Assembly: GCA_016867135.1 (NCBI GenBank)
Contig: VGKH01000002.1
Location: 6,312-70,311, forward strand
Reading direction: 5' to 3'
DNA from: Candidatus Omnitrophota bacterium
GTDB lineage: Bacteria > Omnitrophota > Gorgyraeia > VGKH01
Length of the DNA: 64,000 nt
In this document: positions 1 to 64,000 of the stretch, one piece after another
Numbering within the stretch: position 1 is the stretch's first letter
How the letters are laid out: each line of letters begins with the position of its first letter
Notes under the pieces: model-generated
Told to the model about the DNA's origin: nothing
The model's input: the letters and a program-made list of their open reading frames with translations, nothing else
Databases searched by the model: none
Made by a program: the position numbers and the translations under genes

Positions 1-485
1 TCTTAAGTGCGTCTAAACATGTCTCTGAAGCCATAATTTCCGTGGCTAGCCAGCACCACGAATGCGTCAACGGCAAGGGGTATCCTAAAAGATTAAAGGG
101 GCAAGAGATTAATGAGTGCGCAAAGATAGTGGCTGCAGCGGACTATTACGAGGCGCTTATGCATCCTCGCTCGCATAGGGAAAGGCTAAATCCCTATGAA
201 GCATTAAGGGTGTTAATAGAGAATAAAGAACGCTTTGATTACCGTGTTTTGAAGGTTTTAATCAAACAGATGGGCGTATATCCTATCGGAAGCCTGGTCC
301 AACTTAGTTCAGGGGAAATTGGTATCGTGGTAAAAACTAATAGCCAGTCCGCTTTAAGGCCCATAGTGAAGATTTTCTTTGATGCCCAAGGTAAAAGAGT
401 CGAGCAAGAAAAGAATATCGATTTAATAAAGTCTCCCACCATAGTTATTAAAAAACCAATCCAAGAAAAAGACCTAAATTTGTAA
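1..485 (+). CDS. HD-GYP domain protein, C-terminal part (5' end outside window; frame is open to position 3)
   Basis: HHE...GKGYP motif (HD-GYP signature) near start; ORF continues upstream without a stop. Confidence 0.7.
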   Translation, partial: LSASKHVSEAIISVASQHHECVNGKGYPKRLKGQEINECAKIVAAADYYEALMHPRSHRERLNPYEALRVLIENKERFDYRVLKVLIKQMGVYPIGSLVQLSSGEIGIVVKTNSQSALRPIVKIFFDAQGKRVEQEKNIDLIKSPTIVIKKPIQEKDLNL

Positions 486-503
486 AAATCGAGATTTATT
501 AAC

Positions 504-532
504 TTGACAGTCAGAATAAAATAACTTATTAT
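504..532 (+). promoter_or_regulatory. sigma70-like promoter TTGACA-N17-TATTAT upstream of peptidase/rSAM operon
   Basis: TTGACA 504-509, 17-nt spacer, TATTAT 527-532, 37 nt before the 569 start. Confidence 0.4.
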
Positions 533-568
533 AAGAAAAGAAGATAGGATATTTTAGTAATTTATCCG

Positions 569-1072
569 ATGGATAGCGTTGAGTTGATAAAACAGGCCGT
601 AGCTACTAAAGGCAAGGCCAATCTCTCCTTTAGCGGAAAAAGCATGCACCCAACCTTAAAAGATGCGATGGTCGTTACAATATCCCGCTTTTTGCCGGAA
701 TCCATAAGAGTTTCTGATATCATAGCCTACCAACAAAATAACCAGATAGTTGCCCACAGAGTCATAAAAATAATCAAAAATAATGGAGAAATTTCATTTA
801 TAACCAAGGGTGACAACCAGCCTTTTGGAGGAGTTAGCTTTGTCGGGCAAAAAGACTGCCTCGGAAAGATAAAGAATGCTTTTACTTCCAGTTTTTGCGA
901 AAAGAATATTTTAAATGAAAATTTATTATACAGGATGTCATACGTTTTAATAGGCAGGTTGTATTTATTTTATAGAGGCTTTATACGGCGCTACCTTCCT
1001 GAATTTTTAAGGATTATTATTCGGGGATTTGTCGGCAATGTTTATTTTTGTCTTCAAAAGTTATCAGCTTGA
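569..1072 (+). CDS. signal-peptidase-I-like (S26/S24 superfamily) serine peptidase, no N-terminal TM segment
   Basis: SGKSMHPTL (box B, Ser nucleophile), HRVIKI (box D-like with Lys), KGDNQPFGG (box E GDN); hydrophilic N-terminus. Confidence 0.55.
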   Translation: MDSVELIKQAVATKGKANLSFSGKSMHPTLKDAMVVTISRFLPESIRVSDIIAYQQNNQIVAHRVIKIIKNNGEISFITKGDNQPFGGVSFVGQKDCLGKIKNAFTSSFCEKNILNENLLYRMSYVLIGRLYLFYRGFIRRYLPEFLRIIIRGFVGNVYFCLQKLSA

Positions 1073-1082
1073 GAGGTAATTC

Positions 1083-3608
1083 ATGGTAACCCAAGTCATG
1101 CAGGAACAAAAAACGACACACTCTACGCTTAGTACGGTATATTTATATTTTTCCCAATATTGTAATTTAAGATGCCGTCACTGCTGGATAGACCCTAAGT
1201 TTGCCAAAGATAAGGCGCCTAAAAATGATGATATAGACATAAAGTCAATTATTTCTGCTTTAGAAGAATGCCGCCAGTTAGGGATGAATGCGGTTAAAGT
1301 GACCGGCGGCGAGCCTTTTCTCAGGGAAGATGTATTTGAACTTTTAGATTATTGTAAAAGTAAGAAAATACATTTAAGTTTTGAGACCAATGGCACTTTA
1401 ATTAAAGATGCCCATGCCCGCGCCTTGAAAGATGCCCGGGTGGGCTTGGTTGCTGTTTCTCTCGACGGCCCCAACGCCAAGATACATCAATTGCTAAGGG
1501 GCGTGGAAGATTCTTTTGACCAGGCAGTAGAAGGAATAAAGTCGCTCAAAGAATATGGTATCCATGTTCAAGTAATTATTTCGCTTTGGCGAAACAACAA
1601 AGATTATATCAAAGATACCATAGACTTATCCCGTTTGTTGGGCGTTAATTCGGTAAAGATAAATATTATTAGCAGTATTGCCAGAGCAGGTAAGCTTATG
1701 CAGGATAGCGAGATCTTAAGTGTTGAAGAAGTCATTGATTTTTATCAGGCATTAACTGGTCAACTGAGTAAAGAAACGCCGTTTGATGTTATTTTTGATA
1801 TTCCTCCGGCTTTTCGCTTCAAAGAAAATATCCAACAAGTAGATTCATGTTCTTGCGGTATCCACGGCATATTGGGCATATTGGGAGATGGAAAAATTTC
1901 CATTTGTGGGATAGGAAGTAGCCTGGATGCGCTTGTTTTAGGTAAAGTCGGACAGGATAGTATAAAGGACATCTGGAACAATCATCCAATCCTGGAGGAA
2001 ATCAGAGATAAAGTTCCTTATAAGTTAGAAGGAATTTGTGGTAAATGCAGTAAAAGATACTCTTGTTTGGGAAAATGTAGGGCTGAGGCTTATTATAATA
2101 GCAAAACATTTGTCTCCCCATTTTCATTTTGCCAACAGGCATACGAGCAAGGACTGTTCCCTGATTCTGCCATCAAGGAAGATTTAAAGACTAATAGATA
2201 CATAGCAAGAAATAATTGCGTAATTTCTTACCAAGATAACGGCGTAATTACAACCTGTCTTAGAAAGGGCCAGGATTATATCAAATTAGAAGGTTTTGAT
2301 GTTTGGCTTTGGGATCGATTAGGGAAAGTTGAGAAACTTTCTATTGCAGAAGTTGAATCTGAAGCCAGAAAATCTGGGATTTCTAAAGAAGGCGATAATG
2401 TTGAAAGAAAAATCGAAGACTTAATAAGATCTAATGTTGTTTCTTGTGTAGAAGAAACTATGGTTTGCAATCAAGATTTGGCGATCGACAGCAAGAAATT
2501 AAATAAGTATATGGCTATGCGCGATGCCTTGGTCAGGGAATTAAGCAGCGCCAAGAATTTCGGCAAAAAAGAGGATTTAAGCAATTTTCATCAAAACGCA
2601 GTTGAGACTATCGACGGGCATTTTGAAACCAAAGAAGTGACAGCTTCTCATTTGTTGCGTGAAAACAATCCGGCGTTGGGCGGATTAAATTACGGAGCCA
2701 AGCTTTTTGAGAAGGTCGAAAGCCTAAAGACAATAGAGAAAAACGCCAGAATTTTAGATGTGGGTTCGGGATTAGGGTTTACTTCCCGATCATTTTTACA
2801 ATCTCTGAAAGAGAAAAATCCCGATGTAGCAGCCAGCATAAGTTATATACTTTGCGATTTAACCTTTAAATTCTTGAAAAACCAAAAGAATCTCACTTCG
2901 GGATATCCTACAAGATTTATCCAGGCAAACGCCGAAGGCCCGCCGTTTAATAACAACAGTTTCGATATAATTCTTGCCAATGAAAACATCGCCGATTTTA
3001 CTTCGGTCAAGCTCAACAAGAAAGATGTTCTGGATTTCTTAGTTGGCAAGATTAAGCAAGAACATGTAGAAGACGCTTCAACAAGAAAGGCGCTAGAGTG
3101 GATAAAATCATCCTCAATTGACGTAAGCGACGCCCTTCCAGAATTCATATTTAATTTAGGGGCATTCGAGTTTATGAAGCAGATTAATCGGCTGCTAAAG
3201 GCTGGCGGCTTGGCTTTTGTTTGCGAATACGGAATCTTGCGGGGTTATCCCACCGCAGTGTATCTGCCGAATCACACCGAATATACCATACAATTTTCCC
3301 AGCTTATAAAATGCATAAAATCTTTAGGTATGGAGGTTGAGGTTCGTTCTCTTTTGGATTTTTTTGATTTTAATAAAGAAGAAGAGGTTGTCGACGAATG
3401 TTCCCTGAATTTTGTCTACGGAATTATGAAAAAAAACAATATCAATTTGCCGTATTTAGCCTATACTAAAGAAATGCTGGAAGAAAAAATAAACGGGAAT
3501 TTATTGTCTAATTTCAAGAATCTGAAATTTCTGAAGATCAGAGAAAAAATGGCTTGCATGAATATGGATACATTTTATGTTTTGTTAATTAGAAAAAAAG
3601 GAGGTTGA
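1083..3608 (+). CDS. radical SAM/SPASM-domain enzyme fused to a C-terminal class I SAM-dependent methyltransferase domain (841 aa)
   Basis: CNLRCRHC (CxxxCxxC) near N-terminus; Cys-rich SPASM-like region CSCG...CGKCSKRYSCLGKCRAEAY around aa 250-330; ILDVGSGLGFTS methyltransferase motif I around aa 560. Confidence 0.8.
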   Translation: MVTQVMQEQKTTHSTLSTVYLYFSQYCNLRCRHCWIDPKFAKDKAPKNDDIDIKSIISALEECRQLGMNAVKVTGGEPFLREDVFELLDYCKSKKIHLSFETNGTLIKDAHARALKDARVGLVAVSLDGPNAKIHQLLRGVEDSFDQAVEGIKSLKEYGIHVQVIISLWRNNKDYIKDTIDLSRLLGVNSVKINIISSIARAGKLMQDSEILSVEEVIDFYQALTGQLSKETPFDVIFDIPPAFRFKENIQQVDSCSCGIHGILGILGDGKISICGIGSSLDALVLGKVGQDSIKDIWNNHPILEEIRDKVPYKLEGICGKCSKRYSCLGKCRAEAYYNSKTFVSPFSFCQQAYEQGLFPDSAIKEDLKTNRYIARNNCVISYQDNGVITTCLRKGQDYIKLEGFDVWLWDRLGKVEKLSIAEVESEARKSGISKEGDNVERKIEDLIRSNVVSCVEETMVCNQDLAIDSKKLNKYMAMRDALVRELSSAKNFGKKEDLSNFHQNAVETIDGHFETKEVTASHLLRENNPALGGLNYGAKLFEKVESLKTIEKNARILDVGSGLGFTSRSFLQSLKEKNPDVAASISYILCDLTFKFLKNQKNLTSGYPTRFIQANAEGPPFNNNSFDIILANENIADFTSVKLNKKDVLDFLVGKIKQEHVEDASTRKALEWIKSSSIDVSDALPEFIFNLGAFEFMKQINRLLKAGGLAFVCEYGILRGYPTAVYLPNHTEYTIQFSQLIKCIKSLGMEVEVRSLLDFFDFNKEEEVVDECSLNFVYGIMKKNNINLPYLAYTKEMLEEKINGNLLSNFKNLKFLKIREKMACMNMDTFYVLLIRKKGG

Positions 3609-3609
3609 G

Positions 3610-3948
3610 TTGGGCAAAATAGGATCAGAAGGAAAGATTAAAAGAAAATATACCGAACCCTTGATTTTTGATATCGGCGGTCCTAGTTTGAACGTAGTGG
3701 GAGCTAGCGCTGTGTTATGTGCAGCTGGCTCTGGAGGTACCGCAAGATGTGGTTGCGGCGCAAGCGGTACTTATTCTCTATGCGGAACCGGGAGTAAAGT
3801 TGCCACATCTTGTGCAACCGGAGGTATATTCAACTCAAATAATAACTGCGGTGCAGGCAGCTCGGCTTCAAGATGTTGTAGCACTGGCTCTAGTGCTGGT
3901 ATCACCTGTTCTATTGGCAGCGGCGTTGGGGGGGTCACAGAGGTGTAA
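3610..3948 (+). CDS. candidate RiPP precursor peptide; TTG start 5 nt after AAAGGAGG; leader with ...LIFDIGG motif; 9-Cys Gly/Ser/Thr/Ala-rich core
   Basis: Strong SD 3598-3604; low-complexity core CAAGSGGTARCGCGASGTYSLCGTGSKVATSCATGG...CGAGSSASRCCSTGSSAGITCSIGSGVGG; sits between two rSAM/SPASM genes; codon-repetitive GC-rich DNA unlike surroundings. Confidence 0.65.
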   Translation: MGKIGSEGKIKRKYTEPLIFDIGGPSLNVVGASAVLCAAGSGGTARCGCGASGTYSLCGTGSKVATSCATGGIFNSNNNCGAGSSASRCCSTGSSAGITCSIGSGVGGVTEV

Positions 3949-4029
3949 GTTTAAAAAATAGATATTAATTTTTATTTGGTACATAATAGCCAATTAATTT
4001 CTAAATAATATAAATGGAATAAAAGAAAT

Positions 4030-5100
4030 ATGTATTCTGCCCCGCTTAATGTTTGTTTGCATATAACCAGTCGATGTAATTTGAGCTGTAAACACTGCCT
4101 TAACCGGGACCAGCCAGATTCCGAGCCTGATTTAACTACCGAAGAACTTATCAGCGTTATCGACCAGCTGGGCGAAGCAAGAGTTTTTCAGATAAGCATA
4201 TTCGGAGGCGAACCTTTAACCCATCCTGATTTTACTGTCGTGGTTGAACATCTCAATAAATATCCCTTTACACTTTCTTTAAATACCAATGCCACTTTAA
4301 TCGACCGCTCTATGGCTAAATGGCTAAAAAAACATAAAATAAGAGATGCTGTAGTTAGCTTTGATGGCTCTTGTCCTGAGATAATGGATAAAACCAGGGG
4401 CGAGGGTGTTTTTGCTAAAAATATCAAAGGCATAGAGGCGCTTTTGTCCGAAGGTATTTATGTTTTGCTTTCTGCCACTTTAACTAAAATAAATTATAAA
4501 GATGCAAGAGAAATGGTTTTGTTGGGCAAGAGATTAAAAGCCAATAAAATTCGTTTTAATCATGTATTTTTTGGTGGCAACGCCGCGTGTTTTATCAAAG
4601 AGGTTTATCTTTCCCCTGAACAGGAAAGAGAAGCTATAGAAGCGGTAGTCTCGGCAAATAAAGAATTTCCTGGCTTTATCGTTCAGGATAGCACCTATCT
4701 CAACCAGAAGGATAAATTAGAAGAAATGAAAGATTTCGAACCCGCTACAGATAAAATCACTGTTGCACCTTGCGGCGCCGCTTACCTTAAATGCGCCATA
4801 AGAGCAGATGGTTGGGTTATTCCTTGCGAGTTACTATGGGATGCTAAATGCGGCAATCTAAAGAATCAGAGTTTGACCGATATTTGGCAGAATTCCGAGA
4901 CTATGAATGAATTCAGAAGGCCGCTGGAATTAGATTTAAATGAAATACCTGAGTGCAAAGGCTGTAAATACCAATATATATGTTTTATCGGACACCGTTG
5001 TAACCCTTACTATTTTCCCGGCGGGGTTAAGGACCGTTCGGTTTATTGTTTGCTAGAGGGTAAAAAAGAGATGAGGAAGGTGGCTGATGTCGTTAAATAA
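4030..5100 (+). CDS. radical SAM/SPASM-domain peptide-modifying enzyme
   Basis: CNLSCKHC motif at N-terminus; C-terminal Cys cluster APCGAAYLKC...PCELLWDAKCGNL...CKGCKYQYICFIGHRCNPY typical of SPASM twitch/auxiliary clusters. Confidence 0.85.
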   Translation: MYSAPLNVCLHITSRCNLSCKHCLNRDQPDSEPDLTTEELISVIDQLGEARVFQISIFGGEPLTHPDFTVVVEHLNKYPFTLSLNTNATLIDRSMAKWLKKHKIRDAVVSFDGSCPEIMDKTRGEGVFAKNIKGIEALLSEGIYVLLSATLTKINYKDAREMVLLGKRLKANKIRFNHVFFGGNAACFIKEVYLSPEQEREAIEAVVSANKEFPGFIVQDSTYLNQKDKLEEMKDFEPATDKITVAPCGAAYLKCAIRADGWVIPCELLWDAKCGNLKNQSLTDIWQNSETMNEFRRPLELDLNEIPECKGCKYQYICFIGHRCNPYYFPGGVKDRSVYCLLEGKKEMRKVADVVK

Positions 5101-5356
5101 GAATCTTAAGGCGAACTCAAAGATAGTATTCCGAGAAGAAACAGATGATGCGCTTTTATTCGATCCTGATAGCGGAAATATAAAAGTTATCAATGAGACC
5201 GGAAAATTCATTTGGGCCAATTTAGACGGCAAAAACGATGAAGATTCCCTGGTAAAAAAGATTATGGATAAATTCGATATTTCCGACGAGCAAAAAGCCA
5301 GGGAAGATTTAGGTAAGTTCTTGGAAGATTTAAAAATACAGAAATTCTTGGAGTAA
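5087..5356 (+). CDS. PqqD-family protein (RiPP recognition element-like)
   Basis: 89 aa; DALLFDPDSGNIKVINETGKFIWANLDG pattern matches PqqD fold consensus (x-L-L-x-x-x-sG-x-x-x-LN-x-t-a-x-x-iW). Confidence 0.7.
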   Translation: MSLNKNLKANSKIVFREETDDALLFDPDSGNIKVINETGKFIWANLDGKNDEDSLVKKIMDKFDISDEQKAREDLGKFLEDLKIQKFLE

Positions 5357-5357
5357 G

Positions 5358-5621
5358 ATGAAGATAAAACAAGTAGAAGGCCTCCTTGTGGCTTCTTTTC
5401 CGAATAGTTCGGTAATATTTAATTGCAATAATCGCCGTTCTTATATATTGAACTATACAGCGTCTTTAATTTGGGATTTCTGTAAAAAGCCAAGAGATAT
5501 AGCTGAAATCGCCTGCTTCATTCATCGAAAATATGATTTAGTTTTATCAAAAGCACTCAGAGATGCCAGAAGTTTTGTTGCGCGACTTAAGAAAAGACAG
5601 CTTCTGTCTGTTGTCAGGTAG
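5358..5621 (+). CDS. second PqqD-like small protein
   Basis: 87 aa; SYILNYTASLIWDFCKKPRDIAEI resembles PqqD helix region; tandem with previous. Confidence 0.5.
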   Translation: MKIKQVEGLLVASFPNSSVIFNCNNRRSYILNYTASLIWDFCKKPRDIAEIACFIHRKYDLVLSKALRDARSFVARLKKRQLLSVVR

Positions 5622-5638
5622 CATAGAGAGAGACAACG

Positions 5639-6583
5639 GTGGGTTTATGTGCTTTTTTCATGAAGACCATAACTTTCAATATAGCCAATATTCCGTTATC
5701 GGTAAAATGTAGAGACGACGAAGCTCTACCGTCTTTATTCCAGCAATTCACAAGCACTGCCAAGAGACCAACTGATCGAACATGGCATTTAGAATCAGTA
5801 GGTATTAAGAAAAACAGATCCAATAAATTCCCTTCCTGTATTGCAAAGAAAATAAGCCCAATAGCAGAAAGATTTGGTTCCATCCGTAACTTTAGAGTTG
5901 ATTTAGAGAAGAAACAAAAGATTTTGTCTAGTGTTTATTCACAATTTCCGGAAGCGCTATCCGATATTTCCTTTTATTTTGACGAGCCAGTTGGAATAAA
6001 TACTAAAAAAAGAAAGATTAGGCATTTTTATACGAGCTCAACAGGATTTGATGAGATAAGGAAATTTGATTCCCGGCTGACTATTTTTGCCTATTCCCAA
6101 ATTTTAGCATCTTTAGAGGGGTTTCTTTTGCATTGCGCTTGCGTAGTAAAGAATAAAGACGCCTTTTTATTCTTTGCTAAATCAGGAGGAGGAAAATCCA
6201 CGGTTGCTAAGTTATCACGGCAATATACTGTTTTAGGAGACGATATAATTGCAGTTAGGAAAATAAACCATGATTTCGTAGCTTTTTCAACACCGTGGAA
6301 ACAAAAAAAGACTGCGAATAGACGAACCTTGTTTTCTGCTAGGATCAAAGCCGTTTTTTTCTTAAGAAAATCAAATAGAGTTTTATTTAAACCGTTAAAA
6401 TCGGATAAGGCATTAGTTAGATTTCTATCGCGATACATCCATTTCTTTTTGTATACTGAAAGGCCATTGGCAGATAAAATCTTTTTTACTGCAGCTGATT
6501 TCTTTAAGACAATCCCGGCTTACGAGATGCATTTTAGAAAATATGCAGATTTTTGGCCAAAGTTGGAGAAAATAATAAAATGA
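5639..6583 (+). CDS. HPr kinase-related P-loop protein (HprK C-terminal-domain-like)
   Basis: LLHCACVVKNKDAFLFFAKSGGGKSTVAKL...VLGDDIIAV resembles HprK C-domain Walker A and downstream Asp. Confidence 0.5.
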   Translation: MGLCAFFMKTITFNIANIPLSVKCRDDEALPSLFQQFTSTAKRPTDRTWHLESVGIKKNRSNKFPSCIAKKISPIAERFGSIRNFRVDLEKKQKILSSVYSQFPEALSDISFYFDEPVGINTKKRKIRHFYTSSTGFDEIRKFDSRLTIFAYSQILASLEGFLLHCACVVKNKDAFLFFAKSGGGKSTVAKLSRQYTVLGDDIIAVRKINHDFVAFSTPWKQKKTANRRTLFSARIKAVFFLRKSNRVLFKPLKSDKALVRFLSRYIHFFLYTERPLADKIFFTAADFFKTIPAYEMHFRKYADFWPKLEKIIK

Positions 6584-8340
6584 ACAAGCTTAACTTTAAG
6601 ATTATTTTGTCTTTTCTTAAATACTTAAAGCCATATTGGAAAAAAGAAGCTGTGGTTTGGCTTTTGAGTTTTGGAATAGCCGGGCTGTCTTTAGCTTATC
6701 CTTACATTGCCAAATTAGTTGTGGACAAGGCGTATCAGGAGAGAAACTGGACTTTATTTATTGAACTTTTGGTTACGGGAGGACTTGTATTTATAATTTC
6801 AAGTTTATTCCAGGTCGTGTCAAATTTCTTAAGAGAATACATAGATTTAAAGGTCCGCTTCGACCTGCAAAAAATTATATTCCAAAAAATAGAAAATTTG
6901 CCCTATAGCTTCTTCCAATTAAGGCCCACGGGAGAGTATATATATAAATCGCTTATTGAGAGCTCTCAGGTCTCCGACTTTATTACTTCTGTCGCCCCGG
7001 AGTTGTTTTATATTATCCCCAAATTCTTGTTGATATTCACCATTCTTTTCTTCATAAACTGGAAAATGGCTGTTTTTATTTTTGTTGTGGCGCCTGTTTT
7101 AAATATCCCGACATTTTTTATTGCGCGCAAGGTTAGAAAACAATCAGAGAAGTCGCTTAATAGTTCCCAGGACATATTGGAGACAGCCCGAGAATCATTT
7201 TCTAATATGCAATTGGTCAAGGTCTTTGGAAAAGAAAAGAAAGAAAACAGGCGTTTTGTGAAACAAATGATAAAAAATATTCGCTTAAGCATAATCAGCT
7301 TCAGATTGAACGCCTTCAGTTCTTTTCTAGAAAGCTGGGCTAATAAGTTGTTGCTTGGCCTGATAACTCTTTACGGCGGATACAACATTATCAAAGGCCA
7401 GATAAGTCTGGGCAGCTTTACCGCAATAATGCTTTATATAAATCAGCTGCTTGATTTGGAGAATTTGTTCGTTGGTTTTTTTGTGCACCGTCTTAATACG
7501 GGGCTTGTTTCCGTCCGGAGGCTTTCAGAGATTATGAATTCTTGGCCGCAAGAACTTGAAGATAAAAACACAAGGGCTATTTTACTGTCATCAGGAGAAA
7601 TAGAGTTTAGAGATGTCTCTTTCGGATATTATCCCAAGACGCCTATTTTAGAGCATATAAGTTTACATATAAAATCTGGTTCGTCAATTGGCCTGGTAGG
7701 AAACTCCGGCCGCGGCAAGACGACGCTCGTTAGTCTTATTGTAAAACTTTATCAAATTTCTGAAGGTGAAATCCTTGTCGATGGGCAGGATATTAACTTG
7801 ATAAAGAATAGCTCGCTTCGCCAGCAAATAGGAGTGGCATTGCAAAAGCCAATCTTGTGGAATGATACCATTCGAAACAATATAACATATAGTATTTTAA
7901 GCGCAACTGATGAGGAAGTTCTGCAGGCAGCAATGATTTCCTGCGCTTACGATTTTATCAAAGAGCTACCGCGAGGCTATAACACTATTATGGGAGAAGG
8001 GGCGGTGCGCCTTTCCGAAGGGCAGAAACAGAGGATTTCTTTAGCAAGGGCAATCATAAAAAAGCCAAAGATTTTAATTATAGATGAAGGCATGTCTTCG
8101 CTTGATTCTCAGACCGAGGACAGTATCATTGATAACATAAAAAAGGAGCTGAAAAACACAACCATGATTGTTATTTCCCACCGTTTATCCACAATAAAGA
8201 AGGTGGATAGGGTTTACTTTTTAGAAAAGAAAGATAAAATGAGTTTTGGCCATCACGAAGAGTTGCTACATCAAAATCCTCAATACAAAGAACTATTCGC
8301 TAGTCAGATAGAAGAAGAGCATATCAAAATAAAATCATAA
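6553..8340 (+). CDS. ABC transporter, fused permease/ATPase (type I exporter, peptide-export-like); no N-terminal C39 peptidase domain
   Basis: 6 predicted TM helices then Walker A GNSGRGKTT, signature LSEGQKQRISLARAI, Walker B ILIIDEGMSSLD, H-loop ISHRL. Confidence 0.85.
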   Translation: MAKVGENNKMNKLNFKIILSFLKYLKPYWKKEAVVWLLSFGIAGLSLAYPYIAKLVVDKAYQERNWTLFIELLVTGGLVFIISSLFQVVSNFLREYIDLKVRFDLQKIIFQKIENLPYSFFQLRPTGEYIYKSLIESSQVSDFITSVAPELFYIIPKFLLIFTILFFINWKMAVFIFVVAPVLNIPTFFIARKVRKQSEKSLNSSQDILETARESFSNMQLVKVFGKEKKENRRFVKQMIKNIRLSIISFRLNAFSSFLESWANKLLLGLITLYGGYNIIKGQISLGSFTAIMLYINQLLDLENLFVGFFVHRLNTGLVSVRRLSEIMNSWPQELEDKNTRAILLSSGEIEFRDVSFGYYPKTPILEHISLHIKSGSSIGLVGNSGRGKTTLVSLIVKLYQISEGEILVDGQDINLIKNSSLRQQIGVALQKPILWNDTIRNNITYSILSATDEEVLQAAMISCAYDFIKELPRGYNTIMGEGAVRLSEGQKQRISLARAIIKKPKILIIDEGMSSLDSQTEDSIIDNIKKELKNTTMIVISHRLSTIKKVDRVYFLEKKDKMSFGHHEELLHQNPQYKELFASQIEEEHIKIKS

Positions 8341-9545
8341 TGGTCAAGATATCTCAGTCAAAAGAGAATAAAGCTTGGTTTAGCTCCCAAACGATTAATT
8401 TTTTAACCTGTTGTAGCCGCACAATTATAGACGAAGAAGTTACAGGGAAAATAAAATCTTTAATAGCGCCTGATTTAGATTGGCCAGCCATAATTATAAA
8501 AGCCAAAAATCAAGGGGTGGCACAATTTTTATATTTCCACCTGGCAAAATTAGAAGAAGTTTGGTCGATTGTGCCCGATGAATTAAAAAAAGAACTAAGA
8601 GAATTTTATCATAGAATTTTAGCTAATAATTGGTTGATTCAAAACGAGCTTAAGAAAATAATCCCGTTATTAGATCGTGTTTGCATCGAAGTTATTGTTT
8701 TAAAAGGAGCAAGCCTTCTTGGGTCGGTATATAAAAATATAGCCTTTCGTCCGATGATCGATGTGGATTTATTGGTTAGAAAACAAGATCTGCCCAGGGC
8801 AAAAACTATTCTACATGATATAGGATATCGAAAGCCAGATTTTCTAGATCAACAGAGTTTGGAGAAATTCGGAGGAGAAATTCATCTTTATAAAAATGGA
8901 GGAGTTTTTCTAGATATTCATACGACTTTATCCCAGTATGAGCGTTTTGAGGATATTCTAAAAATCGATTCCGACGAAGAACTTTGGAATAAAACAAGAA
9001 GATTTAATAATGGTGAGGGCGAAATTAGGATGCTTGGGCCCGACCATCTGCTTATGCATTTATGTATGCATCAGGCATTGGCTCATTGGTTTGCTGGATT
9101 ATTTCGTTTCTGCGATCTTCGTGAAACCATTTTGGCTTATAAAGAAGAATTGGATTTTGAATATATAATAAAAAAAGCAAGAATATACAAGATAAATAAA
9201 ATTCTTTATTTTGCCCTTTCTTCTGTGCAGGAACTTTTTGGTCCGATATTGCCTCAAGATTTCTTAGCTAATCTGCAGTATAAACATAGGCTAACTATTA
9301 GTATAGGCTGTTTTCTTTTTAGAAAAAAGATCTTATCTTTACCTGACAAAGAAGTAGCATTTCGGAAATCTATAAATCAGTTGTTTTTGATGGATAATTT
9401 TTCAGACTTGCCTCAAATTATATTTAAAGGGTTTTTTCCTTCCGATGATTGGCTCAGGTATAGATATGGAGTCAGAAGTAGGATAAAATTATTTTTTTAC
9501 CGTTTAATCCACCCCTTCATTACAGCATTTAATATTCTTTCCTAA
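8340..9545 (+). CDS. uncharacterised nucleotidyltransferase-family protein (PF14907-like)
   Basis: FRPMIDVDLLVRKQD motif typical of this nucleotidyltransferase family; size ~400 aa. Confidence 0.5.
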   Translation: MVKISQSKENKAWFSSQTINFLTCCSRTIIDEEVTGKIKSLIAPDLDWPAIIIKAKNQGVAQFLYFHLAKLEEVWSIVPDELKKELREFYHRILANNWLIQNELKKIIPLLDRVCIEVIVLKGASLLGSVYKNIAFRPMIDVDLLVRKQDLPRAKTILHDIGYRKPDFLDQQSLEKFGGEIHLYKNGGVFLDIHTTLSQYERFEDILKIDSDEELWNKTRRFNNGEGEIRMLGPDHLLMHLCMHQALAHWFAGLFRFCDLRETILAYKEELDFEYIIKKARIYKINKILYFALSSVQELFGPILPQDFLANLQYKHRLTISIGCFLFRKKILSLPDKEVAFRKSINQLFLMDNFSDLPQIIFKGFFPSDDWLRYRYGVRSRIKLFFYRLIHPFITAFNILS

Positions 9546-9576
9546 CTCCTTCTTTGGCAAAAGTTTAAGTCTTTTC

Positions 9577-9605
9577 TTGACTTTAGGGTAATTATTAGAT
9601 ATATT
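9577..9605 (+). promoter_or_regulatory. sigma70-like promoter TTGACT-N17-TATATT ahead of EPS operon
   Basis: TTGACT 9577-9582, spacer 17, TATATT 9600-9605. Confidence 0.35.
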
Positions 9606-9634
9606 AAAAGGAAAGTATATATAATTTATTAATT

Positions 9635-10699
9635 ATGCATAAATTTATTAAGATTTATAGTAGAAGGTTTTTTCTGGTCATTTTTATTTCCATTTTTATT
9701 AGTTCTTGTTCAGCCGCAAAAAGACAACAGCAATTCTCCGCGGATTTAAGAAAAGCCGCATTAAAACTCGCCCAACAGGATAGTTTTCCCAAGAATGATT
9801 ATTATACAATCGACCAGGACGATATACTTGATATAACAGTATGGAAGTCTTTAGGCTCAAAAGAAGGAGAGGCGGAAAAGGAGTATTTTATTAACGATGG
9901 CGATCAATTGGAAATTTCTGTATGGCAATGGCCAGACCTTTTAAGAAACGTTGTCGTTCGTCCCGACGGGAAAATTTCTTTTCCTTTAGTAGGAGATATC
10001 CAGGCAAAGGGGAAAACTTTAACCGCATTGGATGATGAAATTACCGAGAAACTTTCTTCTTTTATTAAATCTCCCGAGGTTTCAGTAATGATAACAGCAT
10101 TTGGGGCAGAGCAAGAAGGTTTCTTAAAGCCGGAGATATCTTTTGTTAAAGTTAATGAGTTGAGCGCAGAGCAGGCAGTGGCTCCCGACGGTAATATTTA
10201 TTTGCCTTTAATCGGAGCGGTTCAGGCTTCCGGCTTAACGTTAAATCAATTAGGTTTGAAGATAAAGGATAGCGTCGCTCAATTTGTCCAGAATCCGGAA
10301 GTCTCGGTTACTATCAAACAATTCGGTGGTAGAAAACTTATTGTCTTGGGGGAAGTTACCGATCCGGGAGTATATCTTTTTACCGGGAAAGCGACTGTTT
10401 TGGAAGCCATCGGTTGGGCAGGGGGCTACACCAGAAACGCCGTTTTAAAAAACGTGCTTGTTATAAGGGGGAATTTATCTAAACCGGAAGTTTTTAATCT
10501 GAATTTGCGCAGTGTGCTGGATAAAAAAGATATGAGCCAGAACCTAGCAATTCAGGCAAGAGATGTAATATATGTTCCCAGGACTGTTGTTGCTGAAGTA
10601 AGCCATATTTTATCACAATTGCTTGGCCCTTTGACAAGTTCATCGAGCGCAGTTACTGCTATAAAGACTATCAGGACTGGGCCTAGCCCCAAGAAATAA
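9635..10699 (+). CDS. polysaccharide export outer-membrane lipoprotein (Wza/EpsA family; Poly_export + SLBB)
   Basis: Lipobox ISSC after signal peptide; repeated PDG..ISFPLVGDIQAKG / PDGNIYLPLIGAVQASG SLBB motifs. Confidence 0.8.
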   Translation: MHKFIKIYSRRFFLVIFISIFISSCSAAKRQQQFSADLRKAALKLAQQDSFPKNDYYTIDQDDILDITVWKSLGSKEGEAEKEYFINDGDQLEISVWQWPDLLRNVVVRPDGKISFPLVGDIQAKGKTLTALDDEITEKLSSFIKSPEVSVMITAFGAEQEGFLKPEISFVKVNELSAEQAVAPDGNIYLPLIGAVQASGLTLNQLGLKIKDSVAQFVQNPEVSVTIKQFGGRKLIVLGEVTDPGVYLFTGKATVLEAIGWAGGYTRNAVLKNVLVIRGNLSKPEVFNLNLRSVLDKKDMSQNLAIQARDVIYVPRTVVAEVSHILSQLLGPLTSSSSAVTAIKTIRTGPSPKK

Positions 10700-10700
10700 A

Positions 10701-12620
10701 ATGCCACAATACGAATTAAATATTCAAGATTATTTAAGAATCCTCCGGAAGAGAAAATGGATAATTTTTCTTACCATAATTTCTACTTTCGTTGGAACCA
10801 TAACTTACAACAATCTTCAAACTCCTGTCTATAGCGCTAGCGTCTCAATCAAGATAGAAGTGCGTCAAACCGCGATAGCCGCGCTTACTGAGACTATTTT
10901 AGGATACGGCTATGATGTATTGGCCACCGAGCAGAAAGTTATAACCGGCCGTCCCGTCGTGGAAGAGGCGGCAAGGCGCCTGGAGCTATTCTCCAAAAAT
11001 GCCTCGCAGGACGAAATTGATTTTATAGTAAGCGATATACAGGCCGGTTTGAATTCAATCACCGACCAGATTTCTTCAATTATTTTGCTAACTGTGGAAT
11101 CCGACCAGCCGAAAAAAGCCCGGGATATCGCCAATAAAATAGCAGAAGTTTACATCGAAGAGAACCTAAAACAGAGAAGCAAAGAGGCAACCCAGGTTAG
11201 AGATTTTATTGAGAAACAACTATCTGATGTGGAGACAAGACTACACGCTTCGGAAGATGCGTTGGCAAAATTCAGGGAGCAAGAAGCGGTTACCGGAGTG
11301 GCGGTGGGTCTGGAAAACCGCCTTGGAACATTAAAGGCGCAATTATCTGATTTATTAACTAAGGCAACCGAAAAACATCCCGACGTCCAGCGCTTGGAGG
11401 AACAAATCAAAGAAGCGGAGGACGAGCTAAAGAAACTTCCTCAGGCCGAACTGGAATTCGCCAGGCTTGAGCGCGACGTCAACGTCAATGAAAAGCTTTA
11501 TACAATGTTAAGGGAGAAATTTGAGGAGGCAAGGATTTCTGAGAAAGGAATGGTTTCTCAGGCAACGGTAGTCAATCCCGCGGTAGAGCCAAGAGTCCCT
11601 ATAAAACCAAACAAAAGATTCGCCGCGGTTGTGGGAGTAGTGGTGGGAATGATGCTAGGTTTGATTCTGGCATTTGTTACTGAGAGCTTGGACACATCTA
11701 TCGGAACAATAGAAGACGTTGAGAACTTGTTAAAAGTTCCAGTGTTGGCGATAATTCCTTCCATAAAGACGGAGGTCGCCGAAGAAAAACCTTGGTGGAA
11801 GCGGGGAATTTTTCCGCAAATGCAACAGACTAAAGAGGAGGAAAGAGAGGCGGCGCTCTCTGTGCTTTTTAAACCGCTATCTCAGATTGCCGAATCATAT
11901 AGGATATTAAGGACCAATCTTAAAATATCCGATACGAAAAAAGCTTTTCTTGTAACAAGCTGTGGGCCTCAAGAGGGAAAGACAACTGTTTTAGTGGGCC
12001 TAGGCATTACCTTGGCGCAGATGGGGATAAAGACGCTTCTAATCGATTCAGACCTCAGGCGTCCGTCGGTACATAAAAAACTCGGTATCACTAAAGAATC
12101 TGGAGTAAACGAGATCGTTAATAAGTCAATAACCTGGCAAGATGCGGTTAAAGGACTGCCGGATATTTTGATGGGAGAATTAGGCTTTGACGATGCGCTT
12201 AAGAATCCCGGATTAGACAATTTGAGCATAATTACTGCCGGTGCATCTTCTAACAATCCTTCAGAGTTATTGGGTTCAAAGACTATGGAGTCATTGCTAG
12301 CTGAATTCAGAGACAATTTTGACGTAATCTTGTTTGATTCTCCTCCCAGCTTGGCAATAACCGATGCCTCTGTGCTTGCGCCTTTGCTTGATGGGGTAGT
12401 AATTGTTTATGAGATGGGCAGGACCGCAAGGGCCGCGCTGTTAAGAGCAAAGGTTCAGTTAGAATCTGTCGGCGCAAATGTCCTAGGAGTGGCGCTTAAT
12501 CATATCAAGCCAGAAAGCGAAGTAGCAACTGGTTATTATCCATATTATTATCATTATAAATACAAATATGCCGAGAAGCAAAAGGAAGAAAAAGAATCTC
12601 ACCATCAGGAGTCTACATAA
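10701..12620 (+). CDS. polysaccharide co-polymerase/BY-tyrosine autokinase (Wzc-like: chain-length determinant + P-loop kinase + C-terminal Tyr cluster)
   Basis: N-terminal TM + Wzz-like coiled region; Walker A SCGPQEGKTT; Walker B VILFDSPP; C-terminal YYPYYYHYKYKY. Confidence 0.85.
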   Translation: MPQYELNIQDYLRILRKRKWIIFLTIISTFVGTITYNNLQTPVYSASVSIKIEVRQTAIAALTETILGYGYDVLATEQKVITGRPVVEEAARRLELFSKNASQDEIDFIVSDIQAGLNSITDQISSIILLTVESDQPKKARDIANKIAEVYIEENLKQRSKEATQVRDFIEKQLSDVETRLHASEDALAKFREQEAVTGVAVGLENRLGTLKAQLSDLLTKATEKHPDVQRLEEQIKEAEDELKKLPQAELEFARLERDVNVNEKLYTMLREKFEEARISEKGMVSQATVVNPAVEPRVPIKPNKRFAAVVGVVVGMMLGLILAFVTESLDTSIGTIEDVENLLKVPVLAIIPSIKTEVAEEKPWWKRGIFPQMQQTKEEEREAALSVLFKPLSQIAESYRILRTNLKISDTKKAFLVTSCGPQEGKTTVLVGLGITLAQMGIKTLLIDSDLRRPSVHKKLGITKESGVNEIVNKSITWQDAVKGLPDILMGELGFDDALKNPGLDNLSIITAGASSNNPSELLGSKTMESLLAEFRDNFDVILFDSPPSLAITDASVLAPLLDGVVIVYEMGRTARAALLRAKVQLESVGANVLGVALNHIKPESEVATGYYPYYYHYKYKYAEKQKEEKESHHQEST

Positions 12621-12646
12621 TAGGTCGTATTTCTTGATTATTTAAT

Positions 12647-12676
12647 AAAAGGGGATGTTTGTCCCCTTTTTGTTTT
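12647..12676 (+). terminator. rho-independent terminator after wzc-like gene
   Basis: AAAAGGGGA-tgtttg-TCCCCTTTT hairpin followed by TGTTTT. Confidence 0.55.
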
Positions 12677-12680
12677 CGCT

Positions 12681-14114
12681 ATGAGCCATAACAATTTCCT
12701 GAAAGAAAAATATAATTTTCTCACTACCAATTTTGGCCAGATGGATATTAGGGCATTGGCCTTGTTGCTGGTCCTGATAGCGTTTTCGGCAATTATCGGT
12801 TTTAAGATGGCGGCGTTTCATCCGCTTGTTCCGATAGCTCTTTTGGCCGCAGTTACGCTGGGAATAGCGACTTTAGTAAATACAAATCTGGGTTTAACGA
12901 TTTTGATTTTTTCAATGCTTCTATCCCCAGAAATACCTATAGCTCAAACTGTAGAGAGGGCTGTAACTGTCAGGATTGAAGATTTCTTGATTATCGCCGT
13001 ATTTTTCGCTTGGTTTGCCAAGACTGCGGTAAGGAAAGAGTTAGGTTTATTGCGCAAAACCCCGCTTAATAAGCCTATACTTGCTTATTTGGCTGTGAGT
13101 ATTTTTTCTACCGGGCTAGGGATAATGAGCGGGAATGTTAGCGCAAAAATCGGCTTCTTTTATATCCTTAAATACATAGAATTCTTTATGATATTTTTCC
13201 TTTTTGTGAATAATCTTGAGGACAAAAAACAGATTAAGACATTTATTTTCTGTTTTCTGTTGGTTTCTTTCATAATAGGAGTTTTGACCTATGCTCAGAT
13301 TGGAAGGATTGACCGTCCCACGGCGCCTTTTGAAGGAGCGCATCCCGAGCCGAATACCCTCGGAGGTTATTTAGTATTAACTTTAGCTACGGCGCTGGGA
13401 ATCTTGTTATATTCAAGCAATACAAACGTAAAGCTAATTTTACTTGGGCTAGTGTGTTTTAATTTTTACCCGCTCTTAATGACTCTTTCTAGAAGCTCTT
13501 ATTTGGCATTTGTCCTGCTTTATTTAATCTTAGTTTTCTTCTCAAGGAAACACAGGTTGATTTTGATTAGTCTTTTGGTTTTTGCTATTTTATTTTTACC
13601 ATTTTTTATACCCGAGAGAGCTAAAGACAGGGTTCTTTATACATTTAGTTACGGTTCTCATTACACTTTTGGCGGCGGGAAGATCAGGTTGGAGAAATCT
13701 GCTGCGGCAAGAGTTGAGACTTGGCAGAGCGCCATGGATTACTTGCAGAAAAAACCATTTTTTGGTTTTGGAGTAACAGGCGTACCTTTTATGGATTCTC
13801 AGTATGCGAGACTTTTGGCAGAAATCGGAATTTTCGGGTTTTTAATATTTCTTTGGTTGATTTTCGCGATAATAAAAAGCGCATGGTATATATTTAACAA
13901 TTCAACCGATTATTTCACTCAAGGCTTGAGCCTTGGTTTTTTGGGGGGTTTTGCGGGGATGTTGCTCATGGGATTAGCGGCGAATGTTTTTGTTATTGTA
14001 AGAATTTCTGAACCATTCTGGTTTTTGTGCGCCTGTGTTATGGCCTTATTTGATATTCAACCTATGCAGGCAGCTCCGGGAATCAAAAGGATGGACCATA
14101 CAGATTCAACTTAA
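12681..14114 (+). CDS. O-antigen ligase/polymerase-like polytopic membrane protein (Wzy_C-like)
   Basis: ~11 TM helices, periplasmic loop region, position in EPS locus. Confidence 0.5.
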   Translation: MSHNNFLKEKYNFLTTNFGQMDIRALALLLVLIAFSAIIGFKMAAFHPLVPIALLAAVTLGIATLVNTNLGLTILIFSMLLSPEIPIAQTVERAVTVRIEDFLIIAVFFAWFAKTAVRKELGLLRKTPLNKPILAYLAVSIFSTGLGIMSGNVSAKIGFFYILKYIEFFMIFFLFVNNLEDKKQIKTFIFCFLLVSFIIGVLTYAQIGRIDRPTAPFEGAHPEPNTLGGYLVLTLATALGILLYSSNTNVKLILLGLVCFNFYPLLMTLSRSSYLAFVLLYLILVFFSRKHRLILISLLVFAILFLPFFIPERAKDRVLYTFSYGSHYTFGGGKIRLEKSAAARVETWQSAMDYLQKKPFFGFGVTGVPFMDSQYARLLAEIGIFGFLIFLWLIFAIIKSAWYIFNNSTDYFTQGLSLGFLGGFAGMLLMGLAANVFVIVRISEPFWFLCACVMALFDIQPMQAAPGIKRMDHTDST

Positions 14115-14137
14115 ATATTTAATTAATAAATGGAGAT

Positions 14138-15589
14138 ATGGATCTAACCAATAGAGCAATAAAAGGGACATTCATTGTCGCAGGAAGCACTTATTTTATT
14201 GATTTAATTTCATTTGTTCGCTCTATAGTCTTGGCGAGGTTGCTTGTGCCGGAATATTTCGGAATTGTCGCCTTGGCGTCATTTTTCTTCAATTTAATCA
14301 GGCAGCTTAAAGAATTTAACCTAGATTCTGCGCTCATTTATAAACCCGATGCTTCAAAAGATGATTTTTCTACCCATTTTGTATTAAAGCTGCTTTTGGC
14401 TTTGCTGACTCTTTTTGTTATAGCCGCTATCTCTCCAATTTTGACAAGATTCTACGGACCGGATATCACAAAAATAATTTTGATATTTGCCTTTTTTTCC
14501 ATATTCCAAGAGGCTGCTGCTACTCCCCGCGTAGTCCTGGAAAAAGAGCTTTTATTTTCCCGGGTGGCCGTAATTAATATCGTAAAAGAAATAATCAAGA
14601 CGATTATTCCGATTGGCATGGTTTTTCTTGGATTTGGCTTATGGAGCTTGGTGGCAATGGCTGTTTTGGATATGTCTATCCCATTTTTTTGTTTTTTAAT
14701 AACTAGGACCTGGAGGCTCTCTTTTCGGTTAAGCAAAGAAAAGGCGATATGGTTTTTGAAATATAGTTCATATATGTGGATAGCCGGCTTATGCATAACT
14801 TTAATGTATGAATTTGATGATTTTCTCGTCGGTGTTATGGCGGGGATGGTTGCATTGGGGCTGTATGTCAAAGCCTATGATTTTTCTGAGCTACCCACCC
14901 AACTTGTAACGCATATCATAAATAGAGTAAGCTTACCGTTGTATTCTAAATTAAAAGATAATAAGGCTGAGCTTTCGCGGTCATTTAACAATTTCTTGTA
15001 TTTTATATTTAGATTAGCCCTTCCTTTGGCACTGGCGCTATTCATCGTGGCGCCGGAGTTTATCTATATTTTCTTAGGAGCAAAATGGGCCGGCGCAATA
15101 TTATTGTTAAGATTGTTAATCGTTTATTCTGTTTTGCGTTCGATTCAGGATGATTGTTCGGCTTTATTTTATGGGATAGGCAAGCCGAAAATTATGACTT
15201 ATGTCGTAACTGCTCAAGCGATAATAATGGTGGTCCTGGCGCCGTTTTTCGTTTATTTCTTTAAAGTAAATGGCGCCGCGATATTCGTAGATTTAATGAC
15301 GATAATAGGTATTATATTGATCTATAAGAATGTATCAGTTTTTGTCGATGTTGAATACAAAAAGAATTTTCTTGCTCCTATAGTCAGCGCGATAATTGGC
15401 TTGCTTGCAGTATTCATTTTTCTGCAAAATGTCTATATCCCGGGATTATTTATTCGTTTAATCGTTAAATTATTTTTGTTCGGTGCGATTTATACAAGCA
15501 TTCTTATTTTGCTTTCCAAGGATGAATTGTCGCATAAATTTAAATTTGTGTTTGAGATATTAAAGCCAGGTATGTTAAATAAAAAATAA
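14138..15589 (+). CDS. polysaccharide biosynthesis protein, MOP-superfamily flippase (Wzx-like)
   Basis: ~12-14 TM helices, N-terminal polysacc_synt-like pattern. Confidence 0.55.
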   Translation: MDLTNRAIKGTFIVAGSTYFIDLISFVRSIVLARLLVPEYFGIVALASFFFNLIRQLKEFNLDSALIYKPDASKDDFSTHFVLKLLLALLTLFVIAAISPILTRFYGPDITKIILIFAFFSIFQEAAATPRVVLEKELLFSRVAVINIVKEIIKTIIPIGMVFLGFGLWSLVAMAVLDMSIPFFCFLITRTWRLSFRLSKEKAIWFLKYSSYMWIAGLCITLMYEFDDFLVGVMAGMVALGLYVKAYDFSELPTQLVTHIINRVSLPLYSKLKDNKAELSRSFNNFLYFIFRLALPLALALFIVAPEFIYIFLGAKWAGAILLLRLLIVYSVLRSIQDDCSALFYGIGKPKIMTYVVTAQAIIMVVLAPFFVYFFKVNGAAIFVDLMTIIGIILIYKNVSVFVDVEYKKNFLAPIVSAIIGLLAVFIFLQNVYIPGLFIRLIVKLFLFGAIYTSILILLSKDELSHKFKFVFEILKPGMLNKK

Positions 15590-15640
15590 GATAATTTCTC
15601 TGCATTCTTAGATCGTTTTCAAAAGAAAGGATATTTAATT

Positions 15641-17125
15641 ATGGGTAGCGTTACCAAGAATTCAAAAAATAAGAAAATTGCTGCTTTGGTTGTGGGCGCG
15701 GGCGCGGCAGGGAAGCTTGTTTTAGACGAGATTAAAAGACATGGCAGCTTGAACTATACAATAATCGGTTTTGTCGACGACGATCCTAAAAAACAGAATG
15801 GACGTATTAATGGTATTCGCGTCTTGGGAAAGATTCAGCATATACCTCGTATAGTTAAGGCAAAGAAAATAAAAGAAATCGTCATCGCTATCCCCTCCGC
15901 GAGCGGTTTACAGAACAGAAGAATAGTCAATAAATGTGAAGAGGCAAAGGTTCCTTTTAGGATTATCCCCGGAATTTATGAGTTATTAAAGCGCGATACT
16001 GATGCGGGGTTGCTTAGAAGTGTTGAATTAGAAGATCTTATCAGGAGAAAGCCTGTAGATTTTGATTTGAATAGCATTCAATCGTACCTTACCCAAAGAA
16101 TAGTTTTAGTCTCTGGAGCAGGCGGTTCAATCGGCAGGGAACTTTGTCATCAAATATTTAAATTCAATCCAGCACAATTAATATTGCTGGACCATGAAGA
16201 AAATTCCCTGAATGATGTCTTTACTGAATTCAAAAATAAATTTCCAAAGTTTGATATTGTGCCTATTACTGGGAATATTTGCGAACGTAACAAGATAAAG
16301 ACAATAATTTCTTCATTTAAGCCAGATGTAGTCTTTCATAGCGCTGCCTATAAACATGTGCCGATGATGGAGTTAAACGTCGCCGAATGTATAAAAAACA
16401 ATGTTTTTGGTACATTGAGTATGGTCGAAGAGGCTAAAAAGGGCAACGTAAAACGGTTTGTTCTCATTTCTACGGATAAGGCAATAAAACCCACAAGCAT
16501 TATGGGCGCATCTAAGAGAATAGCCGAGATAATTGTCCAAGAGGCATCTCAAAATAGCAGGACTAATTTTAGTATAGTTAGGTTTGGGAATGTTTTGATT
16601 AGCCGGGGGAGCGTGGTGCCTTTGTTTGAAAAACAGATCAAAGAAAGACAGCCCATTACTATTACGCATAGTAAAATGACCAGATATTTTATGACTTTAT
16701 CGGAAGCTGCTCAGCTGGTTATACAGGCTGGGGCTTTAAGCAGAGGAGGAGAAATATTTGTTTTAGATATGGGTAAACCCGTCAAGATAGTAGATTTGGC
16801 TAAGGAAATGATCAAGCTTTCCGGTTTGACGCCCCACAAGGATATACCCATAATCTATACCGGCATGAGGCCGGGAGAAAGATTGAATGAGCCGCTTTAT
16901 AGTTTCTTGAAGGGATTGCAGCTTTCGCAGCAGAAAAGGATATTTATTGCTCCGTCTTTATCTGTAAACAGTAAAAGGCTTTTTTCTTCATTGAATAAAT
17001 TAAAGATCCCCGTATTTCTTGAAGATAAAGAAAGAATCTTAAGAGAGGTAAAGAATATTGTTCCTGGATATAAGCCCGCATTTTACGACAAGAAGATTGG
17101 CGATGCTAAGTGGGAAGCATTCTAG
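15641..17125 (+). CDS. CapD/PglF/WbpM-like NDP-sugar 4,6-dehydratase (polysaccharide biosynthesis protein)
   Basis: VLVSGAGGSIGRELCHQI Rossmann motif, YKH(V) catalytic region AAYKHVPMME, CoA-binding-like N-terminal domain. Confidence 0.85.
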   Translation: MGSVTKNSKNKKIAALVVGAGAAGKLVLDEIKRHGSLNYTIIGFVDDDPKKQNGRINGIRVLGKIQHIPRIVKAKKIKEIVIAIPSASGLQNRRIVNKCEEAKVPFRIIPGIYELLKRDTDAGLLRSVELEDLIRRKPVDFDLNSIQSYLTQRIVLVSGAGGSIGRELCHQIFKFNPAQLILLDHEENSLNDVFTEFKNKFPKFDIVPITGNICERNKIKTIISSFKPDVVFHSAAYKHVPMMELNVAECIKNNVFGTLSMVEEAKKGNVKRFVLISTDKAIKPTSIMGASKRIAEIIVQEASQNSRTNFSIVRFGNVLISRGSVVPLFEKQIKERQPITITHSKMTRYFMTLSEAAQLVIQAGALSRGGEIFVLDMGKPVKIVDLAKEMIKLSGLTPHKDIPIIYTGMRPGERLNEPLYSFLKGLQLSQQKRIFIAPSLSVNSKRLFSSLNKLKIPVFLEDKERILREVKNIVPGYKPAFYDKKIGDAKWEAF

Positions 17126-17934
17126 AAGCTCGGATGATGAGTAACGAAATCGAAAGGATTAAGAAAGTTTATCGTCTGCGTAAAGAAAGAGGGATTTTTT
17201 GGTCGCTCTTTAGGCCCGAGGTCCATTTCATGGACTTTGAATTGCAGAGGCAGTATCTGCGGGCGTTTAAAATATGCGGAGTAACCGAGGAAAATATCGG
17301 CACAAAGAAACTTCTAGATGCCGGTTGTGGGAGCGGAAGGTGGCTAAGATGGTTTCAGGATTTAGGCTTTAGAGAATTATTTGGGGTAGATATCCGAGAC
17401 CAAGAAATAAATGAAGCCCGCCAACTTAATCCCGGCATAAATTTCTATAATGCCAGCATATCCAGCTTGCCATTTGAGGATAATTATTTTGATTTTATTA
17501 TTTTGTCGGAAGTATTTTCTTCAATCTTAGAGGATAGGCTTATGGAAGATTCTGCTAAAGAACTTTTGCGAGTACTTGCTTTGGGAGGCGCGATATTATT
17601 TAACGACAATAATAAGAAAGCAGTTAAAAAAGCCAAGATCGAGAAAGAGCATTATTTGAGATATGTCAAAAAAGAGGATTTAATTAAGTTATTTCCTAGC
17701 TCTCAGATACACTTTTCGTCTTTTTTGGTTAATCCTTCTTTTACTGGAGTTTTGACTTCCGTTGTTAATAGGGGTTTGTTTAATTCTGTTTTTAGAAGGA
17801 TGCCCTTTGTCGGTAAGAATTTTAATAAACAAAAAGTTCTCATGCTTAAATTTCCTTACTGTCTTGTTGAGATGCTTAAGCGTTTTAATTTCTTTAATAT
17901 TCATATTTTCGCTGTTATAAGAAAAACCAGATGA
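17110..17934 (+). CDS. class I SAM-dependent methyltransferase
   Basis: LLDAGCGSGRWL motif I. Confidence 0.65.
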   Translation: MGSILEARMMSNEIERIKKVYRLRKERGIFWSLFRPEVHFMDFELQRQYLRAFKICGVTEENIGTKKLLDAGCGSGRWLRWFQDLGFRELFGVDIRDQEINEARQLNPGINFYNASISSLPFEDNYFDFIILSEVFSSILEDRLMEDSAKELLRVLALGGAILFNDNNKKAVKKAKIEKEHYLRYVKKEDLIKLFPSSQIHFSSFLVNPSFTGVLTSVVNRGLFNSVFRRMPFVGKNFNKQKVLMLKFPYCLVEMLKRFNFFNIHIFAVIRKTR

Positions 17935-20171
17935 GAAAAATAAATATTTTACACATTGCGGAAGATTTAAGCATCGGTGGTGTAGAGGAACTTTTTAGGA
18001 TTATCGTTACGGGGCTTGACCGAAAAAAGTATAACGTTTATGTCTGCTGTATCGAGGAGGGCGGCCAGACAGCAAAAGAATTGATAGAGGCAGGGATCAA
18101 GGTCGATATCCTGGGGATGAAATCTTATCATAATCTCTTTAATATTTTAAGACTAAAGAAATATATAAAAGAAAGAAAAATAGACATCATCCATTCACAT
18201 ATGTATTTTTCTAATACTTTCGCTAGAATTGCTGCAATTTTAGCCAGAACCCCAATTTTAATCTCTACCGCCTACAGCAGCTATTATGAATTCAAGAAAA
18301 GAAACATTTTGATGGCGCATTTTCTTTCGAAGTTTACCGATAGAATCATTGCCGTCTCAAATTCAATCAAAGAATTTACGGTCAAGCAACAAAAGATATC
18401 GGCTGATAAATTCACGGTTATCCATGATTGCGCCAGCACAGAAAAATTTTCTAAAGATATTGATTCCTTTTTAGTAAAAAGAGGCCTGGGCATTGATTCC
18501 GATTATTCGGTCGTTGGTTGCGTGGCCAGGCTGAATATCGTTAAAGGTCATAGTTATCTTATTCAAGCGGCTGCAGAAGTTTTAAAAATAGATCCTAAAG
18601 TTAAGTTCTTGCTTGTGGGTGACGGTCCCCTGAAAGACGAACTCCAGGAATTATCAGCCCATTTGGGAATAAAAGATAACATTATTTTTACAGGTTCCCG
18701 TCGGGAAATTCCTGAAATGGTTTCTGCAATGGACATATTTGTTCTTCCGTCAGCCTTAAGAGAAGGCTGTCCGCTTTCTATTCTAGAAGCCATGGCGATG
18801 TCTAGGCCGGTTATTGCCTCACGATTAGGTGGTATCCCGGAGGAGGTTGAAGATGGGAAAAGCGGGATTCTCGTTACTCCTAAAGACTCGAAGGCTTTAG
18901 CCGATGCAATCATTAAATTATTATCCGATAAAAAACTAGCTAAAGAAATGGGAAGGGAAGGACGCAAGATTTTTGAGGAAAAATTTTCCCAAGAAACAAT
19001 GTTAAGAAAACTAGAATCACTTTATGACGAGCTATCCGCAAAAAAGTTAGCAAAAAGAATTCTCTATGTGGATATTCATGGCGACATTTGGGGAGGAGGC
19101 CAATTCAGTTTATTAAGTATTTTGGAAAGGATCGATAAAACTTATCTTAAACCTGTTGTTGTTTTGCCTTATGAAGGCAATCTATCCAAGAAAATTAGAG
19201 AGATGGGTATAGAGGCGCAAATTATCCCTTTCGGTTCAATCAAGAATACAAATATTGTTATTAATTTATTTTCAGTAATAAGATTCTATTCGTTGATTAA
19301 AAAGAAAAAGATTAATTTAATTCACATAAATGCTCTTCGGCCGATGTTTTATGCTGGTATTGCTGCAAAGATTGCGGGGGTGCCTGTGATATGGCATGCC
19401 CGCGATTTAAGGGCTGCGAAGTCGATAGACAGGTTATTGAGCAATTTTGCAGTCCATGTTATTGCCATATCTAAAATAGTAGCTGGCAGATTCCCTTGGT
19501 ATCGAGAAAAACCAAGCCGCCTGTCAATAATTTATAACGGAATCGATATAGACAAATTTAGTCCAAGGCCGAAAGAAGTCAGGATTCTTAATGAATTTGG
19601 CATAGATAGGGATGCTGCCGTGGTGGGCTTAATAGGCCATATTGAGCCTCGTAAGGGCCATGCTGCCTTCTTGCAAGCGGCATCAAAGGTGCTGCTTAAA
19701 TTTCCCAAAACAAAATTCTTGATTGTAGGAAAAGATTCAACAGAAGGTAGAATATATCAGCAAGAGCTTGAATCTTTAGTTAATAAATTAAATATAAAAG
19801 ATAATGTTATTCTTGCCGGAAACAGACAAGATATAACTGAAATTATATCAATAATGGATTTAATTATTTGCCCTTTTAAGGACGAAGCTTTCGGCAGGGT
19901 GGTTATTGAAGCCATGGCAATGGCAAAGCCGGTTATCGGATACAGAAGCGGAGCTTTGCCTGAATTAATTAAAGAAAGAGAAACAGGGTTGCTTGTTGAT
20001 ACGGATAGGGCAGACTTATTGGCAGATGCAATTATAGATTTGCTAGAACACAAAGACAAATCTACGAAATTCGGAGCGGCTGGTCGTAAAATAGTAGAAG
20101 AAAGATTTAATGTAAAAACTACAGTAGATATGATTGAGGATGTTTATATCCAGATATTACATAAACATTAA
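17931..20171 (+). CDS. tandem double-domain glycosyltransferase family 4 (GT4-GT4 fusion, 746 aa)
   Basis: Two repeats of GT4 C-terminal pattern (…REGCPLSILEAMAMSRPVIASRLGGIPE… and …EAFGRVVIEAMAMAKPVIGYRSGALPE…). Confidence 0.8.
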   Translation: MRKINILHIAEDLSIGGVEELFRIIVTGLDRKKYNVYVCCIEEGGQTAKELIEAGIKVDILGMKSYHNLFNILRLKKYIKERKIDIIHSHMYFSNTFARIAAILARTPILISTAYSSYYEFKKRNILMAHFLSKFTDRIIAVSNSIKEFTVKQQKISADKFTVIHDCASTEKFSKDIDSFLVKRGLGIDSDYSVVGCVARLNIVKGHSYLIQAAAEVLKIDPKVKFLLVGDGPLKDELQELSAHLGIKDNIIFTGSRREIPEMVSAMDIFVLPSALREGCPLSILEAMAMSRPVIASRLGGIPEEVEDGKSGILVTPKDSKALADAIIKLLSDKKLAKEMGREGRKIFEEKFSQETMLRKLESLYDELSAKKLAKRILYVDIHGDIWGGGQFSLLSILERIDKTYLKPVVVLPYEGNLSKKIREMGIEAQIIPFGSIKNTNIVINLFSVIRFYSLIKKKKINLIHINALRPMFYAGIAAKIAGVPVIWHARDLRAAKSIDRLLSNFAVHVIAISKIVAGRFPWYREKPSRLSIIYNGIDIDKFSPRPKEVRILNEFGIDRDAAVVGLIGHIEPRKGHAAFLQAASKVLLKFPKTKFLIVGKDSTEGRIYQQELESLVNKLNIKDNVILAGNRQDITEIISIMDLIICPFKDEAFGRVVIEAMAMAKPVIGYRSGALPELIKERETGLLVDTDRADLLADAIIDLLEHKDKSTKFGAAGRKIVEERFNVKTTVDMIEDVYIQILHKH

Positions 20172-20182
20172 TAGAGTTAGGA

Positions 20183-21610
20183 ATGAATAGAACGCATAAA
20201 ATAGCCCAAAACACATTTTTTCTTATCGCTGCCCAGATATTTAATATCGCGGGGCGCCTTTTATTTTCTATCTTTTTAGTAAGATATTTAGGCGCAATCA
20301 ATCTGGGGCATATTTCTATCGCTATCGCTATTATTGAATTGTTCCATATCATAACAGATTTTGGTTTAGGAATAGTCGCCACCAGAGAGATAGCCCAGGA
20401 TAAGGCCAGGGTGTCCCAATATTTTGGGGTTATGCTTGGTTTAAAATTCATGCTTGCATTGGTTGCTTCTTTATTGGTTTTCGCTATTGTACGCATTGCC
20501 CCATATAGCAGCCAAGTAAGAATTGCAGTCTACATTATGATACCTTCCATATTTTTTAATTCGTTATTTACTTCTTTTATTTGCATTTTTAGGGCGCATG
20601 AGAATATGCAGCATGAAAGTTTGATTTCTTTATCGTCTAGTTTTATTTATATATTACTAGGATTTTTTGCAATCTATTTAAAATTAGGCATATTTTTTAT
20701 TGCCGCGCTGACAACTATGTCGGCGCTGGTTAATTTATGCATGGCTGCAATAATATATCGCGTCAAATATCAGGCCGTTAAATTAATCTTTGATAAGGAA
20801 TTTGCGCAAAAACTATTCAAAACTTCTCTTCCAATAGGAGTTGGCATAATTTTGGCTATGGCATTAAGCCGGTTAGACGTGATTTTACTTTCTCTTTTGA
20901 AAGGAGCGAATGAAGTAGGATTATACTCGGCAGCCTACAGGTTGATTGTAACATTTTTATTTGTGCCGTATTATCTTGCCACTTCGATGTTCCCAGTAAT
21001 GTCAGATTGGCAGAAGCAGGAAAAAACAGAAGAGCTAAAAGTCTTAGTGGAAAAGATAATCAGGTTTTCGATGATTTTTATCATTCCTGTTGCGGTATTT
21101 TTTTCTCTTGTCTCTGGAAAATTAATAGTGATATTGTATGGGAACAGTTTCTCTGCTAGCGGCCCCATATTAGCTTTATTGCTGTGGTATCTTGTCGCGG
21201 CGTTTCCAGCTTTTATACTGACGCACCTTTTATTTCTTTCCCATGCCAAGGAATACGCGCTTTTTTATTTGATAGCCCTTTTAGTAAATGTGGTTTCAAA
21301 TTTACTGCTTATACCTGTTTTGGGTATGACAGCCGTGGCAATCAACGCGATAATAAGTGTCTTAATTATAGATTTTCTTTCTTACCATAGGATTTATACA
21401 AGGCTTATTAAATTGAATATAGTAAAACCGATAATTTTGCCGTTAGTCGCGTCATTGGGAATAGTTATCTTGGTTTTTAGTTTTAAGACCTTGAATATTC
21501 TTTATTTGTTATTTTATTCAATAACACTTTATTTTCTGATACTTTATTTGATTAGAGGTTTAACCAGGCAAGATATCATATTTTTCAAAGGGATTATTCG
21601 TTTAAAATAA
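20183..21610 (+). CDS. MOP-superfamily polysaccharide flippase (Wzx-like), second copy
   Basis: 12-14 TM helices; hydrophobic throughout. Confidence 0.55.
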   Translation: MNRTHKIAQNTFFLIAAQIFNIAGRLLFSIFLVRYLGAINLGHISIAIAIIELFHIITDFGLGIVATREIAQDKARVSQYFGVMLGLKFMLALVASLLVFAIVRIAPYSSQVRIAVYIMIPSIFFNSLFTSFICIFRAHENMQHESLISLSSSFIYILLGFFAIYLKLGIFFIAALTTMSALVNLCMAAIIYRVKYQAVKLIFDKEFAQKLFKTSLPIGVGIILAMALSRLDVILLSLLKGANEVGLYSAAYRLIVTFLFVPYYLATSMFPVMSDWQKQEKTEELKVLVEKIIRFSMIFIIPVAVFFSLVSGKLIVILYGNSFSASGPILALLLWYLVAAFPAFILTHLLFLSHAKEYALFYLIALLVNVVSNLLLIPVLGMTAVAINAIISVLIIDFLSYHRIYTRLIKLNIVKPIILPLVASLGIVILVFSFKTLNILYLLFYSITLYFLILYLIRGLTRQDIIFFKGIIRLK

Positions 21611-21613
21611 AAT

Positions 21614-22453
21614 ATGCAGATGCAAGAAGATAATTTTAAAAGAGGTTCAATTTCCCATTGGGAAAAAGATTGGGCAGGTAAAAAAGCCGCCTTTAGCCTA
21701 ACGAAACCAGTTGATGATTGGAATTATTTTGATGTTTTTAGAGCAGAGTATCTAGAAAAAATGCTTTTAAGTGATAAAAATATTCTTTGTTTAGAATGTG
21801 GTTGTGGCACCGCCAGTACTTCGGTATATTTTGCCAGCAAAGGCGTAAAGACAATTATGTTAGATGCTTCAATTTCGGCCTTAAAAATCGCAAGTGAGAA
21901 TTTTAGTAATCACAATCTAAAAGGAGAATTTGTAAACGGAAATATGGAATGCCTTCCTTTCGCAGATGATAAATTTGATTTGGTGATGAGTTTTGGCGTG
22001 CTTGAACATTTTGAAAATATGTCCTTGGCCATCAAAGAAATGGTTAGAATCTTAAAGCCCGATGGAATTTTCTTCGCCGCAGTGTCTCCAAAAAAATATT
22101 CTATACAATTGGCGGGGAATTTAATAAATACTTTGATGAGGTTTATTTATAATCTTAAGCATCTGCGTTTTAGGGATGCTTTTTTAAATAGCTATCCTGC
22201 TGCTCCCGGATTTTATGAAAATTCTTTTTCGTCTGCTCAATACGTTAAAGTTATGGAGAAATGCGGGTTAAAAAATGTAAAATTATCGGGCTCAAGGCCA
22301 TTCCCGAGCCTAAACATACTTCCTTCTATGTTTAAGATTTATATTGTGTTTATGAAAATGCTGAAGCCTTTGCATCTGTTGTTTGAAATGCATACCTCTA
22401 AGTTTACAGAACTATGGGGAGTCGAATGGAGTATAATCGGAGCTAAAAAATAA
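21614..22453 (+). CDS. class I SAM-dependent methyltransferase
   Basis: LECGCGTAS motif I; LKPDGIFF motif. Confidence 0.65.
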   Translation: MQMQEDNFKRGSISHWEKDWAGKKAAFSLTKPVDDWNYFDVFRAEYLEKMLLSDKNILCLECGCGTASTSVYFASKGVKTIMLDASISALKIASENFSNHNLKGEFVNGNMECLPFADDKFDLVMSFGVLEHFENMSLAIKEMVRILKPDGIFFAAVSPKKYSIQLAGNLINTLMRFIYNLKHLRFRDAFLNSYPAAPGFYENSFSSAQYVKVMEKCGLKNVKLSGSRPFPSLNILPSMFKIYIVFMKMLKPLHLLFEMHTSKFTELWGVEWSIIGAKK

Positions 22454-22456
22454 AAT

Positions 22457-23620
22457 ATGAAGATAGGGATAGACGCAAGATTAGTCCCATATGAGAAAAA
22501 AGAGGGCATGGCTTTTTACGCCATGCATCTTGTCGAGAATTTGCCCAGAGTCGATAATATAAATGAGTACTTATTCTTTTATAATATATTCTTGCAGGGA
22601 GATAAAAGATTTATTCCTGATTTTTCCGGGTGCAAGAACGCATTGAATAAAATCTTTTGGATTCCGGGAAGGGTTTTGGATACTTTTTGGACAAGATTTA
22701 ATTTTCCTTCGATAGAATCTTTCTTGGGTAGGGTAGATTTATTTCATACTCTAGCTTTTACTTCATTACCGCCATATTTCTATCTTCCCCCGCAGAACAA
22801 AGGCAAAAGGGTCGTCACGATTCATGATATTTTTCCTTTGTTGTTTCCGGATCGGGCTAAAGATACATTTAATATAAAAGAATGTGCTCAAGGTTTAAGG
22901 AATGTAGTCAAAAAAGCCGATGCGATTATCTGCGTATCGAAATCGGAACAGAGAGATTTGATAGAATTTACCGGAATACCTGAGAACAAAACTTATGCGG
23001 CGTATCTTGGCTTAAGTGAGGATTTTTGTAAGATAAATGACCAAGAGAAGATAAGAGCCGTAGTTGATAAGTACCGTATAAAGGGCGGGTATATATTGAC
23101 CGTTTCTCATTTGGACCATAAGAAGAATTTGGTTAATTTGATTAAGGCGTTCGCTTTGTTTAGAAAAGAATATAATTTTAAATTAGTGATTACCGGAAAT
23201 AAAGGGGACGCTACCAGCGAGGTCTTTGAAACGATAGTAAAATTAGGATTATCCGAAGAGATTATTTATCTTGGCTATGTTGAGAGGGAGGATGTTGTAA
23301 TTTTGTTGAATGCTGCGGAGCTTTTTGTATTTCCTTCTTTCTATGAATCTTTTGGTTTTCCTAACCTAGAAGCCATGAAATGCGAGACGCCGGTTGTGAC
23401 TTCTAATATTGCGGCAATGCAGGAATTAGTAGGGGATGCGGGAATGCTCGCAGACCCTCACAGCCCGGAAAGCATTGCAGAGGCAATGACAAAGGTTGTA
23501 AGCGATAAGAATCTTCGCGATGTATTAATCTCGCGAGGCAAAGAAAAGGTAAAGGCGTTCAGCTGGGAGAAAACCGCAAGGGATACTGTTGAAATTTATA
23601 GAAAGGTATTAGGAAGCTAA
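22457..23620 (+). CDS. glycosyltransferase family 4
   Basis: C-terminal FVFPSFYESFGFPNLEAMKCETPVVTSN GT4 signature. Confidence 0.75.
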   Translation: MKIGIDARLVPYEKKEGMAFYAMHLVENLPRVDNINEYLFFYNIFLQGDKRFIPDFSGCKNALNKIFWIPGRVLDTFWTRFNFPSIESFLGRVDLFHTLAFTSLPPYFYLPPQNKGKRVVTIHDIFPLLFPDRAKDTFNIKECAQGLRNVVKKADAIICVSKSEQRDLIEFTGIPENKTYAAYLGLSEDFCKINDQEKIRAVVDKYRIKGGYILTVSHLDHKKNLVNLIKAFALFRKEYNFKLVITGNKGDATSEVFETIVKLGLSEEIIYLGYVEREDVVILLNAAELFVFPSFYESFGFPNLEAMKCETPVVTSNIAAMQELVGDAGMLADPHSPESIAEAMTKVVSDKNLRDVLISRGKEKVKAFSWEKTARDTVEIYRKVLGS

Positions 23621-24822
23621 TGGATCTGCGTAAATATACGGGGCAAATAAAATCCAGGCCTATAAGAAGGCTGGCGCGTCTAATGAGAAAAATCGCTTTT
23701 CATGTTATGAATTTCTTCGGCGCAATCTTGTTTTTTTTGCTTAGATTGGTACGGATAATACCTTTCCCGCAAAACTTAGAAAAAGATAAAATACATAAAA
23801 TATTGATAGCAAGGCCGGATATGATTGGCGATGTGGTGTTGGCTACACCGCTTATAAAAGCTTGCAGGGATAATTTTCCGGACGCGCATATCGCCATGCT
23901 GGTATCTGAGCTGACTAAAGATTTGGTTCTGAAGAACCCGTATCTTGATGAGGTTATTGTTACAAAAGGTATCGGTATTAAGAATTTAATTAGAGATAGA
24001 GATACGATTAAATCTATTAGGAAAGAACGATTTGATTTGGCATTTGTTCTTTTTTCTGCATTTTCTTGTAATCTTTTTGTTTTTTTAAGCGGGGTAACTC
24101 ATCGGATAGGCTATGGGGATAGAGGAAGTAAATTTTTATTAACAAAGTCGCTCAGCCGAGATGACCTCCAATTAGATATTGTGCATAATATAGATTTAAA
24201 TTTGAATCTTCTGAAAGCAATAGGAGGGAAGGTAGAATCTAAGCAGCTATATGTAAGCGTTTATGGGGAATCCGAAGCTAGGGCCTCAAGCTTTTTTCAA
24301 GAGCATGGCTTAGGTGTAAGCGACATGGTGGTTTTGATTCATCCCGGTTCCAGAAAAAAATATCAGCGTTGGCCAGTTTCTAGTTTTTCTAAGCTCGCAG
24401 ATAGATTAATCGATGAGCTAAAGGCAAAAATTATATTGCTAAGCGGGCCGTTAGACGGAGAAGTGGTAAAAAGTGTAGTTAGCCAGATGCGCAATTATCC
24501 TGTTGTTGCTTCGGGTCTAGGCTTAAGAGATGCAATATCTTTGATTAAAAAATGCGATTTATATATCGGGCACTCTACCGGGACAACGCATATCGCAGAC
24601 GCTCTGGGCAAAACGGCCATAATGATTATGGGCTTCTTGAAATCCTGGGACGGCCCGGGGGCATGGGGGCTCACTCATCATGGAAGCATCAATGTTTTTA
24701 AGGATATAGGTTGTCCATATTGCGTTCCATCGGAATGCAGAAATTATCCCTGCTTGTCAGAAATCAAGGTGGAAGAAGTATTTGATGCTGCCAAGCAACA
24801 GATAGATAAGATTAAGAAATAG
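23620..24822 (+). CDS. glycosyltransferase family 9 (heptosyltransferase-like)
   Basis: ILIARPDMIGDVVLATPLIKA N-terminal GT9 motif; HPGS...W motif. Confidence 0.7.
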   Translation: MDLRKYTGQIKSRPIRRLARLMRKIAFHVMNFFGAILFFLLRLVRIIPFPQNLEKDKIHKILIARPDMIGDVVLATPLIKACRDNFPDAHIAMLVSELTKDLVLKNPYLDEVIVTKGIGIKNLIRDRDTIKSIRKERFDLAFVLFSAFSCNLFVFLSGVTHRIGYGDRGSKFLLTKSLSRDDLQLDIVHNIDLNLNLLKAIGGKVESKQLYVSVYGESEARASSFFQEHGLGVSDMVVLIHPGSRKKYQRWPVSSFSKLADRLIDELKAKIILLSGPLDGEVVKSVVSQMRNYPVVASGLGLRDAISLIKKCDLYIGHSTGTTHIADALGKTAIMIMGFLKSWDGPGAWGLTHHGSINVFKDIGCPYCVPSECRNYPCLSEIKVEEVFDAAKQQIDKIKK

Positions 24823-24842
24823 ATAATTAGCTTAAAACATAT

Positions 24843-25565
24843 ATGTTGAATGAATCAAAAGACTTCAAGAAATTTTATGATGATAATATCCTTGCAGAGG
24901 GCAGGGAATATCAGATAGAGAGATATTATGAACCCAAAGAAGTATATAATCAAAGAAGAATTAGCATTGTTCTAGAAAAGTTAGCTCCTCGGAAAAATGA
25001 GAGAGTTCTTGATATCGGATGCGGCGTCGGAACGTTTGCTTTTCATTCATCAAAAACCGGGGCAGTAGTTTACGGAGTTGATTATTCTTTTGAATCTATC
25101 AAAATGGCGAAAAATTTAGTGGAAAGGTACAATACTCCGATCAAAGCTAAGTTTGTAGTGGCAGATGCAACTAAGATTCCTTTTGGAGATTCTAGTTTTG
25201 ATAAAATAATTTCCGCAGATTTTATTGAGCATATATCTTATGAAGAAAAAGATAATCTTCTCAAAGAAATATATCGCCTGCTTAAGCCTGGTGGAGCCGG
25301 GGCAATATTCTCTCCTAATGCCACCAGGGAAAAGATCGGTAATATTTATTGGAGACTAAGAAATAAAATATTCGGGGATAAAATTCCTTATGATGTGTTG
25401 CATTTCGGCCTAACTAATAAATATGCTTTTGAAGCTATTTTAAAAAAACATCAATTTAAATTTAAGCTTGTATACGAAGATACCACAAGGCCCTTTTTAG
25501 CAAGGATTCCTTTACTGAGAAATTTCTTAGCCTTGTATCTACTGTGGATGATAAAGAAAAGTTAA
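24843..25565 (+). CDS. class I SAM-dependent methyltransferase
   Basis: VLDIGCGVGTFAF motif I, LLKPGG motif. Confidence 0.7.
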   Translation: MLNESKDFKKFYDDNILAEGREYQIERYYEPKEVYNQRRISIVLEKLAPRKNERVLDIGCGVGTFAFHSSKTGAVVYGVDYSFESIKMAKNLVERYNTPIKAKFVVADATKIPFGDSSFDKIISADFIEHISYEEKDNLLKEIYRLLKPGGAGAIFSPNATREKIGNIYWRLRNKIFGDKIPYDVLHFGLTNKYAFEAILKKHQFKFKLVYEDTTRPFLARIPLLRNFLALYLLWMIKKS

Positions 25566-25590
25566 TAAATTATTTAAGAACGGATTAAAC

Positions 25591-27447
25591 ATGTGTGGAA
25601 TCTGCGGGATAGTTGGTAAATACGATAAGCAACTTCTGGAGAAGATGTGCGATGCGATGGTGCATCGCGGTCCGGATTCCGACGGTATCTTCTCGGGAAC
25701 AGACATGGGTTTAGGCATAAGACGGTTAAGGATCATAGATTTAGAAACCGGCGACCAGCCAATCCATAACGAGAATAAGAACCTTTGGATTGTGCTAAAC
25801 GGCGAGATTTATAATTACAAAGAATTAAAGGAAGGGCTCATAAAAAAAGGCCATAGATTTTATACCAAAACCGATACGGAAGTTATTTTACATCTTTATG
25901 AAGAATATAAAGATGATTGCGTAGATTTTTTACGCGGCATGTTTTCTTTTGCGATATGGGATTCTGATAAAAAGAGGTTATTTTTGGCCCGCGACAGAGT
26001 TGGGATAAAACCTTTGTATTACAGTTTTAATAATGGAAGATTTATTTTTGCATCTGAACTGAAAGCTATCTTAAAAGACGAATCAGCCGTAAAATCAATT
26101 GATTCAGAGTCGTTGGAATATTATCTGACATTCCTTTACATCCCCGCTCCGTTTACGATTTTTAAGTCAGTAAGAAAACTTCCTCCCGCCCATATCTTAA
26201 CCATGCAGGATGGCATTATAAAAATCCGTCGCTACTGGAAATTAGATTTTTACCATGACAAAATCGAGGCGGAAGACGATTACGTTGAAAAAATTAAGTC
26301 AATGCTTGAAGAAGTTACTAAGCTTCATATGGTTAGCGACGTACCGATAGGCGCTTTATTAAGCGGCGGACTTGATTCAAGCGCCGTTGTCGCTCTTATG
26401 AGTGAGTTTACACAGCATCCGATAAAGACTTTTTCAATTGGTTTTGAAGAAAAATTTTCATCTTATAATGAGCTGGAATTCTCGCGATTGGTCGCCAAAC
26501 AATTCGGCACAGAACATCACGAATTCATAATCAAGCCCAACATAATTGAGACGTTGCCTAAAATAATCCAATATTTAGAAGAACCATTCGCCGATTCTTC
26601 GGCTATTTTAAATTATTTGATTTGTAAGGAGGCAAAGAAATTTGTTACCGTAGGATTAACCGGCATAGGAGGCGACGAGATTTTCGGCGGTTACCCGCGC
26701 TATTTAGGGCTTATGGTTGATGAACATTATCAAAGGTTCCCCAGGTTTTTGCGGGCGGCCCTAAGCGGGTTCTCGGGGTTTATTCCCCAGACTACGGATA
26801 GCCAGAATATCGGAGGCAGGCTTTCTCGGTTTTTCAAGGGATCTTGCGCAAATACAAATCAAAGATACTTAAGTTGGTTGACGTATTTTGATGCAGTTAT
26901 GAAATCGGAACTTCTAAATCAAGAAGTAACAGTCAGGAATTACATCCATAATGATTATCTTAATGAATTAGAAACTAGCGATTTTATTGATAAAGCAAGC
27001 TACATGGATATAAACACTTACCTTCCCGACGATCTTTTGATTATGGCCGATAGAATGTCTATGGCGAATTCTTTTGAATTAAGGGTGCCATTATGCGACC
27101 ACAAGTTAATGGAGCTTTGCGCGGGCATTCCTTTTTCGGTAAAGTTAAAGGGTTTAAAATTAAAAAGCCTTTTTAAGAAGACGCTGAATAATGTTTTGCC
27201 TCAAGAGGTAATTAATAAAAGAAAGCAGGGCTTTATGGTTCCTCTGGCTGATTGGTTAAAAGAAGACCTGAGGGATTTTGTCAAAGATTCCCTCAGCAAC
27301 GAAGCGATAAAAAAGAGAGGATATTTTAATCCGGAATATGTTTCCGAAGTCCTGGATCTGCATTTTAAAGGCAAAAAGGTGCTAACCCACCAAATCTGGG
27401 CTTTGTTAGTTTTTGAATTGTGGGCGCAAAAATATTTAGATAGCTAA
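25591..27447 (+). CDS. asnB: asparagine synthetase (glutamine-hydrolysing) family amidotransferase
   Basis: MCGICGIVG N-terminal Cys nucleophile; SGGLDSS PP-loop. Confidence 0.85.
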   Translation: MCGICGIVGKYDKQLLEKMCDAMVHRGPDSDGIFSGTDMGLGIRRLRIIDLETGDQPIHNENKNLWIVLNGEIYNYKELKEGLIKKGHRFYTKTDTEVILHLYEEYKDDCVDFLRGMFSFAIWDSDKKRLFLARDRVGIKPLYYSFNNGRFIFASELKAILKDESAVKSIDSESLEYYLTFLYIPAPFTIFKSVRKLPPAHILTMQDGIIKIRRYWKLDFYHDKIEAEDDYVEKIKSMLEEVTKLHMVSDVPIGALLSGGLDSSAVVALMSEFTQHPIKTFSIGFEEKFSSYNELEFSRLVAKQFGTEHHEFIIKPNIIETLPKIIQYLEEPFADSSAILNYLICKEAKKFVTVGLTGIGGDEIFGGYPRYLGLMVDEHYQRFPRFLRAALSGFSGFIPQTTDSQNIGGRLSRFFKGSCANTNQRYLSWLTYFDAVMKSELLNQEVTVRNYIHNDYLNELETSDFIDKASYMDINTYLPDDLLIMADRMSMANSFELRVPLCDHKLMELCAGIPFSVKLKGLKLKSLFKKTLNNVLPQEVINKRKQGFMVPLADWLKEDLRDFVKDSLSNEAIKKRGYFNPEYVSEVLDLHFKGKKVLTHQIWALLVFELWAQKYLDS

Positions 27448-27450
27448 GAT

Positions 27451-28659
27451 ATGAATATTTTAGAAATAACAGAGGTATTTTATCCGGTTGTGGGAGGAGC
27501 AGGAAAGATAGTTTATCTTTCGTCCTCCGGTTTGGTCAAGAGAGGACATAAGGTTTCTATCATTACAAGAAAAGATAAGGGCCTAAAAGAAAATGAGTTT
27601 ATATCTGGGATAGATATTTATAGGGTAAATTGGTTCAATAATTTTTTTGCTTTAGCTGTTTCTTTTTTTAATATCGTAAACTTTGTGCGGAGTTTTTTGA
27701 GAAAAAATAATCCGGATTTGATTGTGTTCAATCAGCCTTTCTCAGCTTTTTCTGCTTTATGTGTCCGAGATTTAGCCAAGATATCTAAAATATATCGTTA
27801 CCATTCTTCGTGGTTTGAGGAATTCAAAGTCAAAAACAATATTCAAGAAGTTAAAATAAGTAAGCCTTTAAATATTTTAAAATGGATTATTCTTAGCCCT
27901 GTATTTTTTATAATGAAAGCCGTAGAGAGTTTTGCGCTTAAGCATTCAGATGCTATAATTGTGGCTAGCCAATATTCCAAAGAAAAATTAATCAGATTTT
28001 ACAAGATGGATGGAAACAGAATCCACATAATCCCCGGTTGCGTTGATACAGATGTTTTTAAGCCGACTGAAAACAAGCAGGATTTAAGAAAGCAGTTAAA
28101 TATGCCCCAGGATAGATTCATCTTGGTGACTGCCAGGAACCTCGTCCCAAGGATGGGGATCGATAATTTAATCTATGCCTTTTGTTCCCTGTCTAAAACA
28201 TATAAGGATTTATACTTAATAATTATCGGAGAGGGAAGGCTTAAGATCAAGTTACAAAAATTAGTTGGAAAGCTTTCGCTAGATAATCTTGTAAAATTCA
28301 CGGGGCAACTCAAGGAGCAGGATTTGGTTAAGCATTACCAGGCAAGCGATTTGTTTATCCTGCCCACCAAATATATTGAACATTTTGGCTTGGTAAGTAT
28401 TGAGGCTTTGGCATCGGGGATTCCCGTATTGGGAACTCCCGTCGGAGGAACAATAGAGATATTGGATGAATTTAACCGTGAATTTCTTTTTGAAGGCACA
28501 GATGCGGAAGCCATAGCCAAAGGAACAGGGAAGTTTCTCGATACTTTTAAAGGCGTTTATTCAAAAGAAAAATGCAGAGAATTTGCTATGAATCGGTATT
28601 CTTTGGATAAAATCATTACCCGGACAGAAAGAATATTCTTGGAGAATATTAAGAAATGA
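27451..28659 (+). CDS. glycosyltransferase family 4
   Basis: FILPTKYIEHFGLVSIEALASGIPVLGTPVGG. Confidence 0.75.
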   Translation: MNILEITEVFYPVVGGAGKIVYLSSSGLVKRGHKVSIITRKDKGLKENEFISGIDIYRVNWFNNFFALAVSFFNIVNFVRSFLRKNNPDLIVFNQPFSAFSALCVRDLAKISKIYRYHSSWFEEFKVKNNIQEVKISKPLNILKWIILSPVFFIMKAVESFALKHSDAIIVASQYSKEKLIRFYKMDGNRIHIIPGCVDTDVFKPTENKQDLRKQLNMPQDRFILVTARNLVPRMGIDNLIYAFCSLSKTYKDLYLIIIGEGRLKIKLQKLVGKLSLDNLVKFTGQLKEQDLVKHYQASDLFILPTKYIEHFGLVSIEALASGIPVLGTPVGGTIEILDEFNREFLFEGTDAEAIAKGTGKFLDTFKGVYSKEKCREFAMNRYSLDKIITRTERIFLENIKK

Positions 28660-29828
28660 GCGAGAAGGAAAAAACAAAGATAAAAGTTTTGCATATTCAT
28701 ACCCGTGGAGTAATCGGCGGCTCGGGCACAAATACATTATTGACCATGATGAGCCTGCCCAAGGATAGATATCAGACCGAACTCGCCTGCGGTTCCGAGG
28801 GTCCATTGGTAGAAGAGGCAAAGAAAAATAATTTGACGCTTAATATGATTACCCACTTAACAAACAGGATAAATATTTTTTATGATTTGTTGGCTTTGAT
28901 CGAGTTGATAATCTTGATAAACAAGAAAGATTTTCAGATTGTGCATACCCATAATTCAAAAGCGGGCATACTTGGCCGGGCCGCTGCTAATATTTGTCGG
29001 GTTCCCATAATCATCCATACTCAGCATAGCTGTGTATTTAAGTACGGGACATTAAATTATTTTCAGAAGAAATTTTATTACTTTTTGGAGCTGGTTTCGG
29101 CGAGATTCACAGACAAGATAATTTATATATCTGAATCATTACGGCAGGAATTTATCAAAGCAAACATTAGCAGGCAAGAGAATTCGGTTTCTATTTATAG
29201 CGGTATAGAAGTCGAGAAATTCAGAATAAATATAAATATTACCGAGAAAAAACAAGTTTTGGGACTAAGCAAAGATGATTTTATCGTGGGTGTAGTAAGC
29301 CGTCTAGAAGAAGGCAAGGGTAATGACTATGTCATCGAAGCCATCCCGAAAGTTGCTCAACATGTAAGCGGGATAAAATTCATTTTTGTCGGAGAAGGGG
29401 AGCTAAAAGAAGATTTGGAAAAACTTTCTCAGAAACTAGGGGTTCAGGATAAGATATTATTTTTGGGCCCGAGGCAAGATGTCCCGGAGTTATTGCAGGT
29501 TTTTGATATTGTCTGTTTGGCATCTTTATACGAAGGCATGGGAAGAGTTTTATTAGAGGCTCAAGCTGCGGGAAAACCGGTCGTGGCCACCAAAATAGGC
29601 GGCATTATTGATGTAGTTAGCGAAAATAAAACCGGATTTTTAGTTTCTCCTCGGGACACCGATGCTTTATCGCAGGCAATAATAAGGCTGGCCCAAGACC
29701 ATAATTTAAGGAAGCAGATGTCTGAAGAAGCAAGAAGATTTGTTGATTATAGGTTTTCCAGTGCTAAAATGGTAGTTGATATTTTGAATGTTTACGAGGA
29801 GCTGGTTTTTAAGAATATAAGATTATGA
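28656..29828 (+). CDS. glycosyltransferase family 4
   Basis: CLASLYEGMGRVLLEAQAAGKPVVATKIGG. Confidence 0.8.
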   Translation: MSEKEKTKIKVLHIHTRGVIGGSGTNTLLTMMSLPKDRYQTELACGSEGPLVEEAKKNNLTLNMITHLTNRINIFYDLLALIELIILINKKDFQIVHTHNSKAGILGRAAANICRVPIIIHTQHSCVFKYGTLNYFQKKFYYFLELVSARFTDKIIYISESLRQEFIKANISRQENSVSIYSGIEVEKFRININITEKKQVLGLSKDDFIVGVVSRLEEGKGNDYVIEAIPKVAQHVSGIKFIFVGEGELKEDLEKLSQKLGVQDKILFLGPRQDVPELLQVFDIVCLASLYEGMGRVLLEAQAAGKPVVATKIGGIIDVVSENKTGFLVSPRDTDALSQAIIRLAQDHNLRKQMSEEARRFVDYRFSSAKMVVDILNVYEELVFKNIRL

Positions 29829-30643
29829 TAAACGCCTTAACGGTTGACCTTGAAGAATGGTACCATATAAGCGGGATAGATGATTATTTAAAGAATGCGG
29901 ACCTCAACAAATATGCCAACAGGGCCTTTAATAACACCATGAGACTATTAGATATATTTAGAGAGGCGAAAGCCAAAGCTACGTTTTTTGTTTTGGGATG
30001 TATCGCAGAGCGGTTCCCCGAGCTTATCAGAAGGATGGATCAGGAAGGCCACGAGATTGCAACGCACGGTTTTAATCACGACGTAATTTATAAACAGACT
30101 CCGGAAGAGTTTTCAAAAAATCTTAAGGATGCAATTTCGCTTTTAAGTGGTATAATAAATAAGAGAATAATTGGTTTTCGCGCTCCGGATTTTTCTATTA
30201 CCGAAAAATCTCTATGGGCGCTGGATATTTTAGTAAGCCAAGGGATAAAATACGATTGCAGCGTTTTCCCGGTTAAGCATCCTCGATATGGGATGCCGAA
30301 GGCCGGACGTTTTCCGTATAAAATAAAAGACGGTCTAGTAGAATTTCCTCCTTCGACATACAGAATTCTTAATTACAATCTGCCCGTGGGAGGAGGAGCA
30401 TATTTAAGAATTTTTCCTTATTGGGTTATAAAAGCGGCGTTAAGATCGCTAAATAAAGAAAATAAGCCCGCAAACATTTATATTCATCCTTGGGAAGTTG
30501 ATCCTGATCAGCCGCGGATCAAGATGCCAATATCAAGGCATTTGGTGCATTATGCAAATTTAGATAAGGCAGAGAAGAAAATAAGGACTTTAGTCAGAGA
30601 CTTTCAATTTTCCACAGTTAAGGAGGTATTGGGCATTGTTTGA
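29825..30643 (+). CDS. polysaccharide deacetylase family protein (CE4-like, PEP-CTERM-locus subtype)
   Basis: LTVDLEEWYH N-terminal motif; HGFNHD; DUF3473-like C-terminus. Confidence 0.65.
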   Translation: MINALTVDLEEWYHISGIDDYLKNADLNKYANRAFNNTMRLLDIFREAKAKATFFVLGCIAERFPELIRRMDQEGHEIATHGFNHDVIYKQTPEEFSKNLKDAISLLSGIINKRIIGFRAPDFSITEKSLWALDILVSQGIKYDCSVFPVKHPRYGMPKAGRFPYKIKDGLVEFPPSTYRILNYNLPVGGGAYLRIFPYWVIKAALRSLNKENKPANIYIHPWEVDPDQPRIKMPISRHLVHYANLDKAEKKIRTLVRDFQFSTVKEVLGIV

Positions 30644-31280
30644 GACAAGTAAAGTAAGAACATTTTTTCAGGGAAGGGTAGAAAAATACGATAGCATCTA
30701 CGATAAGGATAAAAAGCTAATTTGGAAATGGCTTGATTTTATATTTCGCCGCTCGATTCAGATACGTTTCGGGCTTACATTAAAAGAGTGCGAAGATATA
30801 AAGGATAAAAAAATCCTCGATATCGGCTGCGGCCCGGGGATGTATATGATTAACTTGGCAAAAAGACAGCCGAAGAAGATCGTGGCATTGGATTTTTCCG
30901 AGGAGATGTTAAATAAAGCCAAAAAGTTAGCAAGAGACAAAGGGGTAATCGAGATCTGCCAATTTGTCAATTCAGATTTTAGGAGATACGTTCCGGATGA
31001 TAAATTTGATATTTGTCTGGCGATAGGGCTATTCGATTACTTGGAAAATCCTCTTGAGGTATTGAAGAAGATCAGGAGCATATGCCTGGGGAAGGCGATA
31101 ATTAGTTTTCCCGCCAAGTGGAGGCTAAGAAATATTGTTAGAGTGATTCGTCTGAAACTTTTAGGTTGTCCGGTTTATTTTTATACGCTAAAGCAAGTAA
31201 AGGATTTATTGACTAAAAGCGGTTTCGGTGACGCTAAGATTATTACCGTTGACAGGGATTATTTGGTAATCGCAAAATAA
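30636..31280 (+). CDS. class I SAM-dependent methyltransferase
   Basis: ILDIGCGPGMY motif I. Confidence 0.7.
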   Translation: MFETSKVRTFFQGRVEKYDSIYDKDKKLIWKWLDFIFRRSIQIRFGLTLKECEDIKDKKILDIGCGPGMYMINLAKRQPKKIVALDFSEEMLNKAKKLARDKGVIEICQFVNSDFRRYVPDDKFDICLAIGLFDYLENPLEVLKKIRSICLGKAIISFPAKWRLRNIVRVIRLKLLGCPVYFYTLKQVKDLLTKSGFGDAKIITVDRDYLVIAK

Positions 31281-31289
31281 AATCAGAAT

Positions 31290-32363
31290 ATGAGCTATAA
31301 AAATTCCTTTTTAGTTTTAATAATTTCTTTTGGCCTGTCTTTTTTTCTCACGCCATTTTTTATCAAGATTGCCAACAGATTTAAATTAGTTGATACTCCT
31401 AGCTCCAGAAAACTGCACGAAAAACCCACTCCGACTCTAGGTGGGATAGTTATCTTTATTGCTTTTAGCATAGCTGTTTTAGTCGTACTGGCCTTGGATC
31501 AAAATTTCAGCAACGCCCTGTTGATGAATCTGCCAGGCCTTCTTATAGGTAGCTTTGCATTAGTAATTTTTGGAGTTTTACACGATACAAGAGATATGCC
31601 TGCTTCGGTCAAGCTTTTCGGCCAGATAATGGTCGCCCTGATTGTTTTTTTATCAGGCATCAGAGTAGAATCTATAACTAACCCTTTTGGCGGAGAGATA
31701 ACATTATTTTATCCTCTGAGCTTTATTGTAACAATTGTTTGGATAGTCGCGTTGATCAATGCTATAAATTTGATTGACGGTTTAGATGGATTAGCCGCAG
31801 GAATTACAGTAATAGGCTCGACAGTTATGCTGGTAATCGCATTATTTAAGAATGATATTGTTTCTGCTTTGCTATGCTTAGCTTTAATTGGAAGTTGTCT
31901 GGGGTTTTTAAGATATAATTTTTACCCAGCCAAAATTTTTATGGGCGATGCAGGCAGCATGTTCTTAGGGCTTGTCTTAGGAGTGATTTCTATCCAAGGC
32001 ATAAATAAAATGGCTATCACCGTAGCCTTGTTGATACCGATTACTGTTTTGGCTATCCCAATTTATGATACCGCGCTTTCAATATTCAGAAGATTACTTT
32101 CCAGTAGAGATATTTTCAAGCCCGACAGAGAACATATCCATTACAGATTATTAAGTATGGGCGTGACGCACAAGCATGTGGTTATGCTGCTTTATTTCAT
32201 CGGCGTCTATTTTGGTATTATGGCTTTCCTGTTTATTCTCATCCCGATAGAATTTGCCTTTATTCTTCTAGTACTTTTATCCATGGGAGTTTTTATGGGG
32301 ATAAAAGCTATAGGATTTATTGAACGAAGACTTAAATCCCCTCGGCAACGCAATGAATCATAA
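31290..32363 (+). CDS. undecaprenyl-phosphate N-acetylhexosamine-1-phosphate transferase (WecA/MraY family priming glycosyltransferase)
   Basis: [44 protein letters not shown] motifs; ~10 TM. Confidence 0.85.
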
Positions 32364-33792
32364 AATAATAGCTTCTTTTATTTTTCTCTCCATATTTTTT
32401 ATTTCCACTAATTCTACCGCTCAGGCTTATGAACATGTCCCAGCCGCTATCCATATCCAAACTAATATCAGCGATGGAGCATACTCTTTTGAAGAAATCG
32501 TAAAGCAGGCTAAAGAAAAGAACATCCAGGTATTAATATTCTCCGACACAGCATTGAGGAGATGGGAATATGGCGTAAGGCCCCTAGAAAATATCATAAA
32601 AAGAAGGGTAGAGCATTCTTCCGTATTTAGATTCGGCATAGCAAAATATCTGGCGGCAATAAAGAATCTCCAAGATAAATACCCCGCAATAGTTTTTGTG
32701 CCCGCGGTTGAAGTTGTGCCATTTTATTATTGGCAAGGTAATTTCTTAGGCGAAGACCTGACTTTGTATAACTGGCACAAACAGATGCTGGTCATCGGGA
32801 TGGAAAAAGCAAGCGACTATAGATATCTGCCAATTATAGCAAATTATAGTTTGTTGCCTTTGTATAAAGGTAATATCATTAGGCTTTGGCCGCTACTGAT
32901 TATTTTCTCGGGGATTTTTTTAATAATAAAATTCAAGAAAAAAATTGCTTACAGGAATTATGGTTATTTATTCTTGCTTCTTGGTGTTATTTTTTTGGTC
33001 AATAATATGCAATTTAGTGTTTCCCGATTTAACGCCTACAGCAAAGACAAGAGGACAAAACCTTATCAGGATTTGATAGATTATGCAACAAGAAGAGGCG
33101 GCCTTGTATTTTGGTGCCATCCAGAAGCTGAGAATCTTGACAGGGTAAAAGGGGTTAATGTTTGCACGTTCCCTTATAAAGAAGAATTGAAATATGCGCA
33201 AAATTACACCGGTTCGGCTGTGATGTTTGATAAGAATCGTTCCATCGCCAGGGTGGACGATATTTGGGATGAGATTCTTTTGGCTCATTGCTTGGGCAAA
33301 AGGGCGCCAATTTGGGTGATAGGAGAGATAGATTACCACGGAGATCAAAAGGATTTATCCAGAATCCAGACTATGCTCCTGCTTAATAGCTTGACAGAAA
33401 ACGATGTTATCAGGGCATTAAAAAACGGCATGATGTACGCAAAATTAAATAATCTCACAAATGATTTCAGCCTGGATAAATTTGTAATCTCCGACGGAGA
33501 AAACAATACATTTGGTTTGATGGGGCAAGAGATCGAAATAAATTCCAGGCCAGAGGTTATTATTGAAACTTCTTGCAGCAATGCGCCAGAGGAGCCGATA
33601 GAGATACGGTTGGTAAGGAACGGAAAATTGATTCAAACATTTAACAGCGAATCTTCGAATTTCAGAGTTAAATACCAAGATGACTATTTTTCGCCTGGTG
33701 AAAAGATTTATTATCGGATAATGATAAAAAGCGGTAATAATTTTTATCAGGTTATTTCCAATCCTATTTTTGTGAGATTTGTTTCAAAATAG
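32320..33792 (+). CDS. hypothetical exported/membrane protein with possible PHP-like domain
   Basis: Signal peptide; [19 protein letters not shown] resembles PHP motif I with His->Gln substitution; central TM pair. Confidence 0.3.
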
Positions 33793-33831
33793 TGAAGTAC
33801 TATGTCCTAACGGTAGCAGCATCTTTTTTAT

Positions 33832-33960
33832 GGTTCCGACGCTCCCCGATGATTCTGTCGGGATTCCGTACTGAAAACGTCGGAGCCTTCGGAGGTCGGA
33901 ACCCCGACCCAGAATGCCAATCATCCATGCTCTTACGGACGTGGCATTCTGGCGTCGGGG
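33832..33960. other. GC-rich multi-hairpin element (candidate structured ncRNA, leader or small inverted-repeat element)
   Basis: 9-bp helix 33832-33840/33895-33903 (GGTTCCGAC/GTCGGAACC); 17-bp bulged helix 33902-33918/33943-33960; repeated CCGAC/GTCGG units; UUCG-type loop. Confidence 0.3.
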
Positions 33961-34026
33961 CAAAACTCTTGAAGTTTCTATTGATAATTTCAAAGGTTAT
34001 ACTATAATCTTTTTTAAAGGATAAAA

Positions 34027-34845
34027 ATGTACGAAGCTTATTGGGGATTAAAAGAAAAGCCATTTGAGAATACTCCCGACCCGCGGTTTCTGTACCATTC
34101 TTCTCAGCACGAGGAGGGGCTCTACAGATTACTTTACGCTGTTAAGGAACAGAAGGGAGCGGCGTTAATGACCGGGGTTTTTGGTTGCGGAAAGACTCTC
34201 CTGGGAAGGACCATGCTTCGGGAGTTAAGTAAAGACATATACAGGGTTGGGTATATAAGCAATCCCCAGTTGTCTTACTTGGAGCTTTTGATGGCCGTTG
34301 CGACATCTTTAGGGGTAAGCGGCCTGCCTTCAAAAAAGACTGAGGTATTAACTAATGTTGTCTTGGATGAAATGAATAAGGTTCTGCAAAACAACATGAA
34401 GGATGGCAAAAAGACAGTGGTGATTATAGACGAAGCCCATGTCATAGAGGACAAAGAGGTCTGGGAGGGCTTAAGGCTTTTATTGAATTTTCAATTAGAG
34501 GATAGATTTCTCTTAACCCTGCTTCTGTTAGGTCAACCCGAGTTAAAAGAAAGTATAGATAACAACAAGCAATTTTCCCAAAGAGTTGCCATAAGATGCC
34601 ATCTTGGCCATATGAATCAGGAAGATACTCATAATTATATATTGCACAGGTTAAAGATAGCAGGCAGGGAAGAGCACATTTTTTCGGAAGGCGCCCTTAA
34701 GGCGATTCACGAGAAATCCGGCGGCATACCCCGTAGGATAAACCATATCTGCGACCTTGCGCTCCTGACAGGCTTCGGTAGAAAACTGACCAATATCGAC
34801 GAGAAAGTCGTCTCAGAGGTGACCAAGGACCTAGAAGGCGAGTAA
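34027..34845 (+). CDS. ExeA/GspA-like AAA ATPase (putative secretion ATPase, PEP-CTERM-locus type)
   Basis: Walker A GVFGCGKT; Walker B VVIIDEAH; ExeA-like N-terminal YEAYWGL..PF. Confidence 0.75.
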   Translation: MYEAYWGLKEKPFENTPDPRFLYHSSQHEEGLYRLLYAVKEQKGAALMTGVFGCGKTLLGRTMLRELSKDIYRVGYISNPQLSYLELLMAVATSLGVSGLPSKKTEVLTNVVLDEMNKVLQNNMKDGKKTVVIIDEAHVIEDKEVWEGLRLLLNFQLEDRFLLTLLLLGQPELKESIDNNKQFSQRVAIRCHLGHMNQEDTHNYILHRLKIAGREEHIFSEGALKAIHEKSGGIPRRINHICDLALLTGFGRKLTNIDEKVVSEVTKDLEGE

Positions 34846-34931
34846 TCCTACCGAATTCATAGTCACATTGATCAAAATTAACCAAACAGGCAAAGCCGCG
34901 GTACCTTTTACTACCTTTGACGTTTTCGATG

Positions 34932-36725
34932 TTAAGGGTAGTCCTCCGATTTTTTATTTTTTATTTTATACAATATTATAGATTCTTTCCGGTATATCTC
35001 GTTATAATTAAAATCAATATTTGTTTTTAATTTTTTTTCCGTGTCTAAACTATCTATTAAAACATAATCTTCGCCTGAATCAGTTCCTGCTATTGAATAT
35101 TTCTCTCTGCTTGAGACAATTATGGCAATGCGAACAGGAACGCTTATGGAAGCATTTAAGGGAACAAAAGAAAGAGCCTCTTTTACCTCCTTGATATATG
35201 CCGTATCTCTTTTACATTTTCCGTGTTCAAGCCATGTATATGATTGAACAATGGTACAAGAAAGGATGAATATAGAGAGCAATAACTGTAGTTTGTGCTC
35301 GGTAAGCTGAAGATATTTTTTATTGGAAGCAAAATAAGAAATTTTTTTGATCCCTTGTATAGTGCCTATTAAAATAAAACAGGAAAGGGTGGTATTATAA
35401 TGCCATATAGGTGAGAACATATTTGAGTTGCAGGCCAGAAGATTAATCATAAGCTCTGGCAATCCAAGAATAGTTGCCGAACCTAATAAAGCAGGTAGCA
35501 ATCCCAGGGAAAAAAAGAACAAAAGAATAGGTTTTAAGATATGCCAATGTGCTATATTCGAATTTAAAAGTAGCTGGGCGATCGGTGTTAAAGGCCCGCC
35601 GTTATTTTCTATCAAGAAAATCTTTTTTAAATAAACAAAATACCAAGCTGAATCACTATGGGGCTGATATAATTCCTGAAAATAATTTATTATTCCCATT
35701 GAAGCGATGAACCACGTAATTCCTATCAGGATAGGATACGCGATCCATACAATACCCCTCTTTTTTAAAAATGCGTAGCAGCCAAACATCACGGCAAGGA
35801 ATGCCAAGGTTTCTTTTATTGAAACAGTAATTAATAAGAAAATAAAAAAAGGTATGATTTTTTTCTTTTGAAAGAAATAGAATGTAAATAATATAAAGAA
35901 TGGAGCATAGCCCATTTCGTGCGGAGGCGTAAAGTTCTGCCCAACTATATATGGGAACAGCAAAAAAGTAACGACTAGAGGCAAGGCGCTGGTTTGTTTT
36001 AGGATATCTTTTGTAATTAGATAAAAGGGGATTGCGGAAAGCGATAATAACATTATTTTTAATACAAGCAAAGTAAGCGGATGGGGAAATAAATAATAAA
36101 AAGGGACAAGAAGGAGAAAAAACAAAGAGTTATGGCATGCAAAGTGAGAGCCATAGGTGGAATTTAGGAATAATTTACCATGTATAGTATTCCAGAATAT
36201 TTGGTTAAAAAGACCAAAATCCTTCGGGTTGAAGAAGTCAAGGGCATCGAATATGCATATGCTTATGTAGCTAAAAATAAAAAAGTATAAAATAATGATA
36301 ATTAATAATGCAATCTTTTCCTTGCGCGGGTCGCTCTCCATGTTTAAGTTTTTTCTATAAAATAATATTTTATAGAAAACTATTTGAGTTGCAAATACCA
36401 CTAGAAAAGGCATCAGTATCGTGATATTGGTTTTTTGCACTGACCAGAAAGATAGAAGAATGATAGGAAGAAGAATAATTAAAGAGTAGGCTAGATTATG
36501 TTTTTTTTGGATCAGGCCCGGGGAAATAAAAATGAAAATTAACAAGCAAAATATCAAAAATAATAAAAACGATGATAAAAAATAGTTGCCAAAGATGAAT
36601 CTCAATAAATTATTGGTAAAAGAGGCGGACAAAAGGAAGTCAAAAATAACAAACCAAAGTGGCATGATAAAAATTAAGTGTTTTGCTGGAACTAATTTGG
36701 TTAGTTCTTTTAGCCTTGAATTCAT
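34932..36725 (-). CDS. large polytopic membrane protein (GT-C/DUF2079-like), function unknown
   Basis: 597 aa, >12 TM helices, only sizeable minus-strand gene in window. Confidence 0.4.
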   Translation of the reverse strand: MNSRLKELTKLVPAKHLIFIMPLWFVIFDFLLSASFTNNLLRFIFGNYFLSSFLLFLIFCLLIFIFISPGLIQKKHNLAYSLIILLPIILLSFWSVQKTNITILMPFLVVFATQIVFYKILFYRKNLNMESDPRKEKIALLIIIILYFFIFSYISICIFDALDFFNPKDFGLFNQIFWNTIHGKLFLNSTYGSHFACHNSLFFLLLVPFYYLFPHPLTLLVLKIMLLSLSAIPFYLITKDILKQTSALPLVVTFLLFPYIVGQNFTPPHEMGYAPFFILFTFYFFQKKKIIPFFIFLLITVSIKETLAFLAVMFGCYAFLKKRGIVWIAYPILIGITWFIASMGIINYFQELYQPHSDSAWYFVYLKKIFLIENNGGPLTPIAQLLLNSNIAHWHILKPILLFFFSLGLLPALLGSATILGLPELMINLLACNSNMFSPIWHYNTTLSCFILIGTIQGIKKISYFASNKKYLQLTEHKLQLLLSIFILSCTIVQSYTWLEHGKCKRDTAYIKEVKEALSFVPLNASISVPVRIAIIVSSREKYSIAGTDSGEDYVLIDSLDTEKKLKTNIDFNYNEIYRKESIILYKIKNKKSEDYP

Positions 36726-36932
36726 CGTGATTATATTATATACTAAGTCAATATTATTGCAATATTGATTTTAGCACTTTTTAATTTGGTAATCGTTTAT
36801 TTTCCAAGATGTTAATAAGGCCCTATATTCTAAAAAGTGTAAAATGGATATAAAATCTTTTTCTACTTATGCTAATTCTTGCATAATAAATTACATCAGT
36901 CTCAAGGAATAATTTAAAATAATATTTTAGCT

Positions 36933-37745
36933 ATGTCCAAAAATAATATATTTTTTTCAATTATTATTCCTTCCCATAATGAGGGCGGGTGTATCGCTAC
37001 GACCTGCAAGGCTATTATCTCGCGGTTTGCGCTAGAGAATATCACTGATTATGAAATTTTAGTGGTTAATGATAATAGTAATGATCATACAGAGCGGATT
37101 TTAAAGGAGCTTTGCGTAAAATATCCCGTAATGCGTTATGTCAATAATACTGCGCCTCGCGGTTTCGGGTTTGCAGTGCGTAAAGGGTTGGAAGAATTCT
37201 ATGGTGATACTATAGTAGTTGTGATGGCTGATCTTTCTGATTCTCCCGATGATATACTAGCGTATTACAGGGAATTGAAAAAAGGCGCGGAGTGCGTATT
37301 TGGTTCTCGGTTTATCAAAGGGGCGCATATCCACGGTTATCCAGTGCACAAATATGTACTCAATCGTATGGCTAATTTTTTTATTAAGCTGCTTTTTACT
37401 TTAGATCACAATGATATTACAAACGCTTTTAAGGCTTATAGAAGAGAGGTTATCGACGGTATGCAGCCTTTGCTTTCGTACCATTTTAATCTGACCGTAG
37501 AAATGCCGCTAAAGGCAATAGTGCGCGGCTATAATTACGTGACGATTCCGATTTCATGGACTAACCGCTCAGTTGGCGTATCCAAACTCAAGATAAAGGA
37601 AATGGGGAGCCGTTATCTTTTTATTGTCTTATATGTTTGGCTGGAGAAGTCGCTATCCAGAGGAGATTATATGCGTAAAACCAGGTCGATGAAAAAAACA
37701 AACCCCGATGTTTGCCCGCCATCGGGCAGGCCCACTTGTCGTTAG
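36933..37745 (+). CDS. glycosyltransferase family 2 (Dpm1/ArnC-like polyprenyl-phosphate sugar transferase)
   Basis: FSIIIPSHNEGGCI GT2 N-terminal motif; DxD-like VVMADLSD. Confidence 0.8.
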   Translation: MSKNNIFFSIIIPSHNEGGCIATTCKAIISRFALENITDYEILVVNDNSNDHTERILKELCVKYPVMRYVNNTAPRGFGFAVRKGLEEFYGDTIVVVMADLSDSPDDILAYYRELKKGAECVFGSRFIKGAHIHGYPVHKYVLNRMANFFIKLLFTLDHNDITNAFKAYRREVIDGMQPLLSYHFNLTVEMPLKAIVRGYNYVTIPISWTNRSVGVSKLKIKEMGSRYLFIVLYVWLEKSLSRGDYMRKTRSMKKTNPDVCPPSGRPTCR

Positions 37746-37784
37746 GTAAGCTTGCCATTTGAGCATTCCGAAAGATTGACTTTT

Positions 37785-37813
37785 TGCCATTTTTATGGTA
37801 TACTTTATTTTGT
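37785..37813 (+). promoter_or_regulatory. candidate promoter TTGACT-N17-TATACT with no annotated ORF downstream
   Basis: 37785 TTGACT, 17-nt spacer, TATACT 37808-37813. Confidence 0.3.
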
Positions 37814-37934
37814 ATTAATAAAAGACTCCATTATAGGAGAATAGGGTAGTTTTAAACGGTATTATATTATTTATAAGTAACATAAGTATTGGCTAGCTTT
37901 AGCGTTATATTCTAATAGCAAGACAAAAGATAAA

Positions 37935-37968
37935 CCTATTCTTAATACGGAGAATAGGTTTTTTATTT
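37935..37968 (+). terminator. intrinsic terminator hairpin CCTATTCT-taatacgg-AGAATAGG + T-run
   Basis: 8-bp perfect stem followed by TTTTTTATTT. Confidence 0.5.
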
Positions 37969-37970
37969 AC

Positions 37971-37999
37971 TTGACAACAGAAATATTAGGTGCTAAAAT
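37971..37999 (+). promoter_or_regulatory. strong sigma70-like promoter with extended -10 (TTGACA-N17-TGnTAAAAT) for pilin gene
   Basis: TTGACA 37971-76, 17-nt spacer, TG at 37991-92, TAAAAT 37994-99. Confidence 0.5.
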
Positions 38000-38177
38000 A
38001 CACACTTAAGTTTGGCTTGTGGCTTCTTTGAAAGCTTGGATCTTTGAGCAAAGCGGAATTAGACGAAAGTCTTGAAGCGACAGCGTGCAGGCATTATAGT
38101 TAAAATCATAATTTCGTTTGGCCAAAGAGAGAGCCGAAGAAAAAGTCAAATCTAAAGCCTGGAAGGAGGCTAGTAAA

Positions 38178-38591
38178 ATGAAAAAGAATAAGAGAGGTTT
38201 CACATTGGTTGAAATCATGATAGTTGTAGCAATTATCGCTCTCTTAGCTGCAATAGCAATTCCTAACTTGCTAAGGGCAAGATTGACTGCCGCGCAAGCT
38301 AGCGCGCAGGCAACCTTAAGGACAATCTCTACTGCTATGGAGTCTTATGCTGCAGGGCATCAAGGTAATTACCCTCTCACAGATGAAATTGAAGCTGATT
38401 TAGTGAACGTTACTCCACCTTATCTAAACGAGAATTATTGCGACGACGCAATCCGTAATTTGTATACCTTTGATTGTACTTCGACTGCTGGCGGCTATTC
38501 GATAGTTGCAAATCCCCAATCCACAACAGGCGGTATTGTTTACACGATTACCACAGGAGGAGTTTTGACTCCGGGTTCTCCGCAGCAGTAA
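38178..38591 (+). CDS. type IV pilin/pseudopilin (prepilin-type N-terminal methylation domain); probably the major pilin
   Basis: MKKNKRG|FTLVEIMIVVAIIALLAAIAIP class III signal; RBS GGAAGGAGG; flanked by strong promoter and hairpin terminator. Confidence 0.8.
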   Translation: MKKNKRGFTLVEIMIVVAIIALLAAIAIPNLLRARLTAAQASAQATLRTISTAMESYAAGHQGNYPLTDEIEADLVNVTPPYLNENYCDDAIRNLYTFDCTSTAGGYSIVANPQSTTGGIVYTITTGGVLTPGSPQQ

Positions 38592-38622
38592 ACTATCATG
38601 GTGTAAAGTTATTTTACACTTA

Positions 38623-38660
38623 AGAATGGGCGAAGATAGTTATCTTCGCCCATTCTTCTT
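38623..38660 (+). terminator. long perfect hairpin after pilin gene (terminator-like)
   Basis: AAGAATGGGCGAAGATA-gt-TATCTTCGCCCATTCTT inverted repeat then TCTT. Confidence 0.45.
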
Positions 38661-38686
38661 AAAGGAGCGTATAAGACTCTAATATT

Positions 38687-48221: not shown

Positions 48222-48796
48222 TAGAGATAAATTTATTACCTCAGGAATTAAGAAAAAAAGAATCAAATTTCAAACTGCCGTTTCCCAAGGAGAATCTTAT
48301 TTTATTTGGCGGGGCAATTCTAGTCTTGCTTATTCTGATTCATTTAATTTTGATGGGCGCCTTGGCAGCAAAGAAGGTCAAATACCTTGGTTTGAATATG
48401 GAGTGGCAGAAGATATTACCAGAGAAAAACAAGATTGATTCTTTGAAAGGCGAACAGAAAGAAATTACCGAGAAAATTAAGTCGATAGATAAATTAACTA
48501 AAAAAGGAAGAATAAGCTGGGCTAAGAAATTAAACGTAATAAGCGATGTTTTGCCTCAAGGGGTTTGGGTAAGGCGTGTCAATTTTATCGGAACGGCGTT
48601 AACTATCGAAGGAAGTTCCGTGTCTTTAAGAGGCGAAGAGGTAATACTGGTTAACAAATTTGCTTCTGCCCTTAAGAATAGTGCTAATTTTTATTCTGAT
48701 TTTAAAGATGTAGAAGTCGGTTCAATAAAGAGACGTCAGATCAAAAATATAGAAGTCGCCGATTTTGTTTTGCTGGCCACTGTAAAAGAAAAATGA
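48218..48796 (+). CDS. pilN: type IV pilus assembly protein PilN
   Basis: MIEINLLPQELRKKE start, single TM, coiled coil. Confidence 0.8.
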   Translation: MIEINLLPQELRKKESNFKLPFPKENLILFGGAILVLLILIHLILMGALAAKKVKYLGLNMEWQKILPEKNKIDSLKGEQKEITEKIKSIDKLTKKGRISWAKKLNVISDVLPQGVWVRRVNFIGTALTIEGSSVSLRGEEVILVNKFASALKNSANFYSDFKDVEVGSIKRRQIKNIEVADFVLLATVKEK

Positions 48797-49383
48797 AGAA
48801 AAAGAATATTGATTTCTTAAAGAAAATAGATTTGCAAAAACATGCAAAATTAATTTTAGGTGTTGCCGCAGCATTGTTGTTGCTTTTAGATTTTACTTTA
48901 ATTATGAGGCCACAGATTAAATGGTTAAAAGACTTTAACCCCAAGATAAGCGAACTCAGGAATAATATCGACCAAACTCGTAGAGACATGGCATTGCTTA
49001 AACACATTGAAGAGGCTTCGCAGAGTTCCAGGAAGAAAATGTCAGACATAGAAAAGCGCGTGCCACAGGAAGAAGATATCCCAATGATTCTGCAGGACAT
49101 ATCCAGCGCCGCTAACAATTCAATGATAAAGATATTGCAGATTAGGCCCGTGAAGGAAGAAAAAGAAGTCGCGCTCAAGACTCCCTCTGGGCAATACTAT
49201 CGCATACCTATTTCCATAGAAGCGAAAGGCAGTTATCATCTATTTGGGAAATTCTTGAGCGTATTGGAAAATAGCGAAATTTTTATGAGCGTTAGCAATT
49301 TAGAGATAACTTCAAGCGACAGGGATTACAAAAAGCATAATATAAATTTGGTAATTAACACTTTTATTTTTAAAAGCAAATGA
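48793..49383 (+). CDS. pilO: type IV pilus assembly protein PilO
   Basis: single TM + coiled coil + C-terminal domain, operon position. Confidence 0.7.
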   Translation: MKKKNIDFLKKIDLQKHAKLILGVAAALLLLLDFTLIMRPQIKWLKDFNPKISELRNNIDQTRRDMALLKHIEEASQSSRKKMSDIEKRVPQEEDIPMILQDISSAANNSMIKILQIRPVKEEKEVALKTPSGQYYRIPISIEAKGSYHLFGKFLSVLENSEIFMSVSNLEITSSDRDYKKHNINLVINTFIFKSK

Positions 49384-49739
49384 AAAGAAGAATTTTGATA
49401 ATATTAGGGGCTTTATTATGTTGCGCTAGTCTTATGGCTGCCGAGGAAAAAGAAGAGACTTTTGTTTACGACAGCAAGGGGAGGCGCGATCCATTTTTAT
49501 CCTTGGTTAGCCCCGAAGGCTACTTAATAAATGTTGAGCCTTTTAGCGACGCTTCGGAAGTTAATCTAGAGGGTATCATCTATGACCCAAGCGGAAAATC
49601 ATTTGCTATCATAAACACCCAAGTTGTAAAAAACGGAGATAAGATAGGTCTCTTCGAGGTCTTGAAGATTGAAGAAAACAAAGTTATCTTATTAAAGGAT
49701 GCGGAAAGATTTGAAATTGAATTGAAGGAGGGGCGTTAA
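49380..49739 (+). CDS. pilP: pilus assembly protein PilP-like lipoprotein
   Basis: signal peptide with Cys (LLCCAS), DPF motif, beta-sandwich-like C-term; between pilO and pilQ. Confidence 0.55.
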   Translation: MKRRILIILGALLCCASLMAAEEKEETFVYDSKGRRDPFLSLVSPEGYLINVEPFSDASEVNLEGIIYDPSGKSFAIINTQVVKNGDKIGLFEVLKIEENKVILLKDAERFEIELKEGR

Positions 49740-51145
49740 TGAAGAAATTATTCTTCTTATTATTTTTTGTATTAAGTTGCAGTTTTTTAATGGCCCAAGA
49801 TGAGGCGACAAGCGACTCTCAGGTCCAGTCCTCACCCGAAGCTCAACCAGATACGCAAAAAGAAGTACTTATTCAGGTTGAATCGGAAGTTAAGCCGGGA
49901 AATGTTACATTGGATTTTCGCGATGCCGACATCCGCAATGTTCTTAGGATCCTATCTTATAAAAGTGGCGTTAATATTATTGTCGGTCCAGAGGTCACAG
50001 GATTAGTTACGATCCAGCTTACCGATGTTCCCTGGGAAACGGCTCTCGATGTAATTTTAAGGACTTACGGTTATGGCTACGAGCGAAAAGGCAATATTAT
50101 AACCGTTACGACTTTCGAGAAATTGTCAGAGCAAAGAAGATTAGAGCAAGAATTAAAGGCGCAGGAGCCTTTAGTTACGGAAGTTTTCACTTTGAATTTC
50201 GCTAAGGCGGAGGCTGTTGTGGGGTCGATTAAGGAAATGCTTACTACTAGAGGGAGAGTGAATTTTGATAACCGCACCAATACAGTAATGGTTACTGATA
50301 GCATTAGCAATATTGATAGAATAAAACAAATAGTGCCAACTTTGGATGCGGTAACGCCGCAGGTTTTAATCGAGACAAAGATTATCAAGACTACCCTGAC
50401 CGATACCGAGAACCTCGGAGTCGACTGGACAGCGCAGATAACCGTTTCCGGAGCCCAGCATCCTACGATTTGGCCATTTGGTAGCGAGAAAAGTAACTTC
50501 TCTGAAGATTATTTGCCCGATGCATTTCCCGCAACTACCGCTGTTGATGGTACAGGCAGCGGAAGATTCAGATACGGGACGCTTGATTTTGCTTCGTTGC
50601 AAGCAGTTTTGCAAGTGTTGTCAACCAGAACCGACACCAATATATTGTCTAATCCCCGCATTGTAACATTAGATAATCAGGCGGCAAATATTATCGTGGG
50701 TAAAAAATATCCCCAGCCACAATATACCTACAATGCCGAACAGGCCAAGATGCAGGTTTCGGGCTGGGAATATTTAGATATCGGGATAATTCTTAATGTT
50801 ACACCGCACGTAAATAAAGCCGGTTTTGTAACTTTGGATATTGCGCCGCAGGTTTCTGATATTGATAGTTTTGCCACGGTTGAAGGTACTTCCATGCCGA
50901 TATTGACCACTGAACAGGCCAAAACCCAGGTCATGATTAAAGACGGAGAGACTTTAGTTATCGCAGGATTAATTAAGGACCAAGTCAGTAATACCAAGAA
51001 CAAAATTCCAATTTTAGGGGATATACCATTAATAGGTTTATTATTTAAGAAAAAAACGGACACAAAGCAAAAAACTGATCTTTTAATCTTCATAACTCCC
51101 CATATCATTACTCCGGTTATGGCTGCGGAGTCACCAGAAGCCTAG
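49739..51145 (+). CDS. pilQ: type IV pilus secretin PilQ
   Basis: Secretin N-domains (VTLDFRDADIRNVLRIL), C-terminal secretin core IPILGDIPLIGLLFKKK...LLIFITPHII. Confidence 0.85.
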   Translation: MKKLFFLLFFVLSCSFLMAQDEATSDSQVQSSPEAQPDTQKEVLIQVESEVKPGNVTLDFRDADIRNVLRILSYKSGVNIIVGPEVTGLVTIQLTDVPWETALDVILRTYGYGYERKGNIITVTTFEKLSEQRRLEQELKAQEPLVTEVFTLNFAKAEAVVGSIKEMLTTRGRVNFDNRTNTVMVTDSISNIDRIKQIVPTLDAVTPQVLIETKIIKTTLTDTENLGVDWTAQITVSGAQHPTIWPFGSEKSNFSEDYLPDAFPATTAVDGTGSGRFRYGTLDFASLQAVLQVLSTRTDTNILSNPRIVTLDNQAANIIVGKKYPQPQYTYNAEQAKMQVSGWEYLDIGIILNVTPHVNKAGFVTLDIAPQVSDIDSFATVEGTSMPILTTEQAKTQVMIKDGETLVIAGLIKDQVSNTKNKIPILGDIPLIGLLFKKKTDTKQKTDLLIFITPHIITPVMAAESPEA

Positions 51146-51211
51146 CTTATTAGCTTTCTAGTGTTTTGGAGATTAAAGCAATGGTGATTGCAGAAGTCCT
51201 GCTAATTTAGA

Positions 51212-52483
51212 ATGTCAAAAGAAATACTTATAAATATAAAAGAAAAAACCAAGAGGATTGCCGTAGTAAAAAATAACCTTCTAGAAGAATTTTATTTGGA
51301 GGTTATTAGCGAGGAATCCATATTGGGCAATGTCTATAAGGGGATAGTGCGTTCTTTGGTTCCTTCTATAGATGCGGCTTTTGTCGATATCGGCCAGGCT
51401 AGAAACGGTTTTCTTGATTTAGGCGAATTGACAAACCCGCTCGTAGAAGAGGAGCTGAAAGAGCAGGTATCCAAGGTTGATATCTACGATAGAAAAGATA
51501 ATGTTAATAGGTATAAAGTGGGCGATGAAGTAATGGTCCAAGTCGTAAAAGAGGCGTTTGGCACCAAGGGGCCCAGGCTTACCACTCACGTCAGCCTTCC
51601 TGGCAGATATTTGGTTTTGATGCCTTTGGACAGGAATATCGGTATTTCTCGAAGGATAAACGATCATAAAGAAAGAGATAGATTAAGATCTATATTGGGG
51701 AAGATAAATTTCCTTAAAAATACGGGCATAATTGTTCGTACCGTGGCTCAAGGAAAAACAAACAGAGATCTTATAAGAGACGGTAGCTTTCTTGTCAAGA
51801 CTTGGCGAGATATAAAAAAGAGGAATTTGAGGCAGAAAGCCCCTTCGCCTGTGCATAAAGAATATGGCATCCTTTTCAAGGTATTAAGGGATATATTTTC
51901 CGAGGATATGGAGAAGGTAACAATTGATTCAAAGCGCGAATACATCAATGTTTTTAGGTTTGTCAGGACTTTTCTAGGCGGCCATTTTGCAAGAAAAGTA
52001 AGGTTCTACAGGGAAGGCGTTCCGCTATTTGAATTAAAAAATATTGAAGATCAAATCAAGAAGCTTTATGAAAAAAGAGTTTTTCTAAAAAGTGGAGCCT
52101 ATATTGTTATTGAACCGACGGAAGGCTTAACTGTTATAGATGTAAATAGCGGCAGATTTACTTCTAAGGCAAGTCCTGAGAAGGCGGCATTTATGGTTAA
52201 TTTAGAGGCGGCCAGAGAAGCTGCCAGGCAATTACGCCTGCGGGATATCGGCGGGATAATTGTTATCGATTTTATTGATATGGATGAGGAATCGAATCAG
52301 CGGCAAGTGCTTAACGCATTCAAAGAAGCCTTAAGCCAGGACAGGGCCAAGACAGATGTTCTAGGTATATCCAAACTCGGGCTGGTGGAGATGACCAGGG
52401 CAAGAACCAGCCGATCCATAGAATCCAAGTACTATAAAATTTGTCCTTACTGCGAAGGTAGGGGTAAGCTTAAAATAGATTGA
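51212..52483 (+). CDS. rng: ribonuclease G/E family (Rng/CafA-like)
   Basis: S1 domain GNVYKGIVRSLVPSIDAAFVDIG; DNase I-like region; C-terminal Zn-link CPYCEGRG. Confidence 0.85.
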   Translation: MSKEILINIKEKTKRIAVVKNNLLEEFYLEVISEESILGNVYKGIVRSLVPSIDAAFVDIGQARNGFLDLGELTNPLVEEELKEQVSKVDIYDRKDNVNRYKVGDEVMVQVVKEAFGTKGPRLTTHVSLPGRYLVLMPLDRNIGISRRINDHKERDRLRSILGKINFLKNTGIIVRTVAQGKTNRDLIRDGSFLVKTWRDIKKRNLRQKAPSPVHKEYGILFKVLRDIFSEDMEKVTIDSKREYINVFRFVRTFLGGHFARKVRFYREGVPLFELKNIEDQIKKLYEKRVFLKSGAYIVIEPTEGLTVIDVNSGRFTSKASPEKAAFMVNLEAAREAARQLRLRDIGGIIVIDFIDMDEESNQRQVLNAFKEALSQDRAKTDVLGISKLGLVEMTRARTSRSIESKYYKICPYCEGRGKLKID

Positions 52484-52507
52484 CAGGCAAATAAAACTGA
52501 GTATAAT
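52480..52507 (+). promoter_or_regulatory. sigma70-like promoter TTGACA-N16-TATAAT upstream of rplU
   Basis: TTGACA 52480-85, TATAAT 52502-07. Confidence 0.4.
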
Positions 52508-52565
52508 TTTTTGATATTTACCCAAGGTTTAAAACTAATATTTATCAACGATTTAGGAGGAGACA

Positions 52566-52883
52566 ATGTACGCAATAGTTAAGATTGGCGCAAGACAATA
52601 CAAAGTCGCCGAGGGCGATATTATTGAAGTGGAGAAGCTTGAAGCCAAAAAAGAAAAATCTACCACTTTAGACAATGTGCTTTTAGTCAAAGACAAAAAA
52701 GAAGTCAAAATAGGACAGCCGTATTTAAAGGATGTTAAGGTGACGGCTGAGGTCCTGGGTGATTTTAAGGCCAAAAAGGTTATTTCTTATAAATATCGAA
52801 GAAGACGCGCCTCTTCCGACTGGAAGAAGGGCCATAGGCAGCAGCTGACGCGGCTAAAAATAGACAAGATAGTCTCTAAATAA
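52566..52883 (+). CDS. rplU: 50S ribosomal protein L21
   Basis: MYAIVKIGARQYKV...YRRRR...GHRQ. Confidence 0.9.
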   Translation: MYAIVKIGARQYKVAEGDIIEVEKLEAKKEKSTTLDNVLLVKDKKEVKIGQPYLKDVKVTAEVLGDFKAKKVISYKYRRRRASSDWKKGHRQQLTRLKIDKIVSK

Positions 52884-52887
52884 GGCG

Positions 52888-53859
52888 ATGCCTTTCGTTG
52901 ATGAAGCAAAGATTTATATTAATGGCGGGCACGGCGGCAAAGGTTGTAGGAGTTTTGATAGGTCGCTCTATTTTAAGCATCCCAAACCCAATGGCGGCAA
53001 TGGTGGCCACGGCGGGGATGTAGTTGTCATTGCCGATAATAAGATTCATACCCTCCTGGATTATAAATATCAACAACATTTCTCTGCCCCTTCCGGTGGC
53101 CACGGCGGCAGCAATAATAAACAGGGCAGAGACGGCCAAGATTGCATAATTAAAGTACCCCTGGGTACTAACGTCATTGATTTTGAAACAGGGTATCTTT
53201 TGCGCGATTTAGAGGAGCATGGCCAGAAGGTAATTGTTGCCAAGGGCGGCGCTGGCGGTACGGGTAATAATAATGCCCGAGTAGTAGGCGAGGGAAAGCC
53301 CGGAGAGAAAAGAACCTTAAAACTTGAAGTAAAACTAATAGCCGACATTGGTATTGTCGGATTTCCTAATGCGGGAAAATCTACTTTGATATCGTGCCTA
53401 ACGAATGCCAGGCCTAAGATTGCAAGCTATCCTTTTACCACCAAAGCCCCGGTTTTGGGCAATTTAGAGATAGATGATACAATTATGACGATTGCGGATT
53501 TGCCGGGCTTGATCGAAGGTGCCCATGAAGGCAGGGGCTTAGGAGACAGATTTCTAAAACACGTAGAGAAAACCAGGATACTGATTCATCTTATAGATAT
53601 CTCTGGAGTGGCAAGCGAACCCATAAAGAATTATCAGGCCTTAAACAAAGAATTGAAATTTTATAGCGGGGCTCTTTCAGCAAAAAAGCAAATAATCGTG
53701 GCAAATAAGATGGATTTGCCCGACTCAAAGAATAATTTGGAGGAATTTAAGAAAGTAATAAAGAAAAGAATTTATCCTATATCGGCTTTAGAAAAGCGGG
53801 GGATAGAAGAGTTATTAAAAGCAATAAAGAAAGAATATGAGAAGACAATTTCCGCATAA
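52888..53859 (+). CDS. obg: GTPase Obg/CgtA
   Basis: FVDEAKIYINGG, Gly-rich Obg fold, G-domain GIVGFPNAGKST, DLPG. Confidence 0.9.
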   Translation: MPFVDEAKIYINGGHGGKGCRSFDRSLYFKHPKPNGGNGGHGGDVVVIADNKIHTLLDYKYQQHFSAPSGGHGGSNNKQGRDGQDCIIKVPLGTNVIDFETGYLLRDLEEHGQKVIVAKGGAGGTGNNNARVVGEGKPGEKRTLKLEVKLIADIGIVGFPNAGKSTLISCLTNARPKIASYPFTTKAPVLGNLEIDDTIMTIADLPGLIEGAHEGRGLGDRFLKHVEKTRILIHLIDISGVASEPIKNYQALNKELKFYSGALSAKKQIIVANKMDLPDSKNNLEEFKKVIKKRIYPISALEKRGIEELLKAIKKEYEKTISA

Positions 53860-54922
53860 GATAAAAAGGATAGTTGTAAAAGTCGGATCAAGCATGCTGG
53901 CATCCAGCCACGGCGGATTGGATAACAAGATTATCGAGGAGCTAGTTAACCAGATTTGTTCGCTAGCCGCATCCGGAAAAGAAGTAATCTTGGTTTCCTC
54001 CGGAGCCATCGCTTCTGGCTTGGCCGAGATGGGATTAAAGGTAAGGCCGCAGGATTTATCCAGCTTGCAGGCAGCAGCTTCTATCGGCCAGAGCATATTG
54101 ATGCAAAGGTATAATGATTATTTCAAGAAAAATAAAGTTTCTTGCGCTCAAGTGTTGCTTACCTGGGAAGATTTCTGTCAGCGCCAACGCTATCTGAATG
54201 CAAGAAATACCGTAGCTAGGCTTCTAGAATATAAAATAGTACCGATTATCAATGAAAACGATGCAGTTTCAACCGATGAGATTAAATTCGGGGATAACGA
54301 TAAGCTTTCCGCTTTGGTAGCTAATTTATCCGAGGCCGATTTGTTGGTTTTACTTTCCGATGTTGATGGGCTATATCGGACGAAAAAAGACGATATCATT
54401 TCGGTGGTTGAACAATTAACCGATGAAATCAAAAAGCTAGCCAAAGGCACTGATAAAAAATTTATTTCCCGCGGTGGAATGATTTCAAAATTAGAAGCCG
54501 CAGAGATTGTTATGCATGCAGGGATTCCTTGCGTAATCGCAAACGGAAAGACTAAAGGCAATCTCTTGAAGATTTTAGAAGGCCAGGATATCGGAACTTT
54601 GTTTTTGCCGAAAGAGGATAAACTTATTGCTCGGGATAGATGGATTGCATTCGGGGCAAAAACCAAGGGCAAGATTATCGTTGATGACGGAGCGAAAGGT
54701 GCATTGATAAAACAGGGCAAAAGCCTTCTTTGCCCCGGGGTGGTAGATTTAGAGGGTAAATTTACAGCTGGCGATATGGTTTCCGTCGTCGATAAAAACC
54801 ATAAAGAATTTGCCAGGGGAATATGCAATTATTCTTCAGCAGAGCTTAAAAACATCAAAGGCTGTAAGGGCAAAGAAGAAGTTATTCATAGGGACGATTT
54901 AGTTATTACCGTTAAGGAATAA
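53837..54922 (+). CDS. proB: glutamate 5-kinase with PUA domain
   Basis: KRIVVKVGSS... AAK family; C-terminal PUA. Confidence 0.9.
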   Translation: MRRQFPHKIKRIVVKVGSSMLASSHGGLDNKIIEELVNQICSLAASGKEVILVSSGAIASGLAEMGLKVRPQDLSSLQAAASIGQSILMQRYNDYFKKNKVSCAQVLLTWEDFCQRQRYLNARNTVARLLEYKIVPIINENDAVSTDEIKFGDNDKLSALVANLSEADLLVLLSDVDGLYRTKKDDIISVVEQLTDEIKKLAKGTDKKFISRGGMISKLEAAEIVMHAGIPCVIANGKTKGNLLKILEGQDIGTLFLPKEDKLIARDRWIAFGAKTKGKIIVDDGAKGALIKQGKSLLCPGVVDLEGKFTAGDMVSVVDKNHKEFARGICNYSSAELKNIKGCKGKEEVIHRDDLVITVKE

Positions 54923-54923
54923 G

Positions 54924-56180
54924 ATGGAGCTTAAGAAAAAGATTATAACTATGGCAAAAGATGCCCAAGAGGCTTCAAGAGAACTTGCTTTGGCTTCTGC
55001 CAAGTTAAAAAATAAGGCCTTAGTTTCCATGGCCAAGTCTTTAAAGGCAAATAAAAGTTTTATTTTATCGCAGAATAGAAAAGATATAGCCAATGCCCAT
55101 AAAAAAGGAATGAGAGGTTCTTTAATTGACCGCTTGATGCTAAATGACAAACGCCTAAATGAAATGAGCCGGTCTTTGATGCAGGTTGCTGCGTTGAAAG
55201 ATTACGTCGGAGAAACTATTAAATCGTGGAGGCGGCCCAACGGCTTATTAATTTCTAAAGTTCGTGTTCCAATCGGAGTTATCGCGATTATTTATGAAGC
55301 CAGGCCCAATGTCACCTCAGACTGCATAGGATTATGCCTAAAATCTTCTAACAGCGTAATCCTGAAGGGCGGATCGGAAGCGCTCAATTCAAACATAGCA
55401 ATTTACAAAGTTCTCAAAAATGCGGCCCGGAGATTTAAAATCCCTCTTAATGCAATAAATCTGATTGATACAGCTGATAGGAAGGCAATTGATATCTTGT
55501 TGAAGCTTAATAATTATATTGATTTGGTTATTCCTCGAGGAGGGGAAAGCCTGATACGCAGCGTCGCCGCTAAATCAAAGATCCCCGTGGTAAAACATTA
55601 CAAAGGAATTTGCCATACTTACGTTGATAAATACGCCGATATGGATACGGCTTTAAATGTGAGCTTTAACGCTAAGGTCCAGCGGCCATCGGTCTGTAAT
55701 GCCATGGAGACGCTGTTGGTGCATAGGGATATTGCAAAAAGATTTTTGCCGGGAATGGCCAAAAGATTTATAGCCGCAGGCGTTGAGCTTCGCGGTTGTG
55801 AGAAAACCAGGAAGATTATCAAGGGCATAAAAAAGGCGACCAATAAAGATTGGATCACAGAATATCTTGATCTTATTCTTTCGATTAAGGTCGTTGATAG
55901 CCTTGATGATGCGATAAATCATATAAATACATTTGGTTCTAAGCATTCGGATGCGATAATTACCGAGAATAAAAATAATGCATCGGAATTCTTGAAACGC
56001 ATTGATTCCGCCGCAGTTTTTGTTAATGCCTCTACACGTTTTACCGACGGATATCAATTTGGATTAGGCGCAGAGATAGGCATAAGTACGGAAAAACTGC
56101 ATGCCAGAGGACCAATGGCCTTGGAAGAATTATCTACCTATAAATATGCCATTACAGGCGACGGTCAAATAAGACAATGA
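54924..56180 (+). CDS. proA: gamma-glutamyl phosphate reductase
   Basis: aldehyde dehydrogenase-like, catalytic Cys region NASTRFTDG. Confidence 0.9.
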   Translation: MELKKKIITMAKDAQEASRELALASAKLKNKALVSMAKSLKANKSFILSQNRKDIANAHKKGMRGSLIDRLMLNDKRLNEMSRSLMQVAALKDYVGETIKSWRRPNGLLISKVRVPIGVIAIIYEARPNVTSDCIGLCLKSSNSVILKGGSEALNSNIAIYKVLKNAARRFKIPLNAINLIDTADRKAIDILLKLNNYIDLVIPRGGESLIRSVAAKSKIPVVKHYKGICHTYVDKYADMDTALNVSFNAKVQRPSVCNAMETLLVHRDIAKRFLPGMAKRFIAAGVELRGCEKTRKIIKGIKKATNKDWITEYLDLILSIKVVDSLDDAINHINTFGSKHSDAIITENKNNASEFLKRIDSAAVFVNASTRFTDGYQFGLGAEIGISTEKLHARGPMALEELSTYKYAITGDGQIRQ

Positions 56181-56758
56181 AACGTATCGGAATTTTTGGC
56201 GGGACATTTGACCCAATCCACAACGGTCACATTATGATTGCGGAAGAGGTATTTAAGGAATTAAATTTAGACAAGATCATTTTTGTCCCTGCGAATATCC
56301 CCCCGCATAAATTACATATAAAGATCGCCAATGCCCAAGATCGATACAACATGACAAAATTGGCTGTCGATTACAACGATAATTTTGAGGTTTCAGATAT
56401 AGAGCTTAAACGCCAAGGTCCGTCGTATTCAATCGATACGATAAATGAACTTAAGGAAAATATCAAGCAAGATGCGGAGTTTTATTTTATCATCGGTTCC
56501 GATAGCATTCCGGAGTTAAGATACTGGAAGGATTTTAATAAGTTATTAAAGATTGTAAAATTCGTCGTTGTAAATAGGCCGCGGCACGGCTTTAAAGGGG
56601 TGCCTCCTGGAGCATTAAGGATACAGTTAAGAGGCATGGATATTTCTTCTTCAAAAATAAGAAATAGGATAAAAGAGGCCGAATCGGTAGATTCTTTGGT
56701 GCCCGAAGAGGTAAAACAATACATAACTAAACAAGGGTTGTATAAAAATGAAAAATAA
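56177..56758 (+). CDS. nadD: nicotinate-nucleotide adenylyltransferase
   Basis: IGIFGGTFDPIHNGH (H/T-x-G-H). Confidence 0.85.
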   Translation: MKRIGIFGGTFDPIHNGHIMIAEEVFKELNLDKIIFVPANIPPHKLHIKIANAQDRYNMTKLAVDYNDNFEVSDIELKRQGPSYSIDTINELKENIKQDAEFYFIIGSDSIPELRYWKDFNKLLKIVKFVVVNRPRHGFKGVPPGALRIQLRGMDISSSKIRNRIKEAESVDSLVPEEVKQYITKQGLYKNEK

Positions 56759-57398
56759 GATTTTGATCGCGCCCTCTATACTGGCTGCTGATTTTGCAAG
56801 ATTAAAAGATGAAATTCAAGCGGTTGAATCTGCCGGAGCAGATTTAATCCATATCGATGTTATGGATGGGAATTTTGTCCCAAATATTACTATCGGGCCT
56901 TGCGTTATAAAGGATATTAGGAAGATAACCAAGCTGCCTTTAATCTCGCATTTAATGATAGCCGATCCTTTTAAATATGCAGATGATTTTTTCAATGCCG
57001 GCTCAGATGCTATAAGCGTGCATATCGAAGCTATAAAACCTGAAGATTTCAAGGCCAATGCGCCAAAAATCAAGAACATGAAAAGAAAAATCGGTATTGC
57101 CTTAAATCCCCCGACAAAATTATCTGCAATCAAAAATTTAGTGGATTTAGCCGATTTTGTTTTGGTCATGTCGGTTAACCCGGGTTTTAGCGGCCAGAGT
57201 TTTATTCCAGATGTAGTCCCCAAGATTAAAGAACTCAGGAAATTCTATTCAGGCGATATTGAGGTAGACGGTGGAATAAATGATAAAAATGCCAAGTTGG
57301 TTTTAGATGCTGGGGCCAACATTTTGGCTGCAGCCAGTTTTATTTTTCAGGCAAAAGACAAAAAAGACGCAATAGAAAGGTTAAGAAATGCAAAATAA
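56748..57398 (+). CDS. rpe: ribulose-phosphate 3-epimerase
   Basis: IAPSILAADFARL...HIDVMDGNFVPN. Confidence 0.9.
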   Translation: MKNKILIAPSILAADFARLKDEIQAVESAGADLIHIDVMDGNFVPNITIGPCVIKDIRKITKLPLISHLMIADPFKYADDFFNAGSDAISVHIEAIKPEDFKANAPKIKNMKRKIGIALNPPTKLSAIKNLVDLADFVLVMSVNPGFSGQSFIPDVVPKIKELRKFYSGDIEVDGGINDKNAKLVLDAGANILAAASFIFQAKDKKDAIERLRNAK

Positions 57399-58794
57399 AG
57401 ACATCAAATTTGGTACAGACGGTTGGCGGGGAGTAATCTCCGATAATTTTACATTTAAGAATGTTAGGGTTGTCGCTCAGGCGATCAGCGATTGGATAGA
57501 AAAAGATTTTTCTAACAAAAATGTCGTCGTAGGTTATGATACCAGATTTCTTTCCGGCGAATATGCCGAGCTTGTCAGCAGAGTAATGGCAGCAAACGGA
57601 ATAAAGGTTTTATTATCCAACAGGGCAGTTCCTACTCCCGCAGTAAGTCTTATTACCAGAGAAAAACATCTCTGTGCCGGAATCATGATAACGGCAAGCC
57701 ATAATCCGGCTCAATTTAATGGAATAAAAATAAAAGTCGCAACTGGCGGCGCAGCCCCGGAAGAAGTCACTAAAAAAGTTGAGAAGCTGCTTTTTAAGTC
57801 CAAAGTAAAAGACATCAGTCTGGAAGAAGCGGTTTCTAAAAACAAAATTAAGATAATTGATATTACAAAAACATATCTAAATTTTATCCGTTCCTACGTT
57901 GACCTTAAAGCACTTAAGAATTCTAAATTCAGAGTTTTGGTTGACGCGATGTATGGCAGCGGTGATAGTTTTATCGGTGAAATACTTAAACCAACGAAGA
58001 TAAAAGTAGAATTCTTAAGAAATAATATCAATCCTTCTTTTGACGGAAGGCAACCAGAGCCGGTAGCAGAGAATCTTGGAGTGTTGCTTTCTAAAATGAA
58101 GAAAGAGAAATTTGATATTGGTTTGGTTCTCGACGGAGATGCCGACAGGATTGCCGCGGCCGCACCCGGGGGAGAATTTGTCAGCCCACAGAGGATTATC
58201 GGGCTTTTGGCTCTACATTTAATCGAAGACAGGCGCTACAGAGGCGGCATGGTAAAGACCATAGCTGGAAGTAACTTGCATGATAATATCGCCAGGTATT
58301 TTTCCCGGAAACTTTACGAAACTCCCGTAGGTTTTAAGTATATCTCGGAATTAATGACCACAAAAGATATCCTAATCGGCGGAGAAGAGGCAGGCGGAAT
58401 AGGATTCAAAAACTATATCCCTGAAAGAGACGGCACCTTGGCCGGGTTATTGCTTTTAGAGATGCTGGCGTATAGAAAAAAGACTTTTAAGGTAGTAATC
58501 AAGGAGATGGAGACGAAATTCGGGAAATATTATTACCTGAGAGACGATTTGAAATTGAAAGATAAAGCTCCAGATGTTTTAAGGTTAAGGTCCACTAAAA
58601 AGATTCTAGGCAGGAAAGTTGTAGAAATTAAAGATTACGACGGTATAAAGTTGATTTGTGACGACGGAAGCTGGCTTATGCTTAGAGCTTCAGGCACTGA
58701 ACCGTTGGTTAGAGTTTATTCAGAGTCAAAATCCTTGGCCAAAGCAAAGAAATTGTTAGAAGAAGGAAGCAAATTAATTAACAGCTTAAAATAG
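57388..58794 (+). CDS. phosphoglucomutase/phosphomannomutase family protein
   Basis: FGTDGWRG; active-site TASHNPAQFNG; Mg loop DGDADR. Confidence 0.8.
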   Translation: MQNKDIKFGTDGWRGVISDNFTFKNVRVVAQAISDWIEKDFSNKNVVVGYDTRFLSGEYAELVSRVMAANGIKVLLSNRAVPTPAVSLITREKHLCAGIMITASHNPAQFNGIKIKVATGGAAPEEVTKKVEKLLFKSKVKDISLEEAVSKNKIKIIDITKTYLNFIRSYVDLKALKNSKFRVLVDAMYGSGDSFIGEILKPTKIKVEFLRNNINPSFDGRQPEPVAENLGVLLSKMKKEKFDIGLVLDGDADRIAAAAPGGEFVSPQRIIGLLALHLIEDRRYRGGMVKTIAGSNLHDNIARYFSRKLYETPVGFKYISELMTTKDILIGGEEAGGIGFKNYIPERDGTLAGLLLLEMLAYRKKTFKVVIKEMETKFGKYYYLRDDLKLKDKAPDVLRLRSTKKILGRKVVEIKDYDGIKLICDDGSWLMLRASGTEPLVRVYSESKSLAKAKKLLEEGSKLINSLK

Positions 58795-59384
58795 TGCTTT
58801 ATACCGTATCGCGTTTTTTTATTATTTTGTTTGGTAAGATATTCTTCCGTTTAGCAGCAAGGGGAAAAGCGAATATTCCTAAAGATGGCGCTTTTATTTT
58901 AGCCAGTAACCATGTGAGTAATCTTGACCCTCTTATGCTGGGCGCAGCCTGCTCTAGAAAACTAGGCTACATGTCGAAGGAAGAATTATTCAAGAATCCG
59001 CTTTTAGCTTTTTGGTTGCGTAATGTAAACGCCTTTCCTGTAAAAAGGCAAGTTCACGACGTGGGAGCTATAAGAGAGGCATTGAAGAAGTTAAAAGGCG
59101 GAGAGCCGCTTTTGATGTTTCCCGAAGGCGGGCGTAGCTTGGACGGCGAATTTTCAGATGCACAGCCCGGTGTCGGCATGTTAGCCATGCATACATCGGT
59201 ACCGATTTTGCCAGCTTTTATTAAAGGTTCGAAAAAAGCAATGGCAAAAGGTGAGCATAAAATCCGTTTTAATAAGATAGTTGTGATTTTCGGCAAAAAG
59301 TTTTATTTAGATAAGAATCAAACATACGAAGAGGCAGCAAATTACATAAAAAACGAAATAATCGCGTTGGGCGAGAGCGCGTAA
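58794..59384 (+). CDS. plsC: 1-acyl-sn-glycerol-3-phosphate acyltransferase (PlsC family)
   Basis: NHVSNLD (HX4D) and FPEGGRS motifs. Confidence 0.75.
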   Translation: MLYTVSRFFIILFGKIFFRLAARGKANIPKDGAFILASNHVSNLDPLMLGAACSRKLGYMSKEELFKNPLLAFWLRNVNAFPVKRQVHDVGAIREALKKLKGGEPLLMFPEGGRSLDGEFSDAQPGVGMLAMHTSVPILPAFIKGSKKAMAKGEHKIRFNKIVVIFGKKFYLDKNQTYEEAANYIKNEIIALGESA

Positions 59385-59449
59385 AATATATCTTGCCAAT
59401 TAATTTATTTTTTAGTACAATACACATTCTAAAAAATAAATAAAGAAAG

Positions 59450-61015
59450 GTGGAATTGTTAATGGTAGAAGAGAAAAAAGATACATCACTAGAAGAACTT
59501 TACAATCAATCCTTAAAGAATATTAAGGAAGGACAGATTGTAAAGGGGAAAATCGTTAGTATTACAGGAGGTGATGTATTAGTTGATATCGGTTACAAAT
59601 CAGAAGGTGTAATTCCTTTAAGAGAATTTCCCGGTTCCGATAAGATAGCTGTCGGTCAGGAAACCGATGTTTTGGTCGAGATGAAGGAAGACGACGACGG
59701 CAGAATAGTGCTTTCCAAGGAAAAAGCTGACAAAATAAGAGGCTGGAGAAAACTGGTTGATGATTTTAATGAAAATACCCTAGTAGAAGGGAAAATCAGA
59801 AAGAAAGTTAAAGGCGGTTTTATCGTCGATGTTTTTGGTGCCGATGGTTTTCTTCCCATGTCACTTTCATCATTCAAGAATATGACCGATGATGAGATTA
59901 TCAATAAGAATTTTAAGTTTCATGTGACTAAGCTTAATAAGATTCGTCACTCTTTGATACTTTCTCGTCGGGATGCTTTGCAGAAAGAGAAGGAATTAAC
60001 CAAGGGAAAACTTTGGGATAGTTTAGAAGTTGGAAAGGTTCGTAGTGGTACTGTTAAAGGTATTACCGATTTTGGAGCCTTTATTGACCTTGGCGGGATA
60101 GACGGATTGTTGCACATCACAGATATGAGCTGGTCAAGAATATCTCATCCTTCCGAACTTGTAGCTATTGGCGATAAGATAGATGTTGTTATCTTAGGTT
60201 TCGATAAAGATGCATCAAAGATATCTTTGGGATTAAAGCAAAGGACGCCAGATCCTTGGCAGGAAGTCGAAAATAAATTCCCCATGGGCTCAAGAGTAAA
60301 AGGAAAAGTTGTAAACATTATGCCTTACGGAGTTTTTATCGAACTTGAAAAAGGCATTGAGGGCCTGGTCCATTATACTGAGATGTCTTGGCAAAAAAGA
60401 ACGGTTAACCCGCAAGAGATGTTTGCGATAGGCGATATCGTTGAAGTCCAAGTTTTGAACATTGATAGAGAAGCAAAAAGGATTTCTTTAAGCGTAAAGC
60501 AACTCGAGTCTAATCCGTGGTTAGAGGCAGAGAAGAAATTCCCCGTCGGAAGTTTAGTTACTGGCAAGGTAAGAGGTTTTACGGATTACGGGGCCTTTGT
60601 CGAACTAGATGAAAACCTGGAAGGGATGATCCATATTTCCGATATGTCTTGGACCAAGAAAATTAATCACCCGCAGGATATTTTCAGGAAGGGCCAAAAG
60701 ATTGAGCTAAAGATTTTGTCTGTCGATGTAGAAAACAGAAAGATTTCTTTAGGTCTAAAGCAGCTTACCGATAGCCCCTGGCCGGAGATAGCCAAGAAAT
60801 ATCCGATCGGGATGGCCTTGGATTCGGAAGTAGTTCAAATTACTAGCTTCGGAGTATTTGTTAAAATAGAGGAAGATCTTGAAGGATTGGTTTATTCCTC
60901 CGAGATAGATAAAGAAGCTATGGCAGCGCTAAAGCCTCAAGATAAACTAAAGGTAAAAGTTATAAAAGTAGACGTCGAGCAGATGAAGATCGGCTTAAGC
61001 TCAAAAAATGAGTAA
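59450..61015 (+). CDS. rpsA: 30S ribosomal protein S1 (multiple S1 domains)
   Basis: Repeated S1 domain pattern (G.V.G.V..I..FGAF..L..G.EGL.H.S). Confidence 0.9.
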   Translation: MELLMVEEKKDTSLEELYNQSLKNIKEGQIVKGKIVSITGGDVLVDIGYKSEGVIPLREFPGSDKIAVGQETDVLVEMKEDDDGRIVLSKEKADKIRGWRKLVDDFNENTLVEGKIRKKVKGGFIVDVFGADGFLPMSLSSFKNMTDDEIINKNFKFHVTKLNKIRHSLILSRRDALQKEKELTKGKLWDSLEVGKVRSGTVKGITDFGAFIDLGGIDGLLHITDMSWSRISHPSELVAIGDKIDVVILGFDKDASKISLGLKQRTPDPWQEVENKFPMGSRVKGKVVNIMPYGVFIELEKGIEGLVHYTEMSWQKRTVNPQEMFAIGDIVEVQVLNIDREAKRISLSVKQLESNPWLEAEKKFPVGSLVTGKVRGFTDYGAFVELDENLEGMIHISDMSWTKKINHPQDIFRKGQKIELKILSVDVENRKISLGLKQLTDSPWPEIAKKYPIGMALDSEVVQITSFGVFVKIEEDLEGLVYSSEIDKEAMAALKPQDKLKVKVIKVDVEQMKIGLSSKNE

Positions 61016-61020
61016 TCTTT

Positions 61021-62199
61021 ATGCACAAGATGTCTGTAGAAGAGCAATTAAGAATTATTAAACGCGGCAGCGTTGAGATTATTTCCGAAGAAGACCTCAG
61101 ATCCCGCCTAGAAGATAGCCAAAGAAAAAGAATGCCTTTAAATATAAAGGCTGGTTTTGATCCTACCGCTCCAGATATTCATCTTGGCCACACAGTGTTA
61201 CTAAAAAAACTTCGGACTTTCCAGGACCTTGGTCATACAGTATTCTTCCTTATAGGAGACTTTACGGCCCAGATAGGTGATCCTTCTGGCAGGGATCAGG
61301 CCCGCATCAAGATGAATAAGGAAGAAATCAAGAAAAACGCCGCTACTTACAAGAAACAGGTATTTAAAATATTAGAAGAAAGAAAGACCAAGGTTGTATT
61401 TAACAGTTCCTGGCTATCTAAGATTGATTTACAGAAGATATTAGAGCTTTCTTCATTTGTTACCGTAGCCCAGATGTTGGCCAGGGCAGATTTTAAACAG
61501 CGCTTCGAAGAACAAAAAGAGATAAGCATCTTAGAATTTCTCTACCCATTGTTACAGGCCTACGATTCGGTTTATTTAAAAGCAGATGTTGAGCTAGGTG
61601 GAACAGACCAGAAATTTAATCTTCTTATGGGAAGGCAGCTTCAGATTGCCTGCGGTCAGAAGCCGCAGACCATAATCATGACGCCGCTTTTAGAAGGAAC
61701 AGATGGCGTAAATAAGATGAGTAAGTCTTTAGGTAATTATATCGGGATAAATGAACAGCCTAGCCAGATTTTTGGTAAGACTATGTCTATTCCCGATGCG
61801 CTTATGTATAGATATTTCGAGGTACTTACCGATGTGGACTTGGAACAGACAAAGAAGCTTCCTCCTATGCAGGCAAAGAAAAATCTAGCCAAAATTTTTA
61901 TCGAGAGATTTCATGATAGGGGCCAGGCTCTTAAGGCAGAAGAGGAATTCAATAACATTTTCAGCAAGCGCAAAACTCCTTCAGATTTAGAGAGTTACCA
62001 GATTGACAAAGAGATTAGTTTGTGTGAAGTTCTCGTAAAAAGCTCCCTTGCTACCTCAGGTAATGAGGCCAGAAGGCTTATAAAACAGGGAGCGGTTACT
62101 ATAGATGAAAAGAAAATATTAGATGTGAACTATATAATAAAAGAGGGTGGGATTTTAAAAGCAGGAAAACGGCGTTTTTTAAAGATTGTCAGAACGTAA
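61021..62199 (+). CDS. tyrS: tyrosine--tRNA ligase
   Basis: DIHLGH (HIGH) and KMSKS motifs; C-terminal S4 domain. Confidence 0.9.
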   Translation: MHKMSVEEQLRIIKRGSVEIISEEDLRSRLEDSQRKRMPLNIKAGFDPTAPDIHLGHTVLLKKLRTFQDLGHTVFFLIGDFTAQIGDPSGRDQARIKMNKEEIKKNAATYKKQVFKILEERKTKVVFNSSWLSKIDLQKILELSSFVTVAQMLARADFKQRFEEQKEISILEFLYPLLQAYDSVYLKADVELGGTDQKFNLLMGRQLQIACGQKPQTIIMTPLLEGTDGVNKMSKSLGNYIGINEQPSQIFGKTMSIPDALMYRYFEVLTDVDLEQTKKLPPMQAKKNLAKIFIERFHDRGQALKAEEEFNNIFSKRKTPSDLESYQIDKEISLCEVLVKSSLATSGNEARRLIKQGAVTIDEKKILDVNYIIKEGGILKAGKRRFLKIVRT

Positions 62200-62300
62200 T
62201 TAAATTTTTCAACATTTCTCCTAAAAAAATCTTTCCAAATTCCTTCATTTTTCCGTTTTTTATATAACTGAAGCGTTTTCATAAAATTATGAATTTTTTC

Positions 62301-62329
62301 TTGACAAAAATGGGGTAATCGAATATACT
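62301..62329 (+). promoter_or_regulatory. sigma70-like promoter TTGACA-N17-TATACT upstream of tRNA-Thr
   Basis: TTGACA 62301-06, TATACT 62324-29. Confidence 0.4.
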
Positions 62330-62346
62330 TAAACATTTACATAGCC

Positions 62347-62422
62347 TGCCCCTGTAGCTCAGTCGGCAGAGCACGTCCTTGGTAAGGACGGGGTCATCGG
62401 TTCAATTCCGATCGGGGGCTCC
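62347..62422 (+). tRNA. tRNA-Thr (anticodon GGT)
   Basis: 76-nt cloverleaf, 7-bp acceptor stem, anticodon loop TTGGTAA, TPsiC arm GGTTCAATTCC, encoded CCA. Confidence 0.9.
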
Positions 62423-62465
62423 AGAGGAAAATTTTTGTCGTTTTTATAAGCCAAAGTAGTTTATA

Positions 62466-62615
62466 ATGAGAGAATTAATAACTTTAGAATGCACGGTTTG
62501 TCGACGGAGAAATTACAATTCGACAAAAGATAAAAAGAAAAAACCGGCGAAATTGGAGATTAAAAAATTTTGCCGATTCTGCAGAAAGCATACTCTGCAC
62601 AAAGAATTAAAATAA
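62466..62615 (+). CDS. rpmG: 50S ribosomal protein L33 (49 aa; below ORF-track size cutoff)
   Basis: MRELITLECTVCRRRNYNSTKDKKKKPAKLEIKKFCRFCRKHTLHKELK: two CxxC pairs, classic L33; position between tRNA-Thr and tRNA-Trp. Confidence 0.85.
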   Translation: MRELITLECTVCRRRNYNSTKDKKKKPAKLEIKKFCRFCRKHTLHKELK

Positions 62616-62648
62616 AATTTTTGCATCGTTGGTTTTTCTCTATTTTTT

Positions 62649-62721
62649 AGGAGCGTCGGTTAACGGTAAACCACCGGTCTCCAAAACCGGGACTGCGGGT
62701 TCAATTCCTGCCGCTCCTGCC
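62649..62721 (+). tRNA. tRNA-Trp (anticodon CCA)
   Basis: 73-nt cloverleaf, anticodon loop CTCCAAA, conserved position upstream of secE. Confidence 0.9.
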
Positions 62722-62743
62722 AATTGATCAAAACAATAAAATT

Positions 62744-62929
62744 ATGTTTGATAAGGTCGGGAAATTCTTTTTGGAGGTTAAGGTTGAGTTAAGCAAAGTT
62801 TCTTGGCCAACGCGTCAGGAGCTTATCGCTTCAACTTGGTTAATTATAATCATGACGGTTTTACTTGCCGCCTATATAGGTTTGGTTGATTTGGTTCTTT
62901 CTAAGCTATTAGGAATATTGGTAAAATGA
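62744..62929 (+). CDS. secE: preprotein translocase subunit SecE
   Basis: 61 aa, single C-terminal TM; position tRNA-Trp-secE-nusG. Confidence 0.8.
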   Translation: MFDKVGKFFLEVKVELSKVSWPTRQELIASTWLIIIMTVLLAAYIGLVDLVLSKLLGILVK

Positions 62930-63453
62930 AGAAATGGTATGTTCTACATACTCAGACAGGTTCTGAGGAAAAGGTTAAATCTGGTATCGAAAACAAGATT
63001 AGCTCTAGCGGTTTGAATGATTTGGTTGGCGAAGTAGTAATTCCTACCGAACAGGTTTCAGAGATACGCGGCGGTAAGAAAAATATTTCCCGCAGAAAAT
63101 TCTTCCCTGGATATATTTTGATCAATATGGATTTGACGGAAAAGAGCTGGTATCTGATCAAGACTACTCCGGGAATAACAGGTTTTATCGGAGCTGGACG
63201 AAAGCCGACTGCTCTTACAGAGGCAGAAGTAGACAATATATTAAAAAGGACTCGCGAGACCGAATCAAAACCGAGCCCGAAAGTCATATTTGAAGCTGGC
63301 GAGGCTGTAAGAATAACAGAAGGTCCTTTTACTAATTTTAACGGTACTATCGAAGAAATCACTCCTACAAGAGGAAAACTTAAAGTCGGAGTTTCGATAT
63401 TTGGCAGAGTGACTCCCGTGGAATTAGAGTATTGGCAAGTGGAGAAAATATAA
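62926..63453 (+). CDS. nusG: transcription termination/antitermination factor NusG
   Basis: WYVLHTQTGSEEKV NGN domain; C-terminal KOW. Confidence 0.9.
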   Translation: MKKWYVLHTQTGSEEKVKSGIENKISSSGLNDLVGEVVIPTEQVSEIRGGKKNISRRKFFPGYILINMDLTEKSWYLIKTTPGITGFIGAGRKPTALTEAEVDNILKRTRETESKPSPKVIFEAGEAVRITEGPFTNFNGTIEEITPTRGKLKVGVSIFGRVTPVELEYWQVEKI

Positions 63454-63918
63454 ATGGCAAAAAAGATAACTGCTCAAATTAAACTATACGTCCCGGCTGG
63501 ACAGGCCAATCCGGCGCCACCGGTCGGCCCTGCCCTAGGTCAACACGGAGTCAACATCATGATGTTTTGCAAGCAGTTTAACGAGAAAACTAAGGGCAAA
63601 GAGGGTTTAATTTTACCTGCGGTGATCAATGTTTATGAGGATAAGACTTTTGATTTTATAATCAAAACTCCCCCTTCGTCTGTTTTGATAAAAAGGGCTG
63701 CGAATTTGGCAAAGGCTTCGGGTAAAACTGGAAAAGAAAAGATTGGTTCCATTACAAAAGAACAGGTAGAAAGTATCGCCAAGCAAAAATTGCAGGATTT
63801 GAATACTAATGATTTGAAATCCGCAATAAAAATTGTTGAAGGCACTGCCCGCAGCATGGGAATAGAAGTAGTTTTAGAGGCTAAAAAAGTAGAAAATACC
63901 CCAAAAGAAAATGAATAG
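63454..63918 (+). CDS. rplK: 50S ribosomal protein L11
   Basis: [34 protein letters not shown]. Confidence 0.95.
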
Positions 63919-64000
63919 CCATAGTAAACGTTATAGAGAATCAGAAAAAAACTTAGATAGAAATAAAAGTTATAATTTCGCAGAGGCGATTTCTATTCTA
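63911..64000 (+). CDS. rplA: 50S ribosomal protein L1, N-terminal 30 aa (3' end outside window)
   Basis: [30 protein letters not shown] matches L1 N-terminus; overlaps rplK stop. Confidence 0.7.

Follow-up and report, generated by a model that had tools for sequence, protein, structure and literature searches.

Among the systems that resemble the locus described here, the closest is the SynChlorMet (SCM) cassette, for which ScmA, C, D, E and F have been modelled (NCBIfam TIGR04248-04252, Pfam PF27840). In the HPr-rel-A system, an HprK-related kinase A (TIGR04352), a PqqD protein (TIGR04353) and a nucleotidyltransferase are associated with exosortase polysaccharide loci; it is not known to include radical SAM enzymes or a Cys-repeat precursor. 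The freyrasin system (PapA/PapB) has a precursor with six C-x3-D units, and peptidase-containing ABC transporters carry a C39 cysteine-protease domain fused to the exporter. In the lasso peptide systems of paeninodin, pseudomycoidin and BsfA, an HPr-kinase homologue phosphorylates a Ser on the linear precursor and a nucleotidyltransferase of the PF14907 type adds a hexose to the phosphate (PMC8498205, PMC10368454), this family being known to glycosylate phosphorylated lasso peptides (PMC8498205). In a lasso system, the recognition protein speeds the phosphorylation of an internal Ser; the same study examined how the YxxPxL motif, conserved at positions -17 to -12 of lasso precursors, affects phosphorylation and the removal of the leader (PMC10368454).

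The window under analysis is a stretch of 64,000 nucleotides from the genome of an uncultured Omnitrophota bacterium. Its segment 504-9545 is read here, with a probability of about 0.7, as one functional unit, i.e., a SynChlorMet-lineage cassette for the maturation and export of a RiPP-type product, whose nine genes (Table 1) most likely modify and export a small cysteine-repeat peptide. A previous sequence-only reading had proposed a RiPP biosynthetic operon with an exporter and a Cys/Gly/Ser-rich precursor; the present data support this proposal and show the precursor to be genuine and conserved, and all domain calls of that reading were borne out. It had also regarded the system as undescribed, which cannot be maintained, since the core (two radical SAM/SPASM enzymes, a PqqD protein, an HprK-fold protein and a small precursor) is already modelled as SynChlorMet, and the module of kinase, PF14907 enzyme, RRE and ABC exporter is known from phosphorylated/glycosylated lasso peptides (PMC8498205, PMC10368454). 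Rather than being wholly unknown, the operon is thus related to the catalogued SCM cassette, from which it has diverged and which it exceeds in parts. The same reading recognised no characterised product family with this architecture; in agreement with this, a literature search found no paper naming the SynChlorMet cassette or its accessions and, as far as that search reached, the cassette has no characterised product.

Table 1. Features of the cassette and of its boundaries (positions in the window).
Feature	Coordinates	Strand	Evidence
Sigma-70-like promoter candidate, TTGACA-17-TATTAT	504..532	+	consensus match only, 11/12 positions
S26-family (archaeal/SipW-type, Ser/His) peptidase, proposed leader peptidase	569..1072	+	TIGR02228 63.8 bits (cut-off 51.85)
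ScmF-like radical SAM/SPASM maturase + methyltransferase	1083..3608	+	TIGR04251 ScmF 338.8 bits (cut-off 400); Radical_SAM 98.2, SPASM 28.3 bits
Precursor peptide, 112 aa	3610..3948	+	conserved ORF; leader + seven C-x-x-G core
ScmE-like radical SAM/SPASM maturase	4030..5100	+	TIGR04250 ScmE 167.3 bits (cut-off 400); Radical_SAM 78.9, SPASM 43.4 bits
PqqD-type recognition protein 1 (PqqD1, ScmD orthologue)	5087..5356	+	PqqD 53.2 bits; ScmD TIGR04248 58.4 bits (cut-off 100)
PqqD-type recognition protein 2 (PqqD2), separate orthogroup, lasso-B1-like	5358..5621	+	PqqD 41.7 bits
ScmC-like PEPCK/HprK-fold P-loop kinase	5639..6583	+	ScmC 45.4 bits (cut-off 125); probable start ATG 5660
Half-size ABC exporter, membrane + ATPase domains, without peptidase domain	6580..8340	+	ABC_membrane 120.5, ABC_tran 102.3 bits
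PF14907 nucleotidyltransferase	8340..9545	+	NTP_transf_5 162.3 bits
3' boundary of the unit, spacer ahead of Wza-like gene	9546..9634	+	identity jump vs L021

In a profile search, the best NCBIfam matches of four genes were ScmF, ScmE, ScmD and ScmC, and PF27840 was assigned in the precomputed annotation. No cassette enzyme reaches the trusted cut-off of the Scm models, which counts against the family assignment, and the window precursor gave no match to the ScmA model (TIGR04252); one precursor relative, P0075, matches it at 1.4e-5 over 48 of its 49 positions. The same core is found in two loci above the Scm cut-offs, L014 and L015 (ScmC 198-201, ScmE 570-583 and ScmF 487-613 bits), both of which also possess an S24/S26 peptidase, while L015 also harbors an ABC exporter and a precursor with YxxPxL and C-x-x-G motifs. 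The present Omnitrophota form lies below all Scm trusted cut-offs and has added parts, namely the second PqqD orthogroup, the methyltransferase fusion and the PF14907 nucleotidyltransferase; moreover, its precursor, with 112 residues and seven repeats, differs from the 49-position ScmA model. The sequence-only reading had mentioned neither the SynChlorMet relationship nor three features discussed below: the fused methyltransferase, the leader motif of lasso type and the exopolysaccharide genes in the surroundings.

The nine genes are, as previously described, tightly packed on the same strand, the gaps between consecutive genes being 10, 1, 81, -14, 1, 17, -4 and -1 nt; the exporter gene probably starts at ATG 6580 rather than at the listed 6553. 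The promoter candidate lies in the 83-nt spacer between an HD-domain gene (ending at 485) and the first cassette gene and is the top-scoring sigma-70-like site within positions 1-11000. Its description as consensus-like holds, but there is no general enrichment of promoter-like sites (37 vs 30.2 +/- 5.3 in shuffles), so that this single match is only suggestive. At the 3' end, the nucleotide identity to L021 rises from 0.47-0.70 to 0.89-0.97 at about 9546-9634; in genomes that are nearly identical, the divergence of the cassette greatly exceeds that of its flanks, with identity breakpoints at both of its ends.

The 112-aa ORF is a real, conserved precursor. Its TTG start is preceded by GGAGG, 5 nt upstream, and gene calling on assemblies of this same sequence from other samples also predicted it. 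Homologues are present at the homologous loci L007, L008, L010 and L011, and more distant relatives in L009, L012, L013 and L015-L019; the precursors adjoin the enzymes in Omnitrophota, Planctomycetia and Thermoflexales loci. In all ten pairwise comparisons, pN (0.40-0.46) was lower than pS (0.59-0.80), i.e., the ORF is under purifying selection and conserved in frame, which dispels the doubt, raised in the sequence-only reading, that it might not be conserved. The leader (residues 1 to about 31) contains Y14-T-E-P-L-I19-x3-G23 at 3649-3678; the lasso-type motif Y-x-x-P-x-[LIVM] is found in 20 of the 20 relatives collected, and the distance from the leader Tyr to the first Cys is exactly 23 residues in 12 window-type sequences. 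The core, which is long, repetitive and fast-evolving, embeds seven of the nine Cys residues in C-x-x-G units (3718-3918); the relatives have 3-10 such units, spaced by about 10-11 residues, and in 18 homologues 131 of 148 Cys fall within C-x-x-G (32 +/- 5 in shuffles). At about 80 residues, this core is of unusual length for a RiPP, which counts against the reading preferred here.

As for the maturases, CX3CX2C and CX2CX5CX3C motifs can be read directly in the translation of the ScmF-like gene. This gene is made up of a maturase (about 1128-2171), a middle region (about 2181-2700) and a class-I SAM methyltransferase (about 2712-3608; Methyltransf_11 31.4 bits over residues 558-639, with further Methyltransf_25/28 matches), whose closest solved counterpart is LahSB (6uak, E 8.6e-4); the methyltransferase is missing from L010, L011 and L017 and is fused to the S26 peptidase in L009. 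The solved chains closest to the ScmE-like protein are SkfB (6efn), CteB (5wgg) and SuiB (5v1q). By sequence rank, both enzymes are nearer to AhbD/NirJ, MftC, PqqE and WgkB than they are to AlbA and PapB, which form thioethers and whose models give only 67-69 bits, far under their cut-offs; therefore, C-C bond formation or oxidative decarboxylation might be catalyzed instead. The arrangement recalls ranthipeptides and sactipeptides, in which a radical SAM/SPASM maturase and a recognition domain act on short, regularly repeated Cys motifs; however, the motif is C-x-x-G rather than C-x3-D, two distinct maturases are obligatory and the thioether is putative.

The gene of PqqD1 overlaps the ScmE stop by 14 nt, and its orthologues form the N-terminal domain of ScmE in L009, L016 and L017 (from the sequences) and in L018 (from the Pfam annotation); these fusions support PqqD1 as the partner of the ScmE-like enzyme. 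It also shows a weak cross-match to TIGR04353 (25.1 bits, under cut-off). The best NCBIfam match of PqqD2 is lasso_PqqD_Bac (35.8 bits, cut-off 80); its orthologue immediately follows ScmF in L009, L012 and L017, with the same gene order in L018, which suggests that it may serve the ScmF-like enzyme and/or the kinase. Modelling assigns the ScmC-like protein, with confidence, to the P-loop kinases of PEPCK/HprK fold. The PF14907 nucleotidyltransferase is present in all Omnitrophota-type cassettes and was not detected within the examined stretches of L012-L015. With lasso systems, the cassette shares the YxxPxL leader motif, a discrete PqqD-type recognition protein, the HPr-kinase homologue, the PF14907-type enzyme, the ABC exporter and an Ile/Val rather than a Thr at leader position -2 (PMC8498205, PMC10368454). 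It differs from them in that the lasso cyclase and B2 protease are replaced by a pair of radical SAM/SPASM maturases and an S26 peptidase, and in having about 80 residues of Cys repeats instead of a 15-25-residue lariat.

The peptidase appears to be soluble, as previously proposed, since no 19-residue segment exceeds a Kyte-Doolittle mean of 1.11 and hence no transmembrane helix is predicted. Eleven homologues linked to such cassettes retain its residues S25/M26/P28, H63/R64 and G81/D82, and an S24/S26 gene is present in L013-L019. In L012 (Planctomycetia), a homologous S26 domain (PF10502, 4.4e-8) is fused to the N-terminus of the ABC exporter, for which reason the S26 protein is regarded as the leader peptidase. 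In the window exporter, the membrane domain begins at residue 37, leaving no room for a C39 domain; in related loci, the exporter gene comes after ScmC, directly in most of them and with intervening short genes in L009 and L013. The coupling of leader removal to export and the L012 fusion recall C39 transporters, from which the system differs in having a separate, apparently soluble Ser/His enzyme of the S26 family instead of a papain-like one, and in lacking a conserved double-Gly site.

The data show which genes are present and what they are homologous to, the conservation and motifs of the precursor, the fold of the kinase, the catalytic residues and the limits of the unit. A pathway can be proposed, whose chemical steps, order and product we infer. 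Both PqqD-type proteins would bind the precursor through the Y-x-x-P-x-I leader, and both radical SAM/SPASM enzymes would act on the seven C-x-x-G units. By analogy with ranthipeptides and sactipeptides with repeated Cys motifs, the likeliest product, which we put forward only tentatively, would bear one small Cys-derived thioether ring per unit, a proposal based only on the invariance of the Cys and Gly residues. The fused methyltransferase would add methyl groups, as an accessory step, since it is absent in sister alleles. The kinase would phosphorylate the peptide, probably at a Ser/Thr often following Gly, and the PF14907 enzyme would then decorate the phosphate with a nucleotide or a sugar, as suggested by paeninodin and BsfA (phosphorylated) and pseudomycoidin (phosphoglycosylated). 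The kinase substrate is uncertain, since Ser/Thr has no fixed position after C-x-x-G (it is at +4 in 59 of 131 units) and is rare in the L012 and L015 precursors. Lastly, the cytoplasmic S26 peptidase would cut the leader at or beside residues 29-31, where a [V/L]-x-G is conserved, and the exporter would secrete a product of roughly 80 residues, a step supported by the fusion in L012.

The cassette lies at the start of an XrtA-type exopolysaccharide locus, and it might, with a rather low probability, be a working part of this system. The maturation steps would be the same and only the fate of the product would differ, the exported Ser/Thr/Gly-rich repeat peptide being a matrix component or a glycan acceptor/primer rather than a free bioactive peptide. 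The adjacency of the nucleotidyltransferase to Wza-Wzc-Wzy_C genes is kept in the window-type loci L007, L008, L010, L011, L020 and L021 and, at only 27-37% amino-acid identity, in rearranged type-B loci (L017, L018, L022 and L023 in full, L025 as far as the contig runs). Genes for GT2, a sugar transferase and a deacetylase lie ahead of the Planctomycetia cassette L012, while in L019 three PMT_2 GT-C glycosyltransferases surround the nucleotidyltransferase gene instead. In the window, the downstream genes pass export and deacetylase models of the XrtA system, and no terminator-like site was found between 9545 and 9635; an HD-GYP-like gene always neighbours the cassette. Such a conserved proximity to polysaccharide genes hints at a role beyond that of a free secreted peptide. 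On the other hand, the polysaccharide genes of L021 are 89-97% identical (nucleotide) whereas its cassette is only about 50-56% identical (protein), so that the two are not co-adapted; the spacer has two promoter-like sites of its own (9577-9625), in L016 the genes after the second cassette belong to pyrimidine biosynthesis, the Wzy_C protein matches O-oligosaccharyltransferase models at 28-31 bits only, and no complete polysaccharide locus of this kind is seen in the SCM loci L013-L015, L014 having a weak, distant Wzc-like match. The sequence-only reading had aptly pointed to HprK-related/PqqD/nucleotidyltransferase neighbourhoods: as in the HPr-rel-A system, an HprK-fold kinase, a PqqD protein and a nucleotidyltransferase are found here next to a polysaccharide locus, in this case of XrtA type, although all matches of the window and its relatives to its models, including those of ScmC from L012 and L014 to TIGR04352, are under cut-off.

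It is very improbable that the peptide gives rise, in the manner of PQQ or mycofactocin, to a redox cofactor or metal-binding prosthetic group acting inside the cell: the solved or curated proteins closest to the maturases include PqqE and MftC and the regular Cys array could bind metal, but the dedicated exporter and leader peptidase are constant (and fused in L012), the unit contains no cofactor-dependent dehydrogenase, and the long, repetitive, fast-evolving core is unlike cofactor precursors. That the radical SAM proteins belong to the anaerobic sulfatase-maturating enzymes, weakly similar as they are to anSME structures, or that the locus is a lasso cluster, as the leader, PqqD2 and the kinase-PF14907 pair could suggest, is in effect refuted, since the genes that would define either are missing: the sulfatase maturase model TIGR03942 is outside the best 25 families listed for either protein and no sulfatase gene lies nearby, the unit has neither an asparagine-synthetase-like cyclase nor a transglutaminase-like B2 protease, and the only AsnB-like gene (25591-27447), 16 kb away, scores 590 bits as an XrtA amidotransferase against 282 as a lasso cyclase.

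Nine genes of the same strand, separated by gaps or overlaps of only a few nucleotides in most cases (10, 1, 81, -14, 1, 17, -4 and -1 nt), form the compact cassette at 569-9545 that had been recognized in the sequence-only reading. The consensus-like promoter that had been placed in front of it heads the ranking of promoter-like matches (see the table below), though such matches as a class are not enriched overall in the first 11 kb. Identical copies of the window have been assembled from the JGI metagenome samples 3300020109, 3300020074 and 3300020603 and from three SRA runs. The list of domains previously assigned to these genes (two radical SAM/SPASM enzymes, two PqqD proteins, an S26 peptidase, an ABC exporter lacking a C39 domain and a PF14907 nucleotidyltransferase) was recovered, except that it had omitted the methyltransferase domain of gene 2, the larger radical SAM gene. 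The absence of a C39 domain follows from the position at which the membrane domain of the exporter starts, and the S26 peptidase has no hydrophobic segment of transmembrane grade.

Features of the nine-gene cassette (window coordinates)
Feature	Position	Strand	Remarks
Promoter candidate, TTGACA-17-TATTAT	504-532	+	Best promoter-like match in the first 11 kb
S26 peptidase	569-1072	+	TIGR02228 (archaeal/SipW-type), 63.8 bits, cut-off 51.85
Radical SAM + SPASM + C-terminal class-I methyltransferase domain (gene 2)	1083-3608	+	
Precursor ORF, 112 aa	3610-3948	+	TTG start 5 nt past GGAGG
Second radical SAM + SPASM enzyme	4030-5100	+	
PqqD protein 1 (PqqD1)	5087-5356	+	
PqqD protein 2 (PqqD2)	5358-5621	+	
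ScmC-like protein	5639/5660-6583	+	Pfam match at P-loop level only
ABC exporter	6580-8340	+	Membrane domain from residue 37
PF14907 nucleotidyltransferase	8340-9545	+	162 bits

The cassette is an expanded variant of the uncharacterised SynChlorMet (SCM) system, to which a module common to phosphorylated lasso peptides is joined. The operon contains the SCM gene set, i.e., two radical SAM/SPASM enzymes, a PqqD protein, ScmC and a small precursor, and the best matches of its proteins are ScmF, ScmE, ScmD and ScmC, all with scores below the cut-offs; the system had thus been called undescribed with too much emphasis. The best NCBIfam match of gene 2 is ScmF (TIGR04251), with 338.8 bits, covering positions 3-352 of the 353-position profile (cut-off 400, not reached; 613 and 487 bits in the canonical loci L014 and L015), and that of the second enzyme is ScmE (TIGR04250), with 167.3 bits (cut-off 400, not reached; 570-583 bits in canonical loci). 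PqqD1 matches ScmD (TIGR04248) best, with 58.4 bits against a cut-off of 100, which is not reached, PqqD2 having 21 bits. For the ScmC-like protein, the best NCBIfam match is ScmC itself (TIGR04249, 45.4 bits, cut-off 125); the identical protein carries PF27840 ("ScmC") in a precomputed annotation, and a local Pfam scan gave no PF27840 match. As regards the precursor family ScmA (TIGR04252, cut-off 35 bits), the window peptide has no match at E <= 10, though its homologue P0075 is matched with 25.2 bits (E 1.4e-5) over 48 of 49 model positions, which ties the precursor family to SCM. The precursor of L015 is also missed by this model, though the ScmC, ScmE and ScmF of that locus exceed their cut-offs, suggesting that the ScmA model is narrow.

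The peptidase and the exporter had been regarded as modules normally belonging to other classes of peptides. L014 and L015, both above the Scm cut-offs, have in common with the window an S24/S26 peptidase besides ScmC and the two radical SAM/SPASM enzymes, and a PqqD gene as well as an ABC exporter are additionally present in L015; in L013, where ScmE (399.6 bits) and ScmF (343.3 bits) lie just under the cut-offs, a set of the L015 type including the exporter is found. The peptidase (L013-L015) and the exporter (L013 and L015) are therefore regular companions of SCM genes rather than foreign modules. The co-occurrence counts are small, since the diversity of the 51-sequence ScmC alignment made it unsuitable for scanning loci, and narrower alignments retrieved only three genome loci and six metagenome loci. 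A literature search for the name of the cassette, its accessions and its proteins found no paper naming them, and the SCM product appears to be uncharacterised in the literature.

The precursor is real and obeys a clear rule, that is, a leader of the YxxPxL type followed by a C-x-x-G unit every 10-11 residues. The ORF was gene-called in every assembled copy and is conserved in frame in four related loci (L007, L008, L010 and L011) in which the remaining cassette proteins share 46-73% identity with those of the window; in all ten pairwise comparisons pN (0.40-0.46) is lower than pS (0.59-0.80). The original interpretation of the locus as a RiPP biosynthetic system is supported. A word-index homology search with the precursor gave no matches, and a full phmmer search of 1.84 billion representative proteins gave ten, of which eight are further small homologues; the other two, P0068 and P0076, are spurious repeat proteins and were discarded. 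A similar peptide is found in a locus of Planctomycetia (L012, on the opposite strand), in one of Thermoflexales (L013), in the canonical L015, and in the Omnitrophota-type cassettes L009 and L016-L019; the window contains no second copy. In 18 precursor sequences, 131 of the 148 Cys residues fall within C-x-x-G (32 +/- 5 in shuffled cores), the units being spaced by 10 (52 cases), 11 (25) or 12 residues (16), and 59 of the 131 units have Ser or Thr at +4. The leader motif Y-x-x-P-x-[LIVM] is present in 20 out of 20 precursor sequences (Y14-T-E-P-L-I19 in the window). In the 12 window-type precursors, the first Cys lies exactly 23 residues after the Tyr, and Tyr+15 to Tyr+17 read [V/L/A]-[V/L/A/F]-G.

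In an alignment of 51 ScmC sequences, H165, G185, K186, T188 and D201 are invariant and S187 and D202 nearly so; we take this pattern of His, P-loop and Asp-Asp to be the HPr kinase motif. The ScmC-like protein combines the fold of the HprK/PEPCK P-loop kinases with their His, G-x-G-K-[ST] and Asp-Asp motif. The ScmC profile matches PDB sequences at the P-loop level only, so that a structure prediction was needed. A kinase of this fold would be a core enzyme of SCM, not an accessory one. The register of the precursor can be compared with that of lasso peptides: their leaders conserve Y-x-x-P-x-L at -17 to -12, a motif whose influence on phosphorylation and on removal of the leader was tested for BsfA, and Ile/Val at -2 is a feature reported for the phosphorylated lasso peptides in particular (PMC10368454). 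The window precursor shows Y14, P17, I19 and V29, followed by G31, in the same register.

The leader motif and the PqqD-type recognition protein are shared with lasso peptide clusters, and the cassette might accordingly be read as one of them; neither the asparagine-synthetase-like macrolactam cyclase nor the transglutaminase-like B2 leader protease is found among its nine genes, and this assignment was rejected. An AsnB-like amidotransferase gene does occur at 25591-27447, with the XrtA amidotransferase as best match (590 bits, cut-off 817) and 282 bits to the lasso cyclase; lying 16 kb off the cassette, it is probably unrelated to it. That the radical SAM proteins might instead be sulfatase maturases, a possibility raised at the outset, is contradicted by the absence of the anSME model TIGR03942 from the best 25 families listed for them, by the lack of a sulfatase gene in the cassette and by the precursor motif, which is C-x-x-G, not C/S-x-P/A-x-R. 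A double-Gly/C39 processing site at D-I-G-G was dismissed, as there is no C39 domain and the G-G at precursor residues 23-24 is unconserved in distant precursors.

Gene fusions and gene order in related cassettes bear on which parts work together. The PqqD1 gene overlaps the stop codon of the ScmE-like gene, and its product is orthologous both to the N-terminal domain of the PqqD-ScmE fusions of L009, L016 and L017 (a fusion annotated also in L018) and to the product of the PqqD gene adjoining ScmE in L012 and L015. PqqD2 belongs to a separate orthogroup; its best NCBIfam match is lasso_PqqD_Bac (Bacillus-type lasso B1; 35.8 bits, cut-off 80), and its orthologue is located directly 3' of ScmF in L009, L012 and L017, the gene order of L018 being identical. 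The S-M-x-P-T Ser box, the H-R box and the G-D box of the S26 peptidase are kept in 11 cassette-linked homologues. In L012, the exporter (10461-12527) carries an N-terminal S26 domain (PF10502, 4.4e-8), an S26 analogue of the C39 peptidase-containing ABC transporters of which we know of no prior description; L009 encodes a methyltransferase-S26 fusion (8826-10004), and ScmE-ScmF and ScmF-ScmC fusions occur in L014 and L013, respectively. These fusions argue for one common substrate of all the parts, and for the S26 enzyme as a leader peptidase coupled to export; a Ser/His peptidase in this role would be a testable rule for SCM. A conserved region of gene 2 between the SPASM and methyltransferase domains (residues 367-473; 2181-2501) is colinear with the PqqD profile in hhalign, with a weak score (E 0.007, probability 5.5%), and may represent a third, degenerate recognition domain. 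The AlphaFold2 model of the C-terminal 475 residues of gene 2 (8 sequences) had a pLDDT of 42.9 and was left out of the fold search. In the rearranged cassette of L009, AbiEii genes are interspersed, and a homologue of PRMT5-like arginine methyltransferases (18297-19310) has a weak C-terminal PqqD match (E 0.049).

On the basis of these data and of analogy with known systems, a series of maturation and export steps can be proposed. The PqqD proteins would bind the precursor leader, and the ScmE- and ScmF-like enzymes would modify the C-x-x-G units. One small Cys-derived thioether ring per unit is the favoured outcome, because no core residue is invariant other than the Cys and the Gly that follows it three positions on; repeat-motif ranthipeptides are the model for this analogy. 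By sequence rank, AlbA and PapB are more distant from both enzymes than AhbD/NirJ, MftC, PqqE and WgkB are, so that other radical chemistry may take place instead; the enzymes' similarity to AlbA, PapB, StsB and SkfB amounts to only 67-88 bits, far under the cut-offs. The methyltransferase domain of gene 2 is accessory; among solved structures, the RiPP methyltransferase LahSB is the closest to it (E 8.6e-4). The kinase, aided by a PqqD protein, would then phosphorylate Ser/Thr on the leader-bearing peptide, as in paeninodin, BsfA and pseudomycoidin, and the PF14907 enzyme would add a sugar or a nucleotide to the phosphate, as proposed here from the phosphorylated lasso peptides (PMC8498205, PMC10368454). 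Cleavage by the S26 enzyme would take place at [V/L]-x-G or next to it, in keeping with the rule of a small residue at -1 and an aliphatic one at -3, and export of the product would fall to the ABC protein.

The comparison with related loci also revealed the boundaries of the cassette. In L021, a very close relative, Wzc and Wza are 99% and 92% identical to those of the window at the amino acid level vs. only 51-56% for the cassette proteins, and nucleotide identity changes from 0.47-0.70 across 5300-9450 to 0.89-0.97 from about 9750, with a breakpoint within the 9546-9634 spacer. The 3' end at 9545 is thus as originally drawn, and the 5' end falls between the upstream HD-domain gene and the peptidase gene. 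In L011 and L007, identity to the window is 0.78-0.85 in the flanks vs. 0.40-0.72 in the cassette, the precursor being the lowest. Judging from these alignments, the cassette behaves as a replaceable, fast-evolving, hypervariable island, which suggests either allelic replacement or diversifying selection. Its gene content varies as well. The methyltransferase domain is present in the window and in the L007-L009 alleles; the L011 allele, devoid of this domain, has a third radical SAM gene (C-N-G-Q-C-I-F-C; 8568-9704) between the two PqqD genes, and gene spacing points to such a gene in L020 too, where a gap of equal size is found at this position. In L019 (12727-18562), three PMT_2-family GT-C glycosyltransferase genes around the PF14907 gene replace Wza/Wzc. 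L016 (1-13753) and L022 (2827-13434) each contain a tandem pair of SCM-like cassettes; the first one of L016 includes a GNAT-like gene and a precursor candidate of 43 aa that has just one C-x-x-G, and an IS (DDE_Tnp_1) is located between the two cassettes.

Downstream, the cassette is followed on its strand by an XrtA/PEP-CTERM-type exopolysaccharide locus (9635 to about 34845). The products of this locus include an export protein above its model cut-off (TIGR03027, 186.6 bits vs. 180) and a deacetylase that likewise exceeds its own (TIGR03006, 323.5 bits vs. 276.2), together with Wzc, Wzy_C, GT4/GT9 transferases, two flippases, an amidotransferase, a WecA-like transferase, three methyltransferases and a PEP-CTERM-type ATPase; the ORFs scanned included no exosortase gene. 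The adjacency of the nucleotidyltransferase gene to Wza is kept even in rearranged loci, at 27-37% identity, and the L012 cassette adjoins glycan genes too; no such polysaccharide locus was seen in L016 and in the SCM loci L013-L015. This supports, without proving it, a functional link of the cassette to the cell surface. A bolder reading, to which we assign a probability of roughly 0.12, is that the cassette makes a multiply cross-linked, phospho-decorated repeat peptide of about 80 residues, which would be exported and serve as acceptor or anchor for the glycan of the XrtA-type locus; attachment might then occur via the Wzy_C-family protein, or via the PMT_2 GT-C transferases in L019. If this unlikely reading were true, a conjugate of ribosomal peptide and polysaccharide would be the surface matrix of Omnitrophota, surface variation would arise from rapid allelic swaps of the peptide cassette next to polysaccharide genes that stay constant, and a function would be assigned to the widespread sets of HprK-like, PqqD and PF14907 genes adjoining exopolysaccharide loci.

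Independently of the conjugate, the cassette links radical-SAM peptide maturation with the lasso kinase/nucleotidyltransferase module and with exopolysaccharide loci, and, together with its relatives, it supplies a testable precursor grammar for SCM, for which HMMs exist. To our knowledge, no member of the Omnitrophota has been cultured that could be used for such work; the nine genes are so compact that they could be reconstituted directly in a heterologous host. An Rfam scan of the window returned two tRNA genes only (62348-62420 and 62649-62719). The segment 42-485 is the 3' part of a 376-aa gene (complete in L001, 7805-8935) encoding an HD_5/HDIG protein with a weak match to c-di-GMP phosphodiesterase response regulators; this gene is a constant neighbour of the cassette, lying upstream of it in loci of the window type and, in L017, L018, L022 and L023, within the polysaccharide part.

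Follow-up and report, generated by a model that had tools for sequence, protein, structure and literature searches.

The window analysed here, a stretch of 64,000 nucleotides from a Candidatus Omnitrophota bacterium, carries close to its start a cassette of forward-strand genes with which a polysaccharide locus opens (Table 1). The first of these genes encodes a putative serine peptidase of 167 residues, the sole protease in the cassette. Its reading frame was confirmed as real, and a longer N-terminus is excluded because an in-frame TAG at 545-547 lies 24 nucleotides 5' of the start codon; the start M-x-S-x-E-L is moreover common to the protein and its orthologues. The initial annotation had placed this gene first in its operon, and this placement is borne out by a promoter-like site that ends approximately 37 nucleotides before the start codon and by the 10 nucleotides that separate its stop from the next gene. 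The promoter itself is a consensus match only, as 2 sites of this type were found against 2.4 expected in shuffled sequences. Farther into the polysaccharide locus, 16 kb away, an asparagine synthase is encoded at 25591-27447; the cassette contains no lasso cyclase.

Table 1. Features of the peptidase cassette, in positions of the window
Feature	Position	Strand	Remarks
Sigma-70-like promoter	504..532	+	TTGACA, 17-nt spacer, TATTAT; 11 of 12 consensus positions
Anchorless S26B (SipW/Sec11/LppS-like) serine peptidase, putative, 167 aa	569..1072	+	Homology and predicted structure
Catalytic-residue codon, Ser25	641-643	+	
Catalytic-residue codon, His63	755-757	+	
Catalytic-residue codon, Asp82	812-814	+	
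Gly88 codon	830-832	+	Position of LppS Asp93
Peptidase C-terminal tail, residues 119-166	923..1066	+	Arg/aromatic-rich; two predicted helices, 119-142 and 145-166
ScmF-like radical SAM/SPASM maturase with class I SAM methyltransferase domain, 841 aa	1083..3608	+	Radical_SAM, SPASM, Methyltransf_11; TIGR04251 338.8 bits (cut-off 400)
Precursor peptide, 112 aa	3610..3948	+	TTG start 5 nt after GGAGG Shine-Dalgarno
Leader motif Y14-T-E-P17-L-I	3649-3666	+	YxxPxI RRE motif
ScmE-like radical SAM/SPASM maturase, 356 aa	4030..5100	+	TIGR04250 167.3 bits (cut-off 400)
PqqD-family RRE 1 (PqqD1, ScmD-like)	5087..5356	+	Probable radical SAM partner; PqqD 53.2 bits; TIGR04248 58.4 bits (cut-off 100)
PqqD-family RRE 2 (PqqD2, lasso-B1-like)	5358..5621	+	Probable peptidase/kinase partner, LppB equivalent; best NCBIfam match lasso_PqqD_Bac, 35.8 bits
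ScmC-like P-loop protein, divergent HprK-like kinase candidate	5639..6583	+	SGGGKST; LppK equivalent; TIGR04249 45.4 bits (cut-off 125)
MsbA-like ABC exporter	6553..8340	+	LppD equivalent; ABC_membrane and ABC_tran; best match TIGR02203 (MsbA)
NTP_transf_5 (PF14907) nucleotidyltransferase	8340..9545	+	LppN equivalent; 162.3 bits
Start of polysaccharide export/biosynthesis locus	9635..12620	+	Wza-like, then Wzz/tyrosine-kinase-like

Profile searches with the peptidase recover the NCBIfam model of the archaeal-type signal peptidase I above its cut-off (TIGR02228; 63.8 bits, E = 1.6e-17, cut-off 51.85). Residues 16-133 align with positions 31-151 of this model, leaving the N-terminal anchor region of the profile unmatched, and the protein reaches only 42 bits on the equivalog model of SipW, whose cut-off is 190. 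The nearest solved structures by sequence are the human SEC11C and SEC11A proteins (E = 2.7e-7), and SEC11A also provides the nearest fold (7p2p, Foldseek E = 6.6e-5). Judged by these matches, the protein is a genuine S26 homologue of the archaeal/ER type (S26B, SipW/Sec11-like). The motifs initially recognized in it, namely S25-M-H-P-T-L, H63-R-V-I-K-I and G81-D82-N83, are all present. An alignment of 22 sequences spanning 28-63% identity, with a mean column identity of 34%, shows S25, M26, P28, H63, R64 and D82 to be invariant, and the same residues are retained throughout a second set of 17 sequences that includes the LppS protein discussed below. The lysine of RVIKI, which had been taken as the general base of box D, does not hold this role in the alignment: K67 varies across the aligned relatives, whereas H63 and R64 do not change, and S25 and H63 align with the Ser and His of the SEC11 proteins. 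As Lys67 is not conserved, the enzyme is assigned from its alignment to the Ser-His ER/archaeal type rather than to the bacterial Ser-Lys type.

A further relationship emerged with LppS, an anchorless SipW homologue that Bacillota such as Paenibacillus alginolyticus encode in their LPP (linear polyphosphorylated peptide) clusters (Popov et al., Nat Commun 2026, PMC13381572). Comparison of the peptidase with the LppS family using hhalign yields a probability of 99.1% (E = 1.2e-18, columns 3-103), and BLASTP against LppS itself gives E = 2e-10 at about 22% identity over 99 residues. An HMM of 12 LppS-family sequences scores the peptidase at 53.7 bits, in an alignment that starts at residue 3 so as to include the N-terminal helix, whereas an anchored SipW-type control (P0233) reaches 24.6 bits. 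It has been shown experimentally that LppS removes a RiPP leader only when a discrete RRE (RiPP recognition element) presents the precursor; it is this RRE that brings the end of the leader into the LppS active site, the RRE protein LppB docks on the N-terminal helix of LppS, and the S29A, H68A and D93A mutants are each inactive (PMC13381572).

The N-terminal helix of the window peptidase spans residues 3-14 (nucleotides 575-610) in an AF2 model of moderate confidence (pLDDT 72, falling below 50 in the Ser25 loop), and these 12 residues form the single helix preceding the catalytic domain. This bears on the possibility, raised in the initial annotation as an outcome that would speak against a leader peptidase, of a LexA/UmuD-like S24 peptidase with a DNA-binding domain; such a protein would be a self-cleaving regulator of its operon. 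The LexA C-terminal domains do appear among the fold matches and Pfam Peptidase_S24 is matched weakly (18 bits, under the 23.3 cut-off), but the single short helix takes the place of any DNA-binding domain, the general base is a His and not a Lys, and searches by sequence and by fold rank Sec11 and LppS first, not LexA; we regard such a regulator as hardly credible.

The region past the GDN motif is more distinctive. Gly88 is invariant in the clade of the window peptidase, and a second acidic residue six positions past the GDN Asp is absent. In the SEC11 proteins the residue at this spacing is the triad Asp (D109 in Sec11 and D122 in SEC11A, following the SEC11A structure paper). Given that Gly88 replaces an aspartate whose mutation (D93A) abolishes LppS activity, and that 50 of 134 representative relatives likewise have no acidic residue here, the protein might be a pseudo-protease that keeps the S26 fold without cleavage, as an adaptor holding the RRE-precursor complex for the radical SAM enzymes, the kinase or the exporter. 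The low-confidence active-site loop of the model and the position of SipA (4n31) as second-best fold match would agree with this, as the SipA/LepA homologue is catalytically inactive and acts in pilus assembly in Streptococcus pyogenes. Nevertheless, the invariance of Ser25, His63, Arg64 and Asp82 down to 28% identity is hard to explain without catalysis, the cassette offers no alternative protease, and many clan SF peptidases (LexA, SPase I) work as dyads; a pure scaffold is thus unlikely. If the enzyme is active, the Gly88 clade may manage without a triad Asp.

In hydropathy plots (Kyte-Doolittle mean over 19 residues, with the usual transmembrane threshold of 1.6), the peptidase reaches a maximum of 1.11 overall and of 0.40 in the N-terminal region, and its catalytic Ser at residue 25 leaves no room for an N-terminal signal anchor. 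Together with the upstream in-frame stop, this agrees with the anchorless state originally proposed, and the protein is neither a canonical anchored LepB nor an anchored SipW. This condition is widespread, as 123 of the 134 top analysable representative relatives are without an N-terminal hydrophobic segment. Relatives also show fusions of the peptidase domain to Radical_SAM, NTP_transf_5, GNAT and HprK-like domains. Because these partners depend on SAM/Fe-S, NTP or acetyl-CoA, the domain is placed in the cytoplasm, and the fusions to the radical SAM, NTP-transferase and GNAT domains in particular argue for a cytoplasmic enzyme. The description of the protein as cytoplasmic therefore holds as regards the absent anchor and the fusion partners, while the location as such is deduced from them, and the C-terminal helices are membrane-like in some relatives. 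In the window peptidase these helices contain 8 K/R versus 2 D/E residues (maximum 1.11), and in its clade they stay under the transmembrane threshold, whereas between a third and a half of the relatives have values above 1.6 in the corresponding region. The predicted helices might thereby attach the enzyme to the membrane.

Such a C-terminal tether raises the alternative of an extracytoplasmic, SipW-like signal peptidase that processes secreted polysaccharide or biofilm proteins, much as SipW serves TasA, or that cleaves the peptide after export. The score above the TIGR02228 cut-off, the alignment of the C-terminal helix with the C-terminal region of that profile, its passing of the transmembrane threshold in some relatives and the placement of the cassette before a polysaccharide locus are all compatible with this proposal. 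It is nonetheless very unlikely in view of the missing N-terminal anchor, the 8 K/R residues and low hydropathy of the C-terminal helices, the cofactor-dependent fusion partners of the relatives and the far lower score of the anchored control on the LppS HMM. The orthologous precursor peptides, moreover, have no conserved hydrophobic region, which argues against cleavage of a Sec-type signal peptide. In this regard, the 12-residue hydropathy in the N-terminal part of the precursor is 2.04 in the window copy, compared with 0.91-1.41 in the orthologues, and a Sec signal peptide at this position was rejected since the hydrophobic stretch is not conserved. An AXA site at A32-S33-A34 was also discarded, being confined to the window copy (VTG, TSV and ATT in the orthologues).

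The precursor has a core of 76 residues rich in G, S, A and T, with 9 Cys spaced roughly 10 residues apart; 7-9 units, each some 10 residues long, make up the core. In its leader, Y14, P17 and L18 are invariant among the orthologous precursors, as is the YxxPx[IV] part, and the distance from Tyr14 to the first Cys (position 37) is 23 residues in all four orthologues compared. The strongest conservation in the precursor is found in a block of the leader from Y14 to G31, which includes N28, V29 and G31, and a conserved S/T33 lies close to where the +3/+4 position would be expected. It had been proposed that the leader ends in GG and that an exporter lacking a C39 domain would leave its removal to the S26-like protein. 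The exporter does lack C39, having only ABC_membrane and ABC_tran domains that start from residue 37. The GG, on the other hand, falls inside the conserved leader block, which continues through N28, V29 and G31, and it is GS in one orthologue. Hence, the pairing of a double-glycine leader with a C39 exporter was rejected, and this reasoning is not what supports a role in leader removal.

The periodic nature of the core also suggests a different substrate site, with the protease removing a C-terminal follower, cutting between the Cys repeats of about 10 residues, which would liberate several small peptides, or acting on another protein of the cassette. The 7-9 repeat units and the absence of the 'FET' site of the LPP leaders from the window leader might be taken in this sense. 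Against this, the conservation is concentrated in the Y14-G31 block and not between the repeats, the small ORFs adjoining the distant relatives combine the same YxxPx[VIL] leader with short non-repetitive cores, and LppS removes a leader whose end is positioned in its active site by the RRE (PMC13381572). We accordingly consider a target outside the leader quite unlikely.

The genes downstream of the peptidase would supply the partners for leader removal and further tailoring. The two PqqD-family proteins appear to have distinct associations in related loci: the PqqD1 homologue of locus L008 is fused to the ScmE-like radical SAM protein, and that locus has a separate gene of the PqqD2 type, whereas the PqqD encoded beside the S26-like gene matches PqqD2 and not PqqD1 in loci L005 and L007. 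The PqqD of locus L010 matches PqqD1. BLASTP searches of PqqD1 and of PqqD2 against LppB detected no pairwise similarity. The ScmC-like protein shows a weak match to HprK_rel_A at its P-loop (14.7 bits), and its homologues in loci L005, L006 and L009 match both the ScmC and the HprK-related models. A phmmer search of the PDB with this protein gave no kinase match and no similarity to solved HPr kinases. On these weak and transitive matches, it is a candidate for an HprK-like kinase.

The gene order is identical in five Omnitrophota loci with 48-69% identity, the polysaccharide locus included. A search for related loci based on a narrower alignment had returned only two Omnitrophota genomes and a Dehalococcoidia locus, of which the latter proved to be a plain SPase I of the bacterial type outside any RiPP setting and was set aside. 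The family profile recovers 132 clusters from a representative library at E < 1e-10. In a distant set of nine loci with anchorless relatives (17-36% identity), eight carry PqqD no more than two genes away from the S26-like gene, seven have a ScmC/HprK-like gene, four NTP_transf_5 and three a radical SAM/SPASM gene.

Taken together, the LppS match, the accompanying gene set, the YxxP leader and the loci of the relatives support the initial proposal of an S26-type RiPP leader peptidase through homology and context. We estimate at about 0.7 the probability that the product of 569..1072 is a dedicated RiPP leader peptidase, derived from an archaeal/ER-type signal peptidase I by loss of the N-terminal anchor and acting on the cytoplasmic side. 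Under this proposal, the 112-residue precursor would be made and bound through the Y14xxP17xI motif of its leader by a discrete PqqD-type RRE. PqqD1 would serve the two radical SAM/SPASM enzymes in cross-linking the core with its periodic Cys residues, and one of these enzymes may also methylate the core. PqqD2 would then present the leader-core junction and dock on the N-terminal helix of the peptidase in the manner of LppB on LppS, whereupon Ser25, activated by His63, would cut in the conserved stretch bounded by N28 and by the first Cys (position 37). Transfer of the LppA site by its spacing from the Tyr would put the cut at L27-N28-V29 / V30-G31, which is a guess from spacing. S/T33 is a possible phosphorylation site for the HprK-like ScmC protein. 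The product would finally be exported by the MsbA-like ABC transporter, and it may receive further decoration from the NTP_transf_5 protein and the neighbouring polysaccharide genes.

In a broader and more speculative reading, to which we give clearly less than even odds, the peptidase belongs to an ancient module for leader removal, tailoring and export, which is found in many phyla, comprises the peptidase, a YxxP-binding RRE, an HprK-like protein, an NTP-transferase and an exporter, and has been repeatedly recombined with primary maturases. The Omnitrophota version, with a Ser-His dyad that functions without the triad Asp, would yield a ladder-like Gly/Ser-rich peptide with periodic thioether cross-links, made with and perhaps attached to capsule or exopolysaccharide. 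The maturases in such a module may be radical SAM/SPASM enzymes (the window and loci L006, L008 and L016), a lasso cyclase or GNAT domains, or may be absent, as in the LPPs. That these genes recur within loci for capsule or exopolysaccharide hints at a function on the cell surface. The window locus and its relatives also suggest that the partnership of S26-type leader peptidases with RREs extends well beyond the Bacillota, to which LPPs were described as restricted (PMC13381572), and that in the window cassette such a peptidase is coupled to radical SAM/SPASM maturation. Further clusters might be mined from genomes by looking for anchorless SMxP...HR...GD proteins encoded next to PqqD and to a small ORF with YxxP.

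Several known systems share individual elements with the window cassette. The archaeal signal peptidase I and SipW of Bacillus subtilis (MEROPS S26B) have in common with the window peptidase the Ser-His chemistry and the GDN motif, but it differs from them in lacking the N-terminal signal anchor and in its predicted substrate, an RRE-bound cytoplasmic peptide instead of a Sec signal peptide. With SEC11A and SEC11C (7p2p, 7p2q) the Ser, the His and the GDN Asp align, yet these are membrane-anchored, luminal subunits of the four-subunit human signal peptidase complex and have the triad Asp where the window enzyme has Gly. Removal of a propeptide within the cell by an anchorless S26-clan enzyme has a parallel in SodX (TIGR02754), the cytoplasmic NiSOD maturation protease, which cleaves an N-terminal propeptide. 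SodX, however, has the Ser-Lys chemistry of the bacterial enzymes, and its substrate, processed without an RRE, is the folded precursor of an enzyme; the TIGR02754 model gave no match to the window peptidase and weak matches to two anchorless relatives.

The split leader peptidases of lasso peptides resemble the proposed system in that a YxxP leader is captured by a discrete PqqD-type RRE, B1, for delivery to a distinct protease, and the Bacillus B1 model is the best family match of PqqD2; the protease B2 is, by contrast, a transglutaminase-fold cysteine protease of unrelated fold. The SynChlorMet (SCM) cassette provides the best NCBIfam matches of four window genes (ScmF, ScmE, ScmD and ScmC; TIGR04248-04251), all below the curated equivalog cut-offs, and the window cassette has in addition a second PqqD, the S26-like peptidase, an ABC exporter and NTP_transf_5. 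From these matches it is related to the SCM cassette and not a member of it. Our literature search found no paper on the SCM cassette, an uncharacterised type for which a precursor and a peptidase can be put forward from the window locus as candidates. A search for S24 or S26 peptidases with PqqD or RRE likewise gave nothing relevant, and signal peptidases are not mentioned in a 2023 review of RiPP leader proteases.

The fullest correspondence is with the LPP clusters. LppS and the window peptidase are both anchorless SipW/archaeal-type S26 homologues of about 150-170 residues, in which an N-terminal helix is followed by the SMxP, HR and KGD motifs. Of the LPP core set, the discrete PqqD-type RRE, the MsbA-like exporter and NTP_transf_5 recur in the window cassette, likewise in a polysaccharide locus, and the ScmC-like kinase candidate would correspond to the HprK-like protein of that set. 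Both precursors have the YxxPx[VIL] leader motif. The C-terminal halves of the two peptidases, on the other hand, do not align, and the essential Asp93 of LppS corresponds to Gly88 in the window clade, with Ser and His kept. Of the LPP leader motif YxxPxVLxHQxIxFETxxS (PMC13381572), the '...HQxIxFET' part is absent from the window precursor. The host is an omnitrophote and not a member of the Bacillota, and the window cassette adds two radical SAM/SPASM maturases, one with a methyltransferase domain, and a core with periodic Cys. An S26-type leader peptidase had been called atypical; such enzymes indeed entered the RiPP field only in 2026, but LppS now provides a precedent (PMC13381572). The role proposed for the window peptidase is thus one already shown for a distant relative in Bacillota, and the window case is a variant with a new host and new partners.

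The 167-residue window protein carries the motifs S25-M-H-P-T-L, H63-R-V-I-K-I and G81-D82-N83 and matches the archaeal-type signal peptidase I family (NCBIfam TIGR02228) with 63.8 bits, above the curated cut-off (51.85), its sole Pfam match being a sub-threshold one to Peptidase_S24. The nearest solved proteins by sequence are human SEC11C and SEC11A (E 2.7e-7), and by fold SEC11A (AF2 model, mean pLDDT 72). Judged by these comparisons, the S26 motifs are no chance resemblance. Only M1, S25, M26, P28, H63, R64 and D82 are invariant in 22 family members (28-63% identity), and K67, the lysine of 'RVIKI', is freely variable; a 17-sequence alignment that includes LppS, the peptidase of a Bacillota RiPP system, and an anchored SipW-type control gives the same conservation, with K67 varying. 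The invariance of S25 and H63 and the variability of K67 indicate the Ser-His type of the ER and archaea (S26B) rather than the bacterial Ser-Lys type. The signal peptidase boxes listed in the initial annotation are thus present, but K67 is not supported as the catalytic base.

In a hydropathy scan with 19-residue windows the protein peaks at 1.11 overall and at 0.40 in the N-terminal region, never reaching the usual threshold. Furthermore, the TIGR02228 alignment pairs residues 16-133 with profile positions 31-151 of 158, so that the anchor region of the profile has no counterpart, and the proposed absence of an N-terminal membrane anchor holds. A longer N-terminus is ruled out by an upstream in-frame TAG, and M-x-S-x-E-L is the common start of nine orthologues. 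The last 48 residues contain two predicted helices (119-142 and 145-166), whose 8 K/R as against 2 D/E suggest that they are amphipathic rather than membrane-spanning. As the equivalent C-terminal helix exceeds a hydropathy of 1.6 in between one third and one half of the more distant relatives, the tail may bind the membrane peripherally or associate with it through the C-terminus. In individual relatives, anchorless S26-like domains are fused to Radical_SAM (P0042), NTP_transf_5 (P0130, P0149), GNAT acetyltransferases (P0043, P0100, P0123, P0155) and HprK-like P-loop domains (P0098, P0131; weak scores on the kinase side), all of which depend on cytoplasmic cofactors. Given these fusions, and given that LppS, which prefers its substrate phosphorylated, is active in translation reactions free of membranes (PMC13381572), the label 'cytoplasmic' is indirectly well supported.

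A May 2026 paper described 'linear polyphosphorylated peptide' (LPP) clusters in Bacillota, frequently embedded in capsule loci; its authors regard SpI-like peptidases as previously undescribed in RiPP pathways and LPPs as restricted to Bacillota (PMC13381572). Deletion of lppS abolished leader removal, cell-free cleavage by LppS occurred only with the RiPP recognition element (RRE) LppB, the S29A, H68A and D93A variants were all inactive, and the N-terminal helix of LppS touches the RRE-leader sheet (PMC13381572). BLASTP aligns the window protein with LppS at E 2e-10 (22% identity over 99 residues). An HMM of 12 LppS-family sequences, taken from Supplementary Data 1 of PMC13381572, gives it 53.7 bits, aligned from residue 3, and the anchored SipW-type control 24.6 bits; profile-profile comparison with the family yields 99.1% probability (E 1.2e-18, 100 columns). 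Together with the cassette and the YxxP leader of its precursor, this homology makes leader peptidase the best-supported reading of the protein. We accordingly predict, with a probability of roughly 0.7, that it is a RiPP leader peptidase, and probably an LppS-like, RRE-dependent one. The main rival, a non-catalytic scaffold, appears unlikely. It bears on this choice that Gly88, invariant within the 'KGDNQPFGG' of window-type peptidases, stands in place of Asp93, a residue that the LppS family conserves without exception and that is essential for LppS, and at the position of the triad Asp in Sec11 enzymes; D/E is also missing there in 50 of 134 representatives, indicating that loss of this acidic residue recurs.

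As initially annotated, the predicted leader peptidase is encoded first in its operon: a sigma-70-like promoter (11/12 consensus match) lies upstream and the next gene starts 10 nt past the stop, which places it at the head of the transcription unit. Ahead of the peptidase start no Shine-Dalgarno sequence stands at the usual distance, the closest AGGA being 19 nt upstream, and the precursor gene has a perfect GGAGG; this contrast would be consistent with low enzyme and high substrate expression. The exporter lacks a C39 domain in a domain search, as had been claimed. The gene order, including the upstream HD_5 gene, is kept in five Candidatus Omnitrophota loci (peptidase identity 48-69%), and a polysaccharide locus follows downstream in the window (Table). 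The HD_5 gene (HD-GYP-like, c-di-GMP phosphodiesterase-type) directly precedes the cassette in the window and in all six fetched Omnitrophota loci (L001-L004, L011, L012), which hints at a regulatory link. The C-terminal methyltransferase domain of the ScmF-like enzyme (~480 residues) is present in the window and L004 and missing from L001 and L012; L001 has an additional rSAM gene between its two PqqD genes.

Table. Features of the window and of the comparison loci
Feature	Position	Strand	Remarks
HD_5 gene	42-485		directly upstream of cassette
Promoter	504-532		sigma-70-like
Region ahead of peptidase start	540-571		scanned for Shine-Dalgarno
In-frame TAG	545-547
S26-like peptidase	569..1072	+	gene 1
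ScmF-like rSAM/SPASM enzyme	1083-3608		gene 2; fused to SAM methyltransferase
GGAGG region	3596-3612		5 nt ahead of TTG
Precursor	3610-3948		gene 3; 112 aa, TTG start
ScmE-like rSAM/SPASM enzyme			gene 4
PqqD1, PqqD2 (RREs)	5087..5356, 5358..5621		genes 5, 6
ScmC-like P-loop protein			gene 7
MsbA-like ABC exporter			gene 8
NTP_transf_5 protein			gene 9
Polysaccharide locus	9635-33792		co-directional; Wza, Wzc-like, Wzy/O-antigen ligase-like, two Wzx-type flippases, glycosyltransferases, epimerase/dehydratase, methyltransferase
Asn synthase homologue	25591-27447		within polysaccharide locus; candidate EPS-type amidotransferase or lasso-type cyclase
Two tRNA genes	62348-62420, 62649-62719	+	near window end
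L001 ScmF-like; precursor	10514-11659; 11706-12032
L004 precursor	6804-7157
L012 ScmF-like; precursor	10511-11608; 11571-11948
L005	9582-11272 (tandem peptides)		PqqD - ScmC/HprK-like - S26 - nine tandem small ORFs - ABC - NTP_transf_5
L006, L016	8822-11832; 6786-9869		small ORF - S26 - ScmC - PqqD - rSAM/SPASM, compact
L007			PqqD - S26; DUF455 and Asn synthase genes near
L008			NTP_transf_5 - S26 - ScmF-like rSAM - PqqD - PqqD::ScmE-like fusion
L009	9580-9855, 11870-11989 (tandem peptides)		two S26 copies, small ORFs, PqqD, ScmC, ABC, NTP_transf_5
L010			PqqD - S26
L014	5591-5719 (peptide)		NTP_transf_5, small ORF, PqqD, ScmC, S26, ABC
L015			S26; DUF455 and Asn synthase genes near; no PqqD match on record
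L013	9911-10390		SPase I-like, Dehalococcoidia MAG

The precursor motif Y14-T-E-P17-L18-I19, with Y14, P17 and L18 invariant, agrees with the RRE-binding consensus [Y/W]xxPx[L/V/I/F/A]; the LPP leader reads YxxPxVLxHQxIxFET and is cut after T-1 (PMC13381572). The suggestion that the leader ends in GG is not supported by comparison: one orthologue has GS in place of the GG at residues 23-24, and the pair sits inside a conserved block running on through N28, V29 and G31. Transferring the spacing of the LPP precursor LppA, cut 16 residues from the Tyr, would place the site at L27-N28-V29 / V30-G31. Around it N28, V29 and G31 do not vary, and a hydrophobic residue occupies position -3, as it does in LppA; by the same transfer the conserved S/T33 would fall near the equivalent of the phosphorylated Ser+3. 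The distance from Tyr to the first Cys is 23 residues in all four orthologous precursors (window, L001, L004, L012), and the core (76 residues, ~75% G/S/A/T/C) has 7-9 Cys spaced ~10 residues apart, a regularity suggestive of a ladder-like series of cross-links introduced by rSAM enzymes.

The best match of PqqD1 is ScmD, and that of PqqD2 a Bacillus lasso B1 model. A PqqD1 homologue forms part of a fusion with the ScmE-like rSAM enzyme in L008, which has a separate PqqD2-type gene as well. Of the PqqD genes that adjoin an S26-like gene, those of L005 and L007 match PqqD2 and fail to match PqqD1, and that of L010 matches PqqD1. We infer that PqqD1 may serve the rSAM enzymes, and that the peptidase and kinase may be served by PqqD2. 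Pairwise comparison shows no similarity of either protein to LppB.

A search with the family profile against 1.84 billion representatives recovered 5560 matches with E at or below 1e-3, of which 132 had E at or below 1e-10. An N-terminal hydrophobic segment is missing from 123 of the 134 top analysable representatives, and the Ser lies at a median position of 31. We surveyed the context of nine relatives at 17-36% identity (L005-L010, L014-L016), and YxxPx[VIL] occurs in candidate precursor ORFs listed for L005, L006, L007, L009, L014, L015 and L016. The L006 and L016 peptides (PYKKPEVRHERIFET/MALACGK) come near the LPP motif, yet lie in an rSAM/SPASM context; their leader almost reproduces the 'FET' cleavage motif and a two-Cys core comes next. 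In high-GC metagenomic loci (L005, L009, L014), up to nine peptides, each 32-40 aa long (e.g. MTYERPAVLATYKVEELMKDAAVCTVYC...), are encoded in tandem directly after the PqqD - HprK-like - S26-like trio and ahead of the ABC and NTP_transf_5 genes; these look like an uncharacterised RiPP family without an rSAM enzyme or cyclase. A 159-residue protein of L013, picked up by a pattern scan, was set aside as bacterial-type (Ser-Lys) SPase I-like in an unrelated context; it apparently also lacks a strong N-terminal anchor.

An S26-type leader peptidase has been a known kind since 2026; what would be new here is that a predicted one has been recruited, in a phylum other than Bacillota, to a SynChlorMet-like radical SAM cassette, and that its catalytic set is altered. 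F42 in the hydrophobic cleft of LppS corresponds in the alignment to I38 of window-type peptidases, which is nearly invariant. The two-helix C-terminal tail does not align with that of LppS. Unlike the LPP system of Bacillota, the Omnitrophota cassette has two additional rSAM/SPASM maturases, one of them carrying a methyltransferase domain, a 76-residue precursor core with periodic Cys, and a ScmC-like protein whose link to HprK-like kinases is weak and transitive.

What the first reader, a model, noticed from the sequence alone, without database searches (positions are those of the whole stretch)
1083..3608. Radical SAM/SPASM enzyme fused to a class I methyltransferase domain (841 aa)
The N-terminal ~350 aa carry a CxxxCxxC rSAM motif plus a SPASM-type Cys cluster. 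The C-terminal ~300 aa contain a DVGSGLG SAM-binding motif typical of class I methyltransferases, separated by a ~150-aa linker that could be a precursor-binding domain. A single polypeptide that could both crosslink and methylate a peptide is unusual. It sits immediately upstream of the precursor ORF, to which it is translationally coupled.
Basis: partly seen in the sequence, partly recalled or inferred. Interest (0 to 1): 0.7.

Follow-up and report, generated by a model that had tools for sequence, protein, structure and literature searches.

The report
Fused radical-SAM / methyltransferase peptide maturase
This is a real, conserved but rare three-part enzyme: a radical-SAM domain, a peptide-leader-binding domain and a MidA-like methyltransferase, encoded next to a cysteine-repeat peptide in an unstudied peptide-modification gene cluster of Omnitrophota bacteria, where it arose by joining two genes that are separate in relatives.

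Summary
Residues 16-363 are a radical SAM/SPASM domain, closest to ScmF of the "SynChlorMet" cassette. Residues 371-457 form a RiPP-recognition-element (RRE) fold. Residues about 470-838 are a class I methyltransferase whose nearest relatives in sequence and structure are MidA/NDUFAF7 (Methyltransf_28).

The fusion is not an artefact. The identical protein occurs on 9 independently assembled contigs, and five other fused proteins at 59-65% identity occur in Omnitrophota. Two of these sit in the same gene order. In more distant relatives (L005, L014) the ScmF-like gene and the RRE-methyltransferase gene are separate genes in the same cluster. The "linker" is therefore the N-terminal part of the methyltransferase module, not a spacer.

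The adjacent 112-aa ORF is a credible precursor. Across six loci only a YxxP leader motif and six CxxG pairs spaced about 10 residues apart are invariant.

The architecture is rare: six protein clusters found, and none among 185,579 GTDB species representatives. It is best read as a lineage-specific fusion inside an uncharacterised RiPP-like cassette. The chemistry is unknown. Thioether formation and N-methylation are inferences. This is a new variant of a known kind, of moderate interest.

The parts
569..1072 (+). S26-type (archaeal/SipW-like) signal peptidase I homologue, 167 aa. Candidate leader peptidase of the cassette.
   Evidence: NCBIfam sigpep_I_arch scores 63.8 bits, above its cutoff of 51.85. 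A gene of 140-173 aa occupies the same position in L001, L007 and L010, and a homologue lies inside the L013 cluster. The peptidase role is inferred.
1083..3608 (+). The 841-aa fusion ORF: radical SAM/SPASM, then RRE, then MidA-like class I methyltransferase.
   Evidence: The identical protein is P0014, found on 9 contigs.
1128..2171 (+). Radical SAM/SPASM module (aa 16-363), ScmF-like. It carries CxxxCxxC at C27/31/34 and a full 7-Cys SPASM pattern.
2193..2453 (+). Internal RiPP-recognition-element (RRE/PqqD-like) domain, aa 371-457.
2490..3596 (+). Methyltransferase module proper (aa ~470-838). It comprises a conserved helical N-extension (H503, E518, T520, S522, R526), motif I DVGSGLG at 559, D592, NENIADF at 633, EFIFNLG, E715 and H731/E733.
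3601..3605 (+). GGAGG Shine-Dalgarno for the precursor ORF. It lies inside the last codons of the fusion gene.
   Evidence: Read directly from the sequence.
3610..3948 (+). 112-aa candidate precursor peptide. The leader carries KRKYTEPLIFDIGG (YxxP motif at 14-17). The core holds about 7 repeats of CxxG spaced 9-12 residues apart.
   Evidence: Homologues follow the enzyme genes in L007, L010, L005, L014, L008 and the P0173 contig. In the 6-sequence alignment the only invariant columns are M1, Y14, P17 and six C/G(+3) pairs. No family model matches it.
4030..5100 (+). Second radical SAM/SPASM enzyme, ScmE-like, 356 aa.
   Evidence: TIGR04250 scores 167 bits, below its 400-bit cutoff. Pfam Radical_SAM and SPASM match. 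Orthologues are 65-73% identical in L007, L008 and L010.
5087..5356 (+). Discrete PqqD-family RRE protein 1 (ScmD-like), 89 aa.
   Evidence: Pfam PqqD E=3.7e-14. TIGR04248 scores 58 bits, below its cutoff of 100.
5358..5621 (+). Discrete PqqD-family RRE protein 2, 87 aa.
   Evidence: Pfam PqqD E=1.4e-10. The best NCBIfam hit is lasso_PqqD_Bac.
5639..6583 (+). ScmC-like protein with a P-loop (GKSGGGKST), 314 aa.
   Evidence: TIGR04249 scores 45 bits, below its cutoff of 125. Orthologues carry Pfam ScmC PF27840. Similarity to HprK_rel_A and PEPCK at the P-loop is only weak, E about 0.01.
6553..8340 (+). ABC exporter (fused permease and ATPase, no C39 peptidase domain), 595 aa.
   Evidence: NCBIfam MsbA/HlyB-type hits. 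The gene is conserved in all related loci.
8340..9545 (+). NTP_transf_5 'uncharacterised nucleotidyltransferase', 401 aa.
   Evidence: Pfam PF14907 E=2e-47. The gene is conserved at the end of every related cassette.

Best explanation
The ORF is a genuine tri-modular peptide-maturation enzyme of an Scm-like (SynChlorMet-type) RiPP cassette in Omnitrophota.

Shown: it is a lineage-specific fusion of two cassette genes. One is the ScmF-like radical SAM/SPASM enzyme. The other is a 464-496-aa methyltransferase that already carries its own N-terminal RRE and a MidA/NDUFAF7-like catalytic domain.

Inferred mechanism: the internal RRE, and/or the two discrete PqqD proteins, bind the YxxP-containing leader of the adjacent 112-aa precursor. 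The radical SAM/SPASM domain, together with the second ScmE-like enzyme, modifies the roughly seven CxxG repeats of the core. The most likely reaction is a Cys-derived thioether crosslink or another Cys-centred radical reaction. The methyltransferase domain then methylates the same tethered peptide, and N-methylation (for example of Arg, Lys or the N-terminus) is the best guess from its MidA kinship.

Also inferred: the ScmC-like P-loop protein and the NTP_transf_5 protein add further tailoring, the S26 peptidase removes the leader, and the ABC transporter exports the product. Fusion simply keeps two leader-dependent activities on one polypeptide.

For: The fusion is real and conserved. P0014 is identical on 9 contigs from independent samples. 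P0017, P0018, P0019, P0020 and P0001 are fused at 59-65% identity, with the rSAM, SPASM and methyltransferase motifs all conserved.

L007 and L010 have the same gene order as the window, from the HD_5 gene to Wzy.

Split state: in L005/L006 and L014 an ScmF orthologue (40-42% identity) and the RRE-methyltransferase (43-47% identity) are separate, non-adjacent genes of one cluster. The Met1 of the stand-alone methyltransferases aligns with window residue ~371.

Precursor: the invariant columns are only Y14, P17 and six C/G(+3) pairs. YxxP is a characterised RRE recognition sequence of lasso leaders (PMC12710340).

Against: There is no experimental or expression evidence. The Scm cassette has no characterised product, and no papers were found.

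All four Scm HMMs score below their curated cutoffs.

P0001 lacks the RRE entirely, so it is dispensable at least there.

The one Nitrospirae-type homologue of the RRE-methyltransferase whose context was read (L011) has no radical SAM or Scm neighbours. The family is therefore not exclusively RiPP-linked.

The methyl acceptor is unknown, because no Arg or Lys is invariant in the cores.

The nearest characterised relatives of the radical SAM domain by HMM are heme-pathway enzymes (AhbD, NirJ2), not sactisynthases.

Inter-domain packing in the model is unreliable (pTM 0.56).
Confidence: 0.7

Rival explanations
1. The 841-aa ORF is an artefact: a frameshift, mis-assembly or read-through joining two neighbouring genes.
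For: In some relatives the two halves are separate genes.
Against: The identical protein occurs on 9 contigs assembled from independent samples. Five other fused proteins at 59-65% identity have a continuous alignment across the junction. In the split loci the two genes are not adjacent, so a simple indel could not create the fusion. The N-termini and both domains' motifs are conserved.
Confidence: 0.01
2. The fusion is real, but the methyltransferase module does not act on the neighbouring precursor. It methylates another target, such as a protein, the polysaccharide made by the adjacent EPS locus, or a small molecule. Alternatively it is a catalytically silent SAM-binding or scaffold domain.
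For: The one Nitrospirae-type homologue whose context was read lies outside any RiPP context. The cassette always abuts a Wza/Wzc/Wzy polysaccharide locus that has methyltransferases of its own. No invariant basic residue is present in the precursor cores. MidA/NDUFAF7 acts on a folded protein (PMC3829151).
Against: The module carries an RRE-fold domain. It is fused to, or clustered with, peptide-maturase genes in every Omnitrophota locus examined. Motif I, the motif II Asp (D592) and about 20 other residues are invariant over 23 sequences, which argues for an active enzyme.
Confidence: 0.15
3. The radical SAM domain does not make thioethers. It performs other radical chemistry on the peptide, such as epimerisation, C-C or C-O crosslinking, or Cys oxidation or beta-carbon chemistry. 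It might even act on a non-peptide tetrapyrrole-like substrate, like its nearest characterised HMM relatives.
For: After ScmF the best HMM hits are AhbD, NirJ2 and WgkB (a Trp-Lys crosslinker family). AlbA and PapB models score far below their cutoffs. Structural neighbours include enzymes of many chemistries: SuiB C-C, anSME oxidation, PqqE C-C.
Against: Cys and Gly(+3) are the only invariant core positions across six precursors, which points to Cys-centred chemistry. Two PqqD proteins, an RRE and a leader motif argue for a peptide substrate.
Confidence: 0.35
4. The two SAM-using domains are chemically coupled. The class I domain S-methylates Cys (or another atom), and the radical SAM domain then activates that methyl group, analogous to the methyl-Cys intermediate of RlmN/Cfr. 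The product would be methylene-bridged or C-methylated residues, and the fusion would be mechanistically required.
Against: In L005 and L014 the two activities are separate proteins encoded kilobases apart. The P0173 cluster shows no methyltransferase on the part of the contig that is visible. There is no precedent for this chemistry, and the MidA kinship favours N-methylation.
Confidence: 0.05

Closest known systems
SynChlorMet (Scm) cassette: ScmC, ScmD (PqqD), ScmE and ScmF radical SAM/SPASM proteins (NCBIfam TIGR04248-04251; Pfam ScmC PF27840)
   Same: The component set is the same: two PqqE-like radical SAM/SPASM proteins, PqqD homologue(s) and an ScmC-like protein. The window's N-terminal domain aligns end-to-end with the ScmF model at E=4e-101. 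Relatives carry Pfam ScmC.
   Different: All four models score below their curated equivalog cutoffs: 339 vs 400, 167 vs 400, 58 vs 100 and 45 vs 125. Here ScmF is fused to an RRE-methyltransferase. The cassette also has a second PqqD, an S26 peptidase, an ABC exporter, NTP_transf_5 and an identifiable CxxG-repeat precursor. From my own knowledge, the model description says that no precursor had been identified for the original cassette.
RRE-bearing SPASM/twitch RiPP maturases (SuiB, CteB, SkfB, AlbA, TigE, ChlB) and PqqE+PqqD
   Different: In those enzymes the RRE is N-terminal to the radical SAM domain or a discrete protein. Here it lies C-terminal to the SPASM domain and belongs evolutionarily to the methyltransferase module. 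None of those enzymes carries a class I methyltransferase domain.
MidA / NDUFAF7 (Pfam Methyltransf_28, COG1565, DUF185), protein arginine methyltransferase of complex I assembly
   Different: Sequence identity is about 17%. It has an N-terminal RRE and a different helical extension. It sits in peptide-maturation clusters. The substrate and the atom methylated are unknown.
Lasso-peptide accessory set: B1 (PqqD-type RRE), HprK-type kinase and PsmN-type nucleotidyltransferase (paeninodin, pseudomycoidin)
   Same: The leader carries the lasso-type YxxP recognition motif. The discrete PqqD 2 is closest to the lasso PqqD model, and the RRE model superposes on TbiB1 and TfuB1. The cluster ends with a P-loop protein, an ABC exporter and an 'uncharacterised nucleotidyltransferase'. 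The same trio phosphorylates, then glycosylates and exports pseudomycoidin (PMC6993621).
   Different: No lasso cyclase or B2 protease is present. The similarity of ScmC to HprK is only E about 0.01 at the P-loop. The core is about 75 aa of Cys repeats, unlike a lasso core.
Stand-alone RiPP methyltransferases (CypM, LahSB, CgnL and others)
   Same: They are class I SAM methyltransferases that tailor ribosomal peptides. CypM, LahSB and CgnL appear among the structural or sequence neighbours.
   Different: They are less similar than MidA-family structures. They are not fused to a radical SAM enzyme. I am not aware that they carry an RRE (own knowledge, not tested).

Membership tests
Radical SAM superfamily (PF04055) | CxxxCxxC cluster motif plus SAM-binding motifs, with an HMM score above the gathering threshold | tested here: met
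   C27/C31/C34, GGEP at 75, ETNG at 101. PF04055 scores 98.2 bits against a cutoff of 29.5. The motif is conserved in all six fused proteins.
SPASM subfamily (PF13186) | C-terminal 7-Cys pattern for two auxiliary [4Fe-4S] clusters, including CxxCx5Cx3C | tested here: met
ScmF equivalog (TIGR04251) / SynChlorMet cassette | Score at or above the curated 400-bit cutoff | tested here: not met
   338.8 bits, full-length alignment over 3-352 of 353 positions. It is a close relative, not an equivalog by NCBI's threshold.
ScmF equivalog (TIGR04251) / SynChlorMet cassette | Co-occurrence with ScmC, ScmD and ScmE | tested here: inconclusive
   All three partner types are present in the window, but each scores below its cutoff: ScmE 167 vs 400, ScmD 58 vs 100, ScmC 45 vs 125.
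RiPP recognition element (RRE / PqqD-like, PF05402) | Sequence match to PqqD/RRE models | tested here: not met
   None of 11 domain sequences hits Pfam PqqD even at E<=10. hhalign against the cluster's PqqD proteins gives E=3.7e-4 at probability 36%. A PDB profile hit to a PqqD protein has E=0.09.
RiPP recognition element (RRE / PqqD-like, PF05402) | [quoted passage not shown] | tested here: met
RiPP recognition element (RRE / PqqD-like, PF05402) | Binds the leader of the cognate precursor | not testable with these tools
   Only indirect support: an invariant YxxP motif in the leaders.
Class I (Rossmann-fold) SAM-dependent methyltransferases | Motif I GxGxG, acidic residue at the end of strand 2, seven-stranded fold, and an HMM score above the cutoff | tested here: met
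Methyltransf_28 / MidA-NDUFAF7 family | HMM score above the gathering threshold and the closest fold | tested here: met
Methyltransf_28 / MidA-NDUFAF7 family | Protein arginine (guanidino-N) methylation | not testable with these tools
   The activity is unknown. No Arg is invariant in the precursor cores.
Sactipeptide / ranthipeptide synthases | Membership of characterised thioether-synthase families (AlbA, PapB, StsB, CteB models) | tested here: not met
   Fusion ORF: AlbA 71 vs 850 and StsB 88 vs 625. ScmE-like ORF: PapB 69 vs 340. The fold is similar to CteB and SkfB. Thioether formation itself is not testable here.
Radical SAM methyltransferases (classes A-D) | Cobalamin-binding domain (class B), HemN-like domain (class C) or RlmN/Cfr architecture | tested here: not met
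   The ORF has no B12-binding or HemN match. The second SAM-dependent domain is an ordinary class I fold.

The most novel reading that the evidence does not exclude
The Omnitrophota Scm-like cassette makes a new class of ribosomal peptide. A ~75-residue core of seven to ten CxxG repeats would be modified repeat by repeat by two radical SAM/SPASM enzymes and methylated by an RRE-guided MidA-type methyltransferase, a family not previously tied to RiPPs. It would possibly be phospho- or glyco-tailored and then exported. The product may be functionally tied to the capsule/EPS locus that always follows the cassette. In this lineage the fusion enzyme would act as a processive 'crosslink-and-methylate' machine.
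Probability: 0.3. Interest if true: 0.7.

Novelty: new variant of a known kind. Interest (0 to 1): 0.45.

Why it matters
The fusion acts as a natural "Rosetta stone". It ties an otherwise anonymous methyltransferase family to an uncharacterised radical SAM cassette and to a specific substrate peptide. That family has 291 representative clusters at E<=1e-30, is MidA-like and often carries an N-terminal RRE.

The fusion also supplies a candidate precursor for an Scm-type cassette: a YxxP leader followed by CxxG repeats. This gives an experimentally tractable entry point through co-expression of three or four genes. The target is unknown peptide chemistry in Omnitrophota, a phylum with almost no cultured members.

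It does not overturn any concept. Fusions of tailoring enzymes, RREs fused to diverse catalytic domains, and multi-rSAM RiPP clusters are all established themes.

Tried and rejected
- Frameshift or assembly artefact: rejected.
- A simple adjacent-gene fusion origin. In L012 a radical SAM gene sits 22 bp upstream of a stand-alone methyltransferase, but it is not an ScmF orthologue: 24% identity over 126 aa. In the true split loci (L005, L014) the two genes are non-adjacent.
- Sequence-level proof that the linker is PqqD. Pfam gave nothing and hhalign gave only a borderline result, so the claim rests on the fold.
- Literature on SynChlorMet, ScmC, ScmE, ScmF, TIGR0425x, MidA-type methyltransferases in RiPPs, and Omnitrophota RiPPs: nothing relevant was found.
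- The AFDB fold library was unavailable. I therefore could not check whether UniProt/AFDB holds other rSAM-methyltransferase architectures.
- ScmC as an HprK-type kinase: only weak P-loop similarity at E about 0.01, and no PDB sequence hit. It is kept as an analogy only.
- The precursor profile search found only 3 database proteins, all unnamed. The peptide family is small or rarely gene-called.
- The promoter/terminator scan was not enriched over shuffles.
Full report
**Observation.** The window holds an uninterrupted ORF at 1083..3608 on the + strand, 841 aa long. Its ATG is preceded by GAGAGG.
- The radical SAM motif is C27-x3-C31-x2-C34, with GGEP at residue 75 and ETNG at 101.
- The SPASM cysteines are C256/C258, C275, C319-x2-C322-x5-C328-x3-C332 and C350.
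- The motif DVGSGLG lies at 559.
- Pfam gives Radical_SAM (E=7.7e-28, residues 22-182), SPASM (28.3 bits, cutoff 21.5), Methyltransf_11 (31.4 bits, cutoff 21.2) and Methyltransf_28 (24.4 bits, cutoff 23.3; residues 544-718).
- NCBIfam aligns residues 16-363 end-to-end with ScmF of the "SynChlorMet" cassette (TIGR04251). The score is 338.8 bits at E=4e-101, below the 400-bit equivalog cutoff.

**Surroundings.** The ORF sits in a co-directional cassette:
- an S26-type signal peptidase I homologue (569..1072);
- the fusion ORF;
- a 112-aa Cys/Gly/Ser-rich ORF (3610..3948);
- an ScmE-like radical SAM/SPASM enzyme (4030..5100);
- two discrete PqqD proteins (5087..5356 and 5358..5621);
- an ScmC-like P-loop protein (5639..6583);
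- an ABC exporter (6553..8340);
- an NTP_transf_5 nucleotidyltransferase (8340..9545).

A Wza/Wzc/Wzy/Wzx polysaccharide locus follows directly. The stop of the fusion gene (TGA, 3606-3608) is one base from the TTG of the small ORF. A GGAGG lies at 3601-3605.

**Is the fusion real?** Yes. A search with the C-terminal 475 aa found one fused relative and several stand-alone proteins of 464-477 aa that cover 95-99% of the query. The "linker" is thus part of the methyltransferase protein.

A profile search then recovered the window's own protein. It is P0014, annotated only as [quoted passage not shown]. The same search found four more full-length fusions (P0017 to P0020, 840-860 aa).
- P0014 occurs identically on 9 contigs, including contigs from independent Logan and JGI samples.
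- In the 23-sequence alignment the six fused proteins are 59-65% identical. They are continuous across the junction and keep every cluster-binding Cys and every methyltransferase motif.
- Met1 of the stand-alone methyltransferases aligns with window residue ~371.
- L007 and L010 have exactly the window's gene order, from the upstream HD_5 gene to Wzy.

**The split state exists as well.** In L005/L006 and in the GTDB species representative L014, an ScmF orthologue (40-42% identity to the window's N-terminal domain) and the RRE-methyltransferase (43-47% identity) are separate, non-adjacent genes. They lie in one cluster that otherwise has the same parts. A frameshift artefact is therefore excluded. 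The architecture is a lineage-specific gene fusion.

It is rare. I found six fused protein clusters. A pattern scan of 185,579 GTDB species representatives returned 159 relatives of the methyltransferase. None of the 80 kept was a close match of the kind the fused proteins give (the best, both Omnitrophota, were 46-47% identical).

**The middle region.** Residues 371-457 are predicted with pLDDT 81-92 as strands followed by three helices. A domain-only model has pLDDT 83.9 and pTM 0.74.

- MadB, MibB, TigE and TbtB;
- lower in the list, MccB, ThcOx, TglI, PqqD and LynD.

Sequence evidence is weak. hhalign against the cluster's PqqD proteins gives E=3.7e-4, probability 36%, colinear over positions 1-89. 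Pfam PqqD gives no hit.

I accept the RRE assignment on fold grounds. [quoted passage not shown] One natural variant, P0001 (736 aa), lacks exactly this domain.

These rank ahead of TmtA, the phosphoethanolamine N-methyltransferases, CypM and others. Foldseek agrees.

An exhaustive profile search shows a sizeable family: 291 representatives at E<=1e-30. Of ten members scanned, nine hit Pfam Methyltransf_28, six of them at 40-48 bits. Some members are fused to other domains (HD_4, GNAT), and one has a weak PqqD hit N-terminal to the methyltransferase.

NDUFAF7 is a protein arginine methyltransferase (PMC3829151). N-methylation of the peptide is hence the best guess, but it is only a guess. Invariant residues in the window's numbering are H503, E518, T520, S522, R526, Y588, D592, N633, E634, D638, F690, N691, E715, H731 and E733.

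**The precursor.** Homologous small ORFs follow or sit within the related cassettes in L007, L010, L005, L014, L008 and the P0173 contig. In the six-sequence alignment the only invariant columns are M1, Y14, P17 and six Cys/Gly(+3) pairs: C47/G50, C58/G61, C68/G71, C80/G83, C90/G93 and C100/G103.
- Cys spacing is 9-13 residues.
- YxxP is the characterised RRE recognition sequence of lasso leaders (PMC12710340).
- One of the two discrete PqqD proteins is closest to the lasso PqqD model.

Together these features make the ORF a credible precursor. They point to Cys-centred chemistry repeated seven to ten times.

**Mechanism.**

*Shown:*
- the domain identities;
- the fusion and split history;
- the conserved synteny;
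- the conservation pattern of the precursor.

*Inferred:*
- RRE or PqqD binding of the YxxP leader;
- radical modification of the CxxG repeats by the ScmF-like and ScmE-like domains. Thioether formation is the leading candidate, but the nearest characterised HMM relatives are AhbD, NirJ and WgkB rather than sactisynthases;
- methylation by the MidA-like domain;
- further tailoring by the ScmC-like and NTP_transf_5 proteins. This is by analogy with the HprK kinase and PsmN pair that phosphorylates and then glycosylates pseudomycoidin (PMC6993621). The similarity of ScmC to HprK is only E about 0.01;
- leader removal by the S26 peptidase, and export by the ABC transporter.

**Comparison and novelty.** The enzyme works like a leader-guided SPASM maturase, but it is not an ScmF equivalog by NCBI's cutoff. 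Its RRE is in an unusual place, after the SPASM domain. Its methyltransferase belongs to a family that I could not find linked to RiPPs in the literature.

It is not a radical SAM methylase of classes A to D, because the second SAM domain is an ordinary class I fold. I rate it a new variant of a known kind. The fusion itself is a modest evolutionary event. The value lies in linking the methyltransferase, the Scm-type radical SAM enzymes and a defined precursor into a testable system. Interest: 0.45.

**Caveats.**
- All structural statements rest on AlphaFold models built from shallow alignments of 11-23 sequences.
- The Fe-S loops and the inter-domain geometry are low-confidence (pTM 0.56).
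- No chemistry was tested.
- The one Nitrospirae-type homologue of the RRE-methyltransferase whose context was read (L011) lacks any radical SAM neighbours.
- The AFDB library was unavailable.

Noticed in passing
window 9635..~34000 (Wza 9635..10699, Wzc 10701..12620, Wzy 12681..14114, Wzx 14138..15589, and onward): The peptide cassette is followed directly by a large polysaccharide export and synthesis locus: Poly_export, GNVR/tyrosine-kinase, Wzy_C, flippases, GT4 glycosyltransferases, methyltransferases and asparagine synthase. The same adjacency (NTP_transf_5, then Poly_export, then Wzz/GNVR) recurs in L002, L007 and L010. Poly_export also lies downstream in L005, L013 and L014, a few genes away in L005 and L014. 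This suggests a functional link between the peptide and the capsule or EPS.
   Followed up: partly
L011 (P0021) and L015-L092 (GTDB scan): About 78 of the 80 best GTDB relatives of the RRE-methyltransferase module are from Nitrospirales/Nitrospirota (one is labelled Nitrospinota). They are 29-34% identical and the matching protein clusters are 465-496 aa. In L011 the gene has no radical SAM, PqqD or ScmC neighbours. Its role there, and what its RRE-like domain binds, is unexplained.
   Followed up: partly
L001 9275-11485 (P0001): This is a natural 736-aa variant of the fusion. It lacks precisely the ~105-aa RRE domain, with the SPASM domain joined directly to the methyltransferase helical extension. 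The contig ends just after the gene, so the rest of its cluster is unseen.
   Followed up: partly
L008 / L009 (P0020 locus): This is a variant cluster. It has an extra UbiE-like methyltransferase upstream of the fusion, a PqqD-radical SAM/SPASM fusion (451 aa) and a 92-aa CxxG-repeat peptide at L008 14771-15049. It also has a PRMT-like (PRMT5_C/PRMT_C) protein of 337-361 aa and two AbiEii toxin-type genes inserted between cassette genes. L005 also carries a PrmA-like methyltransferase. N-methyltransferase-type genes therefore recur in these clusters.
   Followed up: no
L010 7175-7318: A second short ORF (47 aa, MGSSVGINYQCGVGNSATRACCYGESASTGCVTGHSALVLCNTGSGF) lies right after the precursor. 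It has CxxG repeats but no leader. It could be a decayed duplicate or a leaderless second core.
   Followed up: no
P0075, P0133, P0081: The MidA-like methyltransferase family is also fused to an HD_4 domain (801 aa) and to a GNAT acetyltransferase (736 aa). One member of ~620 aa shows a weak PqqD hit N-terminal to the methyltransferase. Many members of 545-620 aa have an unannotated ~230-aa N-terminal region.
   Followed up: no
window 504..532: The best sigma-70-like match in the region (TTGACA-17-TATTAT, 11 of 12) lies in the gap between the HD_5 gene (ends 485) and the S26 peptidase gene (569). It is a plausible cassette promoter. The scan as a whole was not enriched over shuffles.
   Followed up: no
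window 3700..3720 (precursor residues ~31-37) and equivalents in L005, L007 and L014: A small residue, usually Ala, sits 2-3 positions before the first Cys (…GASA|VLC, …LTA|WGC, …FMA|VC, …TMA|TC). It resembles a type I signal-peptidase -3/-1 site and fits the co-encoded S26 peptidase. An FD(I/L)GG motif further upstream could alternatively be a double-glycine site, although the ABC transporter has no C39 peptidase domain.
   Followed up: no
window 42..485 and L001, L007, L008 and L010 upstream genes: An HD_5/HD-domain protein, and beyond it a SurA-like PPIase and a radical SAM gene, are syntenic upstream of the cassette in all fused-type loci. The cassette therefore sits at a fixed chromosomal position in this clade rather than on a mobile element.
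   Followed up: partly
window 1..64000: Nearly all long ORFs are on the + strand. GC skew is positive in almost every 2-kb bin, so cumulative skew rises steadily. This is consistent with a single leading-strand stretch.
   Followed up: no

Follow-up and report, generated by a model that had tools for sequence, protein, structure and literature searches.

The window, the whole 64,000-nt stretch of the Candidatus Omnitrophota contig that was analysed, holds a gene cassette that adjoins or sits within a polysaccharide locus. At its centre is a small ORF for a Cys-rich peptide, set between two genes for radical SAM (rSAM)/SPASM enzymes. The features are as follows.

504–532, forward strand: sigma-70-like promoter match, TTGACA-17-TATTAT (11/12), the best match ahead of the cassette's first gene.
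569–1072, forward strand: archaeal/ER-type signal peptidase I (SpI)-like serine peptidase, SipW/LppS-like (TIGR02228, 63.8 bits; cutoff 51.85).
1083–3608, forward strand: ScmF-like rSAM/SPASM enzyme (residues ~1–365) fused to a class I SAM methyltransferase (~540–720) (TIGR04251, 338.8 bits; cutoff 400).
3597–3604, forward strand: Shine-Dalgarno sequence AAAGGAGG, 5 nt before the TTG start.
3610–3948, forward strand: precursor peptide gene, 112 aa, encoding an ScmA-like CxxG-repeat peptide.
3640–3681, forward strand: leader recognition motif K11-R-K-Y14-T-E-P17-L-I19-F-D-I-G23-G24, in the register of the lasso YxxPxL and LPP motifs.
3682–3702, forward strand: subclade-conserved block P-S-L-N-V-V-G, residues 25–31, from a five-way orthologue alignment.
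3718–3945, forward strand: core with seven C-x-x-G units (C37, C47/49, C58, C68, C80, C89/90, C100), spaced 9–12 residues apart.
4030–5100, forward strand: ScmE-like rSAM/SPASM enzyme (TIGR04250, 167 bits; cutoff 400).
5087–5356, forward strand: PqqD/RRE 1, ScmD-like (TIGR04248, 6e-16; PF05402, 4e-14).
5358–5621, forward strand: PqqD/RRE 2, best match NF033536 lasso_PqqD_Bac, a Bacillota lasso-type RRE (6e-9).
5639–6583, forward strand: ScmC family protein, an HprK/PEPCK-fold P-loop kinase with Walker A SGGGKST.
6553–8340, forward strand: MsbA-like ABC exporter lacking a C39 peptidase domain (TIGR02203, 1e-100); public gene calls start at 6580.
8340–9545, forward strand: NTP_transf_5 nucleotidyltransferase, an LppN/PsmN-like tailoring enzyme (PF14907, 2e-47).

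The promoter at 504–532 is a consensus match, from a search whose total match count did not exceed that in shuffled sequence. The precursor ORF was confirmed as laid out in the preliminary description, with a TTG start, 112 codons and nine Cys (residues 37, 47, 49, 58, 68, 80, 89, 90 and 100), tightly coupled behind the rSAM/SPASM-methyltransferase gene. The spacing of 5 nt between the Shine-Dalgarno sequence (GGAGG at 3600–3604) and the TTG also holds, but the overlap with the upstream stop codon does not, as the Shine-Dalgarno lies within the final codons of the preceding gene, whose TGA stop occupies 3606–3608. The peptide contains 24 Gly, 17 Ser, 11 Ala, 9 Thr and 9 Cys residues. The DNA had been called locally GC-rich and triplet-repetitive. 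The former is correct, GC content rising from 0.38 over the window to 0.49 in the ORF and 0.52 in its core; the latter is not, since TRF found no DNA tandem repeat and repetition exists only as a peptide motif. GC at codon positions 1, 2 and 3 is 0.43, 0.66 and 0.37, respectively, and because the third position is at the genome level, the raised GC can be attributed to the amino-acid composition. Neither tblastn nor a motif scan found a second precursor copy in the window, no terminator or attenuator hairpin separates the precursor gene from ScmE, and Rfam gave two tRNAs and nothing else.

A low-complexity, GC-rich spacer might hold an open frame by chance, in which case the peptide would never be made. 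ORFs of 55–80 aa do arise in other frames over this locus, and the peptide alone had no match at E ≤ 10 among 5.8 billion proteins. When the peptide, the alternative-frame ORF and the orthologues (four of them) were looked up by exact sequence, none was present in the collection, a result that is uninformative on annotation because orthologues called as genes elsewhere are missing as well. Against chance stand the homologous loci, which had been proposed as a check on the ORF. Four Omnitrophota orthologues (loci L001, L002, L008 and L009) occupy the same slot, with a common leader, aligned Cys columns and kept Cys spacing, and the precursor frame is the only one open in all five loci. The 80-aa ORF at 3719–3961, for example, is spurious, as had been supposed; its frame has 4–8 stops in the window and the four orthologues. 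In every pairwise comparison pN (0.24–0.50) is lower than pS (0.48–0.91), with synonymous sites saturated. In addition, the Shine-Dalgarno is strong and ideally spaced, the identical sequence is present in three independent assemblies and called there as a gene, and a family HMM recognizes the peptide (see below). These comparisons show a real, conserved gene under purifying selection; a chance frame, to which we give next to no weight, is already refuted as far as sequence comparison reaches.

The peptide belongs to a broad group. We found 54 small peptides adjoining ScmF or ScmE homologues in 46 of 88 sources, drawn from more than ten phyla, and 19 of 51 family peptides start no more than 400 nt 3' of the ScmF rSAM domain. 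Family members (alignment A2) were defined by a Y-x-x-P-x-[LIV] leader, at least four C-x-x-G units about 10 residues apart and a position beside an ScmF homologue, all of which are found for the 112-aa peptide. An HMM built from 49 peptides, leaving out the Omnitrophota subclade, scored it at 36.7 bits, while 1000 shuffles had a mean of -8.1 and a maximum of 4.9 bits. The curated ScmA model, TIGR04252 (cutoff 35 bits), weakly matches 23 of the 54 peptides at E ≤ 10, the best at 6e-7, and at this threshold does not match the 112-aa peptide. Even clear relatives score just 17–24 bits, so the model must be considered narrow. The top NCBIfam matches of the operon proteins are ScmF, ScmE, ScmD and ScmC, all below their equivalog cutoffs (339, 167, 58 and 45 bits against 400, 400, 100 and 125). 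Judged by its sequence, the peptide diverges within a large family that is catalogued and experimentally untouched, and most of whose members fall below or outside the curated model. The SynChlorMet (SCM) cassette has been in TIGRFAMs/NCBIfam for more than 10 years, and our literature search on SynChlorMet, ScmA/D/E/F, the TIGR accessions and PF27840 yielded nothing relevant and no characterised product. The family follows a simple and testable grammar, a C-x-x-G unit about every 10 residues, preceded by a YxxPxL-type leader. This case shows how such precursors can be recognized where sequence search alone finds nothing.

The family leader logo is K-K-K-Y-E-x-P-x-[LIV]-x-D-[LIF]-G, with the Tyr conserved at 95% and the Pro at 100%. 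In lasso peptides, the leader motif bound by the RRE is YxxPxL (PMC10368454). In the linear polyphosphorylated peptides (LPPs) of Bacillota, it is [Y/W]xxPx[L/V/I/F/A] (Popov et al., Nat Commun 2026, PMC13381572). Placed in this RRE-binding register, F-D-I-G-G forms the end of a Y-x-x-P-x-[LIV]-x-x-x-G motif (PMC10368454, PMC13381572). The preliminary description had instead seen a double-glycine-like leader of 26 aa followed by an 86-aa core resembling class II microcins; the stretch up to the GG is 24 aa and the remainder 88 aa. In a double-glycine bacteriocin, an ABC exporter with its own peptidase would cleave behind G23-G24, and the product would act as a microcin-like toxin. The F-D-I-G-G sequence itself, the Gly/Ser-rich core, the ABC exporter encoded in the operon and the GG kept in four of five Omnitrophota orthologues could all be taken in this sense. 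However, the exporter contains only ABC_membrane and ABC_tran domains, with no Peptidase_C39 match in Pfam or NCBIfam, and its match to NHLM_micro_ABC1 begins at about profile position 141. The GG is replaced by GS in L008 and is conserved at only 37% and 24% at its two positions family-wide, while the seven residues after it, x-x-[LI]-[ND]-V-[VL]-G, are conserved as strongly as the block before. With a dedicated SpI-like peptidase in the operon and a maturation machinery based on rSAM enzymes and RREs, a double-glycine leader is very improbable, and the resemblance to class II microcins is left unsupported.

The leader/core boundary of the SCM-type precursor is probably in or just after the P-S-L-N-V-V-G block. 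Following V-V-G-x is a conserved hydroxyl position, Ser or Thr among the orthologues. An A-x-A signal-peptidase site at A32-S33-A34 was considered for the cleavage and rejected, as it is not conserved among orthologues. The likely leader peptidase is the SpI-like gene product (569–1072), which has SM(25), HR(63) and GDN(81–83) motifs, no TM segment (maximum KD19 1.11) and, as its closest PDB sequence, human SEC11. Its action may be RRE-dependent, for which LppS provides a precedent (PMC13381572).

In the core, the family repeat has the consensus C-x-x-G-x-x-A-x-x-x, with Gly at +3 in 88% and Ala at +6 in 49%; successive Cys are most often 10 residues apart (124 of 274 intervals). Ser is enriched at +4/+5, and C-x-x-G-S is common in the 112-aa peptide, where the sole acidic residue of the core is E111, after the last repeat. 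Core Arg is found in methyltransferase-bearing loci and absent from L008 and L009; many methyltransferase-less loci have Arg too.

The ScmF-like protein matches Radical_SAM, SPASM and Methyltransf_11/25/28 in Pfam, and its CX3CX2C motif and complete 7-Cys SPASM pattern are invariant throughout the alignment of ScmF homologues (A1). An AF2 model of its linker and methyltransferase region reached a pLDDT of only 43, too low for the fold to be modelled. The ScmE-like protein matches Radical_SAM and SPASM at 4e-11. Its nearest PDB sequences are SkfB (2e-11), then CteB, SuiB and anSME, and those of the ScmF-like protein are PqqE, SkfB, SuiB and CteB; these solved enzymes are all remote and catalyze differing reactions. 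Two features of sactipeptides and ranthipeptides are present, namely rSAM/SPASM maturases with an auxiliary-cluster pattern and Cys donors in the core, nine in number. The earlier view of the Cys-rich core as the obvious substrate of the two flanking enzymes is supported.

What the enzymes make of the core is a separate question, and small Cys-Gly thioether rings are our best guess. Alternatively, the precursor could be a genuine SCM-type substrate with its Cys not converted to thioether rings. Other rSAM chemistry might then operate, such as thio-oxazole-type heterocycles, formylglycine-type oxidation or nearby epimerisation or C-methylation; the Cys might serve as free thiolates in a metallophore or metallothionein-like metal ligand set; or lanthionine-like rings might form after kinase-dependent Ser activation. 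Consistent with this, both rSAM enzymes match the AhbD/NirJ, SbtM, anSME-like, WgkB and DynA families in NCBIfam at similar E-values, their PDB relatives are remote as stated, Ser is enriched at +4/+5, and the operon encodes a kinase. On the other hand, the near-invariant Gly at +3 and the 10-residue period fit an intramolecular reaction in each repeat with a fixed acceptor, thioethers are the commonest outcome for Cys-rich rSAM/SPASM substrates (SkfB, CteB, PapB, GggB), and no lyase or cyclase gene was seen with Pfam or NCBIfam. We regard a core free of thioethers as unlikely.

The remaining genes of the cassette suggest further steps. RRE 1 overlaps the end of the ScmE gene, and locus L003 has a fusion of its orthologue with ScmE. 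RRE 2 could be the partner of the peptidase and/or the kinase; it is accompanied by the SPase-I-like gene in 9 of the 11 loci that have it, a count that is phylogenetically non-independent. SpI-like homologues are present in 30 and NTP_transf_5 homologues in 34 of 87 SCM-type loci, although truncated contigs and common descent confound co-occurrence statistics across these loci. ScmC falls in PF27840. It has no match to PDB by sequence and matches PEPCK and HprK in the fold search, which alone was informative; Pfam Hpr_kinase_C matches on ScmC homologues are sub-threshold.

Taken together, we assign the ORF to the RiPP precursors of the SCM cassette type, likely to be modified by two rSAM/SPASM enzymes in Candidatus Omnitrophota, with a probability of roughly 75%. 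In the pathway that we propose, Y14-x-x-P17-x-I19 would be bound by the RRE(s), which would present the peptide to the enzymes. The seven CxxG units would be the target of the two rSAM/SPASM enzymes, and the most likely reaction would join each Cys sulfur to a nearby carbon; with the near-invariant Gly at +3 as the best candidate acceptor, the result would be a series of small thioether rings of four residues each. One or more methyl groups would come from the methyltransferase domain of the ScmF fusion. If LPP and paeninodin-type pathways are a guide, ScmC might phosphorylate Ser/Thr and the nucleotidyltransferase might decorate the phosphate. The SpI-like peptidase, rather than a C39 double-glycine peptidase, would remove the leader between G24 and C37, and the MsbA-like pump would export a product that is possibly linked with the adjacent polysaccharide locus.

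A bolder extension, which we consider rather doubtful, is that ScmA-type peptides form a widespread and as yet uncharacterised RiPP class of anaerobes, in which two rSAM enzymes turn each C-x-x-G decapeptide unit into a small Cys-Gly thioether ring (beads on a string, seven in this case), an LPP-like module then adds methylation, phosphorylation and possibly sugar-nucleotide decoration, a cytoplasmic SpI homologue removes the leader, and the product is delivered or even covalently joined to the neighbouring capsule or exopolysaccharide. If this were true, the in-silico SCM cassette of 2012 and the LPP pathway of 2026 would constitute one super-family, and LPP-type machinery would reach far beyond Bacillota. 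The locus may also open the way to a new rSAM cross-link topology.

Among known systems, the closest is the SCM cassette itself (ScmA, TIGR04252; ScmC, TIGR04249/PF27840; ScmD, TIGR04248; ScmE, TIGR04250; ScmF, TIGR04251). The same neighbour proteins come out as top matches, the peptide gene comes directly after ScmF, and TIGR04252-matching peptides share its Y-E-x-P-x-L leader and its core of C-x-x-G repeats. The differences are the order ScmF-ScmA-ScmE as opposed to ScmD-ScmE-ScmF-ScmA, the fusion of ScmF to a methyltransferase, the second RRE, the extra conserved L-N-V-V-G block in the leader, and the scores, with no TIGR04252 match for the peptide and the four partner proteins below the equivalog cutoffs.

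LPP clusters combine SpI, RRE, HprK kinase, NTP transferase and MsbA-like pump with YxxP leaders in capsule loci; leader cleavage is RRE-dependent and the kinase phosphorylates core Ser, LppK not accepting Thr (PMC13381572), whereas the conserved hydroxyl position after V-V-G-x is Ser or Thr among our orthologues. Proteins of the types of LppS/B/K/N/D are present here, together with the YxxPx[LIV] leader motif and the capsular/exopolysaccharide setting. SCM cassettes in many phyla hold some or all of the SpI, HprK-kinase, NTP-transferase and MsbA module, which was characterised only in 2026 and for Bacillota LPPs. The full LPP leader consensus, YxxPxVLxHQxIxFETxxS, is cleaved after T(-1) and has a phospho-Ser3 (PMC13381572). 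Of this, our peptide (Y-T-E-P-L-I-F-D-I-G-G-P-S-L-N-V-V-G-A-S) shares only the YxxPx[LIV] part, and because the distal HQxIxFET|xxS motif is absent, the LPP cleavage site is not transferable. LPPs are described as linear and restricted to Bacillota, and rSAM enzymes are unmentioned (PMC13381572), whereas the Omnitrophota cassette has two rSAM/SPASM genes, a methyltransferase and a Cys-repeat core. The two rSAM/SPASM genes and this core argue for additional cross-linking chemistry beyond LPP.

Phosphorylated lasso peptides (paeninodin, pseudomycoidin, Bsf) likewise have a YxxPxL leader bound by a discrete PqqD-like RRE, and tailoring by an HprK-like kinase and a nucleotidyltransferase (PMC8498205, PMC10368454); a role of NTP_transf_5 in lasso and LPP clusters has been described (PMC8498205, PMC13381572). 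The best NCBIfam match of our second PqqD is a lasso RRE from Bacillota. In contrast, no Asn-synthetase-like lasso cyclase or B2 cysteine peptidase was found with Pfam or NCBIfam among the genes at 42–9545, and a Gly1/Asp8-type pattern for ring formation is absent from the core. Double-glycine bacteriocins and class II microcins share a GG about 24 residues from the N-terminus, a Gly/Ser-rich core and an ABC exporter, and differ in having what is missing here: a C39 domain, a conserved GG with variable sequence setting in right behind it, and a maturation other than by rSAM enzymes and RREs.

With regard to the core, type 2 sactipeptides (streptosactin/GggB, QmpB) resemble our system in the Cys donor and rSAM/SPASM maturase. 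The two sactionine rings of streptosactin are unnested and span four residues each (PMC9389541), the size that a hypothetical Cys(i)-Gly(i+3) link in CxxG would give. Type 2 sactipeptides differ in having two rings against seven units, short 14-mer products, unrelated leaders, and clusters without kinase, SpI or nucleotidyltransferase. Freyrasin (PapA/PapB) offers the parallel of a repeated motif: PapB, a single rSAM/SPASM enzyme, installs six thioethers in repeated CX3D motifs, each of the six CX3D/E units forming a small ring (PMC9413430), and the PapB family is among the matches of the ScmE-like protein (5e-19). Here, the CxxG repeat has no acceptor Asp/Glu, and repeat length, leader and accessory genes differ.

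The forward-strand ORF at 3610-3948 starts at a TTG codon, with no alternative in-frame start codon upstream, and encodes a product of 112 residues (MGKIGSEGKIKRKYTEPLIFDIGGPSLNVVGASAVLCAAGSGGTARCGCGASGTYSLCGTGSKVATSCATGGIFNSNNNCGAGSSASRCCSTGSSAGITCSIGSGVGGVTEV). The Shine-Dalgarno sequence proposed in the preliminary description, GGAGG, is indeed present 5 nt ahead of the TTG (3600-3604), but lies inside the final codons of the gene upstream instead of overlapping its TGA stop (3606-3608). Gly, Ser, Ala, Thr and Cys account for 70 of the 112 residues, and all nine Cys previously claimed were found, at residues 37, 47, 49, 58, 68, 80, 89, 90 and 100. The locally raised GC content was also confirmed (0.48-0.53, against 0.38 across the window). 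By codon position it is 0.43/0.66/0.37, so that the excess sits at position 2, as in Gly, Ala, Ser, Thr and Cys codons, while position 3 follows the genomic bias. Such a pattern marks a translated frame and not a GC-rich spacer, and TRF detected no DNA tandem repeat at the ORF. The 80-aa ORF in another frame is spurious, as had been supposed: that frame carries 4-8 stops in each orthologue as well as in the window gene.

With the peptide as sole query, a search of 5.8 billion proteins gave no match, and homologues were therefore sought via the neighbouring genes. The 841-aa protein encoded immediately upstream is identical to one in a Candidatus Omnitrophica MAG and has other orthologues at 60-68% identity. 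Two contigs carrying such orthologues, L001 and L002, are fully syntenic with the window and have one ORF each, of 117-118 aa, in the same slot; their leaders are KKKYSTPLVFDIGG and KKKYLAPLIFDLGG, against KRKYTEPLIFDIGG in the window. The same-slot ORF is also present in two more Omnitrophota genomes, L008 and L009. Every Cys column is aligned across the five orthologues, pS (0.48-0.91, near saturation) exceeds pN (0.24-0.50) in all pairs, and this reading frame is the only one open in all five. Conservation of the ORF, leader and Cys spacing in homologous loci had been put forward as the test that might refute the gene; the outcome favors a real gene. The gene sequence also matches exactly in three independent assemblies, for which gene callers predict the 112-aa product, without a Pfam family.

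In the L001 locus, a 59-aa stop-to-stop stretch in another frame (7139-7318, +; …CKMGSSVGINYQCGVGNSATRACCYGESASTGCVTGHSALVLCNTGSGF) directly follows the precursor stop at 7155-7157. It holds five further CxxG decapeptide units, without a leader or obvious start, and may represent a longer core interrupted by a frameshift, a decayed duplicate or an error in the assembly.

The precursor gene lies among tightly packed genes running in one direction from 569 to 9545. ScmC, ScmD, ScmE and ScmF of the SynChlorMet (SCM) cassette are the nearest NCBIfam models of its neighbors, all four under the equivalog cutoffs.

Features of the cassette, and tRNA genes of the window
569-1072, +, signal peptidase I, archaeal/ER-type (TIGR02228 above cutoff; nearest PDB sequence SEC11)
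1083-3608, +, ScmF-like radical SAM (rSAM)/SPASM protein fused to a class I methyltransferase (ScmF 339 bits, cutoff 400)
3610-3948, +, precursor
4030-5100, +, ScmE-like rSAM/SPASM protein (ScmE 167 bits, cutoff 400)
5087-5356, +, PqqD-type putative leader-binding protein (RRE) 1, ScmD-like (ScmD 58 bits, cutoff 100)
5358-5621, +, PqqD-type RRE 2 (best NCBIfam match, Bacillota lasso RRE)
5639-6583, +, ScmC (45 bits, cutoff 125; Pfam PF27840 on the identical protein)
6553-8340, +, MsbA-like ABC exporter without a C39 domain
8340-9545, +, NTP_transf_5 protein
62348-62423, +, tRNA-Thr(GGT)
62649-62722, +, tRNA-Trp(CCA)

The two tRNA genes are the sole Rfam or ARAGORN matches in the window. The signal-peptidase-I-like (SpI-like) product has the motifs SM25, HR63 and GDN81-83 and no hydrophobic segment, and is thus soluble. 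RRE 1 overlaps the end of the ScmE gene and is fused to ScmE in the related locus L003, whereas of the 11 loci with RRE 2, which are not phylogenetically independent, 9 also have the SpI-like gene; these patterns suggest distinct roles for the two RREs. The gene just upstream of the cassette, cut by the window start (42-485, +), encodes an HD_5/HD-GYP-type domain protein, with orthologues in the same position in L001, L002, L003, L008 and L009. It may be a regulator, or mere conserved gene order.

Only the window, L001, L002 and L003/L004 have the ScmF-methyltransferase fusion; it is absent from L008 and L009. A core Arg, often immediately preceding a Cys (in the window, TARC and ASRCC), is found in the peptides of the window, L001, L002, L003, L015 and L064, the loci with a ScmF-linked or nearby homologous methyltransferase, and is missing from L008 and L009, the two closest loci without one; the sample is tiny, and Arg also occurs in many loci without the methyltransferase. 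L003 (and identically L004) has a 392-aa protein with a methyltransferase N-terminal half and an SpI-like C-terminal half (6826-8004), a PRMT5_C/PRMT_C-type protein arginine methyltransferase-like gene adjoining ScmC (16225-17310), and an AbiEii toxin pair between the precursor and ScmC.

A genome-wide scan with an ScmF alignment yielded 80 loci; their sources are Omnitrophota, Desulfobacterota, Chloroflexota, Planctomycetota, Nitrospirota, Aminicenantes, methanogens and others. All loci were scanned for short frames containing several C-x-x-G motifs, and curation of the output left 54 CxxG-repeat peptides from 46 of 88 sources. Their leader logo is K-K-K-Y(95%)-E-x-P(100%)-x-[L/V/I]-x-D-[L/I/F]-G, and the core repeat is C-x-x-G(88%)-x-x-A(49%)-x-x-x, the most frequent Cys-Cys spacing being 10 (124 of 274 intervals). 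The window peptide fits this architecture exactly, with the leader K-R-K-Y14-T-E-P17-L-I-F-D-I-G-G, Cys spacings of 10, 2, 9, 10, 12, 9, 1 and 10, and a core of seven units, two of which have a Cys pair. Some loci encode several different precursors (three each in L023, L043 and L072, two each in L054 and L037); those of L037, with 13-14 Cys, are far Cys-richer and less regular.

TIGR04252, the 49-position NCBIfam model of the predicted SCM precursor ScmA (cutoff 35 bits), matches 23 of the 54 peptides at E<=10 (best 6e-7). The members checked individually scored 17-24 bits, aligned from the Y-E-K-P motif onward, and none of these ten reached the cutoff (best 24 bits). The window peptide had no match at E<=10 and is thus excluded from ScmA as this model scores it. 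However, an HMM trained solely on the 49 peptides from outside the Omnitrophota subclade gave it 36.7 bits, whereas 1000 shuffles of the same composition averaged -8.1 and reached at most 4.9. Judged by these scores, the peptide belongs, as a divergent member, to a broad ScmA-like family, and TIGR04252 covers only a narrow part of that family; annotation would therefore leave most such precursors as hypothetical proteins or overlook them.

The family leader motif, Y0-x-x-P3-x-L5-x-x-x-G9, is in register with the leader motifs of lasso peptides (YxxPxL; PMC10368454) and linear polyphosphorylated peptides (LPPs; [Y/W]xxPx[L/V/I/F/A]; PMC13381572). G23-G24 of the window peptide, read in the preliminary description as the end of a double-glycine leader, corresponds to G9(-G10) of this motif. 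The pair is GS in L008 and only 37%/24% conserved family-wide, an equally conserved block, x-x-[LI]-[ND]-V-[VL]-G-x-[S/T], follows it in the Omnitrophota subclade, and there is no C39 peptidase, all of which argues against double-glycine processing. Instead, the SpI-like peptidase would cut at a position between G24 and C37. The window peptide lacks the LPP cleavage motif FET|xxS, and its local A-S-A shows no conservation, so that neither pinpoints the site.

CX3CX2C and SPASM domains are present in both rSAM enzymes, with all seven SPASM Cys invariant among ScmF homologues; the nearest solved relatives of the two (SkfB, CteB, SuiB, anSME and PqqE) are all remote. The fixed Gly three residues past every Cys suggests that each repeat undergoes a single intramolecular reaction, with a fixed acceptor. 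If the link is a Cys(i)-Gly(i+3) alpha-thioether, the rings would have four residues, as in streptosactin (PMC9389541), and small rings repeated along a core have a precedent in freyrasin, with six CX3D units (PMC9413430). Such thioether rings are our preferred model, at roughly even odds provided that the product is a real RiPP; the alternatives are other Cys-directed or neighboring-residue chemistry, metal binding, or kinase-assisted lanthionine-type rings.

Compared with known systems, the locus would work like an SCM-type RiPP cassette, a kind already known but defined in silico only; we found no publication on it under its names or accessions. The accessory module, in turn, would work like that of the LPP pathway, and the non-rSAM genes of the cassette equal the core set of the LPP clusters described in 2026. 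In that pathway, SpI cleaves the leader only upon its presentation by the RRE, and a kinase polyphosphorylates core Ser3 (PMC13381572). The clusters, in Bacilli, lie within capsule loci, and their YxxPx[V/L] leader motif is shared with lasso peptides (PMC13381572). The context is similar here: a polysaccharide export/synthesis locus (9635-33792, +) directly follows the cassette without a strand change. Its genes, domain-scanned up to 23620, include Poly_export/SLBB (Wza-like), Wzz-GNVR of the tyrosine-kinase type, Wzy_C, two flippase-like Polysacc_synt, a Polysacc_synt_2 dehydratase, GT4 glycosyltransferases and methyltransferases. By tblastn of the window proteins against 87 SCM-type loci, homologues were found for PqqD in 72, the ABC exporter in 41, ScmC in 35, NTP_transf_5 in 34 and the SpI-like peptidase in 30; the LPP-like module thus recurs in SCM cassettes and is no local accident. 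LPPs are described as restricted to Bacillota, in a paper that does not mention radical SAM enzymes (PMC13381572). The system is nevertheless not an LPP, an assignment that the rSAM enzymes, the missing distal leader motif and the Cys-repeat core exclude. Assignments as a double-glycine peptide or a lasso peptide were likewise rejected. The type of the window gene is predictable from its context, but the orphan SCM system becomes directly testable through the large size of the unmodelled family, the clean grammar of its repeats and the connection between SCM and LPP.
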